Source: a virus
Reading direction: 5' to 3' (one strand)
DNA length: 64,000 nucleotides
IMG/VR virus record: IMGVR_UViG_3300045922_000122
Location: 1 to 64,000 of that record
In this document: positions 1-64,000 of the stretch, in pieces
Position numbering within the stretch: the stretch's first letter is position 1
How the letters are laid out: each line of letters starts with the position of its first letter
Program-made: the position numbers and the translations under genes
Notes under the pieces: generated by a model
What the model saw: only the letters and a program-made list of their open reading frames with translations
Databases searched by the model: none
Told to the model about the DNA's origin: nothing

Positions 1-8110: not shown

Positions 8111-8560
8111 ATGATAAAAATAATTAATGGCAATCTAATAAGTCTTGCTAAAAATAGCGATTTTGACGTTATAATTCATGGTTGCAATTGTTTTGGAGCA
8201 GATAGCCAAAAAGGAATTTCTAAAAAAATTTTTGAAGCTTTTCCAGAAGCAAGAATTGCAGATAGTAAAACCGCTAAAGGAGATGTATATAAATTAGGAG
8301 ATTATAGTTATTGTTATATAAAATCACTTAGATTAACTATAGTTAATTTATATACACAATATGAACCTGGACTTAATTTTGAATATACTGCTTTAGGATT
8401 AGCTTTAAGAAATTTAGCAAATGCCTTAAATGGTGATGAAATAATAGGAATGCCTTTAATTGGAGCTGGTGTAAATAGAGGTAATTCTGAACAAATACTT
8501 GAAATTATTAAAACAGAGTTAGATAGTTTTAATGTTACAATAATTAAAGAAACGATATGA
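8111..8560 (+). CDS. macrodomain protein (ADP-ribose / Appr-1-p processing family)
   Basis: IINGNL, IIHGCNCF..KGI, VNLYTQ, GMPLIGAG motifs typical of phage macrodomains. Confidence 0.88.
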   Translation: MIKIINGNLISLAKNSDFDVIIHGCNCFGADSQKGISKKIFEAFPEARIADSKTAKGDVYKLGDYSYCYIKSLRLTIVNLYTQYEPGLNFEYTALGLALRNLANALNGDEIIGMPLIGAGVNRGNSEQILEIIKTELDSFNVTIIKETI

Positions 8561-10947
8561 TAGTAAAACAAAAAGATGAAATAGAAGTAAAATCAAATTC
8601 TGATGAAAAAGATTTAGATTTAATAATAGACCCAGAAGAAAGTGGGAAATTATTTTCTTTATTATTGGAATCTTATAAAAATCCTATATCTTCTTTAATA
8701 AGAGAATATACTTCAAATGCTTGGGATGCTCATAGAGAAGTAGGTAAAACAGATATTCCTGTAATAGTAGAAATAGATGAAGATGAAGGAGGTAAGTTTA
8801 TTAAATTTATAGATGAAGGTATAGGAATGTCTGATGAATTTTTTAGAAATACTTACAGAAAACTTCTAAAAAGTACAAAAGATAAGAGTAATGAAAGTAT
8901 AGGTGGATTTGGTATAGGTAGTAAAACTGCTTTGGCTTATACTTATTATTATTATGTAGATACTGTATATAACGGAGAGTTAAATCAATATGTTATATAT
9001 AGAGAATCTAATAAATCTATTAAAATAAGCAATATTAATAGAGTAAAAGATGATAATCTTAAAAGTGGTACTACTGTAAAAGTATATTTAAAAGAAGATT
9101 CTATTTGTGAAGAAGAAAAATTTGAAAATGCTTGTATTAAAGAATTATGCTATTTTGATAATGTTATTCTTAGATTTAAAACAAATCCTTATCTAGCTGA
9201 AGAATATAATAAATCTAAAATACTAGAAACAAAAACTTTTAAATACAGAGAACAAGGTCGATACGATAGTTATGCACATATAGTATTAGGTAAAGTTTCT
9301 TATCCAATAGATTACAGAGAGATTGATAGAACAGGTTATTATTGTCTAACTCCTATTGCAGTTAAATTTGAAATAGGAGAGCTTCCTGTAAATTTAAATA
9401 GAGAAACTATACTGTATAATGATGAAAGTAGAAATTTAATAATAAAAAGACTTGATGCTGCTATAGAAGAACTTACTTCTATTTATAATAGTAAAAATAA
9501 ACCTATATATAACTTTATACAATATTCTAAAAAATTAACTCAAGATACTAATATTAAGTATAAGTATTTAGAAATAGATAATTTTGGTCTCATTTTTATA
9601 GACGGAGCAGCTTTTAAAAAAAGATTAAACAGCATACAATTTTTACCTGCTAAGTTATTAGGATTTAATCCTAGTCCTAAAGAAAAAATAATACCTTTTT
9701 TAAGAGAAAAGTGTGTAGTAAAAGATGGTAGAGTTACTAAACATGCAGTTAGTATTAAAGATACCTTTAAAAATACTCCTTTAGTTATATATAAAGACAA
9801 AAATCCTGTTAATGATAAAAAATTTCTAAATTACATAAAAAATTGCTCTATTATTAAATATGACCCTATATATGCTCATGAAGATTATTACAGAAGTAAA
9901 TTTAGTAAGCTTCTAGATACAATTTTACCTAAAGTTAAAAAAAGAGTTATAAAAATAGATAGATTTGGGGATGTAAATATACAAGAAAAAGAAGTAAATG
10001 AAAATAGTATAGGGTTACATAAAAGAATAATAGCTTATAGAAAAATACTAATGAATCAGATAAAAGAAAGTTTCGATACAGTTATAGATTATGATACTTT
10101 TGAAATACCTGATTCTTGGAGAAAAGAACAAAAAGAGTTAGCTAAATTAAACAGGATTAAAATAGAAAGAGCTGAAGGTACAATACCTTGTAAAATTTAT
10201 GACGTTCAAACTGGTATAAAAAGTTCAATAAATTTAAATCTAAATCAGCTATATAAATTTACAGGTATTATAATTTATGGATTTCTAGAAAATTCAGAAA
10301 TGTTATCAAATATCTGTAAATTACTTTGTAACAACAAACACTTTTATAAAGAATCAAATATACGAGTTAAAGCAGTAGCAGTTTATCAAATAGCAAAAAG
10401 TAATGAAAAAGCCATGCAAAATTTCAAAAATGCAATTCATGTAAATTCTTTTTTTAGAAGTCCTAATAGAGTTATTGTAAGGACTTATACTGCTTATAAA
10501 ATAAAAAAAGAATTTAAATTACTATTAGTAAATCATGATATTATTTATAATTTAAATAGAAGAGTAGGAACAGCTTTAAAAAATCTTAAAGAATATGTAA
10601 GCAACAATTTAATATATAAATATGATGATGAAATACAAGAATTATTTAAAGAACTTGACGTTCTAAATGAAGTTATTCCTATATTTGACAAAAATGTAAA
10701 ACAAGATTTTGATTTTTGTAGAGATTATTTTAAAGGTTTATCTATATTAAAATCTATAGATTTAAGTAGAATTGATACTGAATATCTTGTGGAACTATTA
10801 AAAGAACAAAATAAGCTATTAAATTATGAATATTATCATAAAAATGCTGTTAAAAGTATAATAAAAATTGAAGAACATATTCCTTTTGTAGAACAGCCTT
10901 TTACAGATTTAAGAGATTATGCTCCTATTCCAATTAAAATAAGTTAA
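8557..10947 (+). CDS. rIIA: rIIA-like protein with N-terminal GHKL (HATPase_c) domain
   Basis: Y.NPI..LIREYTSNAWDAH, DEGIGMS, STK..SNESIGGFGIGSK, GTTV; NRETILY. Confidence 0.85.
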   Translation: MIVKQKDEIEVKSNSDEKDLDLIIDPEESGKLFSLLLESYKNPISSLIREYTSNAWDAHREVGKTDIPVIVEIDEDEGGKFIKFIDEGIGMSDEFFRNTYRKLLKSTKDKSNESIGGFGIGSKTALAYTYYYYVDTVYNGELNQYVIYRESNKSIKISNINRVKDDNLKSGTTVKVYLKEDSICEEEKFENACIKELCYFDNVILRFKTNPYLAEEYNKSKILETKTFKYREQGRYDSYAHIVLGKVSYPIDYREIDRTGYYCLTPIAVKFEIGELPVNLNRETILYNDESRNLIIKRLDAAIEELTSIYNSKNKPIYNFIQYSKKLTQDTNIKYKYLEIDNFGLIFIDGAAFKKRLNSIQFLPAKLLGFNPSPKEKIIPFLREKCVVKDGRVTKHAVSIKDTFKNTPLVIYKDKNPVNDKKFLNYIKNCSIIKYDPIYAHEDYYRSKFSKLLDTILPKVKKRVIKIDRFGDVNIQEKEVNENSIGLHKRIIAYRKILMNQIKESFDTVIDYDTFEIPDSWRKEQKELAKLNRIKIERAEGTIPCKIYDVQTGIKSSINLNLNQLYKFTGIIIYGFLENSEMLSNICKLLCNNKHFYKESNIRVKAVAVYQIAKSNEKAMQNFKNAIHVNSFFRSPNRVIVRTYTAYKIKKEFKLLLVNHDIIYNLNRRVGTALKNLKEYVSNNLIYKYDDEIQELFKELDVLNEVIPIFDKNVKQDFDFCRDYFKGLSILKSIDLSRIDTEYLVELLKEQNKLLNYEYYHKNAVKSIIKIEEHIPFVEQPFTDLRDYAPIPIKIS

Positions 10948-10975
10948 AATGTTAAACCATTAAAACCATTAAAAA

Positions 10976-11428
10976 ATGATTTACAGACAATTCGGAAAAA
11001 CAATTATTATTACACATGAAACTACTGTGTACACTTTTACAGGCGAAAAAGAACAAAGAGATTCTTTAATTCAGCTTGTAGAAAAATTCAACAATTCTAA
11101 GTCTGACAAAGTTAAAAATACTTTAAAAAACAAGATTTTGAAACTAGTCAATATAAAAGAAGAGTTGAAAAAACAATCTAAAGAAAAAGAAGTAATTAAA
11201 GTTAAAGCAGAAAAAAAGTTAATTAAGAAAAAATTAAAAAGCGAAGTAGCCAAAAACAAAGATAAAGTTAAGTTAGCTAATGATATTGAAACCCAATTAA
11301 AAACTTACAAAAATGAAAATACTAACTTAAAAAAAGAAATAGATATTTTAAAAACTGCTTTACAAAAAGCTAATAATATTATAAGTACTAAAGCTTCTGT
11401 AGGAATATCTAAACCAGGAGAAAGTTAA
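10976..11428 (+). CDS. Lys-rich coiled-coil protein
   Basis: 150-aa ORF in the position usually held by rIIB. Confidence 0.7.
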   Translation: MIYRQFGKTIIITHETTVYTFTGEKEQRDSLIQLVEKFNNSKSDKVKNTLKNKILKLVNIKEELKKQSKEKEVIKVKAEKKLIKKKLKSEVAKNKDKVKLANDIETQLKTYKNENTNLKKEIDILKTALQKANNIISTKASVGISKPGES

Positions 11429-11439
11429 TGATAAATTAA

Positions 11440-12240
11440 ATGGAAATGGAAATAGAGCTTTTAGAAAAATGTATTTATGAAAATCCATTAGCTCTATTAA
11501 CTGTTACTAATCCAGAAACTTTAAAAATAATCAATTCTTATATACCGTTTACAGTAGGTTTTGAAATTGAATGTAGTCCTTTAGAAGAAATAACTATTGA
11601 TGAAAATATAAAAGAAATTTTTAGGAGCATACCTTTTATATTAGATTCAGATGTTAATTCTTATGGAGAAATAAGATTTCAAATACCTACTGGAATAAAC
11701 GGTATGCTTTGTCTTTACTACATTTCTGAAAATCTAAAGATATATTTTGGTTTAAATCTACAAAGCGGTATTCATTATCATGTAGGAGTAAAAGAATATC
11801 CATTTAATTATAAAGGTCTTGAAGATTACATACTAAAAGAATTAGATACTTGGAATTATAAAGGAACATATAATGAAAGAAATATATCTGGATTTAAAGT
11901 AAATTGGGTTCATTATCCTACTAGACTTGATACAGTAGAATATAGAATAGGAGAAATGAGTTTTGATTATAAAGTTCTTATTAAAAGAATAGTTCATGTT
12001 TGTAATATAACTAAGTATGTAATAGAGAAAAATTCTTATTTAAAAGTGGATACTCCTAACTATGAATTTGATGCTAAACTACATTTAAAATATCTAAAAC
12101 TAAACAAAAATTATCTTAAAAATTATAAATTGGAAATGCTAGATAAAAAGATAAAAGAGTTACTTAAAGAAGAAGAGTCTATTACTTACAATGAAGCTTT
12201 AGAAAGAAATTTAGTAAAAACAAGGATAATAAGAATATGA
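11440..12240 (+). CDS. putative amidoligase (COOH-NH2 ligase fold)
   Basis: VGFEIE, GEIR, SGIHYHVG, TVEYR motifs. Confidence 0.7.
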   Translation: MEMEIELLEKCIYENPLALLTVTNPETLKIINSYIPFTVGFEIECSPLEEITIDENIKEIFRSIPFILDSDVNSYGEIRFQIPTGINGMLCLYYISENLKIYFGLNLQSGIHYHVGVKEYPFNYKGLEDYILKELDTWNYKGTYNERNISGFKVNWVHYPTRLDTVEYRIGEMSFDYKVLIKRIVHVCNITKYVIEKNSYLKVDTPNYEFDAKLHLKYLKLNKNYLKNYKLEMLDKKIKELLKEEESITYNEALERNLVKTRIIRI

Positions 12241-12410
12241 ATAAATTAAGTTTTGAAGAATTTAGTTACATTATTAGAGCTGAACTAATAATTAAAGACA
12301 TAGAAATAGAAGAATTACCTGATGAAAATACTTTAAAAGAGTATTATAACAAAAGTATTTCTATAAGTGAAGTTGTTAAAAGTTTAATATCTGAAATTAA
12401 AAAGGAGTAA
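12237..12410 (+). CDS. small hypothetical protein (57 aa; not in the ORF track)
   Basis: ATGA overlap with the upstream stop; MNKLSFEEF...KKE; fills the gap. Confidence 0.65.
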   Translation: MNKLSFEEFSYIIRAELIIKDIEIEELPDENTLKEYYNKSISISEVVKSLISEIKKE

Positions 12411-12412
12411 TT

Positions 12413-12883
12413 ATGGGAAATTTAATAAAAAGTTTTGTATTATCTACAGTAATAGTTAATGCAATAGCAATGCTATTTGTTTTAACGGAATTGAAAAATC
12501 AAAAATCCGTAAACAAAACTCAAGATAGCTTATTTTTAGATTTATATTATAGTATTGTAGATACTTTTGAAAAAGATGCTTTTCTAGTTACAGCTACTAC
12601 TTATAATAATACTAAAGAACAATGTAATAAAGATTATAAAACTACTGCAAGTTCATTAAAAATACATAGTAAAAGTAAGTATATTGCTTTAAGTAGAGAT
12701 TTACTTGAGGAATTTCCATACGGTTCTTTAGTTACTTTAGAAAATGCAGGAAACTATAATGGTGTTTATGTAGTTGCTGATTGTATGAATGTTAGATTTT
12801 TAAGACATGTAGATATACTTATAAAAGATAAAAAGCATACAAAATTGTATAACGTAGTGTTAAAGCATTATAAAGATGGATAG
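12413..12883 (+). CDS. membrane-anchored 3D-domain (MltA-like) cell-wall protein
   Basis: N-terminal TM segment; VTATTY, TAS, IALSRDL, YGSLV, VADC, VDIL. Confidence 0.8.
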   Translation: MGNLIKSFVLSTVIVNAIAMLFVLTELKNQKSVNKTQDSLFLDLYYSIVDTFEKDAFLVTATTYNNTKEQCNKDYKTTASSLKIHSKSKYIALSRDLLEEFPYGSLVTLENAGNYNGVYVVADCMNVRFLRHVDILIKDKKHTKLYNVVLKHYKDG

Positions 12884-14063
12884 GAGTTTAAAGCAAAAAG
12901 AAATAGAGGAACAATTTATAAAATTAGTCAAAAGTGGAGTTAGAGGAGGAGCTTTAGCTGCTGCTACAGGATTTGGTAAAACTAGAGTAGGGTTAAATAT
13001 AACAAAAAGATTAAAAGAAGATGAATTAGTTATTGTTGTAGTTCCTACTATAAGTCTTAAACAGCAATGGGAAGAATTAATAAAAGAACATGAGTTAAAA
13101 AACAAAATATCTGTATTTGTAGTTAATACTTATTTAACTCTTAAAGATGAAGAAAGAGTATGCAGCTTTTTAATATTAGATGAAGCTCATAGATATTCTA
13201 ATGACTCTAAATATTTTAACACAGTTATAGATATAACTAAATTTAAATGGTGTTTAACTCTATCTGCTACTTATACAAAAGAACAGTTAGAATTTTTAAA
13301 ATCTAAAGGTATAATTTTATTTGCTACTGTAAAATTAGAAACTGCTGCTTTACATGGTTGGGTTAGTAGATTTAAACAGTATAATTTAGCTGTTGAATTA
13401 ACTGAAGAAGAAAAAAAGGAATATACTAAAGCTAATAATATTATTAAAGCTCATGCTCCTTATTTGTATGGTTTAGATATTTTTAAAGATGGTAAAAATA
13501 AACAAAAATTATTAGACTATTGTAAAGAAAATTCACTAAACTACAAAGAAATACAAATGAGGATAGCAAGACATAACATAGCTAGTCAGTTAAGAAAATC
13601 TATAGTTTATAATGCTAAAAACAAAATAGAAATTATACCTAAAGTAATAAATCAAGTAGGTAAAAAAGCTATTGTTTTTTCAGAAACTAAATCTTTTGTA
13701 GAGTTATTACATAAAAGTATGCCTGATACTTCTGTTTTATATCATAGCAGTCTTGCCAATAAAGAGAAAGAAAGGGCTTTGGAGGCTATTAAATTAGATA
13801 ACATTAAAGCTATTTGTGCTCCTAAAGCTTTAGATGAAGGTGTAGACATTCCTTCATTAAAATGTGGTATAATAGCAAGTGGTACTAGTGTAGAAAGACA
13901 ACAAATACAAAGATGTGGTAGAGTTATAAGATATGTTCCTGATGAAATTGCTATTATAGTAAATCTATATGCTAAAGATACTATAGAAGAAACTTGGGTA
14001 AAGAAAAGACAAAAAAATATGACTAATATAAGATGGATAACGGAAGTAACCGAAATAATTTAA
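12876..14063 (+). CDS. superfamily 2 DNA helicase (DEAH)
   Basis: ATGFGKT, VVPT, DEAH, LSAT, LDEGVDIP, QRCGRVIR. Confidence 0.93.
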   Translation: MDRSLKQKEIEEQFIKLVKSGVRGGALAAATGFGKTRVGLNITKRLKEDELVIVVVPTISLKQQWEELIKEHELKNKISVFVVNTYLTLKDEERVCSFLILDEAHRYSNDSKYFNTVIDITKFKWCLTLSATYTKEQLEFLKSKGIILFATVKLETAALHGWVSRFKQYNLAVELTEEEKKEYTKANNIIKAHAPYLYGLDIFKDGKNKQKLLDYCKENSLNYKEIQMRIARHNIASQLRKSIVYNAKNKIEIIPKVINQVGKKAIVFSETKSFVELLHKSMPDTSVLYHSSLANKEKERALEAIKLDNIKAICAPKALDEGVDIPSLKCGIIASGTSVERQQIQRCGRVIRYVPDEIAIIVNLYAKDTIEETWVKKRQKNMTNIRWITEVTEII

Positions 14064-14272
14064 CTCCCAACGATATAAGTATAATAGAAAGCGAAATTAT
14101 TGAAGCTTGTAAACATACTAATAGTAACTTTGTATCTATAGATACTAATCAATTAACCAAAAATATAAATTATATGTTTGGTAAAAATTATAGTGTAGAA
14201 ACTATTAATTATGTTTTAGGCTTTATTTACGAAAAACAGTTTTACTATAATCACGCAATATATGATATATGA
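14033..14272 (+). CDS. hypothetical protein
   Basis: 79-aa ORF overlapping both neighbours. Confidence 0.6.
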   Translation: MDNGSNRNNLTPNDISIIESEIIEACKHTNSNFVSIDTNQLTKNINYMFGKNYSVETINYVLGFIYEKQFYYNHAIYDI

Positions 14273-14924
14273 TACAAAAAGATTTCAAGAAATAATGAAA
14301 AAATTAGATTTGACACCAAATCAAATCTACTTTTGTATACTTCTATTAGAACAAGATTATAATAGAAAAGTTGAACTATTTAATCATTATGCCGAAAGAC
14401 ATGGCGGATTTAGATATTTAGAAATAGAAGATTTACAGAAAAAAGGGTATATAGAAAATTTTAGCGATACTGATATACCTAAAACAGTAAAAATAACAGT
14501 AACTAGTAAAGGAGAAGTAAAATATGAAACGGTAAAAGATGCAATTATTTTAGAGTTACTAATAGTAACTCCTCATTTTAAAGAACAAATTTATATAGAC
14601 CCAGAAGCTGCTGCTGATGAATTACTTCAAGCTTATCCTACTTGGATTACTATTAAAGATAAAACTGGAAAAAGTCAAAGAGTATCTGTTAAAACAATAC
14701 CAGATAGAGACGAATTTGTACAGTTTTATAATACCATAATTAATGGTGATATTCTAAAGCATAAACTAATAGTAGAAATGGCTACACATCTAAGAAGATT
14801 TGTAGAAAAAAAGCAAGTAATAGCTACTAATATTAGAAAAGCTTTAGAATCTAGATTTTGGGAACAAATAGAAGAATTAATAGAACTAGAAAAGGGTGAT
14901 AAAGACATGATTGATACGATATGA
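14262..14924 (+). CDS. putative replication initiator or helicase loader (wHTH-like)
   Basis: sits immediately before DnaB; EDLQKKGYIE and ELLQAYP patterns. Confidence 0.55.
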   Translation: MIYDTKRFQEIMKKLDLTPNQIYFCILLLEQDYNRKVELFNHYAERHGGFRYLEIEDLQKKGYIENFSDTDIPKTVKITVTSKGEVKYETVKDAIILELLIVTPHFKEQIYIDPEAAADELLQAYPTWITIKDKTGKSQRVSVKTIPDRDEFVQFYNTIINGDILKHKLIVEMATHLRRFVEKKQVIATNIRKALESRFWEQIEELIELEKGDKDMIDTI

Positions 14925-16090
14925 TATATGATAATTTCTTAAAATATGTAGAAGAAGGTAGAAAAGGATTAAATAGAGGAATACCTATGGGATTTTCCAG
15001 ACTAGATAAATTTTTAAGAGGTCTTCAAAAAAAGAAATATTATCTAGTAGGAGGTTCTACAGGAACAGGTAAAACAGCTTTTGTAGATGAAGCTTTTTTA
15101 ATTAATCCTTATAATTGGATTGTTAAAAATAATGCTAAAGAAAAACTTAAAATATTTTATTACAGCTTTGAGATAGATTTAGAATCTAAATTAGCTAAAT
15201 GGGTGTCGTATCAGCTTTTTATAGATGAAAGAATAATAGTAGACCCTGAACATATTCTAGGTATGGATATGACAAGTGAAAATGACATTGAAAATAGATT
15301 AAGTGATGAGCTACTAGAAAAAATAAAAATGTATAAGGACCACTTTGAAAAGCTATTTGAATGTATAGAATTTGAAGATGTTCCTTTACACCCTACAGCT
15401 ATTTTTAATCAAGTTGATAAATATTTTAAGGAAAATGGTAAATTTGTAGAGTATGAAAGAATTGTTGGAGGAGTTCCTAAAAAGATAAAATACTACAAAC
15501 CTAACAATCCAAATGAGTATGTTATTATAATAATAGACCATATAGGATTAGTTAGAACAGAAAGAGCGGCTAAAGGAGAAGGAAATCTTACTAAAAAAGG
15601 AACTATAGATAGACTAAGTGCTTATTTAATAGAGCTTAGAAATAAGTATAAAGCTATTCCTGTTGTAGTTTCTCAATTTAATAGAGAATTAGGTGATGTT
15701 CAAAGACAAAGATTTAAAGAATTAATACCACAATTAGAAGATTATAAAGACTCTGGTAATACTCAAGAAGATGCAAATGTAGTTTTATCTTTATTTAGTC
15801 CTAAAAGATATAATATAGATAGATATTTAGAATACGATTTAAAATCTACTAGACATGATATAGGAGATTACTTTAGAGCTATTTTTATAACTAAAAATAG
15901 AGGCGGTAGAGATAGTGTATCTCTTGCTACTAGATTTTTAGGACATTGCGGTTACTTTGAAGAATTACCTAGACCAGATGAATTTGAATCTAATCCAGAT
16001 TACTATAAAGCCGTACCTGATTTTAGTAAACCTTTTAGTGAAATAATTAAAGAAATACAAAGTAAAACTTATAAAATAAAAAGAAAATGA
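14921..16090 (+). CDS. dnaB: DnaB-like replicative helicase
   Basis: GIPMGF..LD, GSTGTGKT, YSFE, IIDHIGL, VSQFNR, DSGNTQEDAN, KNRGG. Confidence 0.93.
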   Translation: MIYDNFLKYVEEGRKGLNRGIPMGFSRLDKFLRGLQKKKYYLVGGSTGTGKTAFVDEAFLINPYNWIVKNNAKEKLKIFYYSFEIDLESKLAKWVSYQLFIDERIIVDPEHILGMDMTSENDIENRLSDELLEKIKMYKDHFEKLFECIEFEDVPLHPTAIFNQVDKYFKENGKFVEYERIVGGVPKKIKYYKPNNPNEYVIIIIDHIGLVRTERAAKGEGNLTKKGTIDRLSAYLIELRNKYKAIPVVVSQFNRELGDVQRQRFKELIPQLEDYKDSGNTQEDANVVLSLFSPKRYNIDRYLEYDLKSTRHDIGDYFRAIFITKNRGGRDSVSLATRFLGHCGYFEELPRPDEFESNPDYYKAVPDFSKPFSEIIKEIQSKTYKIKRK

Positions 16091-16311
16091 CAAAAACACT
16101 AGTATTAACAAACGAAACAATGCAAGAAATACTTGAAAATTCAAATATTAGATATAAATTACTTGAACAAGAAACGTTAGACCAATTTAAAAATAAAGAA
16201 AGGAGGAGGGTAAAATTATTAAACACTATTAATGGGTTAATGTATTTAGGAGTAGTAGAATTAGACAACAACAAAAAAGTAATAAGTACAAAAACATTTA
16301 ATTCAATTTAA
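16087..16311 (+). CDS. hypothetical protein
   Basis: 74-aa ORF coupled by an ATGA overlap. Confidence 0.65.
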   Translation: MTKTLVLTNETMQEILENSNIRYKLLEQETLDQFKNKERRRVKLLNTINGLMYLGVVELDNNKKVISTKTFNSI

Positions 16312-16338
16312 AAGTAAAATTAAACTAAAACAAAAAAA

Positions 16339-17031
16339 ATGGGAAAGTACAGAAGTATTATAATTGATACTATTAATCAATTAATGAACGACCAGCATAT
16401 AGCTCTTATGGAAGCTAAAAATAGAGGTGCAACATACGATGAGTGGAGAGACTTTGGTGTAGATTTATTAGACTTGTACAGCTTCATAAAGTCTTTACCT
16501 AACACTGTACCTATTCAAATATTAGGTTATGAGGGTAGTGGTAAGACTGTAGGAGGTAGTTTTCTTAATCCAGATGAAACTTATTGGTTAAATATAGATA
16601 AAAAACCTTTAACTTTTGCTAATGCTAGAAAAATGTATTCAGTAGAAAAGAAAAATTATGCAATTCCTACTGGTTACAAAGAAGTAAAAGATGCTATTAA
16701 AGCAATACATTCAGTTAGTAAAGTACCTTTGATAGTATTTATGCTTGGGCATGTTGAAGATTATAAAGCTAAAGGAGACGTAACTAGACAAAGACTAAAA
16801 GTATTAGGTAAAATGGCTACTAAGTATAATATAGAAGGCGCATTAAGTCATACTTATTATACTCATGTAGACCCAGAATTAAAAAATACAGACCCAAAAA
16901 GGTACTTATTAAGAACTGTAAGTGATAATGATACAGCAAGAAGTCCTATGGGAATGTGGGAAACTGAATTTATACCCAATAATCTACAATTAATCGTGGA
17001 TAAAGTTGTAGCAGATTTTAATGGGGAATAA
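16339..17031 (+). CDS. AAA_24/Sak4-like P-loop ATPase with rearranged motif order
   Basis: IIIDT, GYEGSGKT, FMLGH, GKM..K..IEG, TARSPMGM, IPNNL. Confidence 0.85.
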   Translation: MGKYRSIIIDTINQLMNDQHIALMEAKNRGATYDEWRDFGVDLLDLYSFIKSLPNTVPIQILGYEGSGKTVGGSFLNPDETYWLNIDKKPLTFANARKMYSVEKKNYAIPTGYKEVKDAIKAIHSVSKVPLIVFMLGHVEDYKAKGDVTRQRLKVLGKMATKYNIEGALSHTYYTHVDPELKNTDPKRYLLRTVSDNDTARSPMGMWETEFIPNNLQLIVDKVVADFNGE

Positions 17032-17099
17032 ATTTTATTTCAAAAAACTGTTTCAAAAATAAAGGTGATAAAAAAATATTGAAAAAAGTAAAAAAACTA

Positions 17100-17130
17100 T
17101 TGCTTTTTATCAATATAAGTTGTATATTTG
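17100..17130 (+). promoter_or_regulatory. Bacteroidota primary-sigma promoter
   Basis: TTG (17100-17102), 20 nt, TATATTTG (17123-17130). Confidence 0.8.
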
Positions 17131-17183
17131 TATCACTTTAAATTCAAAATTTAAAAAAGTTTAACAATTAAAATATAAAAAAC

Positions 17184-17696
17184 ATGGATTTTTCAAACAT
17201 TCAAATCTTATCAAAAGGCGTTACACGCAAATCAACAGCAGGTATTAGTAGAGAAGCTAACTTTGATGTACGTTACACTTCTTACACTAAAGAAACAAAA
17301 AATGGTACAGAAAAAGTTAGACACTTTGTATTTACAAAAAAAGCTATGCAAAAAACTGGATTAGAAAGTCCAGAATTAGCAGCTTCTCCATTTTATGATG
17401 GTCAAAATGGTGTTGCAGGTATTGTAGTATTAGGTGCAGAACAAGGAGAATTTTTCACAACAAGTAAACGTTCTCCTAATGGTAGAAAATCAAAAGTAGT
17501 TACTGTACCTAATTTAGCTAATGCTTTAGCACAAACTGGTGCTTTAAATTTAGAATTTGAAGGTAGCCAACATTTTGATTTAAATAGAATCGGAGAAACT
17601 AATGGTATGGTAATCTTCTCTTTAACAAAATCAACTACAGTTGAAGATAAACCTTATGTTAAAGATGAAGTAGAAGAAGAAGAAACTTCATGGTAA
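17184..17696 (+). CDS. hypothetical protein with an acidic tail, transcribed on its own
   Basis: has its own promoter and terminator; ends DEVEEEETSW. Confidence 0.8.
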   Translation: MDFSNIQILSKGVTRKSTAGISREANFDVRYTSYTKETKNGTEKVRHFVFTKKAMQKTGLESPELAASPFYDGQNGVAGIVVLGAEQGEFFTTSKRSPNGRKSKVVTVPNLANALAQTGALNLEFEGSQHFDLNRIGETNGMVIFSLTKSTTVEDKPYVKDEVEEEETSW

Positions 17697-17718
17697 GGTC
17701 TAATTTAGTTAGTTAATT

Positions 17719-17748
17719 AAAAAAGGGGGCAAATAACCCCCTTTTTTT
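17719..17748 (+). terminator. intrinsic terminator
   Basis: AAAAAAGGGGG-caaataa-CCCCCTTTTTTT. Confidence 0.85.
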
Positions 17749-17785
17749 ATCTATGTAAAACAATTTAAATCAAATAATAATAATA

Positions 17786-18628
17786 ATGAAAGGTAACGAT
17801 TCAAAAGAAAAAGTATTAAATAGCGTAACTCGTTATATGGGGTTAGCTAATTTATCTATTGTAGCAATAAATCCAACTGCTGCTGAAATTCAAAAGATTT
17901 TAGGATTAGAGGAATTACCAAAAGAACCTAAATATACAGAAATAGAATTACCAGATGAAAATTCTGAAGATGGTAAAAGATTAGTTAATAAAGTAAGACT
18001 AATATTAAGAGGTAAAAATCTTGTAATGAATGAAGGTGTTGACGGTAAGACTACTTTTACAGAAGAAGTTATTACTGCCACACATGATGTTTTTGTAAGT
18101 AATAAACTTGTATTTTCAAAAACAGGTAAACCTAAAATTTTAAATGGTATAGGTATAGATACTTGGCAAGATATAGAGTCTTTAAAATCAAATCCTAATA
18201 TGGATTGGTTTACAAAGTATGAACCTTTACATCAAGCTATGGAAGGTGAAGTAGAGCTATTACAGATATTTAGAGAGTTTTTAAATCTAGGAAGTAAAGA
18301 TGAATGTAGATTTGATAACTATGAAAATATAGCAAAAGGTGATGTTAGTGAATTAAAAAGATATATTTCTAAATGGCCTAACAATGCTCTTACAGTATTA
18401 CTTGGTGTAAAAGTTGTAGACGATAAAGAATATCAAGTTGTTTACAATAAATGCTTTAGTAGACCTTCTTATAAATCTGCTTCAGATAAATTTATTAAAG
18501 CTTTATCTGAAGAATATGGAGAATTTAAAGCTATATATAGTCCAGACTTAAAATTAAGAGTATATACAAAAAGTCTAGAAGTTCCAGATACAGAATCAAA
18601 TTCAACAAGTACTTCTTCTTGGGTTTAA
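17786..18628 (+). CDS. crAss-type replication protein, putative SSB
   Basis: RYMGLA..IVAINPT motif; position before primase. Confidence 0.6.
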   Translation: MKGNDSKEKVLNSVTRYMGLANLSIVAINPTAAEIQKILGLEELPKEPKYTEIELPDENSEDGKRLVNKVRLILRGKNLVMNEGVDGKTTFTEEVITATHDVFVSNKLVFSKTGKPKILNGIGIDTWQDIESLKSNPNMDWFTKYEPLHQAMEGEVELLQIFREFLNLGSKDECRFDNYENIAKGDVSELKRYISKWPNNALTVLLGVKVVDDKEYQVVYNKCFSRPSYKSASDKFIKALSEEYGEFKAIYSPDLKLRVYTKSLEVPDTESNSTSTSSWV

Positions 18629-18645
18629 CAGTAATTAAAATTAAT

Positions 18646-18679
18646 AAAAGGCACTAGCTAATAACTAGTGCCTTTTTTA
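18646..18679 (+). terminator. intrinsic terminator
   Basis: AAAAGGCACTAG-ctaataa-CTAGTGCCTTTTTT. Confidence 0.8.
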
Positions 18680-18685
18680 ATAATA

Positions 18686-19738
18686 ATGAAAGGTAAAGAT
18701 AGTAAAATTTCTAAAGAATTTATATTAGAATCTATTTCTAATGATGCTCTTACTTCTCAAATAGCTATATTTGAGAAATATTTAGGTATAAGTGGTATAT
18801 ATAAAATAATAAAAGAAAAAGAAATGATTGTAAATCCTCTTAGAAAGGATGATTTTCCAACTTGTACCTTTAAAGTTTATTATAATAATGATATTCCAAA
18901 GTTATGGTTTAGAGATTGGGCAGAAAGTAAAGGAATGGATTGTATAGATTTAGTAAAAAGATTAGCTAATTGTGATTATAACTCGGCTTTGGAACTCATC
19001 GCCTACCATTTTTCTCTTTTATCGGCAGAAAGACAAGCAACTCTAAAGTATGTAATGAATCCTAAGCAAATACTAGAATTAAATAAATCAACAAGTAAAA
19101 TGACACAACTAAGAATAAAATCTATAGGTTGGAGTAAAGAACATATAAACTATTGGAAACAGTATGAACTAGATGAAGAAGATGTAGTTTATGATACTGT
19201 ACCTATTAAAGCGTATTGGTATAATGGTATTAAGTTTAATATTAATAAAATAGCATTTGCTTATACTTTTGGTAACTATAATTACAAAATATACATACCT
19301 TTTGCCGATAGAAAGAAAAAAGAGCTGAAATTTATACATAATAGAGCTGATATAATTCAAGGAGAAAACCAACTAAAATACGATAAAAGAACATTAATAA
19401 TAACATCTTCTAATAAAGACGTTAAAGTTTTAAGAAAACAGGCTAGAGTTAATAATTTTGATTATGAAGTAGTTGCTCCTATGTCAGAAACTACTCCAAT
19501 AAGTAAAGAAAAAATGGATTTTTATAAATCAAAGTATGAATATATATTACTTTACTATAATAATGATGAAAGAGGAATTATTAATTCTACTGAACATTCT
19601 AAAAGATATGATATTCCTTATATAGTTAATCCTAAAGGTACTCCTAAAGACCCTAGTGATTTTGTAAAAGAATTAGGAAGTGAAAGACTAACTATGTTTT
19701 TAAGAGAACAATTATTTAAAAATATTCCACCTTTTTAA
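18686..19738 (+). CDS. DNA primase (crAss-type DnaG/TOPRIM)
   Basis: NPLRKD..PTC, FRDW, IITSS.KD, APMSE, YNND..G, KDPSD; the GTG start at 18668 lies inside the terminator. Confidence 0.85.
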   Translation: MKGKDSKISKEFILESISNDALTSQIAIFEKYLGISGIYKIIKEKEMIVNPLRKDDFPTCTFKVYYNNDIPKLWFRDWAESKGMDCIDLVKRLANCDYNSALELIAYHFSLLSAERQATLKYVMNPKQILELNKSTSKMTQLRIKSIGWSKEHINYWKQYELDEEDVVYDTVPIKAYWYNGIKFNINKIAFAYTFGNYNYKIYIPFADRKKKELKFIHNRADIIQGENQLKYDKRTLIITSSNKDVKVLRKQARVNNFDYEVVAPMSETTPISKEKMDFYKSKYEYILLYYNNDERGIINSTEHSKRYDIPYIVNPKGTPKDPSDFVKELGSERLTMFLREQLFKNIPPF

Positions 19739-19748
19739 GTATAAATAA

Positions 19749-20414
19749 ATGAAAGAGATAAAGATAGTAATACCTAATTTTGCAAGAGAAATTAAAGTAA
19801 GTAATAATAGAAGGGCTTCTTATTATAAAGAAGGTGAAAAAATACCTAAAAAGTACCAAAATAAATTTTATACTTTTTTACCATATAAAGGTAAAATGAT
19901 ACTTTTTGATAATAAAACTAAATGTCCTGTTATAAAAAATCCAAATACAGCAGGTACTCCTAAGTTTACTACAATTGCCGGTAATGATTTATGGAATACT
20001 CATAGAGTAGGTAACTATATAGAAAAAATAAAATTGAGTTTGCAAATATATTTTTGGGATGTAATAAAACATTTTAAATTAGAAAATTTAAATATAGAAA
20101 GTTATCTACCTATGAGAATTACTTTTGATTTTTATACATATAAAGAAACTCAAGATTTAGATAATCTAGCATTATTTTATCAAAAATCTTTTGCAGATGC
20201 TATTCAAGATAAAGTTTATCCAGAAGAAAAAAGATGGATAAAAAAAGATGATGTAAAAACTATAAAAAGTTATGTTATAAATCATCATGATGTAGAATCA
20301 AAAGAAAAAGAACAATTAATAATAACTATAACCAAAGTAGAAAATTGTAATGTTATAGATTATACAACAAATGTTTTACAATTAAATACAGATGAAATAA
20401 ATGGAAGAGATTAA
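19749..20414 (+). CDS. RusA-like Holliday junction resolvase
   Basis: DLDNL..KSFADAI..WIKKDD. Confidence 0.7.
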   Translation: MKEIKIVIPNFAREIKVSNNRRASYYKEGEKIPKKYQNKFYTFLPYKGKMILFDNKTKCPVIKNPNTAGTPKFTTIAGNDLWNTHRVGNYIEKIKLSLQIYFWDVIKHFKLENLNIESYLPMRITFDFYTYKETQDLDNLALFYQKSFADAIQDKVYPEEKRWIKKDDVKTIKSYVINHHDVESKEKEQLIITITKVENCNVIDYTTNVLQLNTDEINGRD

Positions 20415-21459
20415 AGAAATTTTTAAATCAGACCTTACTTATGAAACAGTAGGTATGTCTATTAATCCAAATGAATGGGTTTTTAGCAATAGTGCTTTAA
20501 ATTGTATAGACCCTGATACTGGAGGTCATCCTAAAAAACTTTATAAATTTTTTACAAGTCCTCAAGAAACTGAAGATACAAGTAAATCTTTAGTTACAGG
20601 AACTTTGCTTCATAAATATATGCAAAATCCAGATGAATTTGCTGTAAGTGAAATTCAAAAACCATCTGATAAACTATCTATAGCTGCTGATAATATGATA
20701 AAAGAATTATCAAGTTTAGAAAGTATAGAATCTATAGAAATGAATGAATTATTATTAGCTAATATTAGAGAAGTAGGATGGAATAAAAACTGGAAAGATG
20801 AAGCTATAATTAAAAATACAAAAGATATTGTAATTCCTTATGTTTTAGAAAGTTTGAGAAATAAAGGTAAATTTATATTAACTTCTCAACAACAAAAAAC
20901 TTTAGAAGGTTGTATAAAAAGCATACAAGAAAATTACACTATCCAATCTTTAGTATTTAGTAATAATGAAAGTACATTATCTTTTACAGAAGCACCTGTT
21001 TATAGTAATTATGTTTTAGAAGATTATATATTTAAAATTAAAGGTAAGATAGACAAAATACAAATAGACTACAAAGCTAAAATAATAAACATATTTGATT
21101 ACAAAACTACAAACAGTACAATACATAAATTTTACTATAGTTTTTTATCTTATAAATACTATAGACAAATGTACTTTTATAAAGAACTTATCCAAAGTAA
21201 ATTTCCAGACTATAAAATAAATATATATTTAATAGTAGTAGAAACTTCTAATTTATTTTGTTCTACTGTAATTAGAATTACTGATTATTGGTTAGATATA
21301 GGAAGTAAAAATACTAAAGATTTATTTTATAGAATTTTAGGTCATATTAAAAATAATAATTTTAATATAACTATGGAAGAAATATTAAACTTTGGATTAG
21401 TAATATTGCCAGAAAACTATGAACCAAGTCCTATATCAAAAATGATGATTTTAATATGA
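20401..21459 (+). CDS. PD-(D/E)xK exonuclease (RecE/Cas4-like)
   Basis: FSNSAL, GTLLH, KGKID, FDYKTT, YYRQMYFY. Confidence 0.88.
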   Translation: MEEIKEIFKSDLTYETVGMSINPNEWVFSNSALNCIDPDTGGHPKKLYKFFTSPQETEDTSKSLVTGTLLHKYMQNPDEFAVSEIQKPSDKLSIAADNMIKELSSLESIESIEMNELLLANIREVGWNKNWKDEAIIKNTKDIVIPYVLESLRNKGKFILTSQQQKTLEGCIKSIQENYTIQSLVFSNNESTLSFTEAPVYSNYVLEDYIFKIKGKIDKIQIDYKAKIINIFDYKTTNSTIHKFYYSFLSYKYYRQMYFYKELIQSKFPDYKINIYLIVVETSNLFCSTVIRITDYWLDIGSKNTKDLFYRILGHIKNNNFNITMEEILNFGLVILPENYEPSPISKMMILI

Positions 21460-23333
21460 GTAGATATGTAGTAGATTACAAAGGATTGATAGAACCTGAA
21501 CATTTTCAATCTTGTAGTTTAAAAGAAGCTATAGATTATTTATCTAATTTAGATGAAATACAAGTAGATAGTGAAACTGAAGGGTTTGACCCTTATACTA
21601 AAAATCCAATATGCTATCAATTAGGAGATAAAACTGGTGAAAACCAGTTTTTATTTCCTTATAGTAAAGAAAACATGTCTGCTTTAAAACCAATATTAGA
21701 AAATAATAATAAAACATTTATATTTCAAAATTCACAATTTGATTTAAGATTTTTAAGAAGAGATAATATTATAGTTACAAATATATTTGATGTATTTTTA
21801 GCAGAATGTTTATTAACTACAAGTGTTCCAGAAAAAGAAAGACAATTAGGATTAGACTACTTAGTATTTAAATATACAGGAAACACATTAAATAAATCAG
21901 TAAGAGGAGTTATACATAGAGAAAATCTAAGTTCAAGAGTTATAGTTTATGCTTGTGAAGACGTTAAATATATGTCTCAAGTAAAAGCTAAACAAATAGA
22001 AAAACTTAAAGAACTAGATTTAATGAATGTAATGGATTTAGAAAATAAAGCTGCAATAGCTTTTTCTGCAATGTGTTATAATGGAATTAAATTAAATCAA
22101 AGTAAATGGAAGGAGGTTTCAATTAATGTAGAAAAAGATTTAAAGAAACAAATAGAAATTCTAGATAACATAGTTATTAAAGAGAAGAAGCTTATAAAAT
22201 ATTGTAGTAGATTTACTCAATCTAAGCTTTTTGATGGATTCAACGAAAGAGTAGTAAAAATTAATTGGGCTAGTGATTTACAAAAAAAGAAAGTTCTTAT
22301 AAGTTTATTCGGTGATAGTATTGAAGATAGTTCTGATAGAACTTTACAAAAGTATAAGAAAAAACACAAATTAGTAGGTGAACTTATAAAGTTTAACAAA
22401 CTTTCAAAATTACAAAGTTCTTTTGGAAATGAATTTTTAAAACATATAAATCCAGTTACTAATAGGATACATCCAGAAGTATGGCAAATACTAAGTACAG
22501 GTAGAATATCTGTAAGCAATCCAAATTTAAATCAAATTCCTGCTAAAGGAGAAATAGGAAACATAATCAGAAGTTGTTTTATACCTGAAGAAGGTAATGT
22601 TATTGTAGGTGGAGATTATTCAGGTATGGAATTAAGGATAATAGCTGAATTTAGTGATGACCCTGTATGGGTTAATGCTTTTATAGAAGGTAAAGACTTA
22701 CATTCTTTATTATGCTCTATGACATTTGGTATTCCAGAAACAGATGTTAAAAAACCATTTCCTTTAAAACCAGAAATGACTTATAGAGATGTACAAAAAA
22801 CTATTAACTTTGGATTAGCTTATGGAATGTCAGAATTTAAACTTGCAGATACTATAGATATATCTACTAAAGATGCTAAATCTATTATTGATAAGTTTTT
22901 TAGCCAAGTTCCTAAAGTAAAAAAGTTACTAGATACTTTTGGTAATTTAGCTAAAACTTATGGTAGAATAAGAACAGCTCCTCCATTTAGAAGAATTAGA
23001 GAATTTGAAAACTGGCAATTAGCTGTAGAAACTCAAGATTTTAAAAGGCTTGGAGAAATAGAAAGAGCTGGTAAAAATTCTCCTATTCAAGGTACAAACT
23101 CAGATATTATAAAATTAGCAATGCACTTATTACAAACAGAAATAGATAGAGATAAGTTACCTATTAAGATTATTCTATCTGTATATGATGAAATAAGATG
23201 CGAAGCTCATAAATCTATAGCTGAATATTGGAAAGATAGAATGAATACTGTTATGCTAGAATCAGCTAAAACTGTAATAAAAAAAGTTCCTATAGTTGTA
23301 GATTGTAAAATTACTGATTGTTGGATTAAATAA
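21456..23333 (+). CDS. polA: DNA polymerase family A with 3'-5' exonuclease
   Basis: Exo motifs DSET, NSQFD, YACED; TGRIS..PNLNQIP; motif A DYSGMELRI; motif B R..KTINFGLAYG; motif C VYDEI. Confidence 0.95.
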   Translation: MSRYVVDYKGLIEPEHFQSCSLKEAIDYLSNLDEIQVDSETEGFDPYTKNPICYQLGDKTGENQFLFPYSKENMSALKPILENNNKTFIFQNSQFDLRFLRRDNIIVTNIFDVFLAECLLTTSVPEKERQLGLDYLVFKYTGNTLNKSVRGVIHRENLSSRVIVYACEDVKYMSQVKAKQIEKLKELDLMNVMDLENKAAIAFSAMCYNGIKLNQSKWKEVSINVEKDLKKQIEILDNIVIKEKKLIKYCSRFTQSKLFDGFNERVVKINWASDLQKKKVLISLFGDSIEDSSDRTLQKYKKKHKLVGELIKFNKLSKLQSSFGNEFLKHINPVTNRIHPEVWQILSTGRISVSNPNLNQIPAKGEIGNIIRSCFIPEEGNVIVGGDYSGMELRIIAEFSDDPVWVNAFIEGKDLHSLLCSMTFGIPETDVKKPFPLKPEMTYRDVQKTINFGLAYGMSEFKLADTIDISTKDAKSIIDKFFSQVPKVKKLLDTFGNLAKTYGRIRTAPPFRRIREFENWQLAVETQDFKRLGEIERAGKNSPIQGTNSDIIKLAMHLLQTEIDRDKLPIKIILSVYDEIRCEAHKSIAEYWKDRMNTVMLESAKTVIKKVPIVVDCKITDCWIK

Positions 23334-23345
23334 AATCTAAAGAAT

Positions 23346-23636
23346 ATGAAAAAACAAAATTTTGATAAATCAATAGAAATTATAAAAAAAGCAGTATCTG
23401 AATTATTACCTATTAAAGATTCTAGAAATAATGAAATTAGAGAGATTATAAATTATCTACTTGATTGTGCTGAAAATGGATATTGTTTAATTCCATTTCC
23501 AAATTCACAAGAATACATGGAAGAAGAATGGTTTGACAAAGAAGCTATTCTTGCTCTAGGTATTGAGTATAAAATAGGAGGTAGTGCTTATTTTATACCT
23601 ATTAAAAGAATCATAAATAGTATAAATAGTAAATAA
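23346..23636 (+). CDS. hypothetical protein
   Basis: 96-aa ORF. Confidence 0.7.
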   Translation: MKKQNFDKSIEIIKKAVSELLPIKDSRNNEIREIINYLLDCAENGYCLIPFPNSQEYMEEEWFDKEAILALGIEYKIGGSAYFIPIKRIINSINSK

Positions 23637-23670
23637 ATAATAGTTATAAAAACAATAAAATAAGTTTATT

Positions 23671-23886
23671 ATGGAAAGAAATAGAGTTATTTGGGAAGGT
23701 TGGACAGTAAATGATTTTATATCTAAATTAGAACCTATGTTCAATATGATAATGAAAAATCAAAGTCGTCAAAAACCTTTTACTTCTAAAGAAGAATTAA
23801 AAAAATGGTGTAAAGATAATCAACCTTATTACAAAAAACATATACCTGAAGTTTATAAATATTTTAAGAAAAAGGCAAATTTATAA
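23671..23886 (+). CDS. hypothetical protein
   Basis: 71-aa ORF, IWEGWTV..WC.DNQPYY. Confidence 0.75.
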   Translation: MERNRVIWEGWTVNDFISKLEPMFNMIMKNQSRQKPFTSKEELKKWCKDNQPYYKKHIPEVYKYFKKKANL

Positions 23887-23897
23887 AAATACTACAA

Positions 23898-24146
23898 ATG
23901 AATAAATTAGATGAAATAATAGAGAAAAATAAGATTCAATTTTTAGAATCAAATAACAATATAAGCATAAATGATTTATGTAAAACAGTAGCAATAGAAT
24001 TTGCTAAATACATTCTTGAAGAAGCTGCTGAAAATGTTAAATTTGAAACTGAATATTATGTAAATGATGAAGGTTTATGGGATACAAGACTAACAAATAA
24101 AATAGCAAAAGAGTCAATCACATCAGTAATAAATAAATACTTATGA
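23898..24146 (+). CDS. hypothetical protein
   Basis: 82-aa ORF. Confidence 0.7.
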   Translation: MNKLDEIIEKNKIQFLESNNNISINDLCKTVAIEFAKYILEEAAENVKFETEYYVNDEGLWDTRLTNKIAKESITSVINKYL

Positions 24147-24394
24147 GTAAAATATTAAAAAACTTAAATTATCAGTTAAAAACTGAATTTAAACATGATG
24201 CTGAAAAAGTTAAAGTTATTTATGATTACTTAATTAAGAAATATGACGGACACATTTGGGAAAGTAAATGGAATCCTTTAGTAAGTACTAATTTTATTGG
24301 TAAATACCCTTATTATAAAAAAGTTTATAGTTTAACTGATATTGGTGAAATGGTTTTTAAACAATTAACAAATGAAAATACTAATAAACAATAA
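24143..24394 (+). CDS. hypothetical protein
   Basis: 83-aa ORF, ATGA overlap. Confidence 0.7.
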   Translation: MSKILKNLNYQLKTEFKHDAEKVKVIYDYLIKKYDGHIWESKWNPLVSTNFIGKYPYYKKVYSLTDIGEMVFKQLTNENTNKQ

Positions 24395-24992
24395 AGAACA
24401 AGATACTATTAAAGCTATTCAAGTAGACGATTACTGGGTAGTTGTTGATACTAAAGATACTTATTATCAGAAAAATAAATTTGTTTACTCTTTAAATGGT
24501 GGAATTGGGTTTTTAGATAGAGATAATGAAAAATCTTATGTAATAAAAAATAATACATCTGATATTTGTTATGAGTTTACTTATACGGATAGTTGGTATA
24601 AAATCATAGCTTCAACTAAATTCATTGACAAATCTATTCCTGTAATTAAGTTTGTTGAGAAAAGTGTTAATGAATTAGCTAAAGAATATCAAAATTCTTG
24701 GGGTAAATTTGAAAAAACTGAAGAATCTTATTATGCTTTTATAGAAGGTTTTAATCAAGCTAAATCTTCTGATAAGAAATATACAGAAAAACAATTAGAA
24801 GATGCTATTATAATGGCATTTGATATATCTGAATTTGGAATATTTAGAATATCAAGAGATAAATATAAAAATAGAATCATTCAATCAATAAACGAATCTA
24901 AACTACCTGATGTAATTAACTTAGAAATGGAAGATTCAAAACTTAAAACTAAATCAACTCCAGAAGGAGAAGTTATAGAAATTAAAGTTTAA
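24372..24992 (+). CDS. hypothetical protein
   Basis: 206-aa ORF; KIIAST, FIEGF..A, KKYTE motifs. Confidence 0.75.
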   Translation: MKILINNKEQDTIKAIQVDDYWVVVDTKDTYYQKNKFVYSLNGGIGFLDRDNEKSYVIKNNTSDICYEFTYTDSWYKIIASTKFIDKSIPVIKFVEKSVNELAKEYQNSWGKFEKTEESYYAFIEGFNQAKSSDKKYTEKQLEDAIIMAFDISEFGIFRISRDKYKNRIIQSINESKLPDVINLEMEDSKLKTKSTPEGEVIEIKV

Positions 24993-25038
24993 ATAAATTA
25001 TTATTTGATGGTTGTTTAAAACATAAATAAGAAAGATT

Positions 25039-25365
25039 ATGTACACATTTAAATTAAATTGTGATAAGTGGTTTGAAGACGATAAGATAAAAATAATATA
25101 TTTAAAATACTATGATAATAAAAGACTTGCTGTATACATTAAAGACAAAGACGGTAAGGATTATTGTATTATAAAAAAAATTCTTATTGATAAAAATAAT
25201 GAAAGTTTTGATATAGCAACCGATAAAATCAGAAATTTTGTACGAGATAAACTTCAAGAATGGATAACAGAAGAAGATGAAAAAGAGAGAGCAAGACTTG
25301 AAGCTATTGAACGTGAAAAACTAGAGGAAAAAGAAAAAATAAAGAGATTAATGGATTTATTTTAA
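25039..25365 (+). CDS. hypothetical protein
   Basis: 108-aa ORF. Confidence 0.7.
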   Translation: MYTFKLNCDKWFEDDKIKIIYLKYYDNKRLAVYIKDKDGKDYCIIKKILIDKNNESFDIATDKIRNFVRDKLQEWITEEDEKERARLEAIEREKLEEKEKIKRLMDLF

Positions 25366-25392
25366 ATCTTTAAAATTTAAACAAATAATAAT

Positions 25393-25623
25393 ATGTCAAA
25401 AAATAACGAAATTAAACTATTTAAGCAAACTACTGTTATCAACAGTTCTTATTTAGATAAACTTGCAAAAGATTAAGTCAGCAAAAGAATATCAAAGACT
25501 TTGCAGTATGACTTGGAAACAATACTTTCAGGAGTTTATTTCAAAGAATTGTCAGATAATTTAGAGTTAACTAAAAAAGAATAAGATAATATTAGTGATG
25601 AAGAAAAATATGAGATACTATAA
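25393..25623 (+). pseudogene. decayed small gene with two in-frame TAA codons
   Basis: MSKNNEIK...AKD*VSKR...KKE*DNI...EIL*; fills the gap and its final stop overlaps the next ATG. Confidence 0.5.
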
Positions 25624-25832
25624 TGGAAAATAATTTATATATTAGTCATAAACTAACAGAAGAAAATAAAAAAGCACTTTATAGCATGAAGCTACATGAA
25701 ACTAAAGTTTTTAGCTGTGAGTATAATATTTACTTAATGGTAACCAGAGTACCTGGTGGTTGGATTTATGAATACAATGCTGAAAGGTTACATTATGCTA
25801 TTTTTATTCCGTTTGATAATGAATTTCAATAA
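25623..25832 (+). CDS. hypothetical protein
   Basis: 69-aa ORF, RVPGGWIY motif. Confidence 0.75.
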   Translation: MENNLYISHKLTEENKKALYSMKLHETKVFSCEYNIYLMVTRVPGGWIYEYNAERLHYAIFIPFDNEFQ

Positions 25833-25898
25833 GATTAACCAGTCGGCTATTGTTGAGAGGGCATTTTTGGATTATTTAAAACATAAATAATATTTAAT

Positions 25899-26168
25899 AT
25901 GAAAACATTTACAATTAAAAAAACTGACAATGATAATAATAATTTAGAAAATTTTAATAAAGCTATTGACAATGCAATTAATGATTTTATATTAGAAAAT
26001 CACCGAATGCCTGAAATTATTATTATAAATCCTGTCGATTTTGAAAAGTTTATACAGGCAATATGCCAAAAATATAGCTACTATGGTATACAGAATTTTT
26101 TCAACTATAAATGGTTGAGAATAATTAGGTCGTATGATATTGATGAAGGATGTTGGGCTGTTTATTAA
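25899..26168 (+). CDS. hypothetical protein
   Basis: 89-aa ORF. Confidence 0.7.
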   Translation: MKTFTIKKTDNDNNNLENFNKAIDNAINDFILENHRMPEIIIINPVDFEKFIQAICQKYSYYGIQNFFNYKWLRIIRSYDIDEGCWAVY

Positions 26169-26202
26169 TTGTTTGATTGTTTTAAAAATAAAAGTTAAAA
26201 AT

Positions 26203-26367
26203 ATGGAAAATATAAATTTAAGTAAAAAATTAGAAAATCTTAAAAGAGATTTTGAAAGTATTATTGATGATGTTATTGAAGAAATTGAAAGTCTTGAAAA
26301 CAAGTTAGAAGATAAAGAAAGTGAAATTGAGTTATTGGAAGAAAGAATTTCAGAATTAGAACAGTGA
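26203..26367 (+). CDS. small acidic coiled-coil protein
   Basis: ATG 26203 preferred over 26134; strongly E/D-rich. Confidence 0.65.
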   Translation: MENINLSKKLENLKRDFESIIDDVIEEIESLENKLEDKESEIELLEERISELEQ

Positions 26368-26382
26368 AATTAAAATCATAAA

Positions 26383-26616
26383 ATGAGCAAACAAGCAAAA
26401 TTTAAAGACCTTATTAATTTGTGTAATAAATTTGGTTGGGATAATATTATATCTGAATTAGAAAAGATTGTTTTACATTACGAAAACATTCAAGCACATT
26501 TATTTAGTGGTACTCCACAAGAGGTACGTCAGGCTGTAAAACTTCGTAAGACAATTATTAAGCAAAATTTAACAATTGCTAAATTAAAAGAATATCGTAA
26601 AAAACATGGACTTTAA
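26383..26616 (+). CDS. hypothetical protein
   Basis: 77-aa ORF. Confidence 0.7.
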   Translation: MSKQAKFKDLINLCNKFGWDNIISELEKIVLHYENIQAHLFSGTPQEVRQAVKLRKTIIKQNLTIAKLKEYRKKHGL

Positions 26617-26685
26617 TAAAAATTATAATAAAAGTAGAAATAATTAAAATTATAATTTAAACTAAACCTTTAAAACAATAAAACT

Positions 26686-26985
26686 ATGAACACAAAAAAG
26701 ATTCAAGAAAAAGAATATGATACACCTGTAATTCGTCAACCTGAGTTTCAAATAATTATTGAAACGTTACAAAGTGCCGTAGCTCGCTATGATGCTATTG
26801 TATCCGAAACAAAAAACAAACTGCAAATGATTAAAACGTACAATGAACCTTCAACACTAAACGAAGCTGTAAAAGAAAAAGAGACTGAAAGTGTAACAGA
26901 AGAAATTAATCGTTTGCTTGAACAATTAAATCTACTTAATGAAAAAGCAGAAGGAAATTTAAGGCACTTGAGAGAAATAGTTTAA
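26686..26985 (+). CDS. hypothetical helical protein
   Basis: 99-aa ORF. Confidence 0.7.
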   Translation: MNTKKIQEKEYDTPVIRQPEFQIIIETLQSAVARYDAIVSETKNKLQMIKTYNEPSTLNEAVKEKETESVTEEINRLLEQLNLLNEKAEGNLRHLREIV

Positions 26986-27018
26986 TTTTTTTAGCTTTAA
27001 TTAAACAAAGCAGTAAAA

Positions 27019-27228
27019 ATGAAAATCCATATTTATAAATTAGTAAAAGAAATACTGAAAAATCCAGAGTTATATCATCAATGTATAGCTTGTAAAAATC
27101 CAGTTGATAAAAGACATGCTCAAGATGGTTGTCCTACTTGTGGTGGACATTATTTTGAAGCTGAAAAAGATAAAGATTTTTCACATTTAAAAGATATTTT
27201 AGAAGATAATCAAGAAATAGAAGTATGA
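27019..27228 (+). CDS. zinc-ribbon protein
   Basis: CIAC...CPTCGG. Confidence 0.7.
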   Translation: MKIHIYKLVKEILKNPELYHQCIACKNPVDKRHAQDGCPTCGGHYFEAEKDKDFSHLKDILEDNQEIEV

Positions 27229-27776
27229 TAAACTCAAAAGAAAGACAATTTAACGTATTTAAATTAACAAGTGGGGATATTATATATGTTCCTATTTTAG
27301 AATTTGCTATTTTTAAAAATTATAAAATAGTAAAAGAAGGAGTAAATAAAGACAGAGAAGTTATTATAAGTATAACTTATTATTCATTACTTAATTCAGC
27401 TAAATATCATACAAGAACTAGACATTCTAGATTTAGAAGAGTTGCAGCAGCACATATAAATAACTTAAATTTAGAAGAAATAGCTAGAGCTTCTAGTATA
27501 TATAGTAAGTACAAAGAAGAATTTGAATATAATCCTATAACAAATGCTACTCCTATTAAAGATAAAGTAAGTGAAATTATTGAAGATTTATATTTAAAAA
27601 ATAAATCTAATACTTTAAATGAAGAAGAATATCTATTTGAAATGGTAAATAAGTTAACTGATTTCACTAATTATAAAGATTTTATGTTTGAAAATTTTAA
27701 GTTAAAAGAAGATTATATTTTTCAATTAATACAATATGCAGATATTTATAGAGAAGTTAGGGGAAAAGTGGTATGA
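27225..27776 (+). CDS. hypothetical protein
   Basis: 183-aa ORF. Confidence 0.7.
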   Translation: MINSKERQFNVFKLTSGDIIYVPILEFAIFKNYKIVKEGVNKDREVIISITYYSLLNSAKYHTRTRHSRFRRVAAAHINNLNLEEIARASSIYSKYKEEFEYNPITNATPIKDKVSEIIEDLYLKNKSNTLNEEEYLFEMVNKLTDFTNYKDFMFENFKLKEDYIFQLIQYADIYREVRGKVV

Positions 27777-28422
27777 AAAACTAGAAGACTATTTACTATC
27801 TAACTCTTTTAGAGAGTTAGGTAGTAAAATAGTTAATGAATATAAAATTAAAACTATATACCCTGAATATAATGATATTTTTAAAGCTTATAAACTTACA
27901 AACTATGATGATGTTAAAGTAGTTATTTTAGGACAAGACCCTTATCCTAATGGTGAAGCTGATGGATTAGCTTTTAGCGTCAAAGAAGATGATTACATAA
28001 TAAAAATACCACCTAGTCTTAAAGCTATATTTGATGAAATAGAAAAAGATGTTTATGGTGGATTTAGAGTAGAACAAGATTGGAACTTAGAGAGATGGGC
28101 TAAACAAGGCGTTTTTTTACTTAATACTATATTAACTGTAGAAAAAGGAAAACCTAAATCTCATGCTTTATATGGTTGGGAAGAATTTACTAAAGTAACA
28201 ATAGAAAAATTAAATGAAAGTGATAATCCTATATGCTTTATGTTATGGGGTAAAGATGCTAAATCTTATAAGAAATTTATAACTAATGAACATCATTTAG
28301 TTTTACAAAGCGGTCATCCTGCTACTAAATATTATGAAACAGATTATTGGTCAGGAAATAGACATTTTAGTAAGTGTAATAAATTTTTAATTCAAAACAA
28401 TAGAGGTTCAATAGAATGGTAA
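27736..28422 (+). CDS. ung: uracil-DNA glycosylase (family 1)
   Basis: VKVVILGQDPY, GLAFSV, PPSL, WAKQGVFLLN.ILTV, FMLWG, HP, HFSKCN. Confidence 0.95.
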   Translation: MQIFIEKLGEKWYEKLEDYLLSNSFRELGSKIVNEYKIKTIYPEYNDIFKAYKLTNYDDVKVVILGQDPYPNGEADGLAFSVKEDDYIIKIPPSLKAIFDEIEKDVYGGFRVEQDWNLERWAKQGVFLLNTILTVEKGKPKSHALYGWEEFTKVTIEKLNESDNPICFMLWGKDAKSYKKFITNEHHLVLQSGHPATKYYETDYWSGNRHFSKCNKFLIQNNRGSIEW

Positions 28423-28426
28423 AATT

Positions 28427-28651
28427 ATGGAAAAAGAAAAAAATGAATTTGTAAAAGAATTAGAAAATAAAATATTACTATTACAAGAAAAATGTGATAT
28501 TTTACAACAAATAGTTGACATAAATAATAAAATCATTTATGATAAACATAATAGTTTAAGTAATTTTAAACATAAAGTTGAATCTATAAGTATTTTTGAA
28601 AGGTTATTTAATTATAAAAATACTATAAGAAAAATATGGGAGAAAATTTAA
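28427..28651 (+). CDS. hypothetical protein
   Basis: 74-aa ORF. Confidence 0.65.
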   Translation: MEKEKNEFVKELENKILLLQEKCDILQQIVDINNKIIYDKHNSLSNFKHKVESISIFERLFNYKNTIRKIWEKI

Positions 28652-28848
28652 ATAAAGGAAGAAAATATTTTAAATTTGAATGTATACCTATAATAATAGC
28701 AGCATATTCTGTTGAAGCTGCTATTAAGAAGGCTAAAGAAATATTTGGAGAAAAGTTATACGAAGATAGAGTTGTTTGGGAACAACTAGCTACAATTAAA
28801 AAAATGGATTTTAATTTTGAAGATAGAAAGGATATAATAGAAGTATGA
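28636..28848 (+). CDS. hypothetical protein
   Basis: 70-aa ORF. Confidence 0.65.
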   Translation: MGENLNKGRKYFKFECIPIIIAAYSVEAAIKKAKEIFGEKLYEDRVVWEQLATIKKMDFNFEDRKDIIEV

Positions 28849-29087
28849 CTATAACAATAGAAATAATTAAAGAAGCTTTAGAAGAAGTCTTAAAAAAGAC
28901 TTTTTCTGAAAAAGAAATAACTGAAGATACTAATCTATATATAGATTTAAGTATGTCAGAAATAGATAAAACAGAATTAGTGTTGGCTTTAGAAGATAAG
29001 ACTAATTTAATGATACCTTATGAAGAAGAAGAATCTTGGGTAAAAGTTAAAGATATATTAAACACGTTAAACAAATTAAATAAATAA
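28845..29087 (+). CDS. acyl carrier protein-like protein lacking the canonical DSL serine
   Basis: acidic, 80 aa; EITEDTNL..DL....ID..ELVLALED....IP.EE.E....VKDI follows the AcpP pattern. Confidence 0.8.
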   Translation: MTITIEIIKEALEEVLKKTFSEKEITEDTNLYIDLSMSEIDKTELVLALEDKTNLMIPYEEEESWVKVKDILNTLNKLNK

Positions 29088-29091
29088 AATT

Positions 29092-29640
29092 ATGGGAACA
29101 TCTAATTTTCACAATGTTAATGCAAGTAAAATTTATGCAATTCTAGAAGATTCTGAAAGTATGGTATCTGATTTTATACATACTATAGATAACATACAAG
29201 AAGATTTAAAAGAAAAAGGTTATAAAGAAGTTGATGAAAAAGCTATTGATGAGTTAAGAGCTTATCCTGCTAGAGTAATAGCTGAAAAAACAGAAATTAA
29301 AACTATTGAAAATATAGATTTAGAAATATCTATTACTATATGTGCTGTTGTTAGGTCTGGATATTATGAAGGATTTAATTTAGATTGGTATATTGTATAT
29401 TCAGACTCTAATAACTATAATTTAAAAGAATTAGATATAGAAACTATTTTTAATAATAATGATTATGAATTTGAAAATAAAGAAAAAGAAATAGAAGAAA
29501 CTAAAAATTGGATTGAAAATACTAAAAATAATCTTATAAAAGAACTAGAAGAAATATATGAAAGTATTTCTACAAGTTTAGTAGTAACTGCAAGATTTAG
29601 TAATGGAGAAACTATATACGAAAAAGCTAATAATAATTAA
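29092..29640 (+). CDS. acidic hypothetical protein
   Basis: MGTSNF, RSGYYEG.NLD, FSNGETIY; very E/D-rich. Confidence 0.75.
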   Translation: MGTSNFHNVNASKIYAILEDSESMVSDFIHTIDNIQEDLKEKGYKEVDEKAIDELRAYPARVIAEKTEIKTIENIDLEISITICAVVRSGYYEGFNLDWYIVYSDSNNYNLKELDIETIFNNNDYEFENKEKEIEETKNWIENTKNNLIKELEEIYESISTSLVVTARFSNGETIYEKANNN

Positions 29641-29642
29641 TT

Positions 29643-30206
29643 ATGAGTAAAGAATTAAATCAAGTAAAGGAATTTCAAAATTCTTTTGGTCAACCAATTT
29701 TAAGTTTTAAAGATAATATTTCTGCCGATAGAGCAAGACTAAGGCTTGGTTTGATACTAGAAGAATTACATGAGCTAGCAATAGCTTTAGGAGAAGAAAT
29801 TAATTTTAGATGGCAGCTAAAAAAACTATTAGAAGAAGAACCTATTAGTACACCTATAATGTCTAAAGTTAGTCAAGCAGATGCTTTAGCTGATTTAGAA
29901 TATGTAGTTAAAGGAACTATATTAGAATGTGGACTAGGAGATGTTTTTGATGAAGTGTTTGATGAAGTTCATGCTAGTAACATGAGTAAAACTATATCTG
30001 AAGAACAAATAGAAAAAGAAAAAGAAATTTTAACTAAATCTAATATTGATTATAATATGGTAAAAACTAAGAATAACAGATATATTATTATAAGAAAAGA
30101 AGATGGTAAAGTAATTAAACCTTCTACTTATAAAAAAGCAGATATAGCTGGTATATTAGAACGCTTTAAAATAAAGTTATCTGCACAAAGACCTTTGGAC
30201 ATTTAA
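29643..30206 (+). CDS. MazG-like/PRA-PH nucleotide pyrophosphohydrolase (possible dUTPase)
   Basis: V.EFQ..FG, LILEELHEL, DALADLEYV, EVHASNMSK, DGKVIKP. Confidence 0.85.
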   Translation: MSKELNQVKEFQNSFGQPILSFKDNISADRARLRLGLILEELHELAIALGEEINFRWQLKKLLEEEPISTPIMSKVSQADALADLEYVVKGTILECGLGDVFDEVFDEVHASNMSKTISEEQIEKEKEILTKSNIDYNMVKTKNNRYIIIRKEDGKVIKPSTYKKADIAGILERFKIKLSAQRPLDI

Positions 30207-30218
30207 AATATTGGAATG

Positions 30219-30241
30219 TAGAGGGGCTTAACTTCCCTCTA
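30219..30241. terminator. hairpin at the convergence of early and late blocks
   Basis: TAGAGGG...CCCTCTA between convergent stop codons. Confidence 0.6.
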
Positions 30242-33200
30242 TTACTTCCAGTATTCTTCTCCAGACCATATAGTTATATTTCTAACAGCTTCACTTGTAA
30301 CAGGAAATAATTTACCTATATATTTAATAGGTTTGTACTTCTTTTGCATTTCTTCGCTTCCTACAAGTACACCAACAGTATTACCAGTAAAATGAGCTGT
30401 AAAATTAACAACATCTGTAAGTGTAGCTGTTACAGCAAATGGACTTTTTACAATAGCATTAAAAGAAATAGGGTTAACAAAAAATGCTAATTCGTCTTTA
30501 AATCTAGTAACTGTTTTTATAGTAAATTTTCTAAAACCATCTAATTCTTCATCATCATCATCTCCGCCTTTTACTAATACTACTAATGCAAATACACTTA
30601 GAAGTGCTTGAAGCTCCATTATAGAAGCTTTTACATTTCCTTTCATAAGAGATACATAAGCTTCTTTAGCTCTTTTTATATCTTCAGGGTTATTAATATC
30701 TCCACCCATTTTCGTTATTAAAAAATTTCTATTCTCTTCTTGTAATAAATCAAATTTATTTTCAAATATCTCATCCAAATTAGTACCTATACCAACAATC
30801 ATACCTAAAGTTTTAGTAGCATTTTTAATTATGTTATCTGATATAAAATCTTTAAAAGCTCTATATCTTCCTATTTCAAATTCCTCTGTATTAACATTAT
30901 ATTTTAAACTACCTCCTCTTGTAGAAAGTAATCTAGGAATCCAATTTCTAAATTGCATTAATGCTCTACCTAATATATATTGATTAACTAACATTATATC
31001 ATAAGTAGGAGCTACACCCATTATAGTTTTAGATACTTCTAATACTTTTCTTCTAAATTTTAAATATTCTTCATTAGAAGCAGCATCAGTAAGACCTTTA
31101 ATATATAAAGTATCACCTTTTATTTCAGTTAAATCTTTTATAGACTTAGAACCTTTAGGAAGTTTACTTAAATGTTTTATCTTACCATCAGCATCAATAC
31201 CATGAGATTGTAGCATTGCTAATAATATTGAATTTATAATAAGGCTATCTGTACCTTTTTGAAGAGCATATATTTTATCATAGGTAAAAAATTTCTCTGC
31301 TGCACTTACAGAAAGATTATTAGCTTTATTAAATCCTTCCATATCACCCATAATATCAAAATATCTTAAAGTAGCAAGTAAATCTTTATTCAAAGCACCT
31401 GAAGTAAATGCTCCTATACCATGTAAAAATTGACTTCTTGTATAAAAAGTACCTTTAGCTCCTTCTATCAAAGCATTAGTAATACCACCAAAAGCATTAG
31501 CAGAAGCTGATACAAAGTTTAATCCTAGAGCTTTAGCAGAAACATATTTTAATATTTTATTAAATACTTTAAAAGCACTAATTTCAAAATCATAATCCTC
31601 GTATATTACATTACCATCAGCATCTCTTTTTATATTACCTTTATCATCGTAAACTGGTCTTTTTCTTTTTATTGTAAAAGATTTATCTGTTTTGATATTC
31701 AATCCATAAATAGCTTCAGCCATAAAATCTCTAAAGGCTTCTAAAGTATTACTTTCTAAAGCACTTTTAGTTTTATATACACCGTTTTCTTTTTTAGGTC
31801 TACCTAATAAATCTGTTACATATAGTTTTTCTAGTTTTAAAGCTTCATATAATAAATGTGCAGAATCTTCTATTTCTCTCATGTGAACGTTATTATAATA
31901 TTGCATTGCCCACAAAGAAAGAACTTTTCCTAAATCTGTTGAAGCTTTTTGCCCTAACTTTTCAGTATAAGGTATAGGTATTTTATAATCTATTTCTCCT
32001 GTAATAGTATTAAGCTCACCGTAATTACCTTGATAACTAGCACTTATTTCGTTGAAAAATCTATCTTTAAGTCCAGATATAGCACCTATTCCTACATTAT
32101 TTAATTGCTCTATAAAGCTTTGCATTATTTGCGGTATAAAATTTCCTTCATATTCTAGACCTAAATCTTTTCTACTTTTAATTATAAAGTCAGTAAATAA
32201 ATCATAAAATTCTTTTAATTCTGGAGTTTTTTGAATAGTTTCATATTCTTTAGACTTAGGTAAATCTTCTTTAAGTCTTAAATAATAACTATTTTTATTT
32301 AAATAAACATAAGAATATTTTTCTGCATTGTATTTTTTATCAAAAAGTTCTACTTTTTCTTTTACTAATTTTTCTTTTTGTTCTTTAGGTTCATTTTTAA
32401 AATACTCTTCCCAGTATTTTTTATTAGATTCAGCAGCTTTATTAAAAGCTTCTTTATCAAAATTATAAAACTTCTTTAAAGTATTGTAATCTTTTTCTTC
32501 TCTAGCCTTTTTTATAGCTTCAAATATACTTCTATCGTATTTATCTATTAAGATAATATTACCTTTATAATCTCTTTTTATCATGTAATTAAACATGTCT
32601 TTTAAAGGTATACCTCTAGAAATAGAATATTCTTCTAATTTTTTAACAGCACTTTCTATCTTTTTATTAAATTCATCTATAGCTACTTTTGTTTTATTTT
32701 TACTACCTATTACTAATTTATAAAGAGCTTGTATTTTTGGATGCTGTTGAGTAGAAAAACTATTAAATAATTTTGTCCATATTCCTATATCAGCTTGAGG
32801 TAAATCGCTACCAGTAATATTTTCATTAGCTAAAATTCTTTTTACTTCTGTTTTTACTTTGTCTTCAAATAAGTCCTTACCTTCTTCTATAAGTTCTCTA
32901 AACCTATTTATCTTTTCTCTTATAGTATTATAATGTTCATCTGGTATATTTTTTCTATATTGATTAAAGTTTATAGATTTATAAAATTCAAAAGAAGAGT
33001 TCATTGCTGCTAATCTACTAATGTTAGTTTCTAACATCATATTTTGCAACTCGTAAATAGCAGTATTTAAAAACTTATCTATATTTTTAGTAAGCTGTAA
33101 ATTTGTAATAGTTTCATTTAAAGTCTTTATTCTATTTGTATTTTTAACTTTTTCTTCTTCTGTAGTAGCAGGTACTTTAAGTATCTTATCTCTTTCTTTA

Positions 33201-35239
33201 ATTAAACCATCTATAATACTATCTATTGTTTTATTTCCTGTACGTTCTTCTTCTATAGGAATTGGATTTAAATACTTTTTATCTTCATTGTATTGTAAAT
33301 TTCCTATTTCAATTCCTGTAACTTCCCAATCAACTGGTTTTTTATCTTTAAAAATAGTCTTAACATTTAAGTTAATAGGTATAAGTCTAGTTTTACCTTC
33401 TTGATTAATACCATAAGCTTTTTCAAGTATGTTTCCATATTCTTTTGCTTGGTTAAGGTATTCTTCTTTTTTAGTTTTATATAAAGTATCGTATATAACT
33501 TTACCGTCTTTTTTAATAAATTCTGTAAATTTATAATCTATTATATCTCTTTTTAATTTACCATTTTCTTTATATATTACTATTAAGTCTACAGTACCAG
33601 CGACCTTTTTTTCTTTATCTCCTATAATTTGTTCTGTTAAAAATATACTTCCTTTAGGATATTTATTTACTAAAAGTTCTGCAAACATTTCAATTTTAGC
33701 AACATCTTCTATTAATATACCATCTACAACTTCTCTAGGAATGTTAATATTCTTCTCTCTCATTTCAACAGCTCTATTAATAGCTTTTTGTAGCTGTTGA
33801 TGCCCTAAAATACCATATCTTTTATTTACATCATCGTGAATACGTTGCAAATCTGACCTATTTATATCTTTATTGCCTTTGACTTTTCTTGTAACAGTAG
33901 TTTTAAATTCTACACCATCTTCGCTATAATAAAATTCTTCTTCTCCTTTAGAGTTTATTCTTGAGTTTCTAACAATCCTCCTTTCTCTTATCTTATCGGC
34001 AGCATTTTTAATTTCCCTTAAATCTTCTTCTGAATATTCACTAACTTGTAAAGCACTTAAATCGTTTTCTATATTACTACCATCTGTTATTAAATCGCTA
34101 GTATCTTCAAACAGAATTTTCATTGCTGTATAGTCAAAAGTATTAGTCTTAAATTTATTAAATAGATTAGTTAAATATTCTATTATTTTATCAAAAATAC
34201 TTTTAACTTTATTTATTTCTTTAGTAAGTCTATCAAATTGTTCTTTAGTTAAATCTGTTCTACCTGCCCTATACTGACGCATTATACTTGCAGTTATTAA
34301 TTTAACAGCAGCTTCTTCTTTAAATTCTAATTCTGTTGTATATATACCTGCATAATCTTCAAGTACTTGTTTATAAGTTTCAGTATTTTTAACTTCGCTC
34401 ATCATTTTTTGGTACAAATAAGTACCTCTCATCATCCATAAAATAACGTGAGCAGTTTCTTCTGGTATAGTATCTGCATTTCTATTTTTTTCTAAAACTT
34501 CTACTATATATCTAAGATTTCTTTTTAAATATACAGCTCTACCAAAAGCATCAGGTATAGGATTTCCTTCAGCATCTTTTATGCTATCTAATCCTTTAAC
34601 ATCTACACCTAATTTTCTAAGAAAATTTACCAATTTATACTCTAAATTAGCATCTTTTCTTGTAGGATAATTATTTTTAATTTCAGCAGTAACTCTATTA
34701 TATTCTCCAGTAACAGATACATTTATATTTAATAAAGGATATTTTGCTTCAAATTCTTTTTTAAGTCTAGCTGGACTAATTCTATAACTAAATGTACGAT
34801 TTTCACTATTAAATTGTTCTAATTGTTTTTGTGCAGCAGAACTTTTAATGCTATAACTAATATCTTCTTTTATATTTTTAGCTACATTATCCATTTCTTT
34901 AATATAAGCTTGCTTTAAACTTTCAATATCTAAAAGTTCTATTTTAGGACTGTAAGTTAATTTTATTTTACCTTTTTCAGCAGGTTCTGTAGTTACTGAA
35001 ATAGCTGGATGGTTTTTATATTTAGCTTTTTCTATACTAGCTACATCTTTATATACAAGTATACTTTTTATACCATCATTAAGTTTTTTAAGTATTTCTA
35101 CAGAAGGTATAGTATTAACATCTGTATTTGTCTTTTTGTTATAGTCTAATATTATAGCATCTATAACCAAAGAAGGTAAATTGTAATATCTTTGTATTTC
35201 TTTGTATCTAGTATGATTTCTATTATAACAAATATTCAT
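30242..35239 (-). CDS. large virion cargo/ejection protein with a degenerate zincin and a PD-(D/E)xK nuclease domain
   Basis: PEETAH (34448-34462); GILGH..EQ..AGTVDL..IIDYK; QFRNW in the C-terminal region; last gene of the crAss RNAP block. Confidence 0.75.
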   Translation of the reverse strand: MNICYNRNHTRYKEIQRYYNLPSLVIDAIILDYNKKTNTDVNTIPSVEILKKLNDGIKSILVYKDVASIEKAKYKNHPAISVTTEPAEKGKIKLTYSPKIELLDIESLKQAYIKEMDNVAKNIKEDISYSIKSSAAQKQLEQFNSENRTFSYRISPARLKKEFEAKYPLLNINVSVTGEYNRVTAEIKNNYPTRKDANLEYKLVNFLRKLGVDVKGLDSIKDAEGNPIPDAFGRAVYLKRNLRYIVEVLEKNRNADTIPEETAHVILWMMRGTYLYQKMMSEVKNTETYKQVLEDYAGIYTTELEFKEEAAVKLITASIMRQYRAGRTDLTKEQFDRLTKEINKVKSIFDKIIEYLTNLFNKFKTNTFDYTAMKILFEDTSDLITDGSNIENDLSALQVSEYSEEDLREIKNAADKIRERRIVRNSRINSKGEEEFYYSEDGVEFKTTVTRKVKGNKDINRSDLQRIHDDVNKRYGILGHQQLQKAINRAVEMREKNINIPREVVDGILIEDVAKIEMFAELLVNKYPKGSIFLTEQIIGDKEKKVAGTVDLIVIYKENGKLKRDIIDYKFTEFIKKDGKVIYDTLYKTKKEEYLNQAKEYGNILEKAYGINQEGKTRLIPINLNVKTIFKDKKPVDWEVTGIEIGNLQYNEDKKYLNPIPIEEERTGNKTIDSIIDGLIKERDKILKVPATTEEEKVKNTNRIKTLNETITNLQLTKNIDKFLNTAIYELQNMMLETNISRLAAMNSSFEFYKSINFNQYRKNIPDEHYNTIREKINRFRELIEEGKDLFEDKVKTEVKRILANENITGSDLPQADIGIWTKLFNSFSTQQHPKIQALYKLVIGSKNKTKVAIDEFNKKIESAVKKLEEYSISRGIPLKDMFNYMIKRDYKGNIILIDKYDRSIFEAIKKAREEKDYNTLKKFYNFDKEAFNKAAESNKKYWEEYFKNEPKEQKEKLVKEKVELFDKKYNAEKYSYVYLNKNSYYLRLKEDLPKSKEYETIQKTPELKEFYDLFTDFIIKSRKDLGLEYEGNFIPQIMQSFIEQLNNVGIGAISGLKDRFFNEISASYQGNYGELNTITGEIDYKIPIPYTEKLGQKASTDLGKVLSLWAMQYYNNVHMREIEDSAHLLYEALKLEKLYVTDLLGRPKKENGVYKTKSALESNTLEAFRDFMAEAIYGLNIKTDKSFTIKRKRPVYDDKGNIKRDADGNVIYEDYDFEISAFKVFNKILKYVSAKALGLNFVSASANAFGGITNALIEGAKGTFYTRSQFLHGIGAFTSGALNKDLLATLRYFDIMGDMEGFNKANNLSVSAAEKFFTYDKIYALQKGTDSLIINSILLAMLQSHGIDADGKIKHLSKLPKGSKSIKDLTEIKGDTLYIKGLTDAASNEEYLKFRRKVLEVSKTIMGVAPTYDIMLVNQYILGRALMQFRNWIPRLLSTRGGSLKYNVNTEEFEIGRYRAFKDFISDNIIKNATKTLGMIVGIGTNLDEIFENKFDLLQEENRNFLITKMGGDINNPEDIKRAKEAYVSLMKGNVKASIMELQALLSVFALVVLVKGGDDDDEELDGFRKFTIKTVTRFKDELAFFVNPISFNAIVKSPFAVTATLTDVVNFTAHFTGNTVGVLVGSEEMQKKYKPIKYIGKLFPVTSEAVRNITIWSGEEYWK

Positions 35240-35242
35240 ATT

Positions 35243-35638
35243 TTAATAGCATTTATCTAACATTTCTTTTGTTTTATCTACACCATGTACAGCAGCAAAT
35301 ATTCTAATAGCAGCTTCAGCTTCTTCTATTGTATTAACATTAAATGCTTTTAATGTTATTTCTTTAACAATGGGCGAAGATAATAATTTTTGTTTAAAAT
35401 TACTAATTAAATTTTCAATATTATTTTTATCAAATTGACTGGTTTCTGCTTTAGTAATATTATTATTTTTAACAAATTCTCTAAACCCTTCTATATCTTT
35501 TCTACCTGTTTGATTTACATAATCAGTAAATGTTTGTATAGCTTGTTGTTTTTGTTCAGGTGTTATAGTATTAACACTTTTATATAATTCTTCTAAAGAA
35601 TTATATCTTACTCCTCTATATGTTGGTTTGCAGCTCAT
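35243..35638 (-). CDS. small scaffold-like cargo protein (apparently an empty cassette)
   Basis: contains DIEGFREFVKN.NI, shared with the 5323-aa protein. Confidence 0.7.
   Translation of the reverse strand: MSCKPTYRGVRYNSLEELYKSVNTITPEQKQQAIQTFTDYVNQTGRKDIEGFREFVKNNNITKAETSQFDKNNIENLISNFKQKLLSSPIVKEITLKAFNVNTIEEAEAAIRIFAAVHGVDKTKEMLDKCY
35457..35499. repeat. 43-bp dispersed repeat, copy 1
   Basis: 40/43 identical to 38286-38328. Confidence 0.9.
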
Positions 35639-37935
35639 TGTTTTTCTGTTTTATTATTTTGTTGATTTAAAAGACCTATACCAATAGCAGGAGGAATTAT
35701 ACCAAAAGCTTTTATTTCTCCTTTACCTTCTTTAAACTTTTTAGGTATATCAAATTCATACCAAGTATTACCTTTACTATCTGTAACTTTTTTAGGTTCT
35801 ACGCCAAATAATTTTTTAATAATCTTAGGTTGTTCTGCATATTTTTTAAGAATAGTTTGATGTTCAGGAGAATAATTTACTGAAGTTTCTTTTTTTCTAT
35901 ATCCTTGCACTTTAGCAGCAGTTTCAGGAGTAGGCAATCTTACTTTATTTATATCGCCTCTTTTACCTGCATAATCTACTAACTCTTGTAAATATCTTTT
36001 CTGATGATTTTTATCTAATAGTTGTTTTTGAGTAAAGTTTTCTATTTCTGCTTTTTTCATTAAATTAAATTCTTTTTGTTTTTTAGCCTCATTAAAAGCT
36101 CCTAACTTTAAAAGTTCTTTTTCTTGATTTTCCATATTCATTAAAGCTTTTAATTCAAAATCTTTATCAAAAGATTTTGGCATAATTCTATGAGTACCTT
36201 GAAAAGCATCAGATTGTATTTGAGTTACTGTTAATACATCAGGAGTTTCCTCATCTCTTAAAAAATGAATATGACCTAATGTTTCATCTGGATTACCATG
36301 AGCATTTGAACCTCTACCAAATTTATTTTTATTTCCTAATATAAGAGTTTTGTTTTCTAATGGTAAAGATTTTGTATAATTTATAGCTGCCTCTTTATTT
36401 GGAAAATTTAAACCAAATATTCCTTCTATTTCATATTTACCCGAATTTTTATGAAAATATATTCTACTAGGGTCTTCAATAGCTTGTAAAATTTCTTTTT
36501 TATTACTAGGATATCCTATGTTCTCTAAACCATAATCACTCCTATAGTCAACAAGTCGTCTTTCTAAAGGAATAAGGTTTTCTTGTATTAATTTTCTAAA
36601 ATCATTAAAATCCATTTTTTTAGGAATGTTTTCTCCTAACCATTGTTTAACTAAAGCTACTTTTTCAGCACCTCCTGATTCTTTACCTATAATTGATAAA
36701 GCTTGTTCTATGTTTATTAATCCTGTTTTAGGTTCTACTATTTTACTAATAGGACCATCAGACATTGTAGATTTTAAATGTAGTCCAGGTAATTCTTCTA
36801 ATTGCCAAGTTTTATCTTGTTTTTCAGTAGTATTATATTTTTGTATTAAAGCTTTGTTATCTAATATTTCTTTATCAAGTTTAGAAATAGCTTCTTCTTT
36901 ACTTAATCCTTTTACAGCATCATAGGAATCATCTAACTTTTTAAATTTACCTGTTTTGTATAATTTATTCCATATACTTAATCCAACAAGATTTAAAGGG
37001 TCTGTTACAATATCTTCTACAATACCAGCTTTATTCTTCTTACCTTTAATAGCATCACTAAAAGAATAATCATCTTTATAAGCAGCTTGTACCATTTTAG
37101 AAGGTATAGTTAATGGATTTAGTATTTTAGAAGCATCACCTAATTTACTCATTATAGGATTATCAGCATACTCTTTTAACATTTCTTGCTTTTCTCTATC
37201 ACTATAATCAGGAGAATTTAAAATGTTTTTAATTGTTTGTGATGGATTTTGTTCTATTAATGAAGTCAAACCTCTTTTAGTATCTGCCCATAAAGAAGAT
37301 TGATATTTAGGATTTCTTTTAACGAATTCTTCTTCTTTACTCGTCATTGAATTTAACCATTCAGCTCTACTTAAATTTCCTTGCGGTTTATTTTTAATTA
37401 ATTGTTCAGAAACATAATCTAATGATTTTTTTTCATATTCTTCATCAAGTCTTTTTGGATAATTTGTTTCTGTATTACCAAGACTTTTTGCAAAAGGTGT
37501 TAAATATTTTTGTATATAATCATATTTAGGATTTGTTTTTTCATATTCTCTTTTATACTTTAACCAATCAGGAGCTTTATCTTCTACTACAAGTTCTTTT
37601 AAAGGAGTAGCTATATAAGTATTAGTATTTTTATCATAAGTCATTAATTTACCTGAATTATATAAATCTTTATATTCTTTAGAAGATATATCATACTCTT
37701 TAATAATACCTTTTTCATCTTTAACTTTAATTTTCTTACTAGGAATAAGACTACCATCTTCTGCATAATCAGACATTACTGGTAATGTATCTACAAAAGC
37801 ATCTACACAACTCCAGCACTTATCTTTAATCATACTTTCTACTTTTGCTCTATCTTTTTTAGGTATAATTACAATATCTCCGTATGAATTACGAATTGCT
37901 AATTCACCGCCTTCTACTTCTATTTGTTTTTTCAT
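35635..37935 (-). CDS. virion cargo protein with a polyvalent-protein-type domain (QIQSD motif)
   Basis: EVEGGE N-terminus; AH..DETLGHIHF..LTVTQIQSDAFQ..WYEFDIP; hydrophobic C-terminus. Confidence 0.7.
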   Translation of the reverse strand: MKKQIEVEGGELAIRNSYGDIVIIPKKDRAKVESMIKDKCWSCVDAFVDTLPVMSDYAEDGSLIPSKKIKVKDEKGIIKEYDISSKEYKDLYNSGKLMTYDKNTNTYIATPLKELVVEDKAPDWLKYKREYEKTNPKYDYIQKYLTPFAKSLGNTETNYPKRLDEEYEKKSLDYVSEQLIKNKPQGNLSRAEWLNSMTSKEEEFVKRNPKYQSSLWADTKRGLTSLIEQNPSQTIKNILNSPDYSDREKQEMLKEYADNPIMSKLGDASKILNPLTIPSKMVQAAYKDDYSFSDAIKGKKNKAGIVEDIVTDPLNLVGLSIWNKLYKTGKFKKLDDSYDAVKGLSKEEAISKLDKEILDNKALIQKYNTTEKQDKTWQLEELPGLHLKSTMSDGPISKIVEPKTGLINIEQALSIIGKESGGAEKVALVKQWLGENIPKKMDFNDFRKLIQENLIPLERRLVDYRSDYGLENIGYPSNKKEILQAIEDPSRIYFHKNSGKYEIEGIFGLNFPNKEAAINYTKSLPLENKTLILGNKNKFGRGSNAHGNPDETLGHIHFLRDEETPDVLTVTQIQSDAFQGTHRIMPKSFDKDFELKALMNMENQEKELLKLGAFNEAKKQKEFNLMKKAEIENFTQKQLLDKNHQKRYLQELVDYAGKRGDINKVRLPTPETAAKVQGYRKKETSVNYSPEHQTILKKYAEQPKIIKKLFGVEPKKVTDSKGNTWYEFDIPKKFKEGKGEIKAFGIIPPAIGIGLLNQQNNKTEKQ

Positions 37936-37936
37936 A

Positions 37937-40900
37937 TTATTTTAAAGTTTTTGAATTAATAACTAAACCATTTTTTGCTTTAATTTGACCTTGTTTACCA
38001 GTCATTTTAATAGTTCCATTACTTATTTCTATATCAATACCTCCTCTTTCATGGGAAGCTCCTTTAAATTCTTTAACAATTTCCCATTTACCGCCTTTTG
38101 TAAATTTATTAAAACTCATTCCATCTTTAGCACAAGGATTACCTTCTTCATCTGTATATGTTATTTCAGATTCATCAATAACATCAAACCCTAAAGTTTT
38201 ATATATTTCATTAGCTAATTGAAGATTTTTATCAAATAATTCTTCTACCTGTTGATTAATATTTTCATATTGATTATTTTCTACTATATTATCATTTTTA
38301 ACAAACTCTCTAAAACCTTCTATATCTTGTTTACTTCCTAGTATATGAACTTGTTCTGGTCTAAATACTACAAAAGATTCATCATTAGTCCCTTCTCCTG
38401 TATTAATATATACAAATCCATCAAATTTTGAATTTAATAATTTATTTTCAACTATTTTTTTATCATTAATATCAGGAATTTCTTTTCCATTAAAAGTAGA
38501 TTTATTAGGGTAATTATTTTTTACTTTAAACCAATCATCACCTTTTGGAACATCATAATCTTGATTTATTCCAGTTTCAAAACCAGCATTTTGTATATCT
38601 TTTATAAACCTTGCAGGAGATTCATCTCCAGAATCTCTTTTAAATAGAGGATTTTTAATGTTTATAATACTCAAATACAATGATTTACCTTTTTCTTCAG
38701 CATATAATTTTCTAGTTAAAGCAGCTTTTTTAGAACCAAAATGAATAAAATTATTATTTTTTGGTATATATCCATAATGATAAACAATATCTTTAACTTT
38801 ACTATCAGGAAATATAGTATCTAAATAAGCAGAATATTGTTCTAGAGTTCCAATAGAGGCTAATTCACGATATTGATTAAATAATTCTTTTACTCCTGTT
38901 TTAATCTGATTTTCTCTTTGATTAAAAATACCACTAGCTCTATTTTGAAGTTCTCTTAATCTTTCAGAACTAAAACCAACTTCACCTGTTTCTAAATCAA
39001 CTCTTTTTAGAAAAGCATCTGTAAGTATTTGTGTTAGTTCTTGTTTTTGTAGTTTAGATAATGAATTAAATTTATCCATTATCCATTTTACAAATTTAGT
39101 CCACCAATTCCAAGCTTCACCTCTTTGTTTAACAGCTTGTTCGCCAATAGACTGAACAAGAGCTTCTTCACTTCCCCACTTTCTAATAGCTTCTTGAACT
39201 ATTGGTGTGTTTCTAAACCAAGCTATATAATGGTGAGCGTATTCGTGTGGTAATGTATCTATTCTTTGGTTTAAAGCATCTATAAGAACAGTACCGGCTT
39301 TAATATTAGCTTGACCTATTATTCTATTAAGTTCATCTTTTTGAAATTGTATATTTCCAATTTTTTCAAAATATTTATATTTTCTAATAGCTTCATTAGA
39401 AATTACTTGATATAAATAAGAAGCATCAAAATTTGTAGATTTTAAAAAGTTTAAAACAGTATTATATTTATTAAATTGAGAATGAGCTTTATATCTATTT
39501 AAGATTAAATCTGAAAAAGTATCTACTTTACTTATAGTATCTAATTTATTTATAGATAGATTTTTTACAATATTGTCTTTATTACTCCAATATTGTTTTA
39601 ATAAAAATGCTGCTTGTTCATTTGATTTATATTTAGATAAAATATTATAAGGTAAGTATGACCTTAAAGTATATTGTTGATTTTTATCAAACTTTTTAAT
39701 AGCATTTTCTATACCTTCAAGTTTTACTTTTTTAGTAAAAGAAGCAAATAATCTTGAAAGCGAATAAACTTTATTTACATATTCATTTATTGATTTTAAT
39801 TTTTGTAAATACTTCTCTCTTTTATCTAATAAATCATTTATAAAATCTTCAGATTTTAAATACTTATCTAAAGATTGTAAAGATTCTTCAAAATTATTGT
39901 AAGATATACGATTTTCAAAACTATCACCTATTACTGACTTAACTAAAGAACGTAAACTAAAAGTACTTGTTTTTTTAGGTAGATATTCCCTAGTTTTTAA
40001 TTTTAACTTGTTTTCATAATATTTAATAACTTGTTTTTCTTCTTTTGAAGATAAAGGCTTTTCTTTAACTTCTTTTTTTCTGTTTTCTATTTCTTTTATA
40101 TATTCTTCTATATAATTTTTTTCTTCATATTCAGAATTTTTTATTTCATTTTCTAAAAGATTAATATATTCTTTTGGATTACTAATATTTTGTTCAATGT
40201 ATTCTCTAAACGGAGGCGTTGCATCCGCACCTGCCCATCCTTGAGCTTCTAATATACGATATATAAATCTACCTGCTTCTTTTGGACTTAGATTATAGTT
40301 AGCTTGAATATCATCTAATGTTAAAGGAATAAGTCTTGGTTTATATGTTTCTTTAACTTTTACATGTGAACCTAATCCAAAAAATTCATTAGATATAAAC
40401 TCATGTTGAGGCATATCATAAATATAAATAGCATTATTTATAGCTACAGCAGAAACATAATGAGTTATATCAAAATTTCCAAGAGGTGATTTTACAAAAA
40501 CACTTAATTGGTCTCCATTAGGAGATGAAGGGTAAGGATTTAAACCTATTTTTTTTAAATATTCTGTAGATTCTTTTGCTGTAAAATTACAAATACCGTT
40601 AGGACATAAAGTATCTTGGTTTTCAAATAATTCAAATTTATTTATTTCATCTGGTATTGTTTGATTGAAAACATTTTTATCTGTTTCCCATGTAGGATTA
40701 TTAGTAATATTTAATCCTAGTTCAGGATAAAGAGATTGTATTTTTTCTTGTAATTCTTTTACTAAGTTTAAATCTAAAGGATAATAATTATTATTACTAA
40801 TTTGATTAAATGTTTGATTATTACTTTTATTTATATATAAACCAACGCCGTTAAACGGTTGATATTCTAATCCTTTATCTAATAAATATTTTCTAATAGC

Positions 40901-43900
40901 ACCTTCTCCAACAGAATTATGATTAGAATTTGCATCATTTTCGTTATCAGCGATAAAAAATTTAACTCCTTGAGATAATGCTAAATCAATAGCTTTTTTA
41001 GTTTTTTCTAAATTTTCAGCTTGATTAGGTCTACCTTTACCATTTACAGAAATCATTATAGTTTCACCAGCTTTAAATGAAGTTCTAGTACCACCAAAAG
41101 CATTGGCATATTTATATGTACTTGTACCTGGTTCTCCATAAGCTATAATACCATCTGCATAATCAGCTTTTATTTGGTCTTTTGGAAATTTAGCATTAAT
41201 ATTTATAGGATTTGATTTTTTAATTGGTAAATTAGTAAATTGTTTATTAGAATAAATCTCAGAAGCTGTTTGTCTTTGTCTATTGGGTTCACTTAACAAA
41301 TTTTGATTATTACCTACTTCATTAATTGTATTAGTAGAATTAATACTACCAGAATTTAAATTATTAATATCAGTAGTCCATATTTTACCTTTTATATTAG
41401 CTATAACAGGTAAAGGTATTTCTTGATAAATATAAAATCTACCAGAGCCATCTAATCCAATTCTTTCATAAAGTCTGTAAATATCATTATTGTCTGTTGT
41501 TTTTATAAAAGGAGCTGCTTTATAATCATTTACTCTTAATATTAATTTAGAAGCTTTACTATAACTAACATAAGGAACTATATCTGAATTTCTCCAGTTG
41601 TTTATGTAAAAATTTCTTCTGAATATATTAAAAGTATTAATATGTGCATTAATATCTATTTTATCTAATATAGTTTTAACTACCTTTCTAGAAATTACTG
41701 CTGGAAGTATTTGATTTATACTAAATTGCGTAAAGTTATAACCAGATTGAAGCATAGAAAACTTAATTAAATCTGTTGCTAAGCTTAAATCTTTACCTCC
41801 TCTATTAAACATATCTTCTATAGCAGAAGCTATTTCTTGCATAACATAAGCATTAAAGTTTCTATTAGATAGTCTTATATTATCTATACCATCTCCATCT
41901 GGATTTATCATAGGTATTAAATAATCAAGTCTACTATCTTTAACTTCTTCTTGATATTTTTTAAGTCTTTTAGGTAAACTTTCATCTCCTTTAAATAAAG
42001 ATTGCCAATTAGCAAATTTTTCTCCAGATGTTAATATAGATATTTTAAAATCATTCTTTAAAAGTTTAGATACTTTATTTCTATTTTTAGATTTAAAAAC
42101 TCTTTCTAAAAGTTCTTCTCTAAAAGAATCTAGACTATAAACAACTTCATCAAATTGTTCTGTAAAAATAAGGTCTTTAAATGTAAATAAAGAAGCATTA
42201 TATACTTTTTTAAACGAATCTAAAAATGTAAATTGTAAATATCTATCTAGATTTTTAAAATTACCACTAGTTAAAATTTCTCTATTTGTTTTTAATAAAT
42301 CTTTTACAGCATCTGTACTTCCTAACCCTCTAGTATCAAAAGAAAATGCACTTCGCATTTGACTTATTTTAAAAGCAACTTTTTTATAGGTTAAGAAGTC
42401 TTCTAATATATTTTGTTGTACTTGTCTATTAAATTGTTGTAATTGCTCTAATGTAAGTTTATTGTATTTATAATCACCATATTTAGTTTTTAATTGTTCT
42501 AGTTCATCTTCTTTAGTAGAAATCATAGTAGATATTGATTTATGTCTACTTATTATTTCTACATATTCTCTTATTATAGGTTGGCTTATAAAGTATAATG
42601 CTGTTTGAGAAGGTAATCCTGCTGAAACTAAGAATAGAAAAACATCTGCTGTTTCAGCATTTAGATTAAACCTTTCCATAACTTCTGGGTTCTTTACAAC
42701 GTCTACTGCTAAAGAAACACCTTGTCCTAATACATTAGATATTTTTTCATTAGTAGGATTACCATTTTCATCTACTGTATATATATTACCTAGACTGTAA
42801 TATCCATTTGAGTCTTTTTCTATTCCTTTAAAATTTATAGAAAAGTTTAAAACTTCATCATCAAGTTTAAGATTACTATTTATTCTAATATCAGCTATTT
42901 GAAATAAAGGATGACTTTTGTTAGCTAAAGCAAATATACCAACTAATCCTTTACCATACCAAAACATATTTCTAAGAGTAGAAATTGTTTTGAAATTAAG
43001 TAAATCTGTAAAGCTATAATTATTAATAACTCTATCAGGATAAAACTCTTGTAATTTCTTTTCTATAACTAAAGATAAATCTTTATATTTACTAATACTG
43101 TTAGGTTCAAGTTTATCTTTAGGACTTCTACTTTCTAATAAAGCTATTGTATATTCCAGTATTTTATTTTGCAAAGCTTTTTCTCTAAGTTCTGGATTAT
43201 TTAGATTTTCTTCATTAGGTTCTACATAAATATATTCATATTTTTTAAGATTTTTATTTTCTTCATTTTTTCGTCTATTAAAATTAATTAAAGCTAATTT
43301 AAGATTAGATATAGCTGTTTTAGTATCTTCACTATATGATTTATATGCTTTAGATTCTTTAAGTTTACCTAATTCACCTTTATCACTTTTTAAACTATAT
43401 GAATTTAAAGCTTGTAATAATTCTGTAAAGGTATAATTACTAGATTTTAATAAATTTTTTATAGCAATTCTATCATCTTCATCTGTATAATTAAAATACT
43501 CATAACTATTTTCAAAATCTTCTAAATCTATTTTATCTACTTTTTTTCTTATAAAATTAGGAAAATAAATATTAATTTTATCAAAGTCAAAGTCAGAACC
43601 TACTTTTTTAGTAATACCGCTAGGAACAATACAAGTATTACCGTAAGACTTAGGTAAAAATCCTTTAACAACTATACTTTCTAAAGAGTTAAGTTGCTCT
43701 GTAGGAATACGAAAGCCATACATTTTTAAATTATTAGGGTCTATCTTATTTATAGTTTGACCTTCAGAAAGAATGTTACCAAAATAATAAGGTAAATATA
43801 TTTCCATAGTTTTACCATTTTCATAAAACTTTAATCCATTAGATTTATATTTACCATTAATTCTTTCTCTTACTTTTAATTCTGTTCCTGTATCTGGAAA

Positions 43901-46900
43901 TTGAACTAAAGATTTACCAAATCTTTTTTGATTAACTGCTTTATTTTCAAATATAGAATATAGAATTGGTTCTAATTTGTTATAATTAACTAATAAATCT
44001 AAATATACAGGTTTTCCTTTTTCAAGACCTTCTAATTCCAATATAAGAGCTTCTATTTGATTATCAGGTATTTCTCCTCTTGAATTAATTTCTTCTATTA
44101 ATAATTTCTTTAAAGCTTCTCCACCATCAGAAAATACAGCTCTACCATTTTCATATTTTAAATTTAATTCTTGTTTTACTTTATCTAAATAATAATCTGT
44201 TAAATCAGATTGTGCTTTAAATAAATCTCTTACAGCTTCTTCTATAGTTAGAACTTTATTTTTAATAGTAATAGTACCTTTTTTAAATGTTCCTTTGTCT
44301 GCTAAATCTGTAGCAATGATAGCAGCTTCTTGCGTACCTCTAGAAGTTTCTTTTGCATCTTTAGGAGAATTTTCTACTTGTATTCCTATACTTTCTATTG
44401 GTATTTCTGTAACAAGTTCATTGTCTATATCTGCTATTTCTCCAGATTCATTATAAAGAGGTTGACCTTGATATTTACCTTTTTCTCCTTTTTTTAATTT
44501 AAACCCTATTTTATTTCCACTTCTAAATACACCAATATCAATTTGGTTATTCCTCATTTTTTCCAATAGAGAGTAAAGAGCAGGGAAAGCTTCTGAATCC
44601 TCTTTAATAGCTTTTATTAAAGTAGGACTTAATCTAAGTAAAGCAAATTTAACATAAAAAGGTTTTAATTCTTCTTCACTAGAATTTCCATATATAACAG
44701 GTTTAATACTAGGTAATATAGAATTAGCTTCTTCTCCTTTACTTTCTAATTCCCAAGCTTTATTCATTTCTTCAGACCAACTATCTGACCTGAATAATAA
44801 ATCTCTATATAAATCATCTAATATAATACCGAAAGAATCAGTTTCATCTATTTCATCGTAACCTTTTACACCTAAAATACTTAATTCTTCTTTTACTGAA
44901 ACTATGTCTTCAAATGTAACTACTTTTACTTTTAATCTGTCTTCTCCTGTTTTACCATCTACTCTAGGCATATAAGTATCCATATATTCATTTATAACAG
45001 GAGTATTAATAACTTGTTTAGTAGTAGCAACAGCACCTGCATACCTTTTAAACATATCTATAAAACTAGCTGTTAAATCTGGTATATTACCTTTATATTT
45101 AGTAATATAATAAGCAGGATTTCCAAAGAGTACTTTTGTTTGTTCTATTGCACTTATAATATAATTAGTAGTAAAAGCAGTAACTACTTTTTCTATTTGT
45201 TCTTCTGTTAATTCTTTTTCTTTACCTTCTTTTATATTTAATACCTCTCTTAAAATTTCTTTACTTACATTAATTTTATTAGATTTAATTATTCCATTAT
45301 TTTTAAATAAGTTATAATTAGATGTAATTTGAAATTCTACATAATCTTTTATCTTATTTTTTACAACTTCTTCACTATCAATTATATTTATAGTATTACC
45401 ATTTTTATCTCTAATATTTTTAAATATAACTAAATCGTTTAAAAATTGTTCTCCATTTACTATAATTTTATCTTTATTTTTCTTTTGTTTTATAATTTCT
45501 AATTCAGTTAAATAATATTTATATAACTGGTCTACAGTTTGCTTTACCATATCAAACTTACTATAACCAGATATATTTATAAAAAAGTTATCTAAACTAA
45601 ATGTTCTAAAACTTTTCTTATCTCCTGTAATTAAAAAGCTAAAGTTTTTAGATAGTATATTATTAAGTTCTACAATTAGAAAATCTTTAAAACTTAATTG
45701 TGAAACATCTTGACCTGTTTCAGCAGCTTTACTCATACCATTAGTAATACCTACTCTTATGGCATTTTTCTTTTTTGAAATTCTTTCTAATATTATACTA
45801 TCTCTAGCGTATATATTAGTATTTTTATTTAAAAAGTTAGGTATTATCCCTGAAGAAAGTTTATATACTAATCTAGATATGTAATTATGTAGAGTAATAG
45901 AATAAATCATTTCTCCTTTTGAAGTAACAGCTACGTTTTCTACAACATCTTCATTAAAAGAAGATTCTAATTCTACTAATCTCTTTAATCTACTTAAAGA
46001 AGTATTAGTATAGAAATCTTTACTTCCTAATTTATCTAAAGTTATCTTTTCTGATTTTAAATCGTTTATTAATAGAGTTATACTTTTTAAATCTTCTATT
46101 CCATTTTCAGAATTTAAATAATTTTTAACAGCTTCTTTATTTTCAAATTTTATACCTAGTTTTTCTAGAAAATCTAATTGTTGAGTTGTAGTAGAAGCTA
46201 AATATTCTTTTCCTTTTTTAGTTAATCTTATTGTTCCATTTTCTCTATAAACTAAATCATTATTTATAGTTAATAGATTATTTAACCACTTTCTTAAAGT
46301 AATATCTTGAGTTTTAGTGGTATTTGTATTAACTCTATTTACAGTACCGTCTCTATTTACTATTAAATTTTCAAAGTTTTCTTTATGTTTAGAAAAAGAA
46401 TTGTAAAAAGAAACTATAAATTGTGCACTATAATAATCTCCATTTTTAGCTCTATCTTCTAATAAATTTAATAGATTATAAAGTTTTCTAAAGCCTGTAT
46501 CTTTACTATTTAAAAGCCTACCTTTAATTTCTTCATAACTAATAGAATTAGCTAATTTATTCATTAGCTTATTTATAAATTTATCATATTCATAAGTATC
46601 AGCAAAAGAAGCTAAAACTAATCTTAAAGGAGTTTTTATTTTAGATTTTTGATTTATTAAATACGCTTCTTTATAACTTTCATTAGATACTTCTTTACTA
46701 ATAACCTCATCTTTACCTAAAGATAAATCTGATTCTTCTTCTGAAATGTCATCTTCTTCTATATCTTCCTCACTTGGTTGTGTATAACCTAAAGCTTTTA
46801 TAAAATCTTTATGAATAACTACTGCTTGTTGTAATATTTCTTTCTTTCTTTCATAAGGAAGTTCTTCAAATTTTTGTGTTAACCCATCTTCTTCTAACAT

Positions 46901-49900
46901 TTCTTTAAATGAAGCGTTATATATAGGTCTTATTATTTCCTTAAAATCATCAGAATTAAAAAGATAAAGAATTTTTATATCATTAGCTAATAATTTAGAT
47001 ATTACTTTATTATGTATTCTTTTAGCTACAGCAGCATTATTAATATTTCTAACAGAATCTAATTTAGAAAACATTAAATTTTCTCTTACTTTTTTAGCAT
47101 TTTTAAATTCTCCTCTTTCTATTCTTGCATAAAAATCTTCTATTTTTTTATTAGTATTTAAAGAAAAAGCAGCTTTTATTAAATTTAATATTTTTCTAAA
47201 TAGACTTTCTTGTTTTTTAGACTTAGCTTTTTTGTTCAGCATATAAATAGCAAACCCTTCAGCTAGTCCTTCTTCTGCTTCTTTATCAGTAGCATCAGGT
47301 TTATTATTTATTAATCTCCATTCATCCCATAATTCTTTTTGTTCTTCTTTAGATATTAATAAATTTGATACATAGTGAAACGCTTCGTGGTATTCTGTTC
47401 CTTGTTCTCCCATCGTAGATAGAAGTATTTTACCATTACTTAAAATTCTACCACTAGCTATACCTTCAATAAGATTATCTACTCTTTCATAAGATTCTCT
47501 ATCTGTTATATCTATACCTAAAGTTTCAACCAACCAATTTTCAGCTTCTTCTATATTTATAGTATCTAAAATACCTGTATAAATTCTAAAAGCAGAATTG
47601 ATAGCATCATCAATAGCTTTATCAATATCAGAAAAATTATTAGAATTAGTTTTAGGCTTAGCTTCAGGATTTATATTAGGGTCATTTAAATCAACTTTAG
47701 GAGCTTCTCCAAAAAACCCTTCTAAACTTGCTTCATTTTTTATATTAGATTCTTGAGCTTTTTTCTCTAAATTTTGTTCAAATTCTTTAGTAATTTTAAA
47801 ACTATATTTAGGTTTTCCTAAAATAGGTAAAATATTATCTTCTATTTCTTTAATAATTTGTTCTACAGATTTGGTTTCCATATTATTTCCACCAAAATCT
47901 AAATTTATCTTATTTTCAAATTCATCTACTTCAGGAATCCTTTCTTTAGTTTCTATTTTAAATTTTCTATTTTTAACATCTACTATAACATTAAAATTAT
48001 TATCTTCTCTAATTGCAGTTATTTTAGTAACTTTAGATTTATTATCTTCTGTTTGAGGAATAGTATTATTTATGGTTTCTTTACTTTCTCCCGATAAGGT
48101 AGAATCAGGAGAAAGTGGATTAGGTTCAAATGTAGCATACCCTTGTTGAAATCTTCTAACTTTATCGTTTATAATATCATCTTCAGTAGCATCTTGCTTA
48201 ATCCTTAAAAATGTAGTCAATGGAATATCTTCTATTTGCCTAGTAGTACCATTAGGCATTAATGGAGAAGTTAAATAATGTTTATAACTATCCCATTCTG
48301 TTTCTTCAAAACTATAACCATTCCATAAAACTGATTTATACTTAGGTAAGTTTTCTTCTTTATTTTTATTATTAAGTAGAGCTAAAATTCTATTATTTAC
48401 ATTTAGTACTTTTTTCTGTAAAGTTTCAATTATTTCATCTTTATTTTCTTCTAAAGTATCTAAAGTTATAACTTTATTTTGTAATACTAAAACATCTTCT
48501 TTTATATCAAAAGGAATTACAGAATTTTCAGATAAATAAACTATATTTTCTATATAAGTAATTAAATTTTTATAACTTAAATTTAAACTTTCAGTTGTCT
48601 TTGCCTCTTTTGCTTTTTCACTAGCTGTATTAGGTAAAGTACTTCTATAGTTTTGTAAGTAAGCTTTAACTAATTGATATACAGTTTCTGCTTCTTGTCT
48701 ATTTATTTTTCTAGTAATAGCAGGTATCCAAGTATTTCCAAGTTTAAATAACACTCTACCAGCAGGATATACTATTCTTCTTTCGCCAGCAGTTATAGTT
48801 CTATTTGTTTTACCTTTTTCAGATTTCTCTCCTATAGATACTAATATATTTAACTTATCAGCTATATCACTTTCTTTTTCTACAATAGTACCTACTACAG
48901 AATTTTTAGTTTTATTACTTATAGGTTTACCAGGATTAAAAGATGTTATATTAAAAAAGAAGTTCTTATTACTATTCTTTTTAATAATATCTCTAATTTG
49001 TTTATGTACTTCTAGAGCATTACTTAATATTTCAGCTTTAGTTTCTTTGCTAAGGTCTTTGTTAAAAAAGCTATATCTAGGAGAATTAGTATCTTTAAAA
49101 TTTAAAGATAAATCTCTAAGTTTAGCATATACAACACCTCCATAAGCTATAACTGGTTTGTTTTCAGAATCTACTAAAACAAGTCTTATATCATCTTCAT
49201 TATGATTTACTCCTTCTATTTTAGGGTCATTATAAACAGAATTAGGCTTTCCTAAACCATAAACTTCATCGTTTATAGTAACAGACATGAATTTATAGTT
49301 TTTAGGGTCTTCATTTATTCCTATATTCTCTAACCATCTAAAAAATCTACGTTCTTCTATAACTGGATTAGAACTTTCACCAGGTTTACCATAATCACCT
49401 CTTTCACTATCTCTACCTGTAGAAACAGCCCAACCGTATAAATCTACATAAGTAGCTTGATATAAGTATGAATCATTTTCTAAATCCTCGTCTAATTCAT
49501 TATCTAAAGTCTCTATAACTCCTTTATTGGCAACACTAAATTTCTTTTGTACTTCTTTTTCAGTTTTAGCTTTTTCTTCTACTAAATTTTTATATTCTTT
49601 TTTCAAAGAATCTGCTTGTACTTTAAAGCTAGATAAACTAGACAATTTCTTTAAAAGAGAGTTATAATAACCTAACTTACTTTTTTCTTCAAGTATAGCA
49701 ACTTTTCTTCCTTCTAAAAAGTTTATCTTACCAAAATAATCATAACTTAATTCAAATAAAGCTTCTATATCTTTTTCTAAATCTTTATCTAATATTTTAT
49801 TACTTGTAAAATAAGCATGAAGTCCATCTATAGTTTTTTCAGGTAATAGTCCTTCAGGTATTCTTTTAATAATATCAGATAATAAAGAGTTAAATCCTTT

Positions 49901-52900
49901 CTTTAAATCAGTAGTTTGACTATTTATAGATTCTAGTTCAATATTTAATTTATCTATAATAGTTTTAATGTCTTCTTCATATTTACTTAAATCTTCTTTT
50001 ACTTTGTCAAACTTATTTAAAGTTTCTTCATATAATTTTATTTTATCTTTTATTTTCTTTAAGTATTCAGGATTATCTACATTTTTACCAGTAGGAGCTG
50101 CTTTTTTAAATTCATTATATGAAGCTTTAACTTCTTCTAATTCTTTATTTAAAACTTGTAATGCTTCATAAACATTAGAATTTTCTTGTTGAATTAAATT
50201 AAGTCTTTCTTGTTTAATTGATTTTAAATTTTCTAATTGTCTTAAAATTTCAAGTCCTCTTTGAAGTAGTCTGTAAGTTTTATCTTTAGCTTGTTTAGAA
50301 TTAAATCTATTAGAAGAAGTTCTTTCAGTATATTCTTTATTAACCTCTTCAAATTCTTTTTGTAAAGTATCTATATTTTCATTAATTGTAGATAGATTTA
50401 TTTCTTTTAAATTATTAACAGCATCTTGTTGTTCTGCAATTAAAGATTCTAAAGAAATTATTCTAGCTTGATACTGTCTATTTATTCTATTTATTTCATC
50501 TTGACGTTGTAAATATTCTGAATTTACATAACTTATAGTATAACGTACTGTTATTTTTTCAGATTTATTTTTATCTGTAGTTTTTTCTGTTTCTTGTGTT
50601 TCTTCTGCTTCTTCTAATTCTTCTGGTGAAGTTGTATAATTTCCTTCTTCTAATCTTTTTTTATATTCTTCTCTATCTTTTTTACTGTAAAAAGATTCTT
50701 CGTAAAAAGCTACACCTGTTTTTTCTAAATTTTCTCTTACTTGTTTTACAAAATTAGCAGCAGATTTTGTTTTTATTCTTTTAAAAGTAGTACCATCTTT
50801 TTTTCTATAAGTAAGTTCTACAAATATCCAATTGCCCTTACTATCTTTTACCTGTTCATATAAAGTATTAGGGTCTCCTTCTTTGTAAAAAAGTCTTTTT
50901 ACAGGACCTTTATCAGTACTAAGAACAATAGCACCAGATAAAAATTTAGAAGATAATTCAGAACTAGCTCTCTTTACTATTGGTGTTTTTAATTCTTTAG
51001 CTTCCTTAGTAAGAGCTTCTACTTCTGGAAAATAAGTCTTTTCTAAAACATCATCTCCATCAACATAAGTATTTAAATTTTTATATAACTGAGCTACTTC
51101 ACTATTTACAGCCTTTTTTTCAGCATCTTTTTCTTTTTTCTTTTCTAGTAAACTTAAAGCTTTTTTCTCTCTTCTGTACTCTTCTAGTTCTTCATTAGTA
51201 ACCATTTTATAATAAGCTTCTACTAATTTAGTTCTAAAATCAGAGAGAGTTAATAAGTCTAATCCTTTTTCTGCTTCTTTTTTACCATTTTCTTTATCTT
51301 TTTCTATTAATGCTAAATCTTCTAGAAAAGCATTTCTACTATCTTTATCTAACATTACTCTAGAAAAATCTTGTAAATCAACAGCACTTCTCCAATCTCT
51401 TTCTTGTTCAAATTCAGATTGTTTTTCTAGTAATAAATCTCCGTACTTATCAATACTTTCTTTTAAAGCATCTCTTAAATCTTCTAAATTAGTATATCTT
51501 TTACCTTTAGTAAAAGATATTAAATCTAATAAATCATTTCCTTCTTTTTGTAGTTCTTCATCTATAAATTCATTATTGCTAAGTTTGTCTAAAACTCTTT
51601 TTAGTAAGTTTTCGTATTCAGCTTTAGCTTTAATTTCTTTTCTAAAATTATATCTAGAGCTTGTTTTTCCTTTAGTAGCTATTTGTTGTAATTCTCTTAA
51701 TAATTTGTTACCTCTTTCTAAAACATCTTCTGTTTGTACAACGTTTAAGAATAATGACTTTCTAGTATCTTCTGAATAATTAGAAAATCTATAATTTATA
51801 CTTTGATATAATTCTTCAAATTTATCTATTCTTTCAGATATTTTCTTTAATCTATTTCTCATTTTGCTAACTAGAGCTTCATCACTCAAGTCGTCAAAAG
51901 GAGATTTAGTAACTTCAGTTTCTTTACCGTTAATATTTTCAGTAACAGTATAAGAAAGCATTTTTCTTAATTCAGAAGCAGCTTTTTCTATACCTATTTT
52001 AGGTTCTTTTTGTAATTCTTCTCCTAAAGATAATTTATTTTTAATTTCATTATATCTATTTATTAAATTAGCTATAACTCCATCTTTTTTTATATTAGAT
52101 AAGTTTCTAGGGCTTTCATCCAAATTTTCTACATTTTCAGGTAGGTCGCTAAAATCTAAAGATTCTAAGATTTGTATACTCTTTTCTATAAATTCTAATT
52201 CTTCTTTATATTTATTAATAGTTTCAGCACTAGAACTACCTTCTAATATAGAATTTAAATCATTTATTTTTTCTTTTAAAACATCTAATTGACCTATATC
52301 AGAAAAAGCAGCTACCATATTAGCTAGTTGTACTTTTTCTTGAGTTCTTGCTACTGCTTCAAATCCTTTAGCGTATGCCTCATTTTTTGATTTTTGTATT
52401 GCAGCATCACTTACCATGTAATCGAATAAACTTCTAAATTTATCATTAGTAGCATATTCGTTAGCTTTAGCAATAGCAGCATTTGTAGCTTTTAAGCTTT
52501 CATTATATTCTCTTATTCCATTAGCAATACCACCACCAATTCCAATTCTTAAATTACCTTTATCATTTCTTTTAATATAAGGCAATCCTAATCCGCCAAA
52601 TATAAAACCACCGAAAGCATTTTCCCAACCTTCAGCACTTCCATAAGCTTCTTCAAGTCCTTTAAATATAGAACCTATTATAGTTTTAGTATTTTCTAAA
52701 GCCTCTTTATCTGTTCTTAAATCAAAGTAATCTTTAGTTCCCTCTGCTGTTGCAAACTGTAATTGTTCTTGTGTCATTTCAGCAAATGGATTTTTACCGC
52801 CAGATATTATATATTTAGCTATCTTTTCAGCTTTTGACATTTGCTTAGTAGCAAAAGAAAGCCCTTCTTTAGTTGTAGATTTTGTTATTATATCTGTAAG

Positions 52901-53908
52901 AACTTTGGAATTTAGTTTTACTCCACCAGTTAATAAATTTTTAAACTGAACATAATCAAAAAGACTTAATGCAGCAACATTAATTCCAAATATAGTATTT
53001 TGTAAATATTTCTTTTCTTCTTCTAATCTTTTTAATTCAAATTCAGGTATATTTTCACCATATCTATATTTTAAATTTTCTAATTGTTCTTGTTCCCATT
53101 CTCTACCATTAGATAAAGCTTCTATTCTAGCTTCACCCATTTTTCCTAAAATACTACTACCTATTTGATTTATAGCTGTCCTAGTTTTTATTTTACCAGC
53201 CATTTGTATAATATCATCTGCTATTTGTTCTACTCTCATAGGATTAGCTTCCATAGCAGTTAACATTCTTTTAGCGGTAGTTTTTAAAGTAGTGCTGCCT
53301 TGACCTTCTATCTTAGCTAAAGCATTTACAACTTTACTATATTTTCCTAATTTATTTAATGATAATAAAGCCCCTAAAATATTACCAGTTAAAACTGTTG
53401 CTCCTAAAGCACCTACTAAAAATCCAGCATTTTCAAATTGATGTAGCCAGAAATTAGCAGTACTAAGTTTTTCATAAAAAGGTTTATTTTTATCTGCTTC
53501 AGTATCATAAAGTATATTATTAGTTCTAACTTCTTCTAACCATTCATCTAAACTAGAAGAAAAAGGATTATCTACAAAATCATTAAATTCTATCTCACCA
53601 TCCTTACCACCTTTTGCCAAATTTGCAATACCAGCTACAGTTCCTACAAAAGTATCTAAAAATGTACTACCTGCTATAGCTCCAAATACTTTTCCGCTTC
53701 TCCATAATTTATTAGAAAACGGTTGTAATAAAGCTGCTTCTTCATAAAGATTAGCAGTAGGCATTATATTATTAACGCCAAAATTATACAAATCTTCTTG
53801 AAGCTTTTTATTTACATTATAGTAAATAGGAGCACCTGATTCTTTAGTAATATCGTATTTAACTGTATCTTTTTTTGGAGTAATGTCTGAACTTCTAATG
53901 ATTTCCAT
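37937..53908 (-). CDS. giant virion RNA polymerase polyprotein (crAss-type) with zincin domains and a C-terminal effector array
   Basis: FRIPTE..NS and catalytic GSDFDFDK (43577-43600); HEAFH (47375-47389); N-terminal hydrophobic segments; HEYAH and other C-terminal domains. Confidence 0.92.
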   Translation of the reverse strand: MEIIRSSDITPKKDTVKYDITKESGAPIYYNVNKKLQEDLYNFGVNNIMPTANLYEEAALLQPFSNKLWRSGKVFGAIAGSTFLDTFVGTVAGIANLAKGGKDGEIEFNDFVDNPFSSSLDEWLEEVRTNNILYDTEADKNKPFYEKLSTANFWLHQFENAGFLVGALGATVLTGNILGALLSLNKLGKYSKVVNALAKIEGQGSTTLKTTAKRMLTAMEANPMRVEQIADDIIQMAGKIKTRTAINQIGSSILGKMGEARIEALSNGREWEQEQLENLKYRYGENIPEFELKRLEEEKKYLQNTIFGINVAALSLFDYVQFKNLLTGGVKLNSKVLTDIITKSTTKEGLSFATKQMSKAEKIAKYIISGGKNPFAEMTQEQLQFATAEGTKDYFDLRTDKEALENTKTIIGSIFKGLEEAYGSAEGWENAFGGFIFGGLGLPYIKRNDKGNLRIGIGGGIANGIREYNESLKATNAAIAKANEYATNDKFRSLFDYMVSDAAIQKSKNEAYAKGFEAVARTQEKVQLANMVAAFSDIGQLDVLKEKINDLNSILEGSSSAETINKYKEELEFIEKSIQILESLDFSDLPENVENLDESPRNLSNIKKDGVIANLINRYNEIKNKLSLGEELQKEPKIGIEKAASELRKMLSYTVTENINGKETEVTKSPFDDLSDEALVSKMRNRLKKISERIDKFEELYQSINYRFSNYSEDTRKSLFLNVVQTEDVLERGNKLLRELQQIATKGKTSSRYNFRKEIKAKAEYENLLKRVLDKLSNNEFIDEELQKEGNDLLDLISFTKGKRYTNLEDLRDALKESIDKYGDLLLEKQSEFEQERDWRSAVDLQDFSRVMLDKDSRNAFLEDLALIEKDKENGKKEAEKGLDLLTLSDFRTKLVEAYYKMVTNEELEEYRREKKALSLLEKKKEKDAEKKAVNSEVAQLYKNLNTYVDGDDVLEKTYFPEVEALTKEAKELKTPIVKRASSELSSKFLSGAIVLSTDKGPVKRLFYKEGDPNTLYEQVKDSKGNWIFVELTYRKKDGTTFKRIKTKSAANFVKQVRENLEKTGVAFYEESFYSKKDREEYKKRLEEGNYTTSPEELEEAEETQETEKTTDKNKSEKITVRYTISYVNSEYLQRQDEINRINRQYQARIISLESLIAEQQDAVNNLKEINLSTINENIDTLQKEFEEVNKEYTERTSSNRFNSKQAKDKTYRLLQRGLEILRQLENLKSIKQERLNLIQQENSNVYEALQVLNKELEEVKASYNEFKKAAPTGKNVDNPEYLKKIKDKIKLYEETLNKFDKVKEDLSKYEEDIKTIIDKLNIELESINSQTTDLKKGFNSLLSDIIKRIPEGLLPEKTIDGLHAYFTSNKILDKDLEKDIEALFELSYDYFGKINFLEGRKVAILEEKSKLGYYNSLLKKLSSLSSFKVQADSLKKEYKNLVEEKAKTEKEVQKKFSVANKGVIETLDNELDEDLENDSYLYQATYVDLYGWAVSTGRDSERGDYGKPGESSNPVIEERRFFRWLENIGINEDPKNYKFMSVTINDEVYGLGKPNSVYNDPKIEGVNHNEDDIRLVLVDSENKPVIAYGGVVYAKLRDLSLNFKDTNSPRYSFFNKDLSKETKAEILSNALEVHKQIRDIIKKNSNKNFFFNITSFNPGKPISNKTKNSVVGTIVEKESDIADKLNILVSIGEKSEKGKTNRTITAGERRIVYPAGRVLFKLGNTWIPAITRKINRQEAETVYQLVKAYLQNYRSTLPNTASEKAKEAKTTESLNLSYKNLITYIENIVYLSENSVIPFDIKEDVLVLQNKVITLDTLEENKDEIIETLQKKVLNVNNRILALLNNKNKEENLPKYKSVLWNGYSFEETEWDSYKHYLTSPLMPNGTTRQIEDIPLTTFLRIKQDATEDDIINDKVRRFQQGYATFEPNPLSPDSTLSGESKETINNTIPQTEDNKSKVTKITAIREDNNFNVIVDVKNRKFKIETKERIPEVDEFENKINLDFGGNNMETKSVEQIIKEIEDNILPILGKPKYSFKITKEFEQNLEKKAQESNIKNEASLEGFFGEAPKVDLNDPNINPEAKPKTNSNNFSDIDKAIDDAINSAFRIYTGILDTINIEEAENWLVETLGIDITDRESYERVDNLIEGIASGRILSNGKILLSTMGEQGTEYHEAFHYVSNLLISKEEQKELWDEWRLINNKPDATDKEAEEGLAEGFAIYMLNKKAKSKKQESLFRKILNLIKAAFSLNTNKKIEDFYARIERGEFKNAKKVRENLMFSKLDSVRNINNAAVAKRIHNKVISKLLANDIKILYLFNSDDFKEIIRPIYNASFKEMLEEDGLTQKFEELPYERKKEILQQAVVIHKDFIKALGYTQPSEEDIEEDDISEEESDLSLGKDEVISKEVSNESYKEAYLINQKSKIKTPLRLVLASFADTYEYDKFINKLMNKLANSISYEEIKGRLLNSKDTGFRKLYNLLNLLEDRAKNGDYYSAQFIVSFYNSFSKHKENFENLIVNRDGTVNRVNTNTTKTQDITLRKWLNNLLTINNDLVYRENGTIRLTKKGKEYLASTTTQQLDFLEKLGIKFENKEAVKNYLNSENGIEDLKSITLLINDLKSEKITLDKLGSKDFYTNTSLSRLKRLVELESSFNEDVVENVAVTSKGEMIYSITLHNYISRLVYKLSSGIIPNFLNKNTNIYARDSIILERISKKKNAIRVGITNGMSKAAETGQDVSQLSFKDFLIVELNNILSKNFSFLITGDKKSFRTFSLDNFFINISGYSKFDMVKQTVDQLYKYYLTELEIIKQKKNKDKIIVNGEQFLNDLVIFKNIRDKNGNTINIIDSEEVVKNKIKDYVEFQITSNYNLFKNNGIIKSNKINVSKEILREVLNIKEGKEKELTEEQIEKVVTAFTTNYIISAIEQTKVLFGNPAYYITKYKGNIPDLTASFIDMFKRYAGAVATTKQVINTPVINEYMDTYMPRVDGKTGEDRLKVKVVTFEDIVSVKEELSILGVKGYDEIDETDSFGIILDDLYRDLLFRSDSWSEEMNKAWELESKGEEANSILPSIKPVIYGNSSEEELKPFYVKFALLRLSPTLIKAIKEDSEAFPALYSLLEKMRNNQIDIGVFRSGNKIGFKLKKGEKGKYQGQPLYNESGEIADIDNELVTEIPIESIGIQVENSPKDAKETSRGTQEAAIIATDLADKGTFKKGTITIKNKVLTIEEAVRDLFKAQSDLTDYYLDKVKQELNLKYENGRAVFSDGGEALKKLLIEEINSRGEIPDNQIEALILELEGLEKGKPVYLDLLVNYNKLEPILYSIFENKAVNQKRFGKSLVQFPDTGTELKVRERINGKYKSNGLKFYENGKTMEIYLPYYFGNILSEGQTINKIDPNNLKMYGFRIPTEQLNSLESIVVKGFLPKSYGNTCIVPSGITKKVGSDFDFDKINIYFPNFIRKKVDKIDLEDFENSYEYFNYTDEDDRIAIKNLLKSSNYTFTELLQALNSYSLKSDKGELGKLKESKAYKSYSEDTKTAISNLKLALINFNRRKNEENKNLKKYEYIYVEPNEENLNNPELREKALQNKILEYTIALLESRSPKDKLEPNSISKYKDLSLVIEKKLQEFYPDRVINNYSFTDLLNFKTISTLRNMFWYGKGLVGIFALANKSHPLFQIADIRINSNLKLDDEVLNFSINFKGIEKDSNGYYSLGNIYTVDENGNPTNEKISNVLGQGVSLAVDVVKNPEVMERFNLNAETADVFLFLVSAGLPSQTALYFISQPIIREYVEIISRHKSISTMISTKEDELEQLKTKYGDYKYNKLTLEQLQQFNRQVQQNILEDFLTYKKVAFKISQMRSAFSFDTRGLGSTDAVKDLLKTNREILTSGNFKNLDRYLQFTFLDSFKKVYNASLFTFKDLIFTEQFDEVVYSLDSFREELLERVFKSKNRNKVSKLLKNDFKISILTSGEKFANWQSLFKGDESLPKRLKKYQEEVKDSRLDYLIPMINPDGDGIDNIRLSNRNFNAYVMQEIASAIEDMFNRGGKDLSLATDLIKFSMLQSGYNFTQFSINQILPAVISRKVVKTILDKIDINAHINTFNIFRRNFYINNWRNSDIVPYVSYSKASKLILRVNDYKAAPFIKTTDNNDIYRLYERIGLDGSGRFYIYQEIPLPVIANIKGKIWTTDINNLNSGSINSTNTINEVGNNQNLLSEPNRQRQTASEIYSNKQFTNLPIKKSNPININAKFPKDQIKADYADGIIAYGEPGTSTYKYANAFGGTRTSFKAGETIMISVNGKGRPNQAENLEKTKKAIDLALSQGVKFFIADNENDANSNHNSVGEGAIRKYLLDKGLEYQPFNGVGLYINKSNNQTFNQISNNNYYPLDLNLVKELQEKIQSLYPELGLNITNNPTWETDKNVFNQTIPDEINKFELFENQDTLCPNGICNFTAKESTEYLKKIGLNPYPSSPNGDQLSVFVKSPLGNFDITHYVSAVAINNAIYIYDMPQHEFISNEFFGLGSHVKVKETYKPRLIPLTLDDIQANYNLSPKEAGRFIYRILEAQGWAGADATPPFREYIEQNISNPKEYINLLENEIKNSEYEEKNYIEEYIKEIENRKKEVKEKPLSSKEEKQVIKYYENKLKLKTREYLPKKTSTFSLRSLVKSVIGDSFENRISYNNFEESLQSLDKYLKSEDFINDLLDKREKYLQKLKSINEYVNKVYSLSRLFASFTKKVKLEGIENAIKKFDKNQQYTLRSYLPYNILSKYKSNEQAAFLLKQYWSNKDNIVKNLSINKLDTISKVDTFSDLILNRYKAHSQFNKYNTVLNFLKSTNFDASYLYQVISNEAIRKYKYFEKIGNIQFQKDELNRIIGQANIKAGTVLIDALNQRIDTLPHEYAHHYIAWFRNTPIVQEAIRKWGSEEALVQSIGEQAVKQRGEAWNWWTKFVKWIMDKFNSLSKLQKQELTQILTDAFLKRVDLETGEVGFSSERLRELQNRASGIFNQRENQIKTGVKELFNQYRELASIGTLEQYSAYLDTIFPDSKVKDIVYHYGYIPKNNNFIHFGSKKAALTRKLYAEEKGKSLYLSIINIKNPLFKRDSGDESPARFIKDIQNAGFETGINQDYDVPKGDDWFKVKNNYPNKSTFNGKEIPDINDKKIVENKLLNSKFDGFVYINTGEGTNDESFVVFRPEQVHILGSKQDIEGFREFVKNDNIVENNQYENINQQVEELFDKNLQLANEIYKTLGFDVIDESEITYTDEEGNPCAKDGMSFNKFTKGGKWEIVKEFKGASHERGGIDIEISNGTIKMTGKQGQIKAKNGLVINSKTLK
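38286..38328. repeat. 43-bp dispersed repeat, copy 2
   Basis: 40/43 identical to 35457-35499. Confidence 0.9.
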
Positions 53909-53948
53909 TTATTTTATTTTATTTATTTAATTACTTACTTTGTTAACT

Positions 53949-56267
53949 TTATTTTTTATTTTTAGTAGCTTCGTAAGCTTCTTGGTCTTTTAAAGTAAAA
54001 CCACTTCTATCTTCGTCAAAAATCAACCAATATTGTTTTTTACTTAAATCTATTTGTTTACCACCTACATTAATAACATCATTCATTAAAGGAAGCTTAT
54101 ATTTATTTGCATTTTGTGCTCTAACGTAATCTAAATAAACATCAAAAGGAGTTTGATTACGAATTATATTTTGCAACATATTATTATAAACCGAACTAGC
54201 TGGTATAAATATTTTTTTGGTATTATTTCCACTAGTTACATTAAGTATAACTCCTGGCTCTAACCCTTCTTTAGTCATTAAAGGAGCTTTAACATAACCA
54301 GCTGTAACTTGTATACTTTCTTTTAATTTATCATCACTTTTAAAAGGGGTCATTGAAGATAATATACTTTTTAAAGTAAGTCTTTGACCTAAAGTATTAT
54401 TAGATAATTCATAACCAGTTATATCTCCAAGCCTACCAAATAAATTATTTTTATCAGATAGTTGTTTTAATAAAGTTTCAGAACTTTCTAATTCTTGTTG
54501 AGTTTGACCTATTTTTGTATAAGTTTTAATAACAGATACTTGATTTTTGTTATCATTAAATTCTTTAGTATATTTTTCAATTTCACTACTTATTCCTTTT
54601 ATTTCTTTAGGAACTGTTGTAAATTGTGTCTTTACTTCTAAATTATCTGATTTTGTAATTGAATACCAATCTCCAAAATTTCTAGGCTGTTCTTTTTTAT
54701 TCTCTTTATATTCTTTTAATTTTTCTTCTTCAGTTTTAAGATGATTAAAATATTTATTTAATTTATCTTTACCTATTTTTTGTTCTAAAAATTCTCTATA
54801 TTCATTAGCAGTATTAACATAATCTTGATATTTTAAATCATCAAATTTTAATTTTTCTATAGTAGAAGCTATTTCGTCTCTTTTAGCTTTATCTTTTACA
54901 TGCGGCAATGCTCTTTGTAAAAGTTCTATAGCTTTACTGATAGGAGTTATTCCTTTAGCTTCTTCTTCTGGTGTAGTTTTAAATTTTTCTAAAGTAACTT
55001 TTGCTGATATATTCTTAATATATTCAGGAGCAGTTTTATCTACACCATTTATAGCTTCTGCTACTTTAACTAAAGCAGAAATTGCTAAATTATCTTTATT
55101 TTCATCTTTAAATAAAATATCAGAACTTAAATCATATTCTTTTTTAACTCCTGGTTGTGGATAAACTATAACATCTGAATCAGGTGTACCGCCACCTTTA
55201 CCACTACCATCAAGATTAGAATAAGTAGTACTAGTTTCTCTTTCAATATTACCATATTTATTATATGCAAATCCAAACAATTCTCTACTTTTATCTTCTT
55301 TAATTCCTTGTTCTACTATTAAAGGTGCTAATCTAGGTTCTTGTATTACCTTATTGGCTATATAATCCACATCTAAACCAGAATTTTTCATCATTAATTT
55401 AGCATCTCTTTCAAGAGCTTTTTCATTATTTCTATATTTTCTAGGTTCTTTTCTTAAAAGTTCTAATTTTGTTTCTTGCAAATTTTTATTTAAATAAACT
55501 AAAGCTTGCTCTGGAGTAGCATTATGAGATTTAACTTTTGCCCAAAAATCTAAATAATCTTTAACTTCACTATCATTTAATACTCCTTTAACTATACTTC
55601 TAATAGTATTCTCAGGTATAAATTTAATTAATGATTGAATTTTTGCTACCTTACCATTAAAATCAGAAGTAGGGTCTTTTACTATTTTTTCATATTCTTC
55701 TTTAAATTTATAGTCAGTTACACCTGAAAAAGCATTAGTTAATTTTTCTATAAAATTTACAGTTTTAGGAGGTTGTAGAGTATAATTACTATAACCTATA
55801 ATATTACCACTAACAGGGTCTTTACGAAATCCTTTATTTTCTTTATATAAATTATCTACATAAGCTTTAATAGTTTCAGCTTCAATAGTAGTTATATCTT
55901 TTCTTTTATCTATTTCTTCTCTATACTTATTTCTATCTTCTACTTGCTGTATTATATCTTTATAATCTTTAGCAAAATCTTTAATTGCTTTTCTAACAAT
56001 TCTTCCTCTATTTTCATAATCTCCTAGTTTAGAAGCTTCTTCTATATAACTATAAGCTTTTTCAAAAGCTGCTTTTTTTGCAGCAATATCATTTTCAGCA
56101 TTTAAAGATTTCAAATTATCAGCAGCTTCTTTTAAAGAATCATATAAAGCTAGATTTTCATCATAATCTTTTATTAATCTATCTTGAAGTTCTTTGTATT
56201 CTTTATGAGAGCCTTCAACATAAGGTTTAACAAAAGGAACATATTGCAAAGGTTGTACTAAACTCAT
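53949..56267 (-). CDS. virion cargo/ejection protein
   Basis: 772-aa helical protein upstream of the RNAP, as in crAss-like gene order. Confidence 0.65.
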   Translation of the reverse strand: MSLVQPLQYVPFVKPYVEGSHKEYKELQDRLIKDYDENLALYDSLKEAADNLKSLNAENDIAAKKAAFEKAYSYIEEASKLGDYENRGRIVRKAIKDFAKDYKDIIQQVEDRNKYREEIDKRKDITTIEAETIKAYVDNLYKENKGFRKDPVSGNIIGYSNYTLQPPKTVNFIEKLTNAFSGVTDYKFKEEYEKIVKDPTSDFNGKVAKIQSLIKFIPENTIRSIVKGVLNDSEVKDYLDFWAKVKSHNATPEQALVYLNKNLQETKLELLRKEPRKYRNNEKALERDAKLMMKNSGLDVDYIANKVIQEPRLAPLIVEQGIKEDKSRELFGFAYNKYGNIERETSTTYSNLDGSGKGGGTPDSDVIVYPQPGVKKEYDLSSDILFKDENKDNLAISALVKVAEAINGVDKTAPEYIKNISAKVTLEKFKTTPEEEAKGITPISKAIELLQRALPHVKDKAKRDEIASTIEKLKFDDLKYQDYVNTANEYREFLEQKIGKDKLNKYFNHLKTEEEKLKEYKENKKEQPRNFGDWYSITKSDNLEVKTQFTTVPKEIKGISSEIEKYTKEFNDNKNQVSVIKTYTKIGQTQQELESSETLLKQLSDKNNLFGRLGDITGYELSNNTLGQRLTLKSILSSMTPFKSDDKLKESIQVTAGYVKAPLMTKEGLEPGVILNVTSGNNTKKIFIPASSVYNNMLQNIIRNQTPFDVYLDYVRAQNANKYKLPLMNDVINVGGKQIDLSKKQYWLIFDEDRSGFTLKDQEAYEATKNKK

Positions 56268-56283
56268 AATTTTTTAATCTTAT

Positions 56284-57102
56284 TTAATCTGAATTTTTAT
56301 TTCTTTTTTGTTTATTTTCTTGCTCATTTTCTTCTTTCTTATTTATACCGTATAAATAACGTAATATAAAAGGTAAATACGCATCACTTCTTTCTGCTGT
56401 ACCTCTACCAGCATTCATTCTAGCTATTTGAATTTTTTCTTTTTCAACATCGTAAGCTCTTGAAGAAGCTAAATTACCCATTAACCCTTGTAACCAAGCA
56501 TTAGCAGCAGCTTGTTTATTAGCAAGTTTAACATTTTCTCCTAATGTCTTCATTTCAAGATACTTATTTAAAGCATCTGCTTTTCTAAGTCTATATTCAT
56601 TACTTATTTGAGTATTAGTATTATTAATAGCAGCATCAGTTTGCATTTGATTTACTGTAGCTTGATTCATTTTATCCATAGCTTCTCCAGTAATAGCTAA
56701 TCTTCTAGCAAACCTATCTTGAACATTACTACTAGACCTATCTATATTAACTCCAGCAGTTTGAGCTTCTTTACTAATCATGTATTTATTATACGGTAAT
56801 AAATTTAAATTACGCATATATGCAGGTTGAGGAATATCAGGCATATAAGCAGATTGTTGTCTATCAGCATTTTTTAAATTAGCTAGATAGACTATTGTAT
56901 TCATGGCTTGCTCTGGAGATAGAATTTTATTAATATCGCTATAATCTCTATAAACTTTTTCTTCTTTTACATCAGGTCTAGGTAAGTAGCTAGGAACTTC
57001 AAATTTAGGAAGCTTAAATTCTTTAATATTAGGAATATTAATATTAGCTTTTCTTGGTTCTATAGGTTCTATTTTAATAGGCTTTCTTTTAATTGGTGGC
57101 AT
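56284..57102 (-). CDS. virion cargo protein
   Basis: N/Q/A-rich helical protein in the cargo block. Confidence 0.6.
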   Translation of the reverse strand: MPPIKRKPIKIEPIEPRKANINIPNIKEFKLPKFEVPSYLPRPDVKEEKVYRDYSDINKILSPEQAMNTIVYLANLKNADRQQSAYMPDIPQPAYMRNLNLLPYNKYMISKEAQTAGVNIDRSSSNVQDRFARRLAITGEAMDKMNQATVNQMQTDAAINNTNTQISNEYRLRKADALNKYLEMKTLGENVKLANKQAAANAWLQGLMGNLASSRAYDVEKEKIQIARMNAGRGTAERSDAYLPFILRYLYGINKKEENEQENKQKRNKNSD

Positions 57103-57106
57103 TATT

Positions 57107-58132
57107 TTAACCTTTCTTTTTTAAAATATTTTCAACTTGTTTTTGTAATTCTTGGTCTTGAAAAGCAGCTTCTATTAAACTGTTTATTCTTGTTACCATA
57201 GCTTGACCTGTTTTAAAAGTCAATGGATTATTACTATCAAGCTTCTTTTCAAATTTACCTTTATAACTTCCTAACTTACTAGCTATATTAGCATAAGTTG
57301 GATTTTTAGGGACTTTTATTTTTATTGCCGATAAAGCAGAAATAAGGGCTGGAGATGCTTTTAACCTATCACTAAACACTCGTTCTCCTCCAATTCCCAT
57401 TACTCCTCCATTTTCATGAGTTTGACCAACAGCTCTAGTCATATCAGAAGCCAGATTTTCTTGACCTTGCAATTGAGCATCTGCTCCTTGTACTACTTCA
57501 TTATCTTCTACTTCATATTGAGGTAACATGCCACCATTAGAAAATATATAACCACCTTTTCTATACATACTAGTATATACTCCAGTAGGTTTAAATCCTT
57601 GAGCTATAGCATTTTCATTATTATTAACAGCCATATCAGAATATTCTTTATTTCTACGCAATCTAGCTCCTTCTATTTCTCTATTAACTTTAGCTGTATT
57701 TTGGGAATTAGTAATAAGGCTATATGTACCATAACCTAAAGCACCAACAATAGCACCTATTGGACCACCAATAGAAGCACCCATAGAAGCTCCTTTTAAA
57801 GCACCACTAGCAAAAGCAGATAAATTATCTTGAACTTTATATTCTCTACCGTAAATATCTGTTTTGGTTTGTTGTGTAACATTATCTAGAATACCACCTG
57901 CAACTCCAGCTGTTGTACCAACAGCACCCATAGTATTAAATTCTTGTGCAGATGCAGGTATAGCCTTATTATTATTAATATAAGGTTTACCAAAAGTTAC
58001 ATTATTTAAATAATCAGGATTTCCTTGTATGTTTAAGTTAGGAGTATAACTAAACATAGATTTATTAGGATTTCTCCAACCAAATCCTTGTCTTATATAA
58101 TCTATATAAGGGTCATTATTATTAACAGCCAT
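57107..58132 (-). CDS. virion cargo protein with a glycine-zipper membrane segment
   Basis: GALKGASMGASIGGPIGAIVGA; YRKGG/FSNGG; EVEDNE..GQTHENGG..VFSDRL. Confidence 0.7.
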   Translation of the reverse strand: MAVNNNDPYIDYIRQGFGWRNPNKSMFSYTPNLNIQGNPDYLNNVTFGKPYINNNKAIPASAQEFNTMGAVGTTAGVAGGILDNVTQQTKTDIYGREYKVQDNLSAFASGALKGASMGASIGGPIGAIVGALGYGTYSLITNSQNTAKVNREIEGARLRRNKEYSDMAVNNNENAIAQGFKPTGVYTSMYRKGGYIFSNGGMLPQYEVEDNEVVQGADAQLQGQENLASDMTRAVGQTHENGGVMGIGGERVFSDRLKASPALISALSAIKIKVPKNPTYANIASKLGSYKGKFEKKLDSNNPLTFKTGQAMVTRINSLIEAAFQDQELQKQVENILKKKG

Positions 58133-58134
58133 AT

Positions 58135-64000: not shown

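What the first reader, a model, noticed from the sequence alone, without database searches (positions are those of the whole stretch)
35243..38905. Filled and empty versions of one cassette, linked by a 43-bp repeat
Seen: in the RNAP the ART-like domain sits between ..EQYSAYLDTIFPDSKV and LGSKQDIEGFREFVKNDNI. In the 131-aa ORF, QQAIQTFTDYVNQT runs straight into GRKDIEGFREFVKNNNI with no enzyme between. The DNA is 40/43 identical (35457-35499 and 38286-38328). GVKELFNQYRELAS also recurs as QVEELFDKNLQLAN on the other side of the ART. Recombination between the repeats would delete the 766-aa gene and fuse the 131-aa tail onto the RNAP. Inference: conserved scaffold motifs act as recombination handles for gain, loss and shuffling of effectors, as in polymorphic toxin loci.
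Basis: partly seen in the sequence, partly recalled or inferred. Interest (0 to 1): 0.75.

Follow-up and report, generated by a model that had tools for sequence, protein, structure and literature searches.

The report
Conserved joint for swapping phage effector domains
The 43-bp repeat encodes one half of a short, very widespread protein joint found in giant phage proteins that are probably packed into the virion; the joint can be empty or hold an enzyme domain, and sequence similarity between related phages breaks exactly at it, although the two copies in this genome show no sign of recent recombination.

Summary
The repeat is 40/43 identical, and a crossover between the copies would be in frame and delete 2,829 nt.

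The repeat encodes the C-terminal cap (M2, GSKQDIEGFKEFV) of an ART-PolyVal-type module. The 131-aa ORF carries the N-cap (M1, QQKQQAxQxYxxY) joined directly to M2, an "empty" joint.

Empty joints occur in 185 protein-cluster representatives. Of 92 joints sampled from IMG/VR:
- 60 enclose an ART core.
- 10 are empty.
- At least one encloses an AAA_33/zeta-type kinase.

After the same HExxH module of the giant protein, this phage and L019 are filled, L026 and L090 are empty, and L020 has M2 only.

DNA similarity between phages breaks at M2 in 17 of 17 alignable pairs. L090 joins giant-like DNA to DNA resembling the 131-aa gene family at the joint. One relative has three M2 caps sharing 52-69 exact bp.

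In this genome, however, the identity is what codon bias predicts (P=0.45). The longest exact run is 13 bp, and no deletion variant could be tested.

This is a new variant of known polyvalent-protein shuffling. The scan had noted similar "brackets" on other DNA (e1-5767613).

The parts
37937..53908 (-). 5,323-aa giant ORF with polyvalent-protein architecture. HExxH motifs at aa 2174 and 4888, DFDFD at aa 3439, and an ART-like module near the C-terminus.
   Evidence: No Pfam, PHROG or PDB-sequence hit for the body. RNA polymerase identity not verified.
38993..39259 (-). HEYAHHY (HExxH) module directly upstream of the cassette. It is the shared left flank of the filled / empty / M2-only series.
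   Evidence: 65-71% aa identity to L026 and L090. 89-90% DNA identity to L090, ending at 38942. Pfam SprT-like match is only E=0.25.
38855..38896 (-). M3' motif, GVKELFNQYRELAS (giant aa 5005-5018).
   Evidence: Consensus GVxxxFxxxPEL precedes M1 in the family alignments.
38795..38854 (-). M1, the N-cap of the frame: IGTLEQYSAYLDTIFPDSKV (aa 5019-5038).
   Evidence: Together with the ART start it forms a ~128-bp island (38777-38904) with 78-84% DNA identity to dozens of otherwise unrelated viral contigs.
38339..38794 (-). ART-like core, KDIVYHYG...EQVHIL (aa 5039-5190). A divergent ART-PolyVal-type domain.
   Evidence: Pfam PF18760 E=9.3e-4, 20.4 bits, below the 31.2-bit cutoff. hhalign of the core against 45 cap-free cores: probability 80%, E=1.3e-5, 38 columns. 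The core alone has no significant relative.
38285..38338 (-). M2, the C-cap of the frame: GSKQDIEGFREFVKNDNI (aa 5191-5208). Contains repeat copy 2 (38286-38328).
38186..38254 (-). M3 motif, QQVEELFDKNLQLANEIYKTLGF (aa 5219-5241).
   Evidence: The same motif follows frames in P0013, P0017, P0019 and P0021.
37741..38185 (-). Conserved gene-junction island: the giant's C-terminal tail (aa 5242-5323, ...SHERGG...) plus the first 65 aa of the 766-aa protein (..EVEGGE..).
   Evidence: 505 bp (37744-38248) are 88% identical in DNA to L004 and 67-77% to L005, L008 and L009, while the gene bodies differ.
35635..37935 (-). 766-aa ORF of unknown function. Only its first ~64 aa are conserved in relatives.
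   Evidence: No Pfam or PHROG hit. ESM Atlas gives only weak GNAT-like structural leads for aa ~370-750.
35576..35638 (-). MSCKPTYRGVRYNSLEELYKS leader of the 131-aa ORF. It is a conserved N-terminus of a family whose members range from 131 to 2,141 aa.
35456..35563 (-). Empty frame: M1 (TPEQKQQAIQTFTDYVNQT) joined directly to M2 (GRKDIEGFREFVKNNNI). Contains repeat copy 1 (35457-35499).
   Evidence: Full-length match to the empty-frame profile: 64.7 bits, E=4e-13.
35246..35455 (-). Unique 70-aa tail of the 131-aa ORF, ending ..DKCY.
   Evidence: No homologue outside this genome in the searches made.

Best explanation
The repeat is the C-terminal half (M2, ..(H)ILGSKQDIEGFKEFV) of a ~31-residue inter-module joint. 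The joint belongs to giant multi-domain 'polyvalent' proteins encoded in the structural-gene arm of the phage genome.

The N-terminal half of the joint (M1) reads (IT)PQQKQQAQQLYSQYL. The joint exists in two states:
- Empty: M1-TGKQ-M2. This is the state in the 131-aa ORF.
- Filled: a globular domain sits between M1 and M2. In the giant ORF of this phage that domain is a divergent ART-PolyVal-type, ADP-ribosyltransferase-like core.

Shown:
- The joint is far more conserved than what it encloses.
- It recurs between unrelated modules in hundreds of phage proteins.
- In natural phage genomes it is a place where sequence similarity breaks, so that neighbouring modules, including the ART, are reassorted between genes and between phages.

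Inferred:
- The joint is kept by selection on the protein. Possible roles are a helical hairpin linker that lets a domain be nested, or a packaging or processing signal.
- Its conserved DNA (18-37 bp exact between phages, up to 69 bp within one genome) serves as the substrate for homologous or short-homology recombination.
- In this genome the two copies are old paralogues of the joint, not a recently recombining pair.
- The ART-like domain is probably delivered with the giant protein to modify host targets. That activity is untested.
For: 1. Nature of the unit.
- Longer relatives of the 131-aa ORF (P0017, P0019, P0021, P0022) carry Pfam PF18760 ART-PolyVal exactly between M1 and M2.
- This window's own unit hits PF18760 weakly (E=9.3e-4). 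Its core matches a profile of cap-free cores (hhalign 80%).

2. The empty state is common.
- 10 of the 12 near-length homologues are empty.
- An empty-joint profile finds 185 representatives at E<=1e-3 and 42 at E<=1e-10 among 1.84 billion proteins.
- 108 of the 142 newly listed hits have an uninterrupted joint by regex. Only 12 of those 142 have the MSCKP leader. Lengths run from 54 to 5,999 aa.

- 60 ART cores by an HMM built without the caps.
- 10 empty joints.
- 18 unmatched by the HMM but with the ..[IL]G[SNT]xx end.
- 1 with M2 only.
- 3 likely chance matches.
- L016 reads M1 + AAA_33/Zeta_toxin kinase (E=2.2e-16) + M2. L058 holds another P-loop-like domain.

4. Series at one site, after the same HExxH module. 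This phage and L019 are filled, L026 and L090 are empty, L020 has M2 only.

5. In relatives the ART sits in the MSCKP gene: L005 aa 31-177, L011 aa 36-212, L009 aa 467-680.

6. Breakpoints.
- 17 of 17 pairs alignable on one side of M2 are not alignable on the other. At control points 300-600 nt downstream the figures are 6/11, 3/7 and 4/7.
- Examples break between -53 and +59 nt of M2. L039 (empty) and L056 (filled) share 81% identity over 458 nt only downstream of the joint.
- In L090, similarity to this giant (90%, 312 nt) stops 12 nt before similarity to the L004 MSCKP gene begins (86%, 275 nt).

7. Homogenisation. Three M2 caps of contig 3300044953_000102, one of them empty, share 52-69 exact bp including a linker that is not otherwise conserved. 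The 99th percentile between contigs is 37 bp.

8. Position-specific synonymous conservation across 104 units.
- ATA 99/104 (background 0.43), GGA 81/104 (0.36), GAG 38/47 (0.22).
- AGT 40/43 and GTT 43/43 in the N-cap.
- Same codon given same amino acid: 0.75-0.77 in caps against 0.67 in cores.
Against: - In this genome the DNA identity is fully explained by codon bias (10 of 13 codons against 9.25 expected, P=0.45). The longest exact run is 13 bp, below the between-contig median of 18.
- The hypothetical deletion would remove the giant's tail, the conserved N-terminus of the 766-aa gene and the MSCKP leader. All of these are kept in 8 of 8 syntenic loci.
- No clean cassette swap was found. 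There were 15 left-similar and 5 right-similar pairs among 72 units, and 0 pairs with both flanks similar and a different core.
- Most fillings are one superfamily (ART). The caps may therefore largely be the ART module's own terminal elements.
- All relatives are metagenome-assembled contigs. Conserved caps are repeats at which assemblers can break or mis-join. At least 6 of the 118 matches lie within ~140 nt of a contig end (L018, L019, L031, L069, L085, L102). Some mosaics could therefore be chimeric assemblies.
- The codon statistics treat related units as independent, so their P-values are too small.
The hairpin and nesting idea is untested.
- The ART core has no detectable relative, and its catalytic residues beyond the His of IVYH could not be placed.
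Confidence: 0.7

Rival explanations
1. The caps are conserved only for a protein-level reason: terminal secondary-structure elements of the ART-PolyVal fold, or a folding linker. The filled and empty forms reflect one ancient insertion or deletion. The breakpoints at the caps are a by-product of where alignments can still be anchored, or of assembly artefacts. Recombination at the caps plays no special part.
For: - The DNA identity of this genome's pair equals the codon-bias expectation.
- All empty joints share one junction form (..YLxxTGKQDIEGF..), which suggests a single origin.
- 60 of 92 fillings are ART.
- No both-flanks-kept swap was found.
- Contig ends are enriched near caps.
Against: - Sharp switches from 81-98% DNA identity to no similarity lie within +/-60 nt of M2 in contigs from different samples.
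- Non-ART fillings exist.
- Minor codons are conserved at specific positions.
Confidence: 0.2
2. The joint is a proteolytic processing or packaging signal. The giant protein and the MSCKP-family proteins are cut at or near M1/M2, by an embedded HExxH peptidase or by the prohead protease, to release separate effectors. That function keeps the peptide conserved. This is compatible with the joint also being a recombination junction.
For: - Two HExxH motifs lie in the giant ORF, one directly upstream of the cassette.
- Iyer et al. 2017 propose autoprocessing of polyvalent proteins by embedded metallopeptidases, with phage P1 DdrB as the precedent (passages read).
- The joint sits between otherwise unrelated modules in hundreds of proteins.
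- An unchecked first-reader note proposes cleavage motifs in the same ORF (e1-6123283).
Against: - There is no direct evidence of cleavage.
- The HExxH modules have no significant family match (Pfam SprT-like E=0.25).
- A cleavage signal does not explain why a domain is nested inside the joint rather than beside it.
Confidence: 0.25
3. The two copies in this genome are a functional direct-repeat pair. They recombine at appreciable frequency, giving a subpopulation that lacks 2,829 bp and carries the tail of the 131-aa ORF on the giant protein.
For: - The crossover would be in frame.
- L090 shows an analogous fusion architecture in a relative.
Against: - The pair is 40/43 identical with a 13-bp longest exact run, and there is no excess codon identity.
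- The deleted segment holds modules conserved in 8 of 8 relatives.
- Only contig-level data from what may be the source sample were available. They showed no such joint but were uninformative.
Confidence: 0.07

Closest known systems
Polyvalent proteins of phages and conjugative elements, and their ART-PolyVal domain (Pfam PF18760; Tox-ART-HYD2 clade). Iyer, Burroughs, Anand, de Souza, Aravind 2017, PMC5512222; passages read.
   Same: - A giant multi-domain protein of a phage that combines HExxH peptidase-like modules with an ART.
- The paper reports ART fused to virion RNA polymerases, one to 12 ART copies per protein, and highly variable architectures.
[quoted passage not shown]
   Different: - In the paper's main text the word 'linker' occurs 0 times, and none of the passages I read describes a conserved joint.
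- The paper's own supplementary alignments could not be seen.
- New here: the M1/M2 joint, its empty state, non-ART fillings, and DNA breakpoints at the joint.
- The ART here is below Pfam's cutoff.
Recombination between conserved motifs ('His boxes') in the distal tail-fibre genes of T-even phages, which swaps adhesin segments (Tetart et al. 1998; recalled from memory, not seen in any call).
   Same: Short conserved coding motifs inside a structural gene mark the junctions at which variable segments are exchanged between phages.
   Different: - Those motifs lie in a receptor-binding protein and change host range.
- Here the joints lie in probable injected effector proteins and can be empty.
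Polymorphic toxin systems (CdiA with its VENN motif, Rhs with PxxxxDPxGL) with orphan toxin cassettes (recalled from memory; the analogy is also drawn in PMC5512222).
   Same: A conserved peptide motif precedes a hypervariable effector domain, and its DNA is thought to mediate displacement of effector cassettes.
   Different: - No immunity gene.
- The effector is bracketed on both sides and is internal, not a C-terminal tip.
- It is a phage rather than a bacterial system.
- No both-flanks-kept swap was seen.
Phage T4 internal proteins and Alt, with a conserved N-terminal capsid-targeting sequence followed by variable cargo (recalled from memory; also the closest-known named in scan note e1-5792226).
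   Same: - The MSCKPTYKG..NSLEELYK leader heads proteins of 131 to 2,141 aa with unrelated bodies.
- A 64-aa leader heads the variable 351-766-aa neighbouring gene.
- One T4 cargo, Alt, is an ART.
   Different: - Packaging or cleavage of the leaders here is untested.
- There is no sequence similarity to the T4 targeting sequence.

Membership tests
ART-PolyVal (Pfam PF18760) | Match to the Pfam model at or above the gathering score (31.2 bits). | tested here: not met
   - The 200-aa unit scores 20.4 bits, E=9.3e-4, profile positions 35-130.
- There was no hit at E<=1 when the 587-aa C-terminus was scanned.
- 35 of 93 related units do match at E<=0.001.
ART-PolyVal (Pfam PF18760) | Homology of the core, without the caps, to cores of bona fide members. 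| tested here: inconclusive
   - hhalign of the 138-aa core against 45 cap-free cores: probability 80%, E=1.3e-5, but only 38 columns (IHFG..NIKNP region).
- tblastn of the core alone: best hit 28% identity, E=0.004.
- No homologue among proteins of 243-2,000 aa.
ART-PolyVal (Pfam PF18760) | H-Y-D active site: His in strand 1, Tyr in strand 2, Asp in strand 5 (as stated in PMC5512222). | tested here: inconclusive
   - His is present in KDIVYHYG.
- The position aligned to the family's aromatic 'yF' reads HF.
- The Asp could not be placed without a structure.
ART-PolyVal (Pfam PF18760) | ADP-ribosyltransferase fold. | not testable with these tools
- A profile of 77 units found no solved structure by sequence at E<=1.
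Polyvalent proteins (Iyer et al. 2017) | Several unrelated effector-type domains in one very large polypeptide of a phage or conjugative element. | tested here: met
   - A 5,323-aa ORF with two HExxH motifs, DFDFD and the ART-like unit.
- Relatives of the neighbouring genes combine ART, PD-(D/E)XK (weak) and kinase modules.
- The L090 ORF is a mosaic of modules found in different genes elsewhere.
Polyvalent proteins (Iyer et al. 2017) | Packaged in the virion and delivered into the host with the DNA. | not testable with these tools
   Only context is available. The ORF lies in a minus-strand block with a PHROG 'virion structural protein' (58135-62469, E=3.2e-25), opposite the replication genes.
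Polymorphic-toxin-type cassette locus | Variable C-terminal toxin tip after a conserved motif, with a cognate immunity gene and downstream orphan toxin/immunity cassettes. | tested here: not met
   - The variable domain is internal and bracketed on both sides.
- The next genes are a 766-aa and a 131-aa ORF with conserved leaders, not immunity genes.
- No swap with both flanks kept was found.
crAss-like or N4-like virion RNA polymerase | Sequence or structural match to a known virion RNA polymerase. | tested here: not met
   - No PDB-sequence match for aa 2300-3700 at E<=0.01.
- No Pfam or PHROG family for that region.
- Only a DFDFD motif was seen. A structural comparison could not be run.

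The most novel reading that the evidence does not exclude
The ~31-aa joint is a dedicated, selected 'socket' of injected phage proteins, and its nucleotide sequence is itself under selection. Minor codons ATA, GGA and GAG are fixed at particular positions across phages of 23-52% GC. Under this reading the sequence is the target of a specific exchange mechanism, either a phage recombinase preference or templated gene conversion between co-infecting phages. That mechanism would let phages load, unload and trade effector domains at will. The joint would then work as a search handle for cataloguing unknown injected anti-host enzymes.
Probability: 0.12. Interest if true: 0.85.

Novelty: new variant of a known kind. 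Interest (0 to 1): 0.58.

Why it matters
Polyvalent, virion-delivered proteins are a large and mostly uncharacterised store of anti-host enzymes.

A short, easily searched joint that brackets such domains gives two things:
- A practical handle for finding unknown injected effectors. The domain between M1 and M2 in L058, the 18 unmatched cores, and the modules next to the empty-joint profile matches in 185 protein clusters are all candidates.
- A concrete, testable locus for the old idea that phage mosaicism proceeds through conserved boundary sequences.

For this phage specifically, the result says three things. The giant protein carries an orphan ART-like core in a slot that close relatives leave empty. 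The 131-aa gene is the minimal member of a family that in relatives carries the ART. The tempting 2.8-kb deletion is not supported.

Tried and rejected
- Pfam and PHROGs on the three proteins of the finding and on the large neighbours gave nothing significant.

- tblastn against 50,697 GenBank phage records gave one partial hit for the giant's C-terminus and none for the 131-aa ORF.

- Direct relative searches in IMG/VR with single proteins found one locus and none. The alignment-based search and the pattern scan were what worked.

- Deletion variant.
  - The look-up of sequencing runs found two runs holding the stretch. They are equal-sized, possibly the source sample filed twice, and are labelled hot-spring / microbial-mat metagenomes. 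Two further runs of the same sample had almost none of its words.
  - Read laying returned only ~20-120-nt fragments of contigs, mostly from other organisms. No piece spanned the region and no joint between the repeats was listed. This is uninformative, not evidence of absence.

- I considered that a TATATT microhomology created by the conserved ATA codons might explain the empty form. I rejected it because the empty junction reads ..T-G-K-Q.., not ..T-I-L-G-S-K-Q...

- I considered a frameshift heptamer or Shine-Dalgarno-like reading of the conserved GAAGGATTTAAAGAG. The frame does not fit X XXY YYZ and no start codon follows in frame (inspection of the consensus). I did not pursue it.

- There is no compositional sign of recent acquisition of the ART core (GC 0.237 against 0.251 for the giant ORF).

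- A search for a both-flanks-conserved cassette swap found none.

- The ART core has no relatives of 243-2,000 aa.

- ESM Atlas for the 766-aa protein gave only low-confidence GNAT-like structural leads (model pLDDT 0.52).

- Text searches found no paper holding the motif strings. The single hit for one string is an unrelated Salmonella paper.

- Supplementary files were not opened. The supplementary alignments of PMC5512222 may well show these flanking motifs.


Full report
**What is in the window.**
- The window is the first 64 kb of an 85.6-kb IMG/VR virus record, 26.6% GC, estimated 96% complete.
- A plus-strand arm holds replication-type genes: DNA polymerase, helicases, primase and an rIIA-like gene.
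- A minus-strand arm holds very large ORFs. One of them matches a PHROG 'virion structural protein' (58135-62469).
- The finding lies in the minus-strand arm. In order it contains a 5,323-aa ORF (37937-53908), a 766-aa ORF (35635-37935), a 131-aa ORF (35243-35638) and a 1,665-aa ORF.
- I could not confirm that the giant ORF is an RNA polymerase. It has a DFDFD motif at aa 3439 and HExxH motifs at aa 2174 and 4888. It has no Pfam, PHROG or PDB-sequence match.

**The observation.**
- The two DNA copies are 40/43 identical, without gaps.
- DIEGFREFV occurs exactly twice in the six frames of the genome.
- BLASTP extends the similarity to 63 residues (39.7%, E=6.5e-6).
- A crossover would be in frame. 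It would delete 2,829 nt and fuse the tail of the 131-aa ORF to the giant ORF.
- The DNA identity is not informative in itself. Of the 13 codon pairs that encode the same residue, 10 are identical against 9.25 expected from the genome's codon usage (P=0.45). The longest exact run is 13 bp.

**What the motifs are.**
- Near-length homologues of the 131-aa ORF (12 proteins) share an invariant N-terminus, MSCKPTYKGxRYNSLEELYKA.
- In 10 of the 12 this is followed by QQKQQAQQxYxxYxxxTGKQDIEGFKEFV. After that the sequences are unrelated.
- Longer homologues (8 proteins) include four with Pfam PF18760, ART-PolyVal.
- Their sequences show the full unit: [..QQKQQAQQLYSQYLDTIFPDSKV] [KDIVYHG ... VVFEPEQIHIL] [GSKQDIEGFKEFV].
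- I call the first block M1 and the last block M2. The 131-aa ORF has M1 running straight into M2.
It often precedes M1 or follows M2.
- The window's own filled unit hits PF18760 only weakly (E=9.3e-4, 20.4 bits against a 31.2-bit cutoff).
- With the caps removed, its 138-aa core aligns to a profile of 45 cap-free cores over 38 columns (hhalign probability 80%, E=1.3e-5). It has no significant individual relative.
- 'ART-like' is therefore reasonable but not proven.

**How widespread the joint is, and what it holds.**
- After removing 13 duplicates and 14 matches with under 60 aa of upstream ORF or with N, 92 units remained. They break down as follows:
  - 60 have a core recognised by an HMM built from cores without caps.
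  - 10 are empty (M1 at most 8 aa before DIEGF).
  - 18 are not recognised by the HMM but end with the ..[IL]G[SNT]xx context.
  - 1 has M2 only.
  - 3 look like chance matches.
- Pfam on the same set plus the window's unit gave ART-PolyVal in 35 of 93, AAA_33 in 2, Zeta_toxin in 2, PARP in 1 and Trp_halogenase in 1. The last is the chance match L028.
- In L016, M1 (..QQAQQLYSQYLDT) is followed directly by an AAA_33/zeta-toxin-type P-loop kinase (E=2.2e-16) and then by ..ILGSKQDIEGFKEFV.
- L058 has another Walker-A-bearing domain in the same place.
- The frame is therefore not merely the ends of one domain family.
- A profile of 15 empty joints, searched against 1.84 billion representative proteins, found 185 at E<=1e-3 and 42 at E<=1e-10.
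- Of the 142 newly listed hits, 108 contain an uninterrupted joint by regex. Only 12 begin with the MSCKP leader. Lengths range from 54 to 5,999 aa.
- The flanks of these joints are mutually unrelated modules.

**Filled and empty at the same site.**
- Relatives of the giant ORF can be aligned through the HEYAHHY module (65% identity for L026, 71% for L090, 57% for L020, 37% for L019). What follows ..TD(A/S)FLxRxDL.. differs between them:
  - This phage and L019: M1 + ART + M2.
  - L026 and L090: M1 + M2, with nothing between.
  - L020: M2 only.
- Conversely, in the eight syntenic loci found with the family alignment, the ART sits in the MSCKP gene: L005 aa 31-177, L011 aa 36-212, L009/L010 aa 467-680.
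- That gene is 148, 176+, 347, 899+, 1,118, 1,118, 1,485 or 2,141 aa long in those loci.

**Evidence that the joint is a recombination junction.**
- L090. Its DNA is 90.4% identical to this giant over 312 nt, up to own position 38942. Twelve nucleotides later it becomes 85.8% identical over 275 nt to the MSCKP gene of L004, and 79% identical to this window's 131-aa gene. The whole 2,128-aa L090 ORF is a patchwork of modules that lie in different genes elsewhere.
- Pairwise examples from different samples:
  - L039 (empty) and L056 (filled) share 81% identity over 458 nt, starting 7 nt before DIEGF, and nothing upstream.
  - L022 and L031 are 97% identical up to +59 and unrelated beyond.
  - L066/L072 break at -50 and L040/L044 at -53.
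- Systematic count. 17 of 17 pairs alignable (>=70% over >=120 nt) within 240 nt on one side of M2 are not alignable on the other. At control points 300, 450 and 600 nt downstream the discordant fractions are 6/11, 3/7 and 4/7. Upstream controls are confounded by the N-cap.
- Within one relative (contig 3300044953_000102, giant 65% identical to ours), three M2 caps share 52-69 exact bp. One of the three belongs to an empty joint. The identity reaches into an otherwise non-conserved linker and has sharp edges. Between contigs, the longest exact run has median 18, 95th percentile 32 and 99th percentile 37 bp.
- Synonymous sites in the caps are unusually uniform across 104 units from loci of 23-52% GC:
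  - ATA 99/104 (background 0.43), GGA 81/104 (0.36), GAG 38/47 (0.22).
  - AGT 40/43, GTT 43/43 and ATT 41/42 in the N-cap.
  - Overall, same codon given same residue is 0.75-0.77 in caps against 0.67 in cores.
- The window's N-cap region (38777-38904) is a ~128-bp island of 78-84% DNA identity to dozens of otherwise unrelated contigs.

**Caveats.**
- The units are not phylogenetically independent, so the codon P-values are inflated.
- All relatives are assembled from metagenomes, and conserved caps are exactly where assemblers break or mis-join.
- At least six matches (L018, L019, L031, L069, L085, L102) lie within ~140 nt of a contig end. Some mosaics may therefore be artefacts.
- I found no pair in which both flanks are kept and only the core differs (0 of 72 units). 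The picture is reassortment of neighbouring modules at joints, not replacement of a cassette in a fixed scaffold.
- Recombination cannot by itself explain why the peptide is so conserved. A protein-level role must exist (hairpin linker for nested domains, or a processing or packaging signal), and that role is only inferred.

**This genome.**
- The two copies look like old paralogues of the joint.
- There is no excess codon identity and no long exact run. The ART core shows no compositional anomaly (GC 0.237 against 0.251).
- The segment between the copies holds elements conserved in all eight syntenic relatives. These are the giant's tail and the first ~64 aa of the next gene, which form a 505-bp island 88% identical to L004, and the MSCKP leader.
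- The run data could not test for a deletion variant.

**Comparison with what is known.**
- Iyer et al. 2017 (PMC5512222; passages read) define polyvalent proteins.
- They describe the H-Y-D ART as the commonest protein-modifying domain in them, note its fusion to virion RNA polymerases and up to 12 copies per protein, and remark on cassette-like small ORFs that suggest recombinational variability.
- In that paper's main text the word 'linker' does not occur, and I found no description of the joint in the passages read.
- No paper in the searched library contains the motif strings. The paper's supplementary alignments were not available to me.
- Recombination at conserved motifs in T-even tail-fibre genes, pre-toxin motifs of CdiA/Rhs, and the T4 capsid-targeting leader are close analogies. 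All three are recalled from memory.
- Notes of this scan on other genomes (e1-5767613, e1-5931012, e1-6055421) describe 'brackets' and 'slots' in crAss-like cargo proteins that were emptied, refilled or filled with a kinase. My results agree with them, independently for this family.

**Verdict.**
- This is a new variant of a known kind, of moderate to good interest.

Noticed in passing
window 37741-38248: The giant ORF ends ..KGASHERGGIDIEI.., and the next gene, starting right after the stop, begins MKKQIEVEGGELAI... This 505-bp gene junction is 88% identical in DNA to L004 and 67-77% to L005, L008 and L009, while the bodies of both genes differ. In L011 the two pieces lie in one ORF (giant-tail match at aa 2217-2329 followed by a 766-aa-protein-like match at 2331-2390). 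First-reader note e1-6123290 saw the same motif pair.
   Followed up: partly
window 35243-35638, and L004-L011 around position 10001: The MSCKPTYKGxRYNSLEELYK leader is nearly invariant and heads proteins of 131 to 2,141 aa. Many members also end with a Cys within the last few residues (..KLC..NHC..KKC..TKC; here ..DKCY). A leader or capsid-targeting role, or a Cys-Cys link, is conceivable.
   Followed up: no
protein P0014 (102 aa) against window 35638-35817: P0014 joins the MSCKP leader to a tail like the C-terminus of the 766-aa protein (..LFGV..WYEFDIPKKFKEGKGEIKAF..). It is another module reassortment, this time without the joint.
   Followed up: no
IMG/VR loci L018, L019, L031, L069, L085, L102: The M2 cap lies within ~140 nt of a contig end in at least 6 of the 118 pattern matches, far more than expected for contigs of tens of kb. 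The caps apparently break metagenome assemblies. This fits near-identical copies within a sample, but it is also a warning about chimeric contigs.
   Followed up: partly
104 units in loci L012-L129; window 38285-38338: Minor codons are almost fixed at particular positions of the caps: Ile ATA 99/104, Gly GGA 81/104, and a G or C in the third position of the residue after DIEGFK whatever that amino acid is. Other synonymous sites in the same motif vary freely (His CAT/CAC, Leu TTA/CTA, Val GTT/GTA). No explanation beyond gene conversion or nucleotide-level selection was found.
   Followed up: partly
window 35635-37935: The ESM Atlas model of the 766-aa protein is poor (pLDDT 0.52). Several GNAT acetyltransferase clusters nevertheless align to aa ~370-750 (TM 0.46-0.56 normalised by the hit). 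PMC5512222 notes that a GNAT often neighbours the ART in polyvalent proteins. This is a lead only.
   Followed up: no
genome 32-163 and 85482-85616 (the first lies in the window): Short ORFs at the two ends of the record are 97.7% identical over 44 aa. The record therefore has a terminal overlap or repeat and is probably a complete, circularly permuted or terminally redundant genome.
   Followed up: no
L006:12102-12416 (104-aa ORF): A small ORF in a relative holds a GIGTLEQYIDFIDSKFPN..(about 25 aa)..YILGSEEDIKQFKE unit. This is a near-empty frame with a very short filling, in a different gene of the same phage.
   Followed up: no

What the first reader, a model, noticed from the sequence alone, without database searches (positions are those of the whole stretch)
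37937..41300. Modular effector array fused to the C-terminus of the virion RNA polymerase
Seen: after the RNAP core come about 1100 extra residues in discrete modules. (i) A Rossmann/SLOG-like domain (KDQIKAD..GTST..ISVNG..ADN..NSVGE, ~41190-40860). (ii) A papain/transglutaminase-like domain (GICNF..THYV..IYD, ~40640-40300). (iii) A zincin (IIGQANI..DTLPHEYAHHYI..EEALV, HExxH at 39233-39247). (iv) An ART-like domain (VYH..HFGS..INIKNPL..FDGFVY..GE..ESFVVF.PEQ, ~38900-38300). Established: crAss RNAP is packaged and injected, and phage polyvalent proteins combine zincin, ART and SLOG domains. Inference: the RNAP serves as a carrier that injects a swappable enzyme set before any phage gene is expressed, for host takeover or anti-defence.
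Basis: partly seen in the sequence, partly recalled or inferred. Interest (0 to 1): 0.85.

Follow-up and report, generated by a model that had tools for sequence, protein, structure and literature searches.

The report
Enzyme-module tail on crAss-like virion RNA polymerase
A crAss-like phage from a hot-spring or microbial-mat sample encodes a 5,323-residue RNA polymerase protein whose last ~1,190 residues are a string of mobile enzyme-like modules that its closest relatives lack, resembling the "polyvalent" proteins that other phages inject into their hosts.

Summary
One ORF (window 37937-53908, minus strand, 5,323 aa) is a crAss-like virion RNA polymerase (RNAP) polyprotein. About 1,190 residues follow the end of the conserved core.

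The tail is modular and mobile. A search of 1.84 billion proteins found 1,531 matches, in proteins of all sizes and with the modules in different orders. The tail is lineage-specific. In 103 giant RNAP relatives the C-terminal extension has a median of 202 aa. The two collinear closest relatives (52% and 43% identity) stop about 140-155 aa after the core.

Domain labels:
- ART: supported. It is homologous to proteins that pass Pfam's ART-PolyVal threshold, though it scores below threshold itself and has His where the family has Tyr.
- Zincin: supported by motifs only (invariant HExxH plus downstream Glu).
- "Papain/transglutaminase-like": an invariant Cys-His-Asp, but no family match.
- "SLOG-like": no support from any search.

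Other crAss-like RNAPs carry different enzyme tails, for example helicase plus AlkB. The carrier idea is therefore plausible and looks general. Injection and effector activity remain untested. This is a new variant of the known polyvalent-protein theme. The scan had already noted this same stretch of this genome in other readings (e1-6123289, e1-6123283).

The parts
37937..53908 (-). Giant ORF, 5,323 aa (P0001): crAss-like virion RNAP polyprotein. It contains only 4 Cys.
   Evidence: An identical protein lies on a 39,846-nt Logan contig of a run that may be the source sample.
47375..47389 (-). First HExxH (HEAFH, residues 2174-2178) in the N-terminal half. This is the conserved zincin-like site of the upstream (gp65-like) part of the polyprotein.
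   Evidence: H, E, H and the downstream EE.LAE are invariant in 8 aligned relatives. A zincin-like protease in the gp65 orthologue is stated in passages of the Drobysheva preprint.
43580..43594 (-). DFDFD catalytic motif of the RNAP (residues 3439-3443).
   Evidence: conserved RIPTxxLNS...GSDFDxDK context in other giant proteins; invariant D, D, F, D.
41339..45209 (-). RNAP core region used for relatives (residues 2900 to ~4190). Profile homology to relatives ends at about residues 4112-4142. By eye, similarity to P0155 runs to ~4190 (ANIKGKIW).
40808..41242 (-). S1: ~145-aa domain of unknown family (residues 4223-4367). Conserved KDQxKAxYAD, G.G..ST, ISVNG, FIADN and GEG motifs. It ends with FNQ.
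   Evidence: No Pfam or PDB match. Also found in the C-terminal extensions of RNAP relatives P0224 and P0184, and in P0077, P0086 and P0131.
40661..40747 (-). Conserved linker (residues 4388-4416, ...LYPELGLNITNNPTWETDKNVFNQ) ending in FNQ.
   Evidence: 46 of 58 'S2' matches are to this linker only. 45 of 89 FNQ sites in the matched proteins have YP[ED][IVL] within 30 aa upstream.
40223..40660 (-). S2 core: Cys-His-Asp domain (residues 4417-4562). C4440 = 40589-40591, H4483 = 40460-40462, D4498 = 40415-40417.
   Evidence: C, H and D invariant in 13 of 13 sequences. No family match.
39374..40222 (-). S3: ~280-aa block of unknown fold that follows S2 in all 12 proteins that carry the S2 core.
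38900..39373 (-). S4: HExxH (HEYAH 39233-39247) zincin-like domain (residues 4846-5003), followed by a linker ending ...ASGIFNQ.
38288..38866 (-). S5: ART-PolyVal-like domain (residues ~5015-5207). H5044, H5056 at the family's Tyr position, D5163. It ends HILGSKQDIEGFREFVKN.
   Evidence: (Pfam match at 38348-38734)
37940..38263 (-). S6: C-terminal ~108-aa module (…NPCAKDG…GASHERGGIDI…KAKNGLVI). In relatives it usually lies at the very C-terminus.
35635..37935 (-). Next gene (766 aa, P0154). It starts 1 nt after the RNAP stop. Its N-terminal ~350 aa recur directly after an S6 module in another crAss-like locus, and are fused to S6 in P0121.
35243..35638 (-). 131-aa ORF (P0153). Its N-terminal half is the common inter-module linker (…TPEQKQQ…GRKDIEGFREFVKN). 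It ends …DKCY, the C-terminal Cys motif that the RNAP itself lacks.
38286..38334 (.). One copy of a 49-nt direct repeat (90% identical). The other copy is at 35457-35505. Both encode KDIEGFREFVKN.
30242..35239 (-). 1,665-aa gene. It is the conserved neighbour that follows the RNAP core closely in relatives, but here lies ~6.3 kb from the core end.

Best explanation
The ORF is the virion RNA polymerase polyprotein of a crAss-like phage. Its 3' end has acquired a ~3.6-kb block of mobile modules of the kind found in phage 'polyvalent' proteins.

The order after the core is:
- S1, an unknown domain.
- A linker ending in FNQ.
- S2, a Cys-His-Asp domain, probably a thiol hydrolase.
- S3, of unknown fold.
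- S4, a zincin-like HExxH domain.
- A linker ending in FNQ.
- S5, an ART-PolyVal-type ADP-ribosyltransferase-like domain.
- S6.

Shown here:
- The modules exist and each has its own relatives.
- They are shuffled among many proteins.
- This phage's closest RNAP relatives lack them.
- The slot between the RNAP core and the conserved 1,665-aa downstream gene varies among crAss-like phages and here holds ~6 kb of extra DNA.

Inferred:
- The tail travels with the RNAP as capsid cargo and enters the cell with it. crAss RNAPs are virion proteins according to passages of PMC10172136 and the Drobysheva preprint.
- One or both peptidase-like modules cut the polyprotein at the conserved linkers.
- The ART-like module, and perhaps S1 and S2, then act on host targets before any phage gene is expressed.
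For: RNAP identity:
- tblastn of residues 2600-4150 hit 125 phage records; the 30 listed rows and the organism and host tallies point to crAss-like phages, and several hits are annotated as putative RNAP.
- The DFDFD context is conserved.
- CrAss_Ring_1 scores 71.9 bits at 62475-63374.

Modularity:
- 1,531 proteins matched at E<=1e-3 in 1.84 billion.
- Among the 149 best, S4 is in 130, S5 in 27, S6 in 22, S3 in 14, S1 in 8 and the S2 core in 12, at varied positions and orders.

Variable tail:
- Of 103 relatives whose core alignment reaches residue 4070 or beyond, the C-terminal extension ranges 119-1850 aa with a median of 202. Only 8 exceed 700 aa. Ours is ~1,193 aa.
- P0155 (52% identity) and P0156 (43%) are collinear from the N-terminus through the core and end 154 and 137 aa after it.
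- By phmmer, 0 of 119 relatives have S1, S2, S3, S5 or S6. By profile, 2 of 119 (P0224, P0184) have S1 in their C-terminal extension.

Slot:
- In 9 of 9 loci where both landmarks were detectable, the homologue of the 1,665-aa gene begins 448-2982 nt after the core end. Here the distance is ~6.3 kb.
- In L002 the S2-S3 unit is a separate 580-aa gene in that slot.

Tail modules have nearer relatives elsewhere (64-70% identity) than the core has (52%).

Domain evidence:
- ART: S5 matches P0021 at E 3.5e-16 over 188 residues. That stretch of P0021 scores 53.5 bits on ART-PolyVal against a cut-off of 31.2.
- Zincin: HEYAHHY and GSEE..GEQ are invariant or nearly so in 19 sequences.
- S2: Cys, His and Asp are invariant in 13 of 13 sequences, in a protein with only 4 Cys in 5,323 residues.

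Other crAss RNAPs carry other enzymes.

Linkers: FNQ occurs 4 times in the tail and 0 times in the first 4,149 residues. None of 2,000 shuffles reached 4. All four sit at module edges.
Against:
- S5 itself scores 20.4 bits, under the cut-off of 31.2. It has His where the family's strand-2 Tyr aligns, so it may be inactive or have another chemistry.
- S4 does not match MPTase-PolyVal. Only 9 of 19 family members give weak SprT-like hits, best E 0.013.
- S1 and S2 match no Pfam, NCBIfam or PDB family.
- Nothing here shows that the tail is packaged, injected, cleaved or active.
- Unlike 112 of 119 relatives, this RNAP lacks a Cys in its last 8 residues, so its C-terminus is atypical.
- The whole stretch is bridged only by assemblies of what may be a single sample.
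- The closest relatives' genomic neighbourhoods could not be fetched, so their versions of the modules could be separate genes.
Confidence: 0.6

Rival explanations
1. The tail belongs to the phage's own ejection and maturation machinery and is not an anti-host effector set. On this reading the zincin-like and Cys-His-Asp modules cut the polyprotein, or open the cell wall for ejection. S6 plus the next gene form part of the ejection apparatus. The ART-like module is degenerate.
For: - The Drobysheva preprint (passage seen) proposes that the zincin-like domain of the neighbouring protein activates the RNAP or digests peptidoglycan.
- Iyer et al. 2017 (section 8 read) favour autoproteolysis for many such peptidases.
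- The FNQ linkers at module edges fit cleavage sites.
- S6 and the N-terminus of the 766-aa gene recur together, fused or split.
- S5 has His at the family's Tyr position and scores below threshold.
Against: - The closest relatives do without the whole tail, so it is not needed for basic ejection or RNAP maturation.
- A conserved zincin-like site already exists upstream at residue 2174.
- Other RNAPs carry helicase, AlkB-like, NADAR and ART domains. These are not ejection functions. The family names for accessions listed only are recalled.
Confidence: 0.25
2. The tail is a recently captured but decaying passenger: inactive remnants of a polyvalent protein fused by a recombination accident, with no function now.
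For: - S5 scores below threshold and has a changed catalytic position.
- The RNAP lacks the usual C-terminal Cys, while a small ORF downstream carries one.
- A 49-nt direct repeat brackets S6, the 766-aa gene and the start of the 131-aa ORF, which looks like a recombination scar.
Against: - About 3.6 kb stays open in a 25% G+C genome where stops are frequent.
- The motifs HExxH...E and Cys-His-Asp are intact and invariant across relatives.
- The modules are 64-70% identical to homologues elsewhere over their full lengths.
Confidence: 0.07
3. The fusion is an assembly chimera of two phages that share linker sequences.
For: - The linkers are conserved among many proteins and could mislead an assembler.
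- All bridging evidence comes from runs of what may be one sample.
Against: - A 39,846-nt Logan contig, made separately from the IMG/VR record, covers 37500-42500 with 0 differences at even depth 12.8.
- G+C and strand skews are continuous across the junction.
- The reading frame is unbroken.
- A second run of the same sample has exact 151-160-nt pieces from both the tail and the core, although none bridges the junction.
Confidence: 0.03

Closest known systems
Polyvalent proteins built on the N4-type virion RNAP (Iyer et al. 2017, PMC5512222; passages and section 8 read)
   Same: Both are giant virion-packaged RNAPs fused in one polypeptide to a zincin-like HExxH peptidase, and in some cases to an ART of the same ART-PolyVal type. 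The peptidase is the hub domain shared by many architectures. The proposed roles are the same: self-processing and early host modification.
   Different: - The polymerase here is the unrelated two-barrel DFDxD crAss-type enzyme, not the T7-like N4 enzyme.
- The HExxH domain does not match the MPTase-PolyVal model.
- The Cys-His-Asp domain is not among the four peptidase superfamilies that paper lists.
- crAss phages are not mentioned in that text (0 occurrences).
Giant RNAP polyproteins of crAss-like phages (phi14:2 gp65-gp66-gp67; crAss001 gp47/gp49/gp50)
   Same: - The DFDxD motif, with sequence similarity of the core to annotated crAss RNAPs.
- An upstream zincin-like site.
- Fusion of neighbouring cargo proteins into one huge ORF, noted in the Drobysheva preprint.
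- Sizes up to ~6,000 aa, noted in a review (PMC10136315, passages).
- Virion location shown for crAss001 by mass spectrometry (PMC10172136, passages).
   Different: The ~1,190-aa C-terminal array (S1-S6) is not the conserved downstream partner. That partner is the separate 1,665-aa gene. The tail finds only 1 record among 50,697 phage genomes, and only for S4. No paper found in searches describes ART-type or similar modules on crAss RNAPs. The figures and supplements of Yutin 2018 and 2021 were not visible.
T4 Alt and MuF-fused head-packaged effectors
   Same: An ADP-ribosyltransferase carried in the capsid and delivered with the DNA, to act before phage genes are expressed (background from passages).
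   Different: Alt is a separate head protein of another ART clade. Here the ART-like domain is one module of an RNAP polyprotein, its activity is unknown, and its strand-2 Tyr position is His.

Membership tests
crAss-like (Crassvirales) virion RNAP | DxDxD (DFDxD) metal-binding motif in a conserved context | tested here: met
   DFDFD at residues 3439-3443. The RIPTxxLNS…GSDFDxDK context is shared with other giant proteins. It is invariant in 8 aligned relatives.
crAss-like (Crassvirales) virion RNAP | Sequence similarity to RNAPs of recognised crAss-like phages, and a crAss structural gene context | tested here: met
   125 phage records matched; the 30 listed rows and the organism and host tallies point to crAss-like phages. 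The best is 26.8% identity, E 6e-32, and several are annotated as putative RNAP. CrAss_Ring_1 scores 71.9 bits against a cut-off of 27 at 62475-63374.
crAss-like (Crassvirales) virion RNAP | Two double-psi beta-barrels in one chain; presence in virions | not testable with these tools
No proteomics is available.
ART-PolyVal (PF18760) | Score at or above Pfam's gathering cut-off (31.2 bits) | tested here: not met
   20.4 bits, E 9.4e-4. 20 bits at 38348-38734, the only match in the genome.
ART-PolyVal (PF18760) | Homology to proteins that pass the cut-off over the same stretch | tested here: met
   S5 against P0021 gives E 3.5e-16 (residues 830-1000). P0021 residues 848-978 score 53.5 bits. P0016 scores 37.0 and P0020 37.3.
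ART-PolyVal (PF18760) | His (strand 1), Tyr (strand 2), Asp (strand 5), as described in Iyer 2017 (passage) | tested here: inconclusive
   In the alignment, VYH is kept (H5044) and the Asp column is kept (D5163, at least 80% conserved). 'IHFGS' stands where other members have I/F-Y-F. The strand assignment is by alignment only.
Zincin-like metallopeptidase (MPTase of polyvalent proteins, PF18818) | HExxH plus a Glu on the next helix | tested here: met
   HEYAHHY is invariant and GSEE/GEQ are at least 90% conserved in 19 sequences.
Zincin-like metallopeptidase (MPTase of polyvalent proteins, PF18818) | Match to the family model | tested here: not met
   No match to PF18818 anywhere in the genome at E<=10. 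Weak SprT-like hits in 9 of 19 members, best E 0.013. hhalign to the upstream zincin-like region gives P 0.014 over 73 columns, against 0.18-0.45 over 8-13 columns for 3 control regions.
Papain-like / transglutaminase-like thiol hydrolases | Conserved Cys, His and Asp in that order | tested here: met
   C4440, H4483 and D4498 are invariant in 13 of 13 sequences. The spacing is 43 and 15 residues.
Papain-like / transglutaminase-like thiol hydrolases | Match to a family model or a solved structure | tested here: not met
   Transglut_core PF01841 none. DUF553 PF04473 none. NLPC_P60 PF00877 matched only elsewhere in the genome (83332-83427, 14.7 bits). No shared weak Pfam hit among the 13 members (5 families, each in 1-2 members, none a thiol hydrolase). 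The best PDB profile hit has E 0.2. The Atlas lead scored 0.80, which is chance level.
Papain-like / transglutaminase-like thiol hydrolases | Fold: Cys at a helix N-terminus packed against a beta-sheet bearing His and Asp | not testable with these tools
SLOG superfamily | Match to a SLOG family model | tested here: not met
   cpYpsA PF12694 none. Lysine_decarbox/LOG PF03641 none. No shared weak Pfam hit among the 7 members (5 families, each in 1 member). Nothing relevant in the PDB profile search. That these two families belong to SLOG is recalled, not checked.
SLOG superfamily | Rossmann-like fold with Gly-rich nucleotide-binding loops | not testable with these tools
The alternating conserved hydrophobic and Gly motifs are compatible with an alpha/beta domain, but this is only inference.
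Polyvalent protein (sense of Iyer et al. 2017) | Several unrelated enzymatic domains in one polypeptide, encoded with virion/late genes, with the peptidase as hub | tested here: met
   At least S2, S4 and S5 plus the RNAP lie in one ORF within the structural/cargo block. S4 is the hub, present in 130 of 149 matched proteins.

The most novel reading that the evidence does not exclude
In crAss-like phages the junction between the RNAP core and the next conserved cargo gene may be a dedicated exchange slot. Short conserved linkers would serve both as recombination joints for swapping enzyme modules between phages and as cleavage sites that free the modules after injection. The linkers in question are …LYPEIxLNITNNPxWxxxxNxFNQ, …ASGxFNQ and …GSKxDIEGFxEFV. 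A Cys within the last few residues would mark each independently packaged cargo polypeptide. On this reading the virion RNAP is the chassis of a programmable injected toolkit that includes at least two enzyme families not yet described (S1 and the Cys-His-Asp domain S2).
Probability: 0.2. Interest if true: 0.8.

Novelty: new variant of a known kind. Interest (0 to 1): 0.55.

Why it matters
crAss-like phages dominate the human gut virome and are widespread elsewhere, yet how they take over their hosts is largely unknown.

If their injected RNAP also carries exchangeable enzymes, these tails are a ready list of candidate early host-takeover or anti-defence factors. Domains seen here and in relatives include ART-like, peptidase-like, helicase, AlkB-like and NADAR. 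Two of the modules (S1 and S2) belong to no described family.

It would also show that the polyvalent-protein strategy arose independently on two unrelated virion polymerases, the N4 type and the crAss type.

Two further leads could help read cargo proteomes. One is the C-terminal Cys, seen in 112 of 119 relatives against a Cys frequency of 0.1%. The other is the set of FNQ linkers. Both give testable handles on cargo packaging and processing.

Tried and rejected
- Whole-protein Pfam and PHROG scans gave nothing useful. NCBIfam on the six segments gave nothing.
- phmmer against PDB sequences gave nothing for either half. Profile searches of S1, S2 and S4 against PDB gave no significant hit. 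The S2 hit to 9yoy 'HC12' had E 0.2 and was not followed.
- tblastn of the tail against 50,697 phage records found 1 record, for S4 only.
- The search for related loci with the tail found 1 locus, L002. With the core and with P0155 it found none in viral contigs.
- The metagenome scan with alignment A6 returned 80 distant loci but not the contigs of the closest relatives P0155 and P0156. What lies after their RNAP genes therefore stays unknown.
- The search for homologous proteins with S1 found only 2 short proteins.
- A combined S1+S2 alignment was abandoned. With whole proteins it was noisy. With typed segments MAFFT misplaced the second half of S1.
- The idea that the 131-aa ORF is the displaced ancestral C-terminus of the RNAP was tested and is not supported by sequence. 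BLASTP to P0155 and P0156 was not significant. phmmer with its C-terminal half gave a best E of 1.8. Only the shared C-terminal Cys pattern remains.
- The early count 'S2 in 57 of 149' was wrong as a count of the Cys-His-Asp domain. 46 of the 58 S2 matches are to the upstream linker alone, and the domain itself is in 12 proteins.
- I recalled PF10686 as a SLOG family. The tool names it YAcAr, so that test is void.
- ESM Atlas: P0098 gave no usable hit. P0011 gave only sub-0.9 leads.
- Sequencing runs: no RNA holder is listed. Parts of the stretch have no cover in X3, X4 and X5, and no second sample bridges the core-tail junction.
- Papers: Yutin et al. 2018 is not held. Figures and supplements of Yutin 2021 and the alignments and supplements of Iyer 2017 were not visible and may already show some of these domains.
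- The searches for crAss RNAP plus polyvalent, ART or zincin and for a C-terminal cysteine signal found no description. This is not proof that none exists.

Full report
**What is there.** The window has ~25% G+C, and its minus-strand block 30-64 kb carries large genes. One ORF, 37937-53908 (-), encodes 5,323 residues without a stop. The genome is an IMG/VR virus record of 85,621 bases, estimated 96% complete. HEYAH lies exactly at 39233-39247.

**The protein is a crAss-like RNA polymerase (RNAP).**
- A tblastn search with residues 2600-4150 hit 125 of 50,697 phage records. The 30 listed rows and the organism and host tallies point to crAss-like phages of Bacteroides, Flavobacterium, Cellulophaga or uncultured gut origin. 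Several hits lie under genes annotated 'putative RNA polymerase' or 'putative RNAP catalytic subunit'.
- The DFDFD motif at 3439-3443 sits in a context (RIPTxxLNS…GSDFDxDK) shared by other giant proteins. It is invariant in an alignment of 8 relatives.
- A neighbouring gene (62475-63374) matches Pfam CrAss_Ring_1 at 71.9 bits.
- Whole-protein Pfam, PHROG and PDB sequence searches were empty. This fits the known extreme divergence of these enzymes (PMC7886860, passages).
- An upstream HEAFH at 2174, with EE.LAE downstream, is invariant in the 8 relatives. It corresponds to the zincin-like site described for the gp65-like partner (Drobysheva preprint, passage).

**Where the core ends, and the tail in relatives.**
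- A search with residues 2900-4150 among proteins of 2,927-9,316 aa found 120 relatives.
- In 103 of 119 (excluding self) the alignment reaches query residue 4070 or beyond. Their C-terminal extensions range 119-1,850 aa with a median of 202. Eight exceed 700 aa and 4 exceed 1,000 aa. This protein has ~1,193 aa.
- The two closest, P0155 (52% identity, 4,270 aa) and P0156 (43%, 4,158 aa), are collinear with ours from the N-terminus through the core. They end 154 and 137 residues after it.
- None of the 119 has S1, S2, S3, S5 or S6 by phmmer, and one has S4, near its N-terminus. A profile of S1 finds it in the C-terminal extensions of two distant RNAPs, P0224 (E 4.7e-23) and P0184 (E 1.9e-13).

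**The slot.**
- In 9 of 9 loci where both landmarks could be found by tblastn, the homologue of our 1,665-aa gene (30242-35239) begins 448-2,982 nt after the RNAP core end.
- Here the distance from the core end (~41542) to that gene is ~6.3 kb. It is filled by the tail, a 766-aa gene and a 131-aa ORF.
- In L002 the S2-S3 unit (45% identical) is a separate 580-aa gene in this slot. It lies between a 201-aa gene and the homologue of the 1,665-aa gene.

**The modules.**
- A full HMMER scan of 1.84 billion representative proteins with the 1,174-residue tail gave 1,531 hits at E<=1e-3.
- Mapping six segments onto the 149 best gave S4 in 130, S5 in 27, S6 in 22, S3 in 14 and S1 in 8. These lie in proteins of 139 to 5,760 aa and at varied positions.
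- The 57 proteins with 'S2' matches turned out mostly to match only a ~35-residue linker that precedes S2. The Cys-His-Asp domain itself is in 12 proteins, always followed by S3.
- Several hits are themselves giant DFDxD proteins in which S4, S5 or S1 lie before the polymerase.
- Tail modules have relatives at 64-70% identity, nearer than the core's best relative at 52%. This fits acquisition by exchange, although the two searches used different databases.

**S5 (ART).**
- S5 alone scores 20.4 bits on ART-PolyVal against a cut-off of 31.2. It is the only such match in the genome.
- It is clearly homologous to domains that pass. P0021 matches at E 3.5e-16 over the stretch that scores 53.5 bits. 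P0016 scores 37.0 and P0020 37.3.
- In the alignment the strand-1 His and the conserved Asp are kept. 'IHFGS' stands where others have I/F-Y-F.
- Membership of the wider family is therefore supported. Canonical activity is uncertain.

**S4 (zincin).** HEYAHHY is invariant and GSEE…GEQ at least 90% conserved in 19 sequences. Nine of 19 members give weak SprT-like hits. MPTase-PolyVal does not match. hhalign to the upstream zincin-like region aligns the strand, HExxH and EExL in register with P 0.014, against 0.18-0.45 for three control regions. That is suggestive only.

**S2.** Cys4440, His4483 and Asp4498 are invariant in 13 of 13 sequences, and the whole 5,323-aa protein has only 4 Cys. No Pfam, NCBIfam or PDB family matches. 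Iyer et al. list four peptidase superfamilies in polyvalent proteins (section 8 read), and papain-like is not among them.

**S1.** This is a well-conserved ~145-aa domain with no match anywhere. The SLOG label is unsupported.

**Linkers.**
- FNQ occurs 4 times in the tail, at residues 4367, 4414, 4995 and 5010. All are at module edges. It does not occur in the first 4,149 residues, and none of 2,000 shuffles reached 4.
- In the 149 matched proteins there are 89 FNQ sites in 67 proteins. Forty-five follow the conserved …LYPEIxLNITNNP…FNQ linker, and others follow …ASGxFNQ after S4. The sequence after FNQ differs between proteins.
- These are plausible recombination joints, cleavage sites or both. 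That is inference.

**Beyond the ORF.**
- S6 usually lies at the very C-terminus of its proteins.
- In L054, another giant crAss-type ORF ends in an S6 module and is followed after about a nucleotide by a gene 30% identical (E 2e-33) to the first ~350 residues of our 766-aa gene. In P0121 the two parts are fused. The array therefore functionally continues into the next gene.
- A 49-nt direct repeat (90% identical; 38286-38334 and 35457-35505) encodes KDIEGFREFVKN in both the RNAP tail and the 131-aa ORF.
- The N-terminal half of that ORF is the common linker (E 1.6e-13 to P0121). Its C-terminal half has no significant relative.

**A C-terminal cysteine.** 112 of 119 RNAP relatives and 101 of 149 module proteins have a Cys in their last 8 residues, although Cys makes up 0.1% of these proteins. 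The chance expectation is 0.8%. Our RNAP lacks it, while the 131-aa ORF ends …DKCY. In crAss002, gp32 (2,020 aa, one Cys) ends …SFVCS, while gp33 does not end in Cys. I found no description of this.

**Other RNAP tails.**
- P0210 has an SF1 helicase (AAA_30, 86.5 bits) and a 2OG-Fe(II) oxygenase of the AlkB type (53.4 bits) after its core. P0268 has ART-PolyVal (61.2 bits) and DUF7831 before it.
- Precomputed Pfam accessions on other relatives include PF12694, PF08719, PF13532, PF00300 and PF01966. Their names beyond those printed are recalled.
- Enzyme cargo on crAss RNAP polyproteins thus seems widespread and varied.

**Physical continuity.** A 39,846-nt Logan contig from a hot-spring or microbial-mat run covers 37500-42500 with no difference. 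That run may be the source sample. A second run of the same sample has exact short pieces of both tail and core but does not bridge them.

**Comparison with what is known.** The closest concept is the polyvalent protein built on the N4 virion RNAP, with a zincin peptidase and sometimes an ART (PMC5512222). The closest family context is the crAss RNAP polyprotein with its zincin-like partner (Drobysheva preprint). Virion location is shown for crAss001 (PMC10172136, passages). Four things appear new:
- The same strategy on the unrelated crAss polymerase.
- The specific array of modules.
- Two undescribed domains, S1 and S2.
- The evidence for a variable slot.

I found no paper describing this. 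However, Yutin 2018 is not held, and figures and supplements could not be seen.

**Verdict.** This is a new variant of a known kind, of moderate interest. The linker/slot idea and the C-terminal Cys give it upside.

Noticed in passing
C-termini of P0155-P0273 and P0003-P0151; window 35243-35248 (…KCY of the 131-aa ORF); L083 gp32: A Cys within the last 8 residues occurs in 112 of 119 crAss-type RNAP giants and 101 of 149 module proteins, although Cys is 0.1% of their residues. This RNAP lacks it; the 131-aa ORF downstream ends DKCY. crAss002 gp32 has one Cys in 2,020 aa, second from the end. It may be a cargo or processing signal.
   Followed up: partly
window residues 4367, 4414, 4995, 5010 of the ORF (about 40805-40807, 40664-40666, 38921-38923, 38876-38878): FNQ ends conserved linkers at module edges: 4 in the tail and 0 in the other 4,149 residues. 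There are 89 sites in 67 of 149 related proteins, and different domains follow them. These are candidate cleavage or recombination joints.
   Followed up: partly
window 38286-38334 and 35457-35505: A 49-nt direct repeat, 90% identical, encodes KDIEGFREFVKN in the RNAP tail and in the 131-aa ORF. Recombination between the copies would remove S6, the 766-aa gene and the start of the small ORF.
   Followed up: partly
window 37933-37940; L054 15656-15890: The RNAP stop and the next gene's ATG are 1 nt apart. The same S6-end/next-gene arrangement recurs in L054, where it lies only ~60 residues after the DFDxD motif. S6 and the next gene's N-terminal part are fused in P0121. This pair behaves as one unit that is sometimes split.
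   Followed up: partly
P0210, P0268 and other proteins: Other crAss-type RNAP giants carry an SF1 helicase plus an AlkB-like oxygenase after the core (P0210), or ART-PolyVal plus DUF7831 before it (P0268). Others list cpYpsA, NADAR-type and further accessions.
   Followed up: partly
window 30242-35239: The 1,665-aa gene has homologues right after the RNAP in 9 other crAss-like loci (24% identity, E 6e-58 in L002). It is probably the conserved RNAP-associated cargo partner. It has no Pfam or PHROG match.
   Followed up: partly
genome 83332-83427 (outside the window): A weak sub-threshold NLPC_P60 match (14.7 bits) in an open frame of 144 aa (the 140-aa ORF 83173-83595). It may be the phage's cell-wall hydrolase.
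   Followed up: no
window 8557-10947 and 21456-23333: An RIIA-like gene (phrog_612, E 1.7e-45) and a DNA polymerase (phrog_17, E 5.6e-97) lie on the plus-strand replication block.
   Followed up: no
whole stretch 37500-42500: Public runs that hold this DNA are labelled hot springs or microbial mat metagenomes. This is an unusual habitat for a crAss-like phage, but the holders may be the source sample only.
   Followed up: no

Follow-up and report, generated by a model that had tools for sequence, protein, structure and literature searches.

FNQ-ended junction peptides around a candidate split zincin in the giant cargo protein of a distant crAss-like phage

A short FNQ-ended peptide recurs near the C-terminus of a giant phage protein; by comparison with relatives it is a real junction tag, kept at matching seams, and a good candidate for a self-cutting site. 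The first-pass annotation had proposed four such sites as cleavage points releasing individual effectors. Translation of the 5323-aa ORF puts all four precisely where the annotation had them, on the minus strand of the window (the whole 64,000-nt stretch of viral DNA analysed; Table 1). They do not behave as generic effector borders: all four appear to belong to one zincin unit, split into an upstream element (E) and a downstream core (Z). In the alignments, TFNQ stands ahead of E and VFNQ closes it; a 436-aa insert follows, with VFNQ and IQFQ as its stems, and the tail of Z finishes in IFNQ. TFNQ and IFNQ are thus the outer edges of the predicted unit. These comparisons demonstrate where the motifs lie, that they are conserved, that the unit has an E-insert-Z grammar, and that selection acts on the peptide; cleavage by the zincin encoded in cis seems the most likely mechanism for the tag.

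A giant ORF with a C-terminal module array

Judged by homology and gene context, the phage is a distant crAss-like one and the ORF is its virion RNA-polymerase cargo protein. The features of that class are all present: a giant ORF, a DFDxD motif, an associated virion module, and RNA-polymerase homology. By tblastn, residues 2501-4100 match crAss-like phage genes in 125 records, part of them annotated "putative RNA polymerase"; capsid, portal, and terminase genes lie downstream of the ORF, and the capsid protein has 27-28% identity to those of crAss-like phages. The C-terminal part is an array of modules, for which Pfam (searched with long and short pieces) and PHROGs gave zero usable families, and PDB sequence searches with the protein and two profiles returned only coiled-coil or chance matches. 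A tblastn search of 50,697 phage records with the C-terminal 1323 aa gave a single match, to an uncultured phage; the E/Z unit is therefore absent from cultured model phages. The sequencing runs listed for this phage are all of DNA, and the two that cover it in full are hot-spring and microbial-mat metagenomes, perhaps the sample it came from.

Table 1. Features of the giant ORF, with positions in the window
Feature	Residues	Position (nt)	Strand	Basis or relatives
Giant ORF, 5323 aa		37937..53908	-	Translation of window
DFDFD, crAss-like RNA-polymerase motif	3439-3443	43580-43594	-	Sequence match
Module A, alpha/beta-type domain	~4180-4360	40829..41371	-	Homologues match residues 58/103-241 of the 1199-aa C-terminal query
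TFNQ, upstream delimiter of element E	4366-4369	40802-40813	-	
Element E, ~47 aa	4370-4416	40661..40801	-	HMM
VFNQ, end of element E	4413-4416	40661-40672	-	
Nested insert, 436 aa	4417-4852	39353..40660	-	Collinear homologues P0003, P0004, P0152-P0154
IQFQ, downstream stem of insert	4853-4856	39341-39352	-	
Zincin core Z	4857-4985	38954..39340	-	Found in 131/150 proteins (among the matches listed)
Zincin tail, ending in IFNQ		38918..38953	-	16 homologues with full tail
IFNQ, end of zincin tail	4994-4997	38918-38929	-	
ART-like module	4998-5200	38309..38917	-	Weak Pfam ART-PolyVal match
LFNQ, extra copy in first helix of ART-like module	5009-5012	38873-38884	-	
Junction peptide GSKQDIEGFREFV, ending ART-like module		38300-38338	-	
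NPCAKDG, ahead of C-terminal domain		38120-38140	-	
C-terminal ~70-aa domain		37940..38161	-	P0017, P0101, P0148 end in it too

The domain labels given earlier to the neighboring modules fare variously. The "SLOG-like" label of module A finds no Pfam family; TFNQ does follow this module, as first described, but it is not a feature of it, because none of eight other homologues of the module ends in the motif. The "papain-like" insert has a Cys/His enzyme-like domain (LCPNGICN, 40586-40609) in its N-terminal part and a helical region after that, and a language-model atlas gives a weak lead (0.90) to papain-fold or transglutaminase-like clusters. The ART-like module matches Pfam ART-PolyVal at E 0.0029, below the cut-off, and 2 of 43 homologues match that family, with a best E of 1.7e-5. 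LPD23 and LPD1 clusters appeared as atlas leads only.

Recurrence of the tag within the protein and at module borders

Taken inside this single protein, the FNQ count is weak evidence. Four copies are seen against 0.73 expected, and four or more arose in 0.53% of 3000 shuffles; all four lie within the last 960 residues, and 0 of 3000 shuffles of the C-terminal part gave four. In the whole protein, FNQ ranks only 26th of 2782 tripeptides, and the count is therefore insignificant after multiple testing. A fifth site, LFNQ in the ART-like module, had been overlooked in the first-pass annotation; it is unconserved, with LFDSN, LFNSN, or LFNEN at the aligned position in homologues, and is probably a chance copy. 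The low rank, this chance copy, and the greater richness of residues 4001-5323 in N and Q are what would be expected if the recurrence as a whole were an accident of an N- and Q-rich linker region. That is hardly credible, however, for a motif that keeps its register in dozens of proteins belonging to different 50%-identity clusters, and with the tenfold excess at homology breakpoints described below. The pattern had originally been drawn as xFNQ/FQ; its FNQ part is borne out at homologue borders, but FQ falls below expectation (4 seen, 8.4 expected).

Elsewhere in the genome, the other ORFs show no enrichment of FNQ (4 seen, 2.25 expected), and in the giant protein itself none occurs in the first 4365 residues, polymerase included; the motif therefore cannot be a code for release of the polymerase.

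Relatives were collected by a full HMMER search with a 1199-aa C-terminal query, which found 1525 proteins at E<=0.001, 150 of them listed. These 150 were mostly picked via their zincin, so that co-occurrence of tag and zincin among them is biased. Among the matches listed, the 149 other proteins contain 91 copies of FNQ against 29.3 expected. BLASTP homology ends peak right on the Q, with 384 HSP ends at distance 0 and ~50-100 at adjoining positions. Of 530 breakpoint clusters, 41 have an FNQ no more than 6 aa away, compared with a chance value of 4.1 +/- 2.0 (at most 10 over 300 trials), and eight control motifs (including QNF, FQN, NFQ, and [FLMYW]NE) show no breakpoint enrichment; the enrichment at domain borders that had been suggested as a check on the idea is thus found. 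At 95 of the 530 breakpoints the alignment stops on a Gln, a 4.2-fold excess. Most breakpoints (471/530) are without any [FLMYW]NQ, and the commonest border, the Z-core end AFLTRQDL, is unlike the tag in sequence.

As at polyprotein cleavage sites, one short consensus, here (N/G)-[VI]-[FLMY]-N-Q, recurs at the borders of independently folding modules. A sister form, N-[IV]-[LM]-[LF]-Q-[KR], stands directly ahead of the zincin core; as ILLQK it also stands ahead of the ART module in P0003, and is therefore portable too. Two other junction peptides that recur in these proteins, GSKQDIEGFKEFV and GVEELFxSNPELA, look like plain adaptors. Agreement on one hydrophobic residue (F, L, or M) per protein is not clear, several proteins mixing L at E with F at the tail. 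A link of the tag to the N-terminal Cys-tipped peptides of split relatives was dropped, since only 9 of 94 are followed by it.

Element E, core Z, and the insert between them

In element E, a helix (PLDLNLVKELQEKIQS) and a strand (YPELGLNIT) are predicted, and the stem of the element has VFNQ at its end. Among the matches listed, it is found by HMM in 89 of 150 proteins, and 73 of 91 copies have [FLMYVW]NQ at their end, in register. E is upstream of the HEYAHH core Z in every case where both are present, and among the matches listed Z is downstream of E in 89 of 90 copies in other proteins. The gap between them is bimodal, either 11-35 aa or 177-820 aa; in minimal relatives, which include P0061, P0076, and P0127, E is fused straight to Z via a hairpin of 6-20 aa. 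The tag goes with the longer arrangement: it is present in 73 of 80 E copies with an insert and 3 of 9 without (Fisher 2e-4, ignoring kinship), and at viral loci in 22 of 24 with and 0 of 6 without (Fisher 5e-5, again ignoring kinship). E is portable, with no fewer than 15 unrelated module types found after it: when clustered, the 100 aa downstream of it give 15 unrelated groups (n=78) and the 100 aa upstream 42 (n=60). In 5 of 91 copies there is also an FNQ 46-48 aa ahead of the E-end Q, in register, within unrelated upstream sequence. At one locus (L010), E and Z are encoded by different ORFs, between which lies a GIY-YIG gene; the unit therefore tolerates a broken chain.

Core Z is the stretch of the query matched by most of the 150 proteins (among the matches listed). 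It contains the strands IIGQANIKA and TVLIDA, the HEYAHH motif (39230-39247), and an invariant GSEEALV (39155-39175). All 15 rows of one alignment (A2) keep residues H44, E45, H48, and E70/E71, which are nearly invariant in a second (A1); this gives the zincin pattern of an HExxH helix plus a downstream Glu on the next helix. The zincin-like HExxH module that had been put forward as the protease encoded in cis thus holds up as a putative one, with both HEYAHH and SEE invariant. Curated zincin families do not recognize Z at threshold: the best Pfam matches are DUF4932 (E 0.016) and SprT-like (E 0.073), 0 of 43 homologues match a zincin-family Pfam entry, and sequence searches found no zincin relative in the PDB. 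Z is accordingly a candidate zincin-type metalloprotease, assigned by motifs only. The zincin core has been described as an N-terminal helix, three strands, and two helices (PMC5512222, in the part of the text available), which matches E plus Z as predicted here; E would supply the N-terminal helix and first strand of the fold.

The two remaining sites lie on either side of Z. IQFQ sits 7 residues ahead of strand IIGQANIKA; its last residue, Q4856, falls in a column where 101 of 137 aligned zincin rows have Gln, and in ~20 rows [FLY]NQ replaces the sister form. The full zincin tail, GVDLETGxxGISxERSxELAxxASGI, is found in 16 homologues and ends in FNQ in nine and YNQ in three; the sequence that follows it differs among the 16.

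At the DNA level, the tags could be recombination joints, as the first-pass annotation had also suggested: boundary sequences kept for module swapping by homologous recombination, with no role for the peptide. The diversity of the modules on either side of E fits such a function, as do the recurrence of several further junction peptides and the homing endonuclease genes at some junctions. DNA conserved beyond the needs of the peptide would then be expected at the joint, but synonymous codon identity in E (0.603, 1241/2057) is not above that in Z (0.639, 5043/7890), and the same holds for 15 pairs with different downstream modules (0.717 and 0.702). Tag codons themselves vary synonymously (AAT 19, AAC 4; CAA 20, CAG 3; five codons for V/I), and the tag is retained as YNQ in very divergent, higher-GC relatives (P0013). 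The peptide is conserved and the DNA is not; a plain recombination joint is therefore disfavored, and an improbable explanation.

Cleavage, uncut stalks, and known systems

If the tag acts at the protein level, a two-piece zincin may be envisaged, to which E contributes one helix and one strand, and Z two strands plus the helices that bear HEYAHH and SEE. E would dock onto Z after folding or ejection, and the protease so completed would cut at or beside the Gln at each of its four edges, in the manner of the self-excising proteases of viral polyproteins. Such cuts would release the nested Cys/His enzyme and separate off the alpha/beta and ART-like modules on either side. A split zincin unit with a tag at each edge, cutting itself at all four, is a plausible reading of the sequences, put at somewhat under an even chance. 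The fuller version, a self-excising split protease in which E and Z surround a looped-out effector, the Gln tags are its own cleavage code, and the effectors are released in the host, is offered tentatively; new effectors could then be loaded by insertion between two tags.

The same peptides might be structural stems or caps that are never cut. A foreign module would be looped out of the zincin beta1-beta2 hairpin, VFNQ pairing with IQFQ as a short two-stranded stalk and tags ending the outer helices of the domain, all in a single working chain. The association of tag with insert agrees well with this; both stems fit one pattern, N-[VI]-hydrophobic-x-Q, and the two ends of a nested insertion must meet. 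In addition, the zincin-bearing virion polymerase of phage N4 is reported to be packaged uncut (PMC5512222, from the available part of the text). Uncut stems leave unexplained, however, the tag at the Z tail (12 of 16), the one 46-48 aa ahead of E, tags after unrelated modules such as the ART end in P0016, and the sister motif ahead of an ART module; and the separate E and Z genes of L010 show that continuity of the chain is dispensable. Permanent stems are a possibility to be taken into account, with a probability well short of even.

Self-cutting also assumes that the zincin is the enzyme responsible. The tags could be cut by another protease, from the phage head or ejection apparatus or from the host, with the zincin itself an effector whose targets might, for instance, be host proteins or the cell wall. 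The border evidence for the tags counts equally here, and a Gln at the cut is commoner among the sites of Cys/Ser 3C-like enzymes. Two earlier studies, in the portions available, leave room for the zincin as an effector (10.1101/2020.03.07.982082; PMC5512222). A general virion protease ought to have more substrates, however, and FNQ is unenriched in the other ORFs and the first 4365 residues; all four sites, moreover, hug the zincin's own pieces. Cutting by an unrelated enzyme is quite improbable.

Cleavage by the zincin in cis, if it occurs, would make the array a modular delivery device for anti-host enzymes, and would give a simple rule for effector borders in thousands of unannotated phage proteins; if the tags are uncut, they still mark module borders and will aid dissection of these proteins. 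The candidate site is widely conserved: 1525 proteins match the zincin-bearing query, and among the matches listed the tag is present in most of those with an insert. The predicted architecture, a protease domain split by nested cargo, is also unexpected.

Among known systems, the picornavirus 3C and coronavirus main proteases are flanked by their own recognition sites, with Gln at the cut and hydrophobic residues before it. The candidate protease here is likewise flanked by Gln-ended tags after hydrophobic residues; unlike those Cys/Ser proteases of RNA viruses, for which the cuts have been demonstrated, it is a putative DNA-phage metalloprotease, split by an insert. In polymorphic toxins, which are secreted bacterial proteins, the pre-toxin motifs VENN (CdiA) and DPxGL (Rhs) mark a single C-terminal toxin junction. 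The phage tag resembles them as a short conserved peptide exactly where a constant part meets interchangeable modules, but several copies of it bracket an internal protease unit of a phage cargo protein.

The closest parallels are other giant phage proteins. No cleavage motif for crAss-like polyproteins was found in the main texts of the literature, although supplements may hold proteomic tables; Bayfield et al. (PMC10172136) mention neither cleavage nor a protease. Fused crAss-like forms have been described as "likely cleaved into individual components" (Drobysheva et al., 10.1101/2020.03.07.982082), and phage phi14:2 has a zincin protein (gp65), an RNA polymerase (gp66), and gp67; the available part of that text gives no cleavage site or junction motif. 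Processing of polyvalent proteins by an embedded zincin was also proposed with no site named (Iyer et al., 2017, PMC5512222), and neither a site motif nor a split or nested zincin was found in the part of that paper available, where "linker" has 0 occurrences. For these giant crAss-like and polyvalent proteins, whose proposed processing, as far as those texts go, had lacked a site and an enzyme-substrate pair, the tag supplies a candidate site. Like the polyvalent proteins as described there, the array may carry many effector-type domains in one injected polypeptide, with putative ART-PolyVal-like and LPD-like modules; unlike them, it has a candidate zincin that is predicted to be split and nested, has a candidate site motif, and matches no Pfam family at threshold. 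Like the fused crAss-like virion RNA polymerase, it is part of a giant packaged protein with a DFDxD region beside a zincin-bearing part; unlike the crAss-like polyprotein of Drobysheva et al., insofar as the available text describes it, it carries the tag in the C-terminal effector array only, and not around the polymerase.

The motif-bearing protein and its phage

The four peptides proposed by the first-pass annotation as polyprotein cleavage sites or recombination joints (TFNQ, VFNQ, IQFQ, and IFNQ) lie exactly where it placed them, all in one giant ORF. In the IMG/VR virus record, 85.6 kb long with an estimated completeness of 96%, the replication arm lies on the plus and the virion arm on the minus strand; the encoded major capsid protein shares 27-28% identity with its crAss-like counterparts. 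Within the giant ORF, residues 2501-4100 have matches to crAss-like genes in 125 records, some with a putative RNA polymerase annotation. Given the capsid identity, these matches, and a DFDFD motif, the product is by sequence predicted to be a distant crAss-like phage's packaged RNA-polymerase cargo protein, extended C-terminally by modules totalling about 1150 residues. Among public sequencing runs, only metagenomes from hot springs and microbial mats contain the genome in full; they may represent the sample of origin.

Features of the giant ORF and its surroundings
Feature	Window (nt)	Strand	Residues	Remark
Giant ORF	37937-53908	-	5323 aa	carries all motif sites
TFNQ	40802-40813	-
VFNQ	40661-40672	-
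IQFQ	39341-39352	-
IFNQ	38918-38929	-
LFNQ	38873-38884	-		fifth copy
E			4370-4416	ends in VFNQ
Insert			4417-4852	between E and IQFQ
Z				begins after IQFQ
DFDFD			3439-3443
HEAFH	47375-47389	-	2174-2178	upstream of polymerase region
NPCAKDG	38120-38140			before last module
GSKQDIEGFKEFV	38300-38338			junction peptide
131-aa ORF	35243-35638	-		two genes downstream

FNQ occurs four times in the giant ORF against 0.73 expected, a count of at least four arising in 0.53% of 3000 shuffles and, for the C-terminal 1174 residues, in no shuffle of 3000; by surprise it ranks 26th of 2782 tripeptides. FQ is under-represented, and FNQ is not in excess in the other ORFs of the phage (4 seen, 2.25 expected). 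Because these within-protein statistics are weak, the pattern is not callable as real on the giant ORF alone. Relatives have LFDSN or LFNSN at the place of the LFNQ copy, which reads as a chance occurrence.

The earlier domain labels fared unevenly. ART is weakly upheld, the ART-PolyVal hit (E 0.0029) falling short of the cut-off and 2 of 43 relatives matching that family (best E 1.7e-5); for the papain-like label there is a language-model lead to papain-fold toxin/transglutaminase-like clusters (score 0.90, recognition below benchmark); and no search gave support for “SLOG-like,” here called the alpha/beta module.

The motif in homologues and at homology breakpoints

With the last 1199 residues as query, a full HMMER search yielded 1525 proteins at E<=0.001, of which the 150 listed, picked largely via the zincin, were analyzed. 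The 149 other than the query's own contain 91 FNQ against 29.3 expected. About half of these copies terminate one conserved segment, E (consensus LQxLYPEIKLNITNNPxWExGxNV-FNQ), beyond which sequence divergence is total. Searching with an HMM of E gives 91 copies, spread over 89 of the 150 listed proteins and ending in register in FNQ (49), LNQ (9), MNQ (9), YNQ (4), VNQ (1), or WNQ (1); the junction peptide [FLMYW]NQ is termed the tag. Clustering of the 100 residues downstream of it gives 15 unrelated groups (n = 78); for the 100 upstream of E there are 42 (n = 60). A second conserved context, corresponding to IFNQ of the window, is the zincin tail GVDLETGxxGISxERSxELAxxASGI, which ends in FNQ in nine and YNQ in three of 16 full-tail proteins.

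Breakpoints were defined where BLASTP matches ended in an all-against-all comparison of the 150 listed proteins, with both partners required to run on for at least 60 residues, and were grouped into 530 clusters. Match ends peak at the Q of [FLMYW]NQ, with 384 at distance 0 versus roughly 50-100 at neighbouring positions. Of the clusters, 41 have FNQ no more than 6 aa away, against 4.1 ± 2.0 when positions are random (300 trials, maximum 10); no such excess is seen for eight control motifs (QNF, FQN, NFQ, QN[FLMYW], [FLMYW]NE, [FLMYW]DQ, [FLMYW]NK, and [FLMYW]SQ), and the last aligned residue is Gln at 95 of the 530, a 4.2-fold excess. Enrichment at domain borders in homologues, which had been suggested as a check on the cleavage sites, is thus found, and chance recurrence of the motif is extremely unlikely. 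Homologous E underlies many of the 41 clusters; [FLMYW]NQ is missing from 471 of the 530, and the most frequent border peptide is AFLTRQDL, the end of the zincin core.

A putative protease in two pieces

Z, the HEYAHH core, is present in 131 of the 150 listed proteins and is assigned as a zincin from motifs only. Its order relative to E is strict: Z is downstream of E in 89 of the 90 E copies of listed proteins other than the window's, and likewise in viral loci with two exceptions, one being the related contig L010, with Z on the next ORF. The gap from the E strand to the first Z strand (IIGQANIKA) is either 11-35 or 177-820 aa, with none in between; in the short forms P0061, P0076, P0127, and P0137 (all listed homologues), E joins Z directly via a 6-20-residue turn. 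The tag is found in 73 of 80 long forms versus three of nine short (Fisher 2e-4), and in ORFs of 64 IMG/VR loci in 22 of 24 versus none of six (Fisher 5e-5), kinship being ignored in both tests and the two sets overlapping. It appears common to most relatives with an insert and tied to the split protease.

The polyvalent-protein zincin core has been described as an N-terminal helix, a three-stranded sheet, and two helices (Iyer et al., PMC5512222). Since Z by itself has two strands plus the HEYAHH helix and the helix of the invariant GSEEALV, and E contributes a helix-like stretch and one strand, E is inferred to form the opening helix and strand of the zincin, with whole modules nested in its first hairpin in the long forms. 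In the 5760-aa homologue P0013, four zincin cores alternate with three E (Z-E-Z-E-Z-E-Z) with YNQ as tags, a tandem repeat of the split unit.

The window's sites can be re-read accordingly. Grouping IQFQ with the FNQ sites was correct, because the Q4856 column of the zincin alignment is mostly Gln (101 of 137 rows; consensus N-[IV]-[LM]-[LF]-Q-[KR]), with [FLY]NQ in its place in about 20 rows; the ILLQK peptide also stands before an ART module in the homologue P0003 and hence is more than just a piece of Z. FNQ is found 46-48 residues ahead of the E-end Q in five of 91 E copies, following five unrelated upstream sequences, and TFNQ is the upstream edge of E. The placement of sites at boundaries therefore holds for unit edges; TFNQ is not the end of the “SLOG-like” domain, none of eight other alpha/beta module homologues ending in the motif. 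In the resulting arrangement, [TFNQ]-E-[VFNQ]-insert-[IQFQ]-Z-tail-[IFNQ], each of the four sites lies at an edge of E or Z, the two parts of a single putative protease.

Other junction peptides were also seen. At L010:5269-8200, where E and Z are on consecutive ORFs, ...KCS closes the first and MACKY opens the second, with a 261-aa GIY-YIG homing-endonuclease-like ORF (7335-8120) between. An M-x(0-3)-C start occurs in 94 and a Cys among the last 8 residues in 101 of the 150 listed relatives; Cys is 0.12% of residues in those listed (P0003-P0151). The window's giant protein has just four Cys, one in EEGNPCAKDG, immediately ahead of its last module; this stretch resembles a Cys-tipped junction that has become fused. 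Module-start peptides in the family are GVEELFxSNPELA(N/S) and ITPQQKQQAxQLYSQYLDTIFPDSKVKDIVYHG; a partial second copy of the start peptide, VEELFDKNLQLANEIYKTLGF, directly precedes the window's last domain. In relatives, GSKQDIEGFKEFV is found at ART module ends and also after the zincin core. The 131-aa ORF carries the ART-module junction peptides ITPEQKQQA... and RKDIEGFREFVKNNNI without an enzyme core; 78% identical in DNA over ~80 nt to window 38255-38338 (-), with a protein match of 40% over 63 aa, it appears to be a remnant reduced to its junctions or a spare cassette end.

Joint, stem, or cleavage site

At the DNA level, the tags could be recombination joints, but their codons vary synonymously over 23 viral loci (Asn AAT 19, AAC 4; Gln CAA 20, CAG 3), with five different Val/Ile codons, and codon identity at identical residues is 0.603 in E versus 0.639 in an equally conserved zincin block (0.717 versus 0.702 for 15 pairs with differing downstream modules). 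This reading is unlikely: as tag codons vary and E codon identity is not raised, what selection retains is the peptide rather than the DNA.

At the protein level, the tags may be uncut structural stems, which is possible though doubtful; what speaks against a mere stem is that the tag also stands at the Z tail end and ahead of E and, in relatives, after unrelated modules such as an ART end in the homologue P0016. That the tags are cut by the cis-encoded zincin itself, excising it, is the favoured but tentative reading, somewhat short of an even chance. Every site adjoins the zincin's own pieces, the tag is unenriched in the phage's other proteins, and chain breaks are tolerated in L010, which splits E and Z between ORFs with the endonuclease gene between. 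Against self-excision, the zincin is a motif-based assignment, the homologues were selected largely via it, and the zincin-bearing polymerase of N4 is reported whole (PMC5512222). Cutting by another protease is improbable, a shade more so than a DNA-level joint.

Literature searches, covering publications without their supplements, found none with a cleavage site, and none is given for these proteins in the accessible portions of Drobysheva et al. or Iyer et al. The former consider fused crAss-like polyproteins likely to be cleaved and note a zincin domain in the neighbouring protein (Drobysheva et al., 10.1101/2020.03.07.982082), and zincin processing of polyvalent proteins has been proposed (Iyer et al., PMC5512222). 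The giant ORF has a second and different HExxH motif, HEAFH, with no FNQ nearby and no Pfam hit; it possibly corresponds to the zincin described from phi14:2 gp65.
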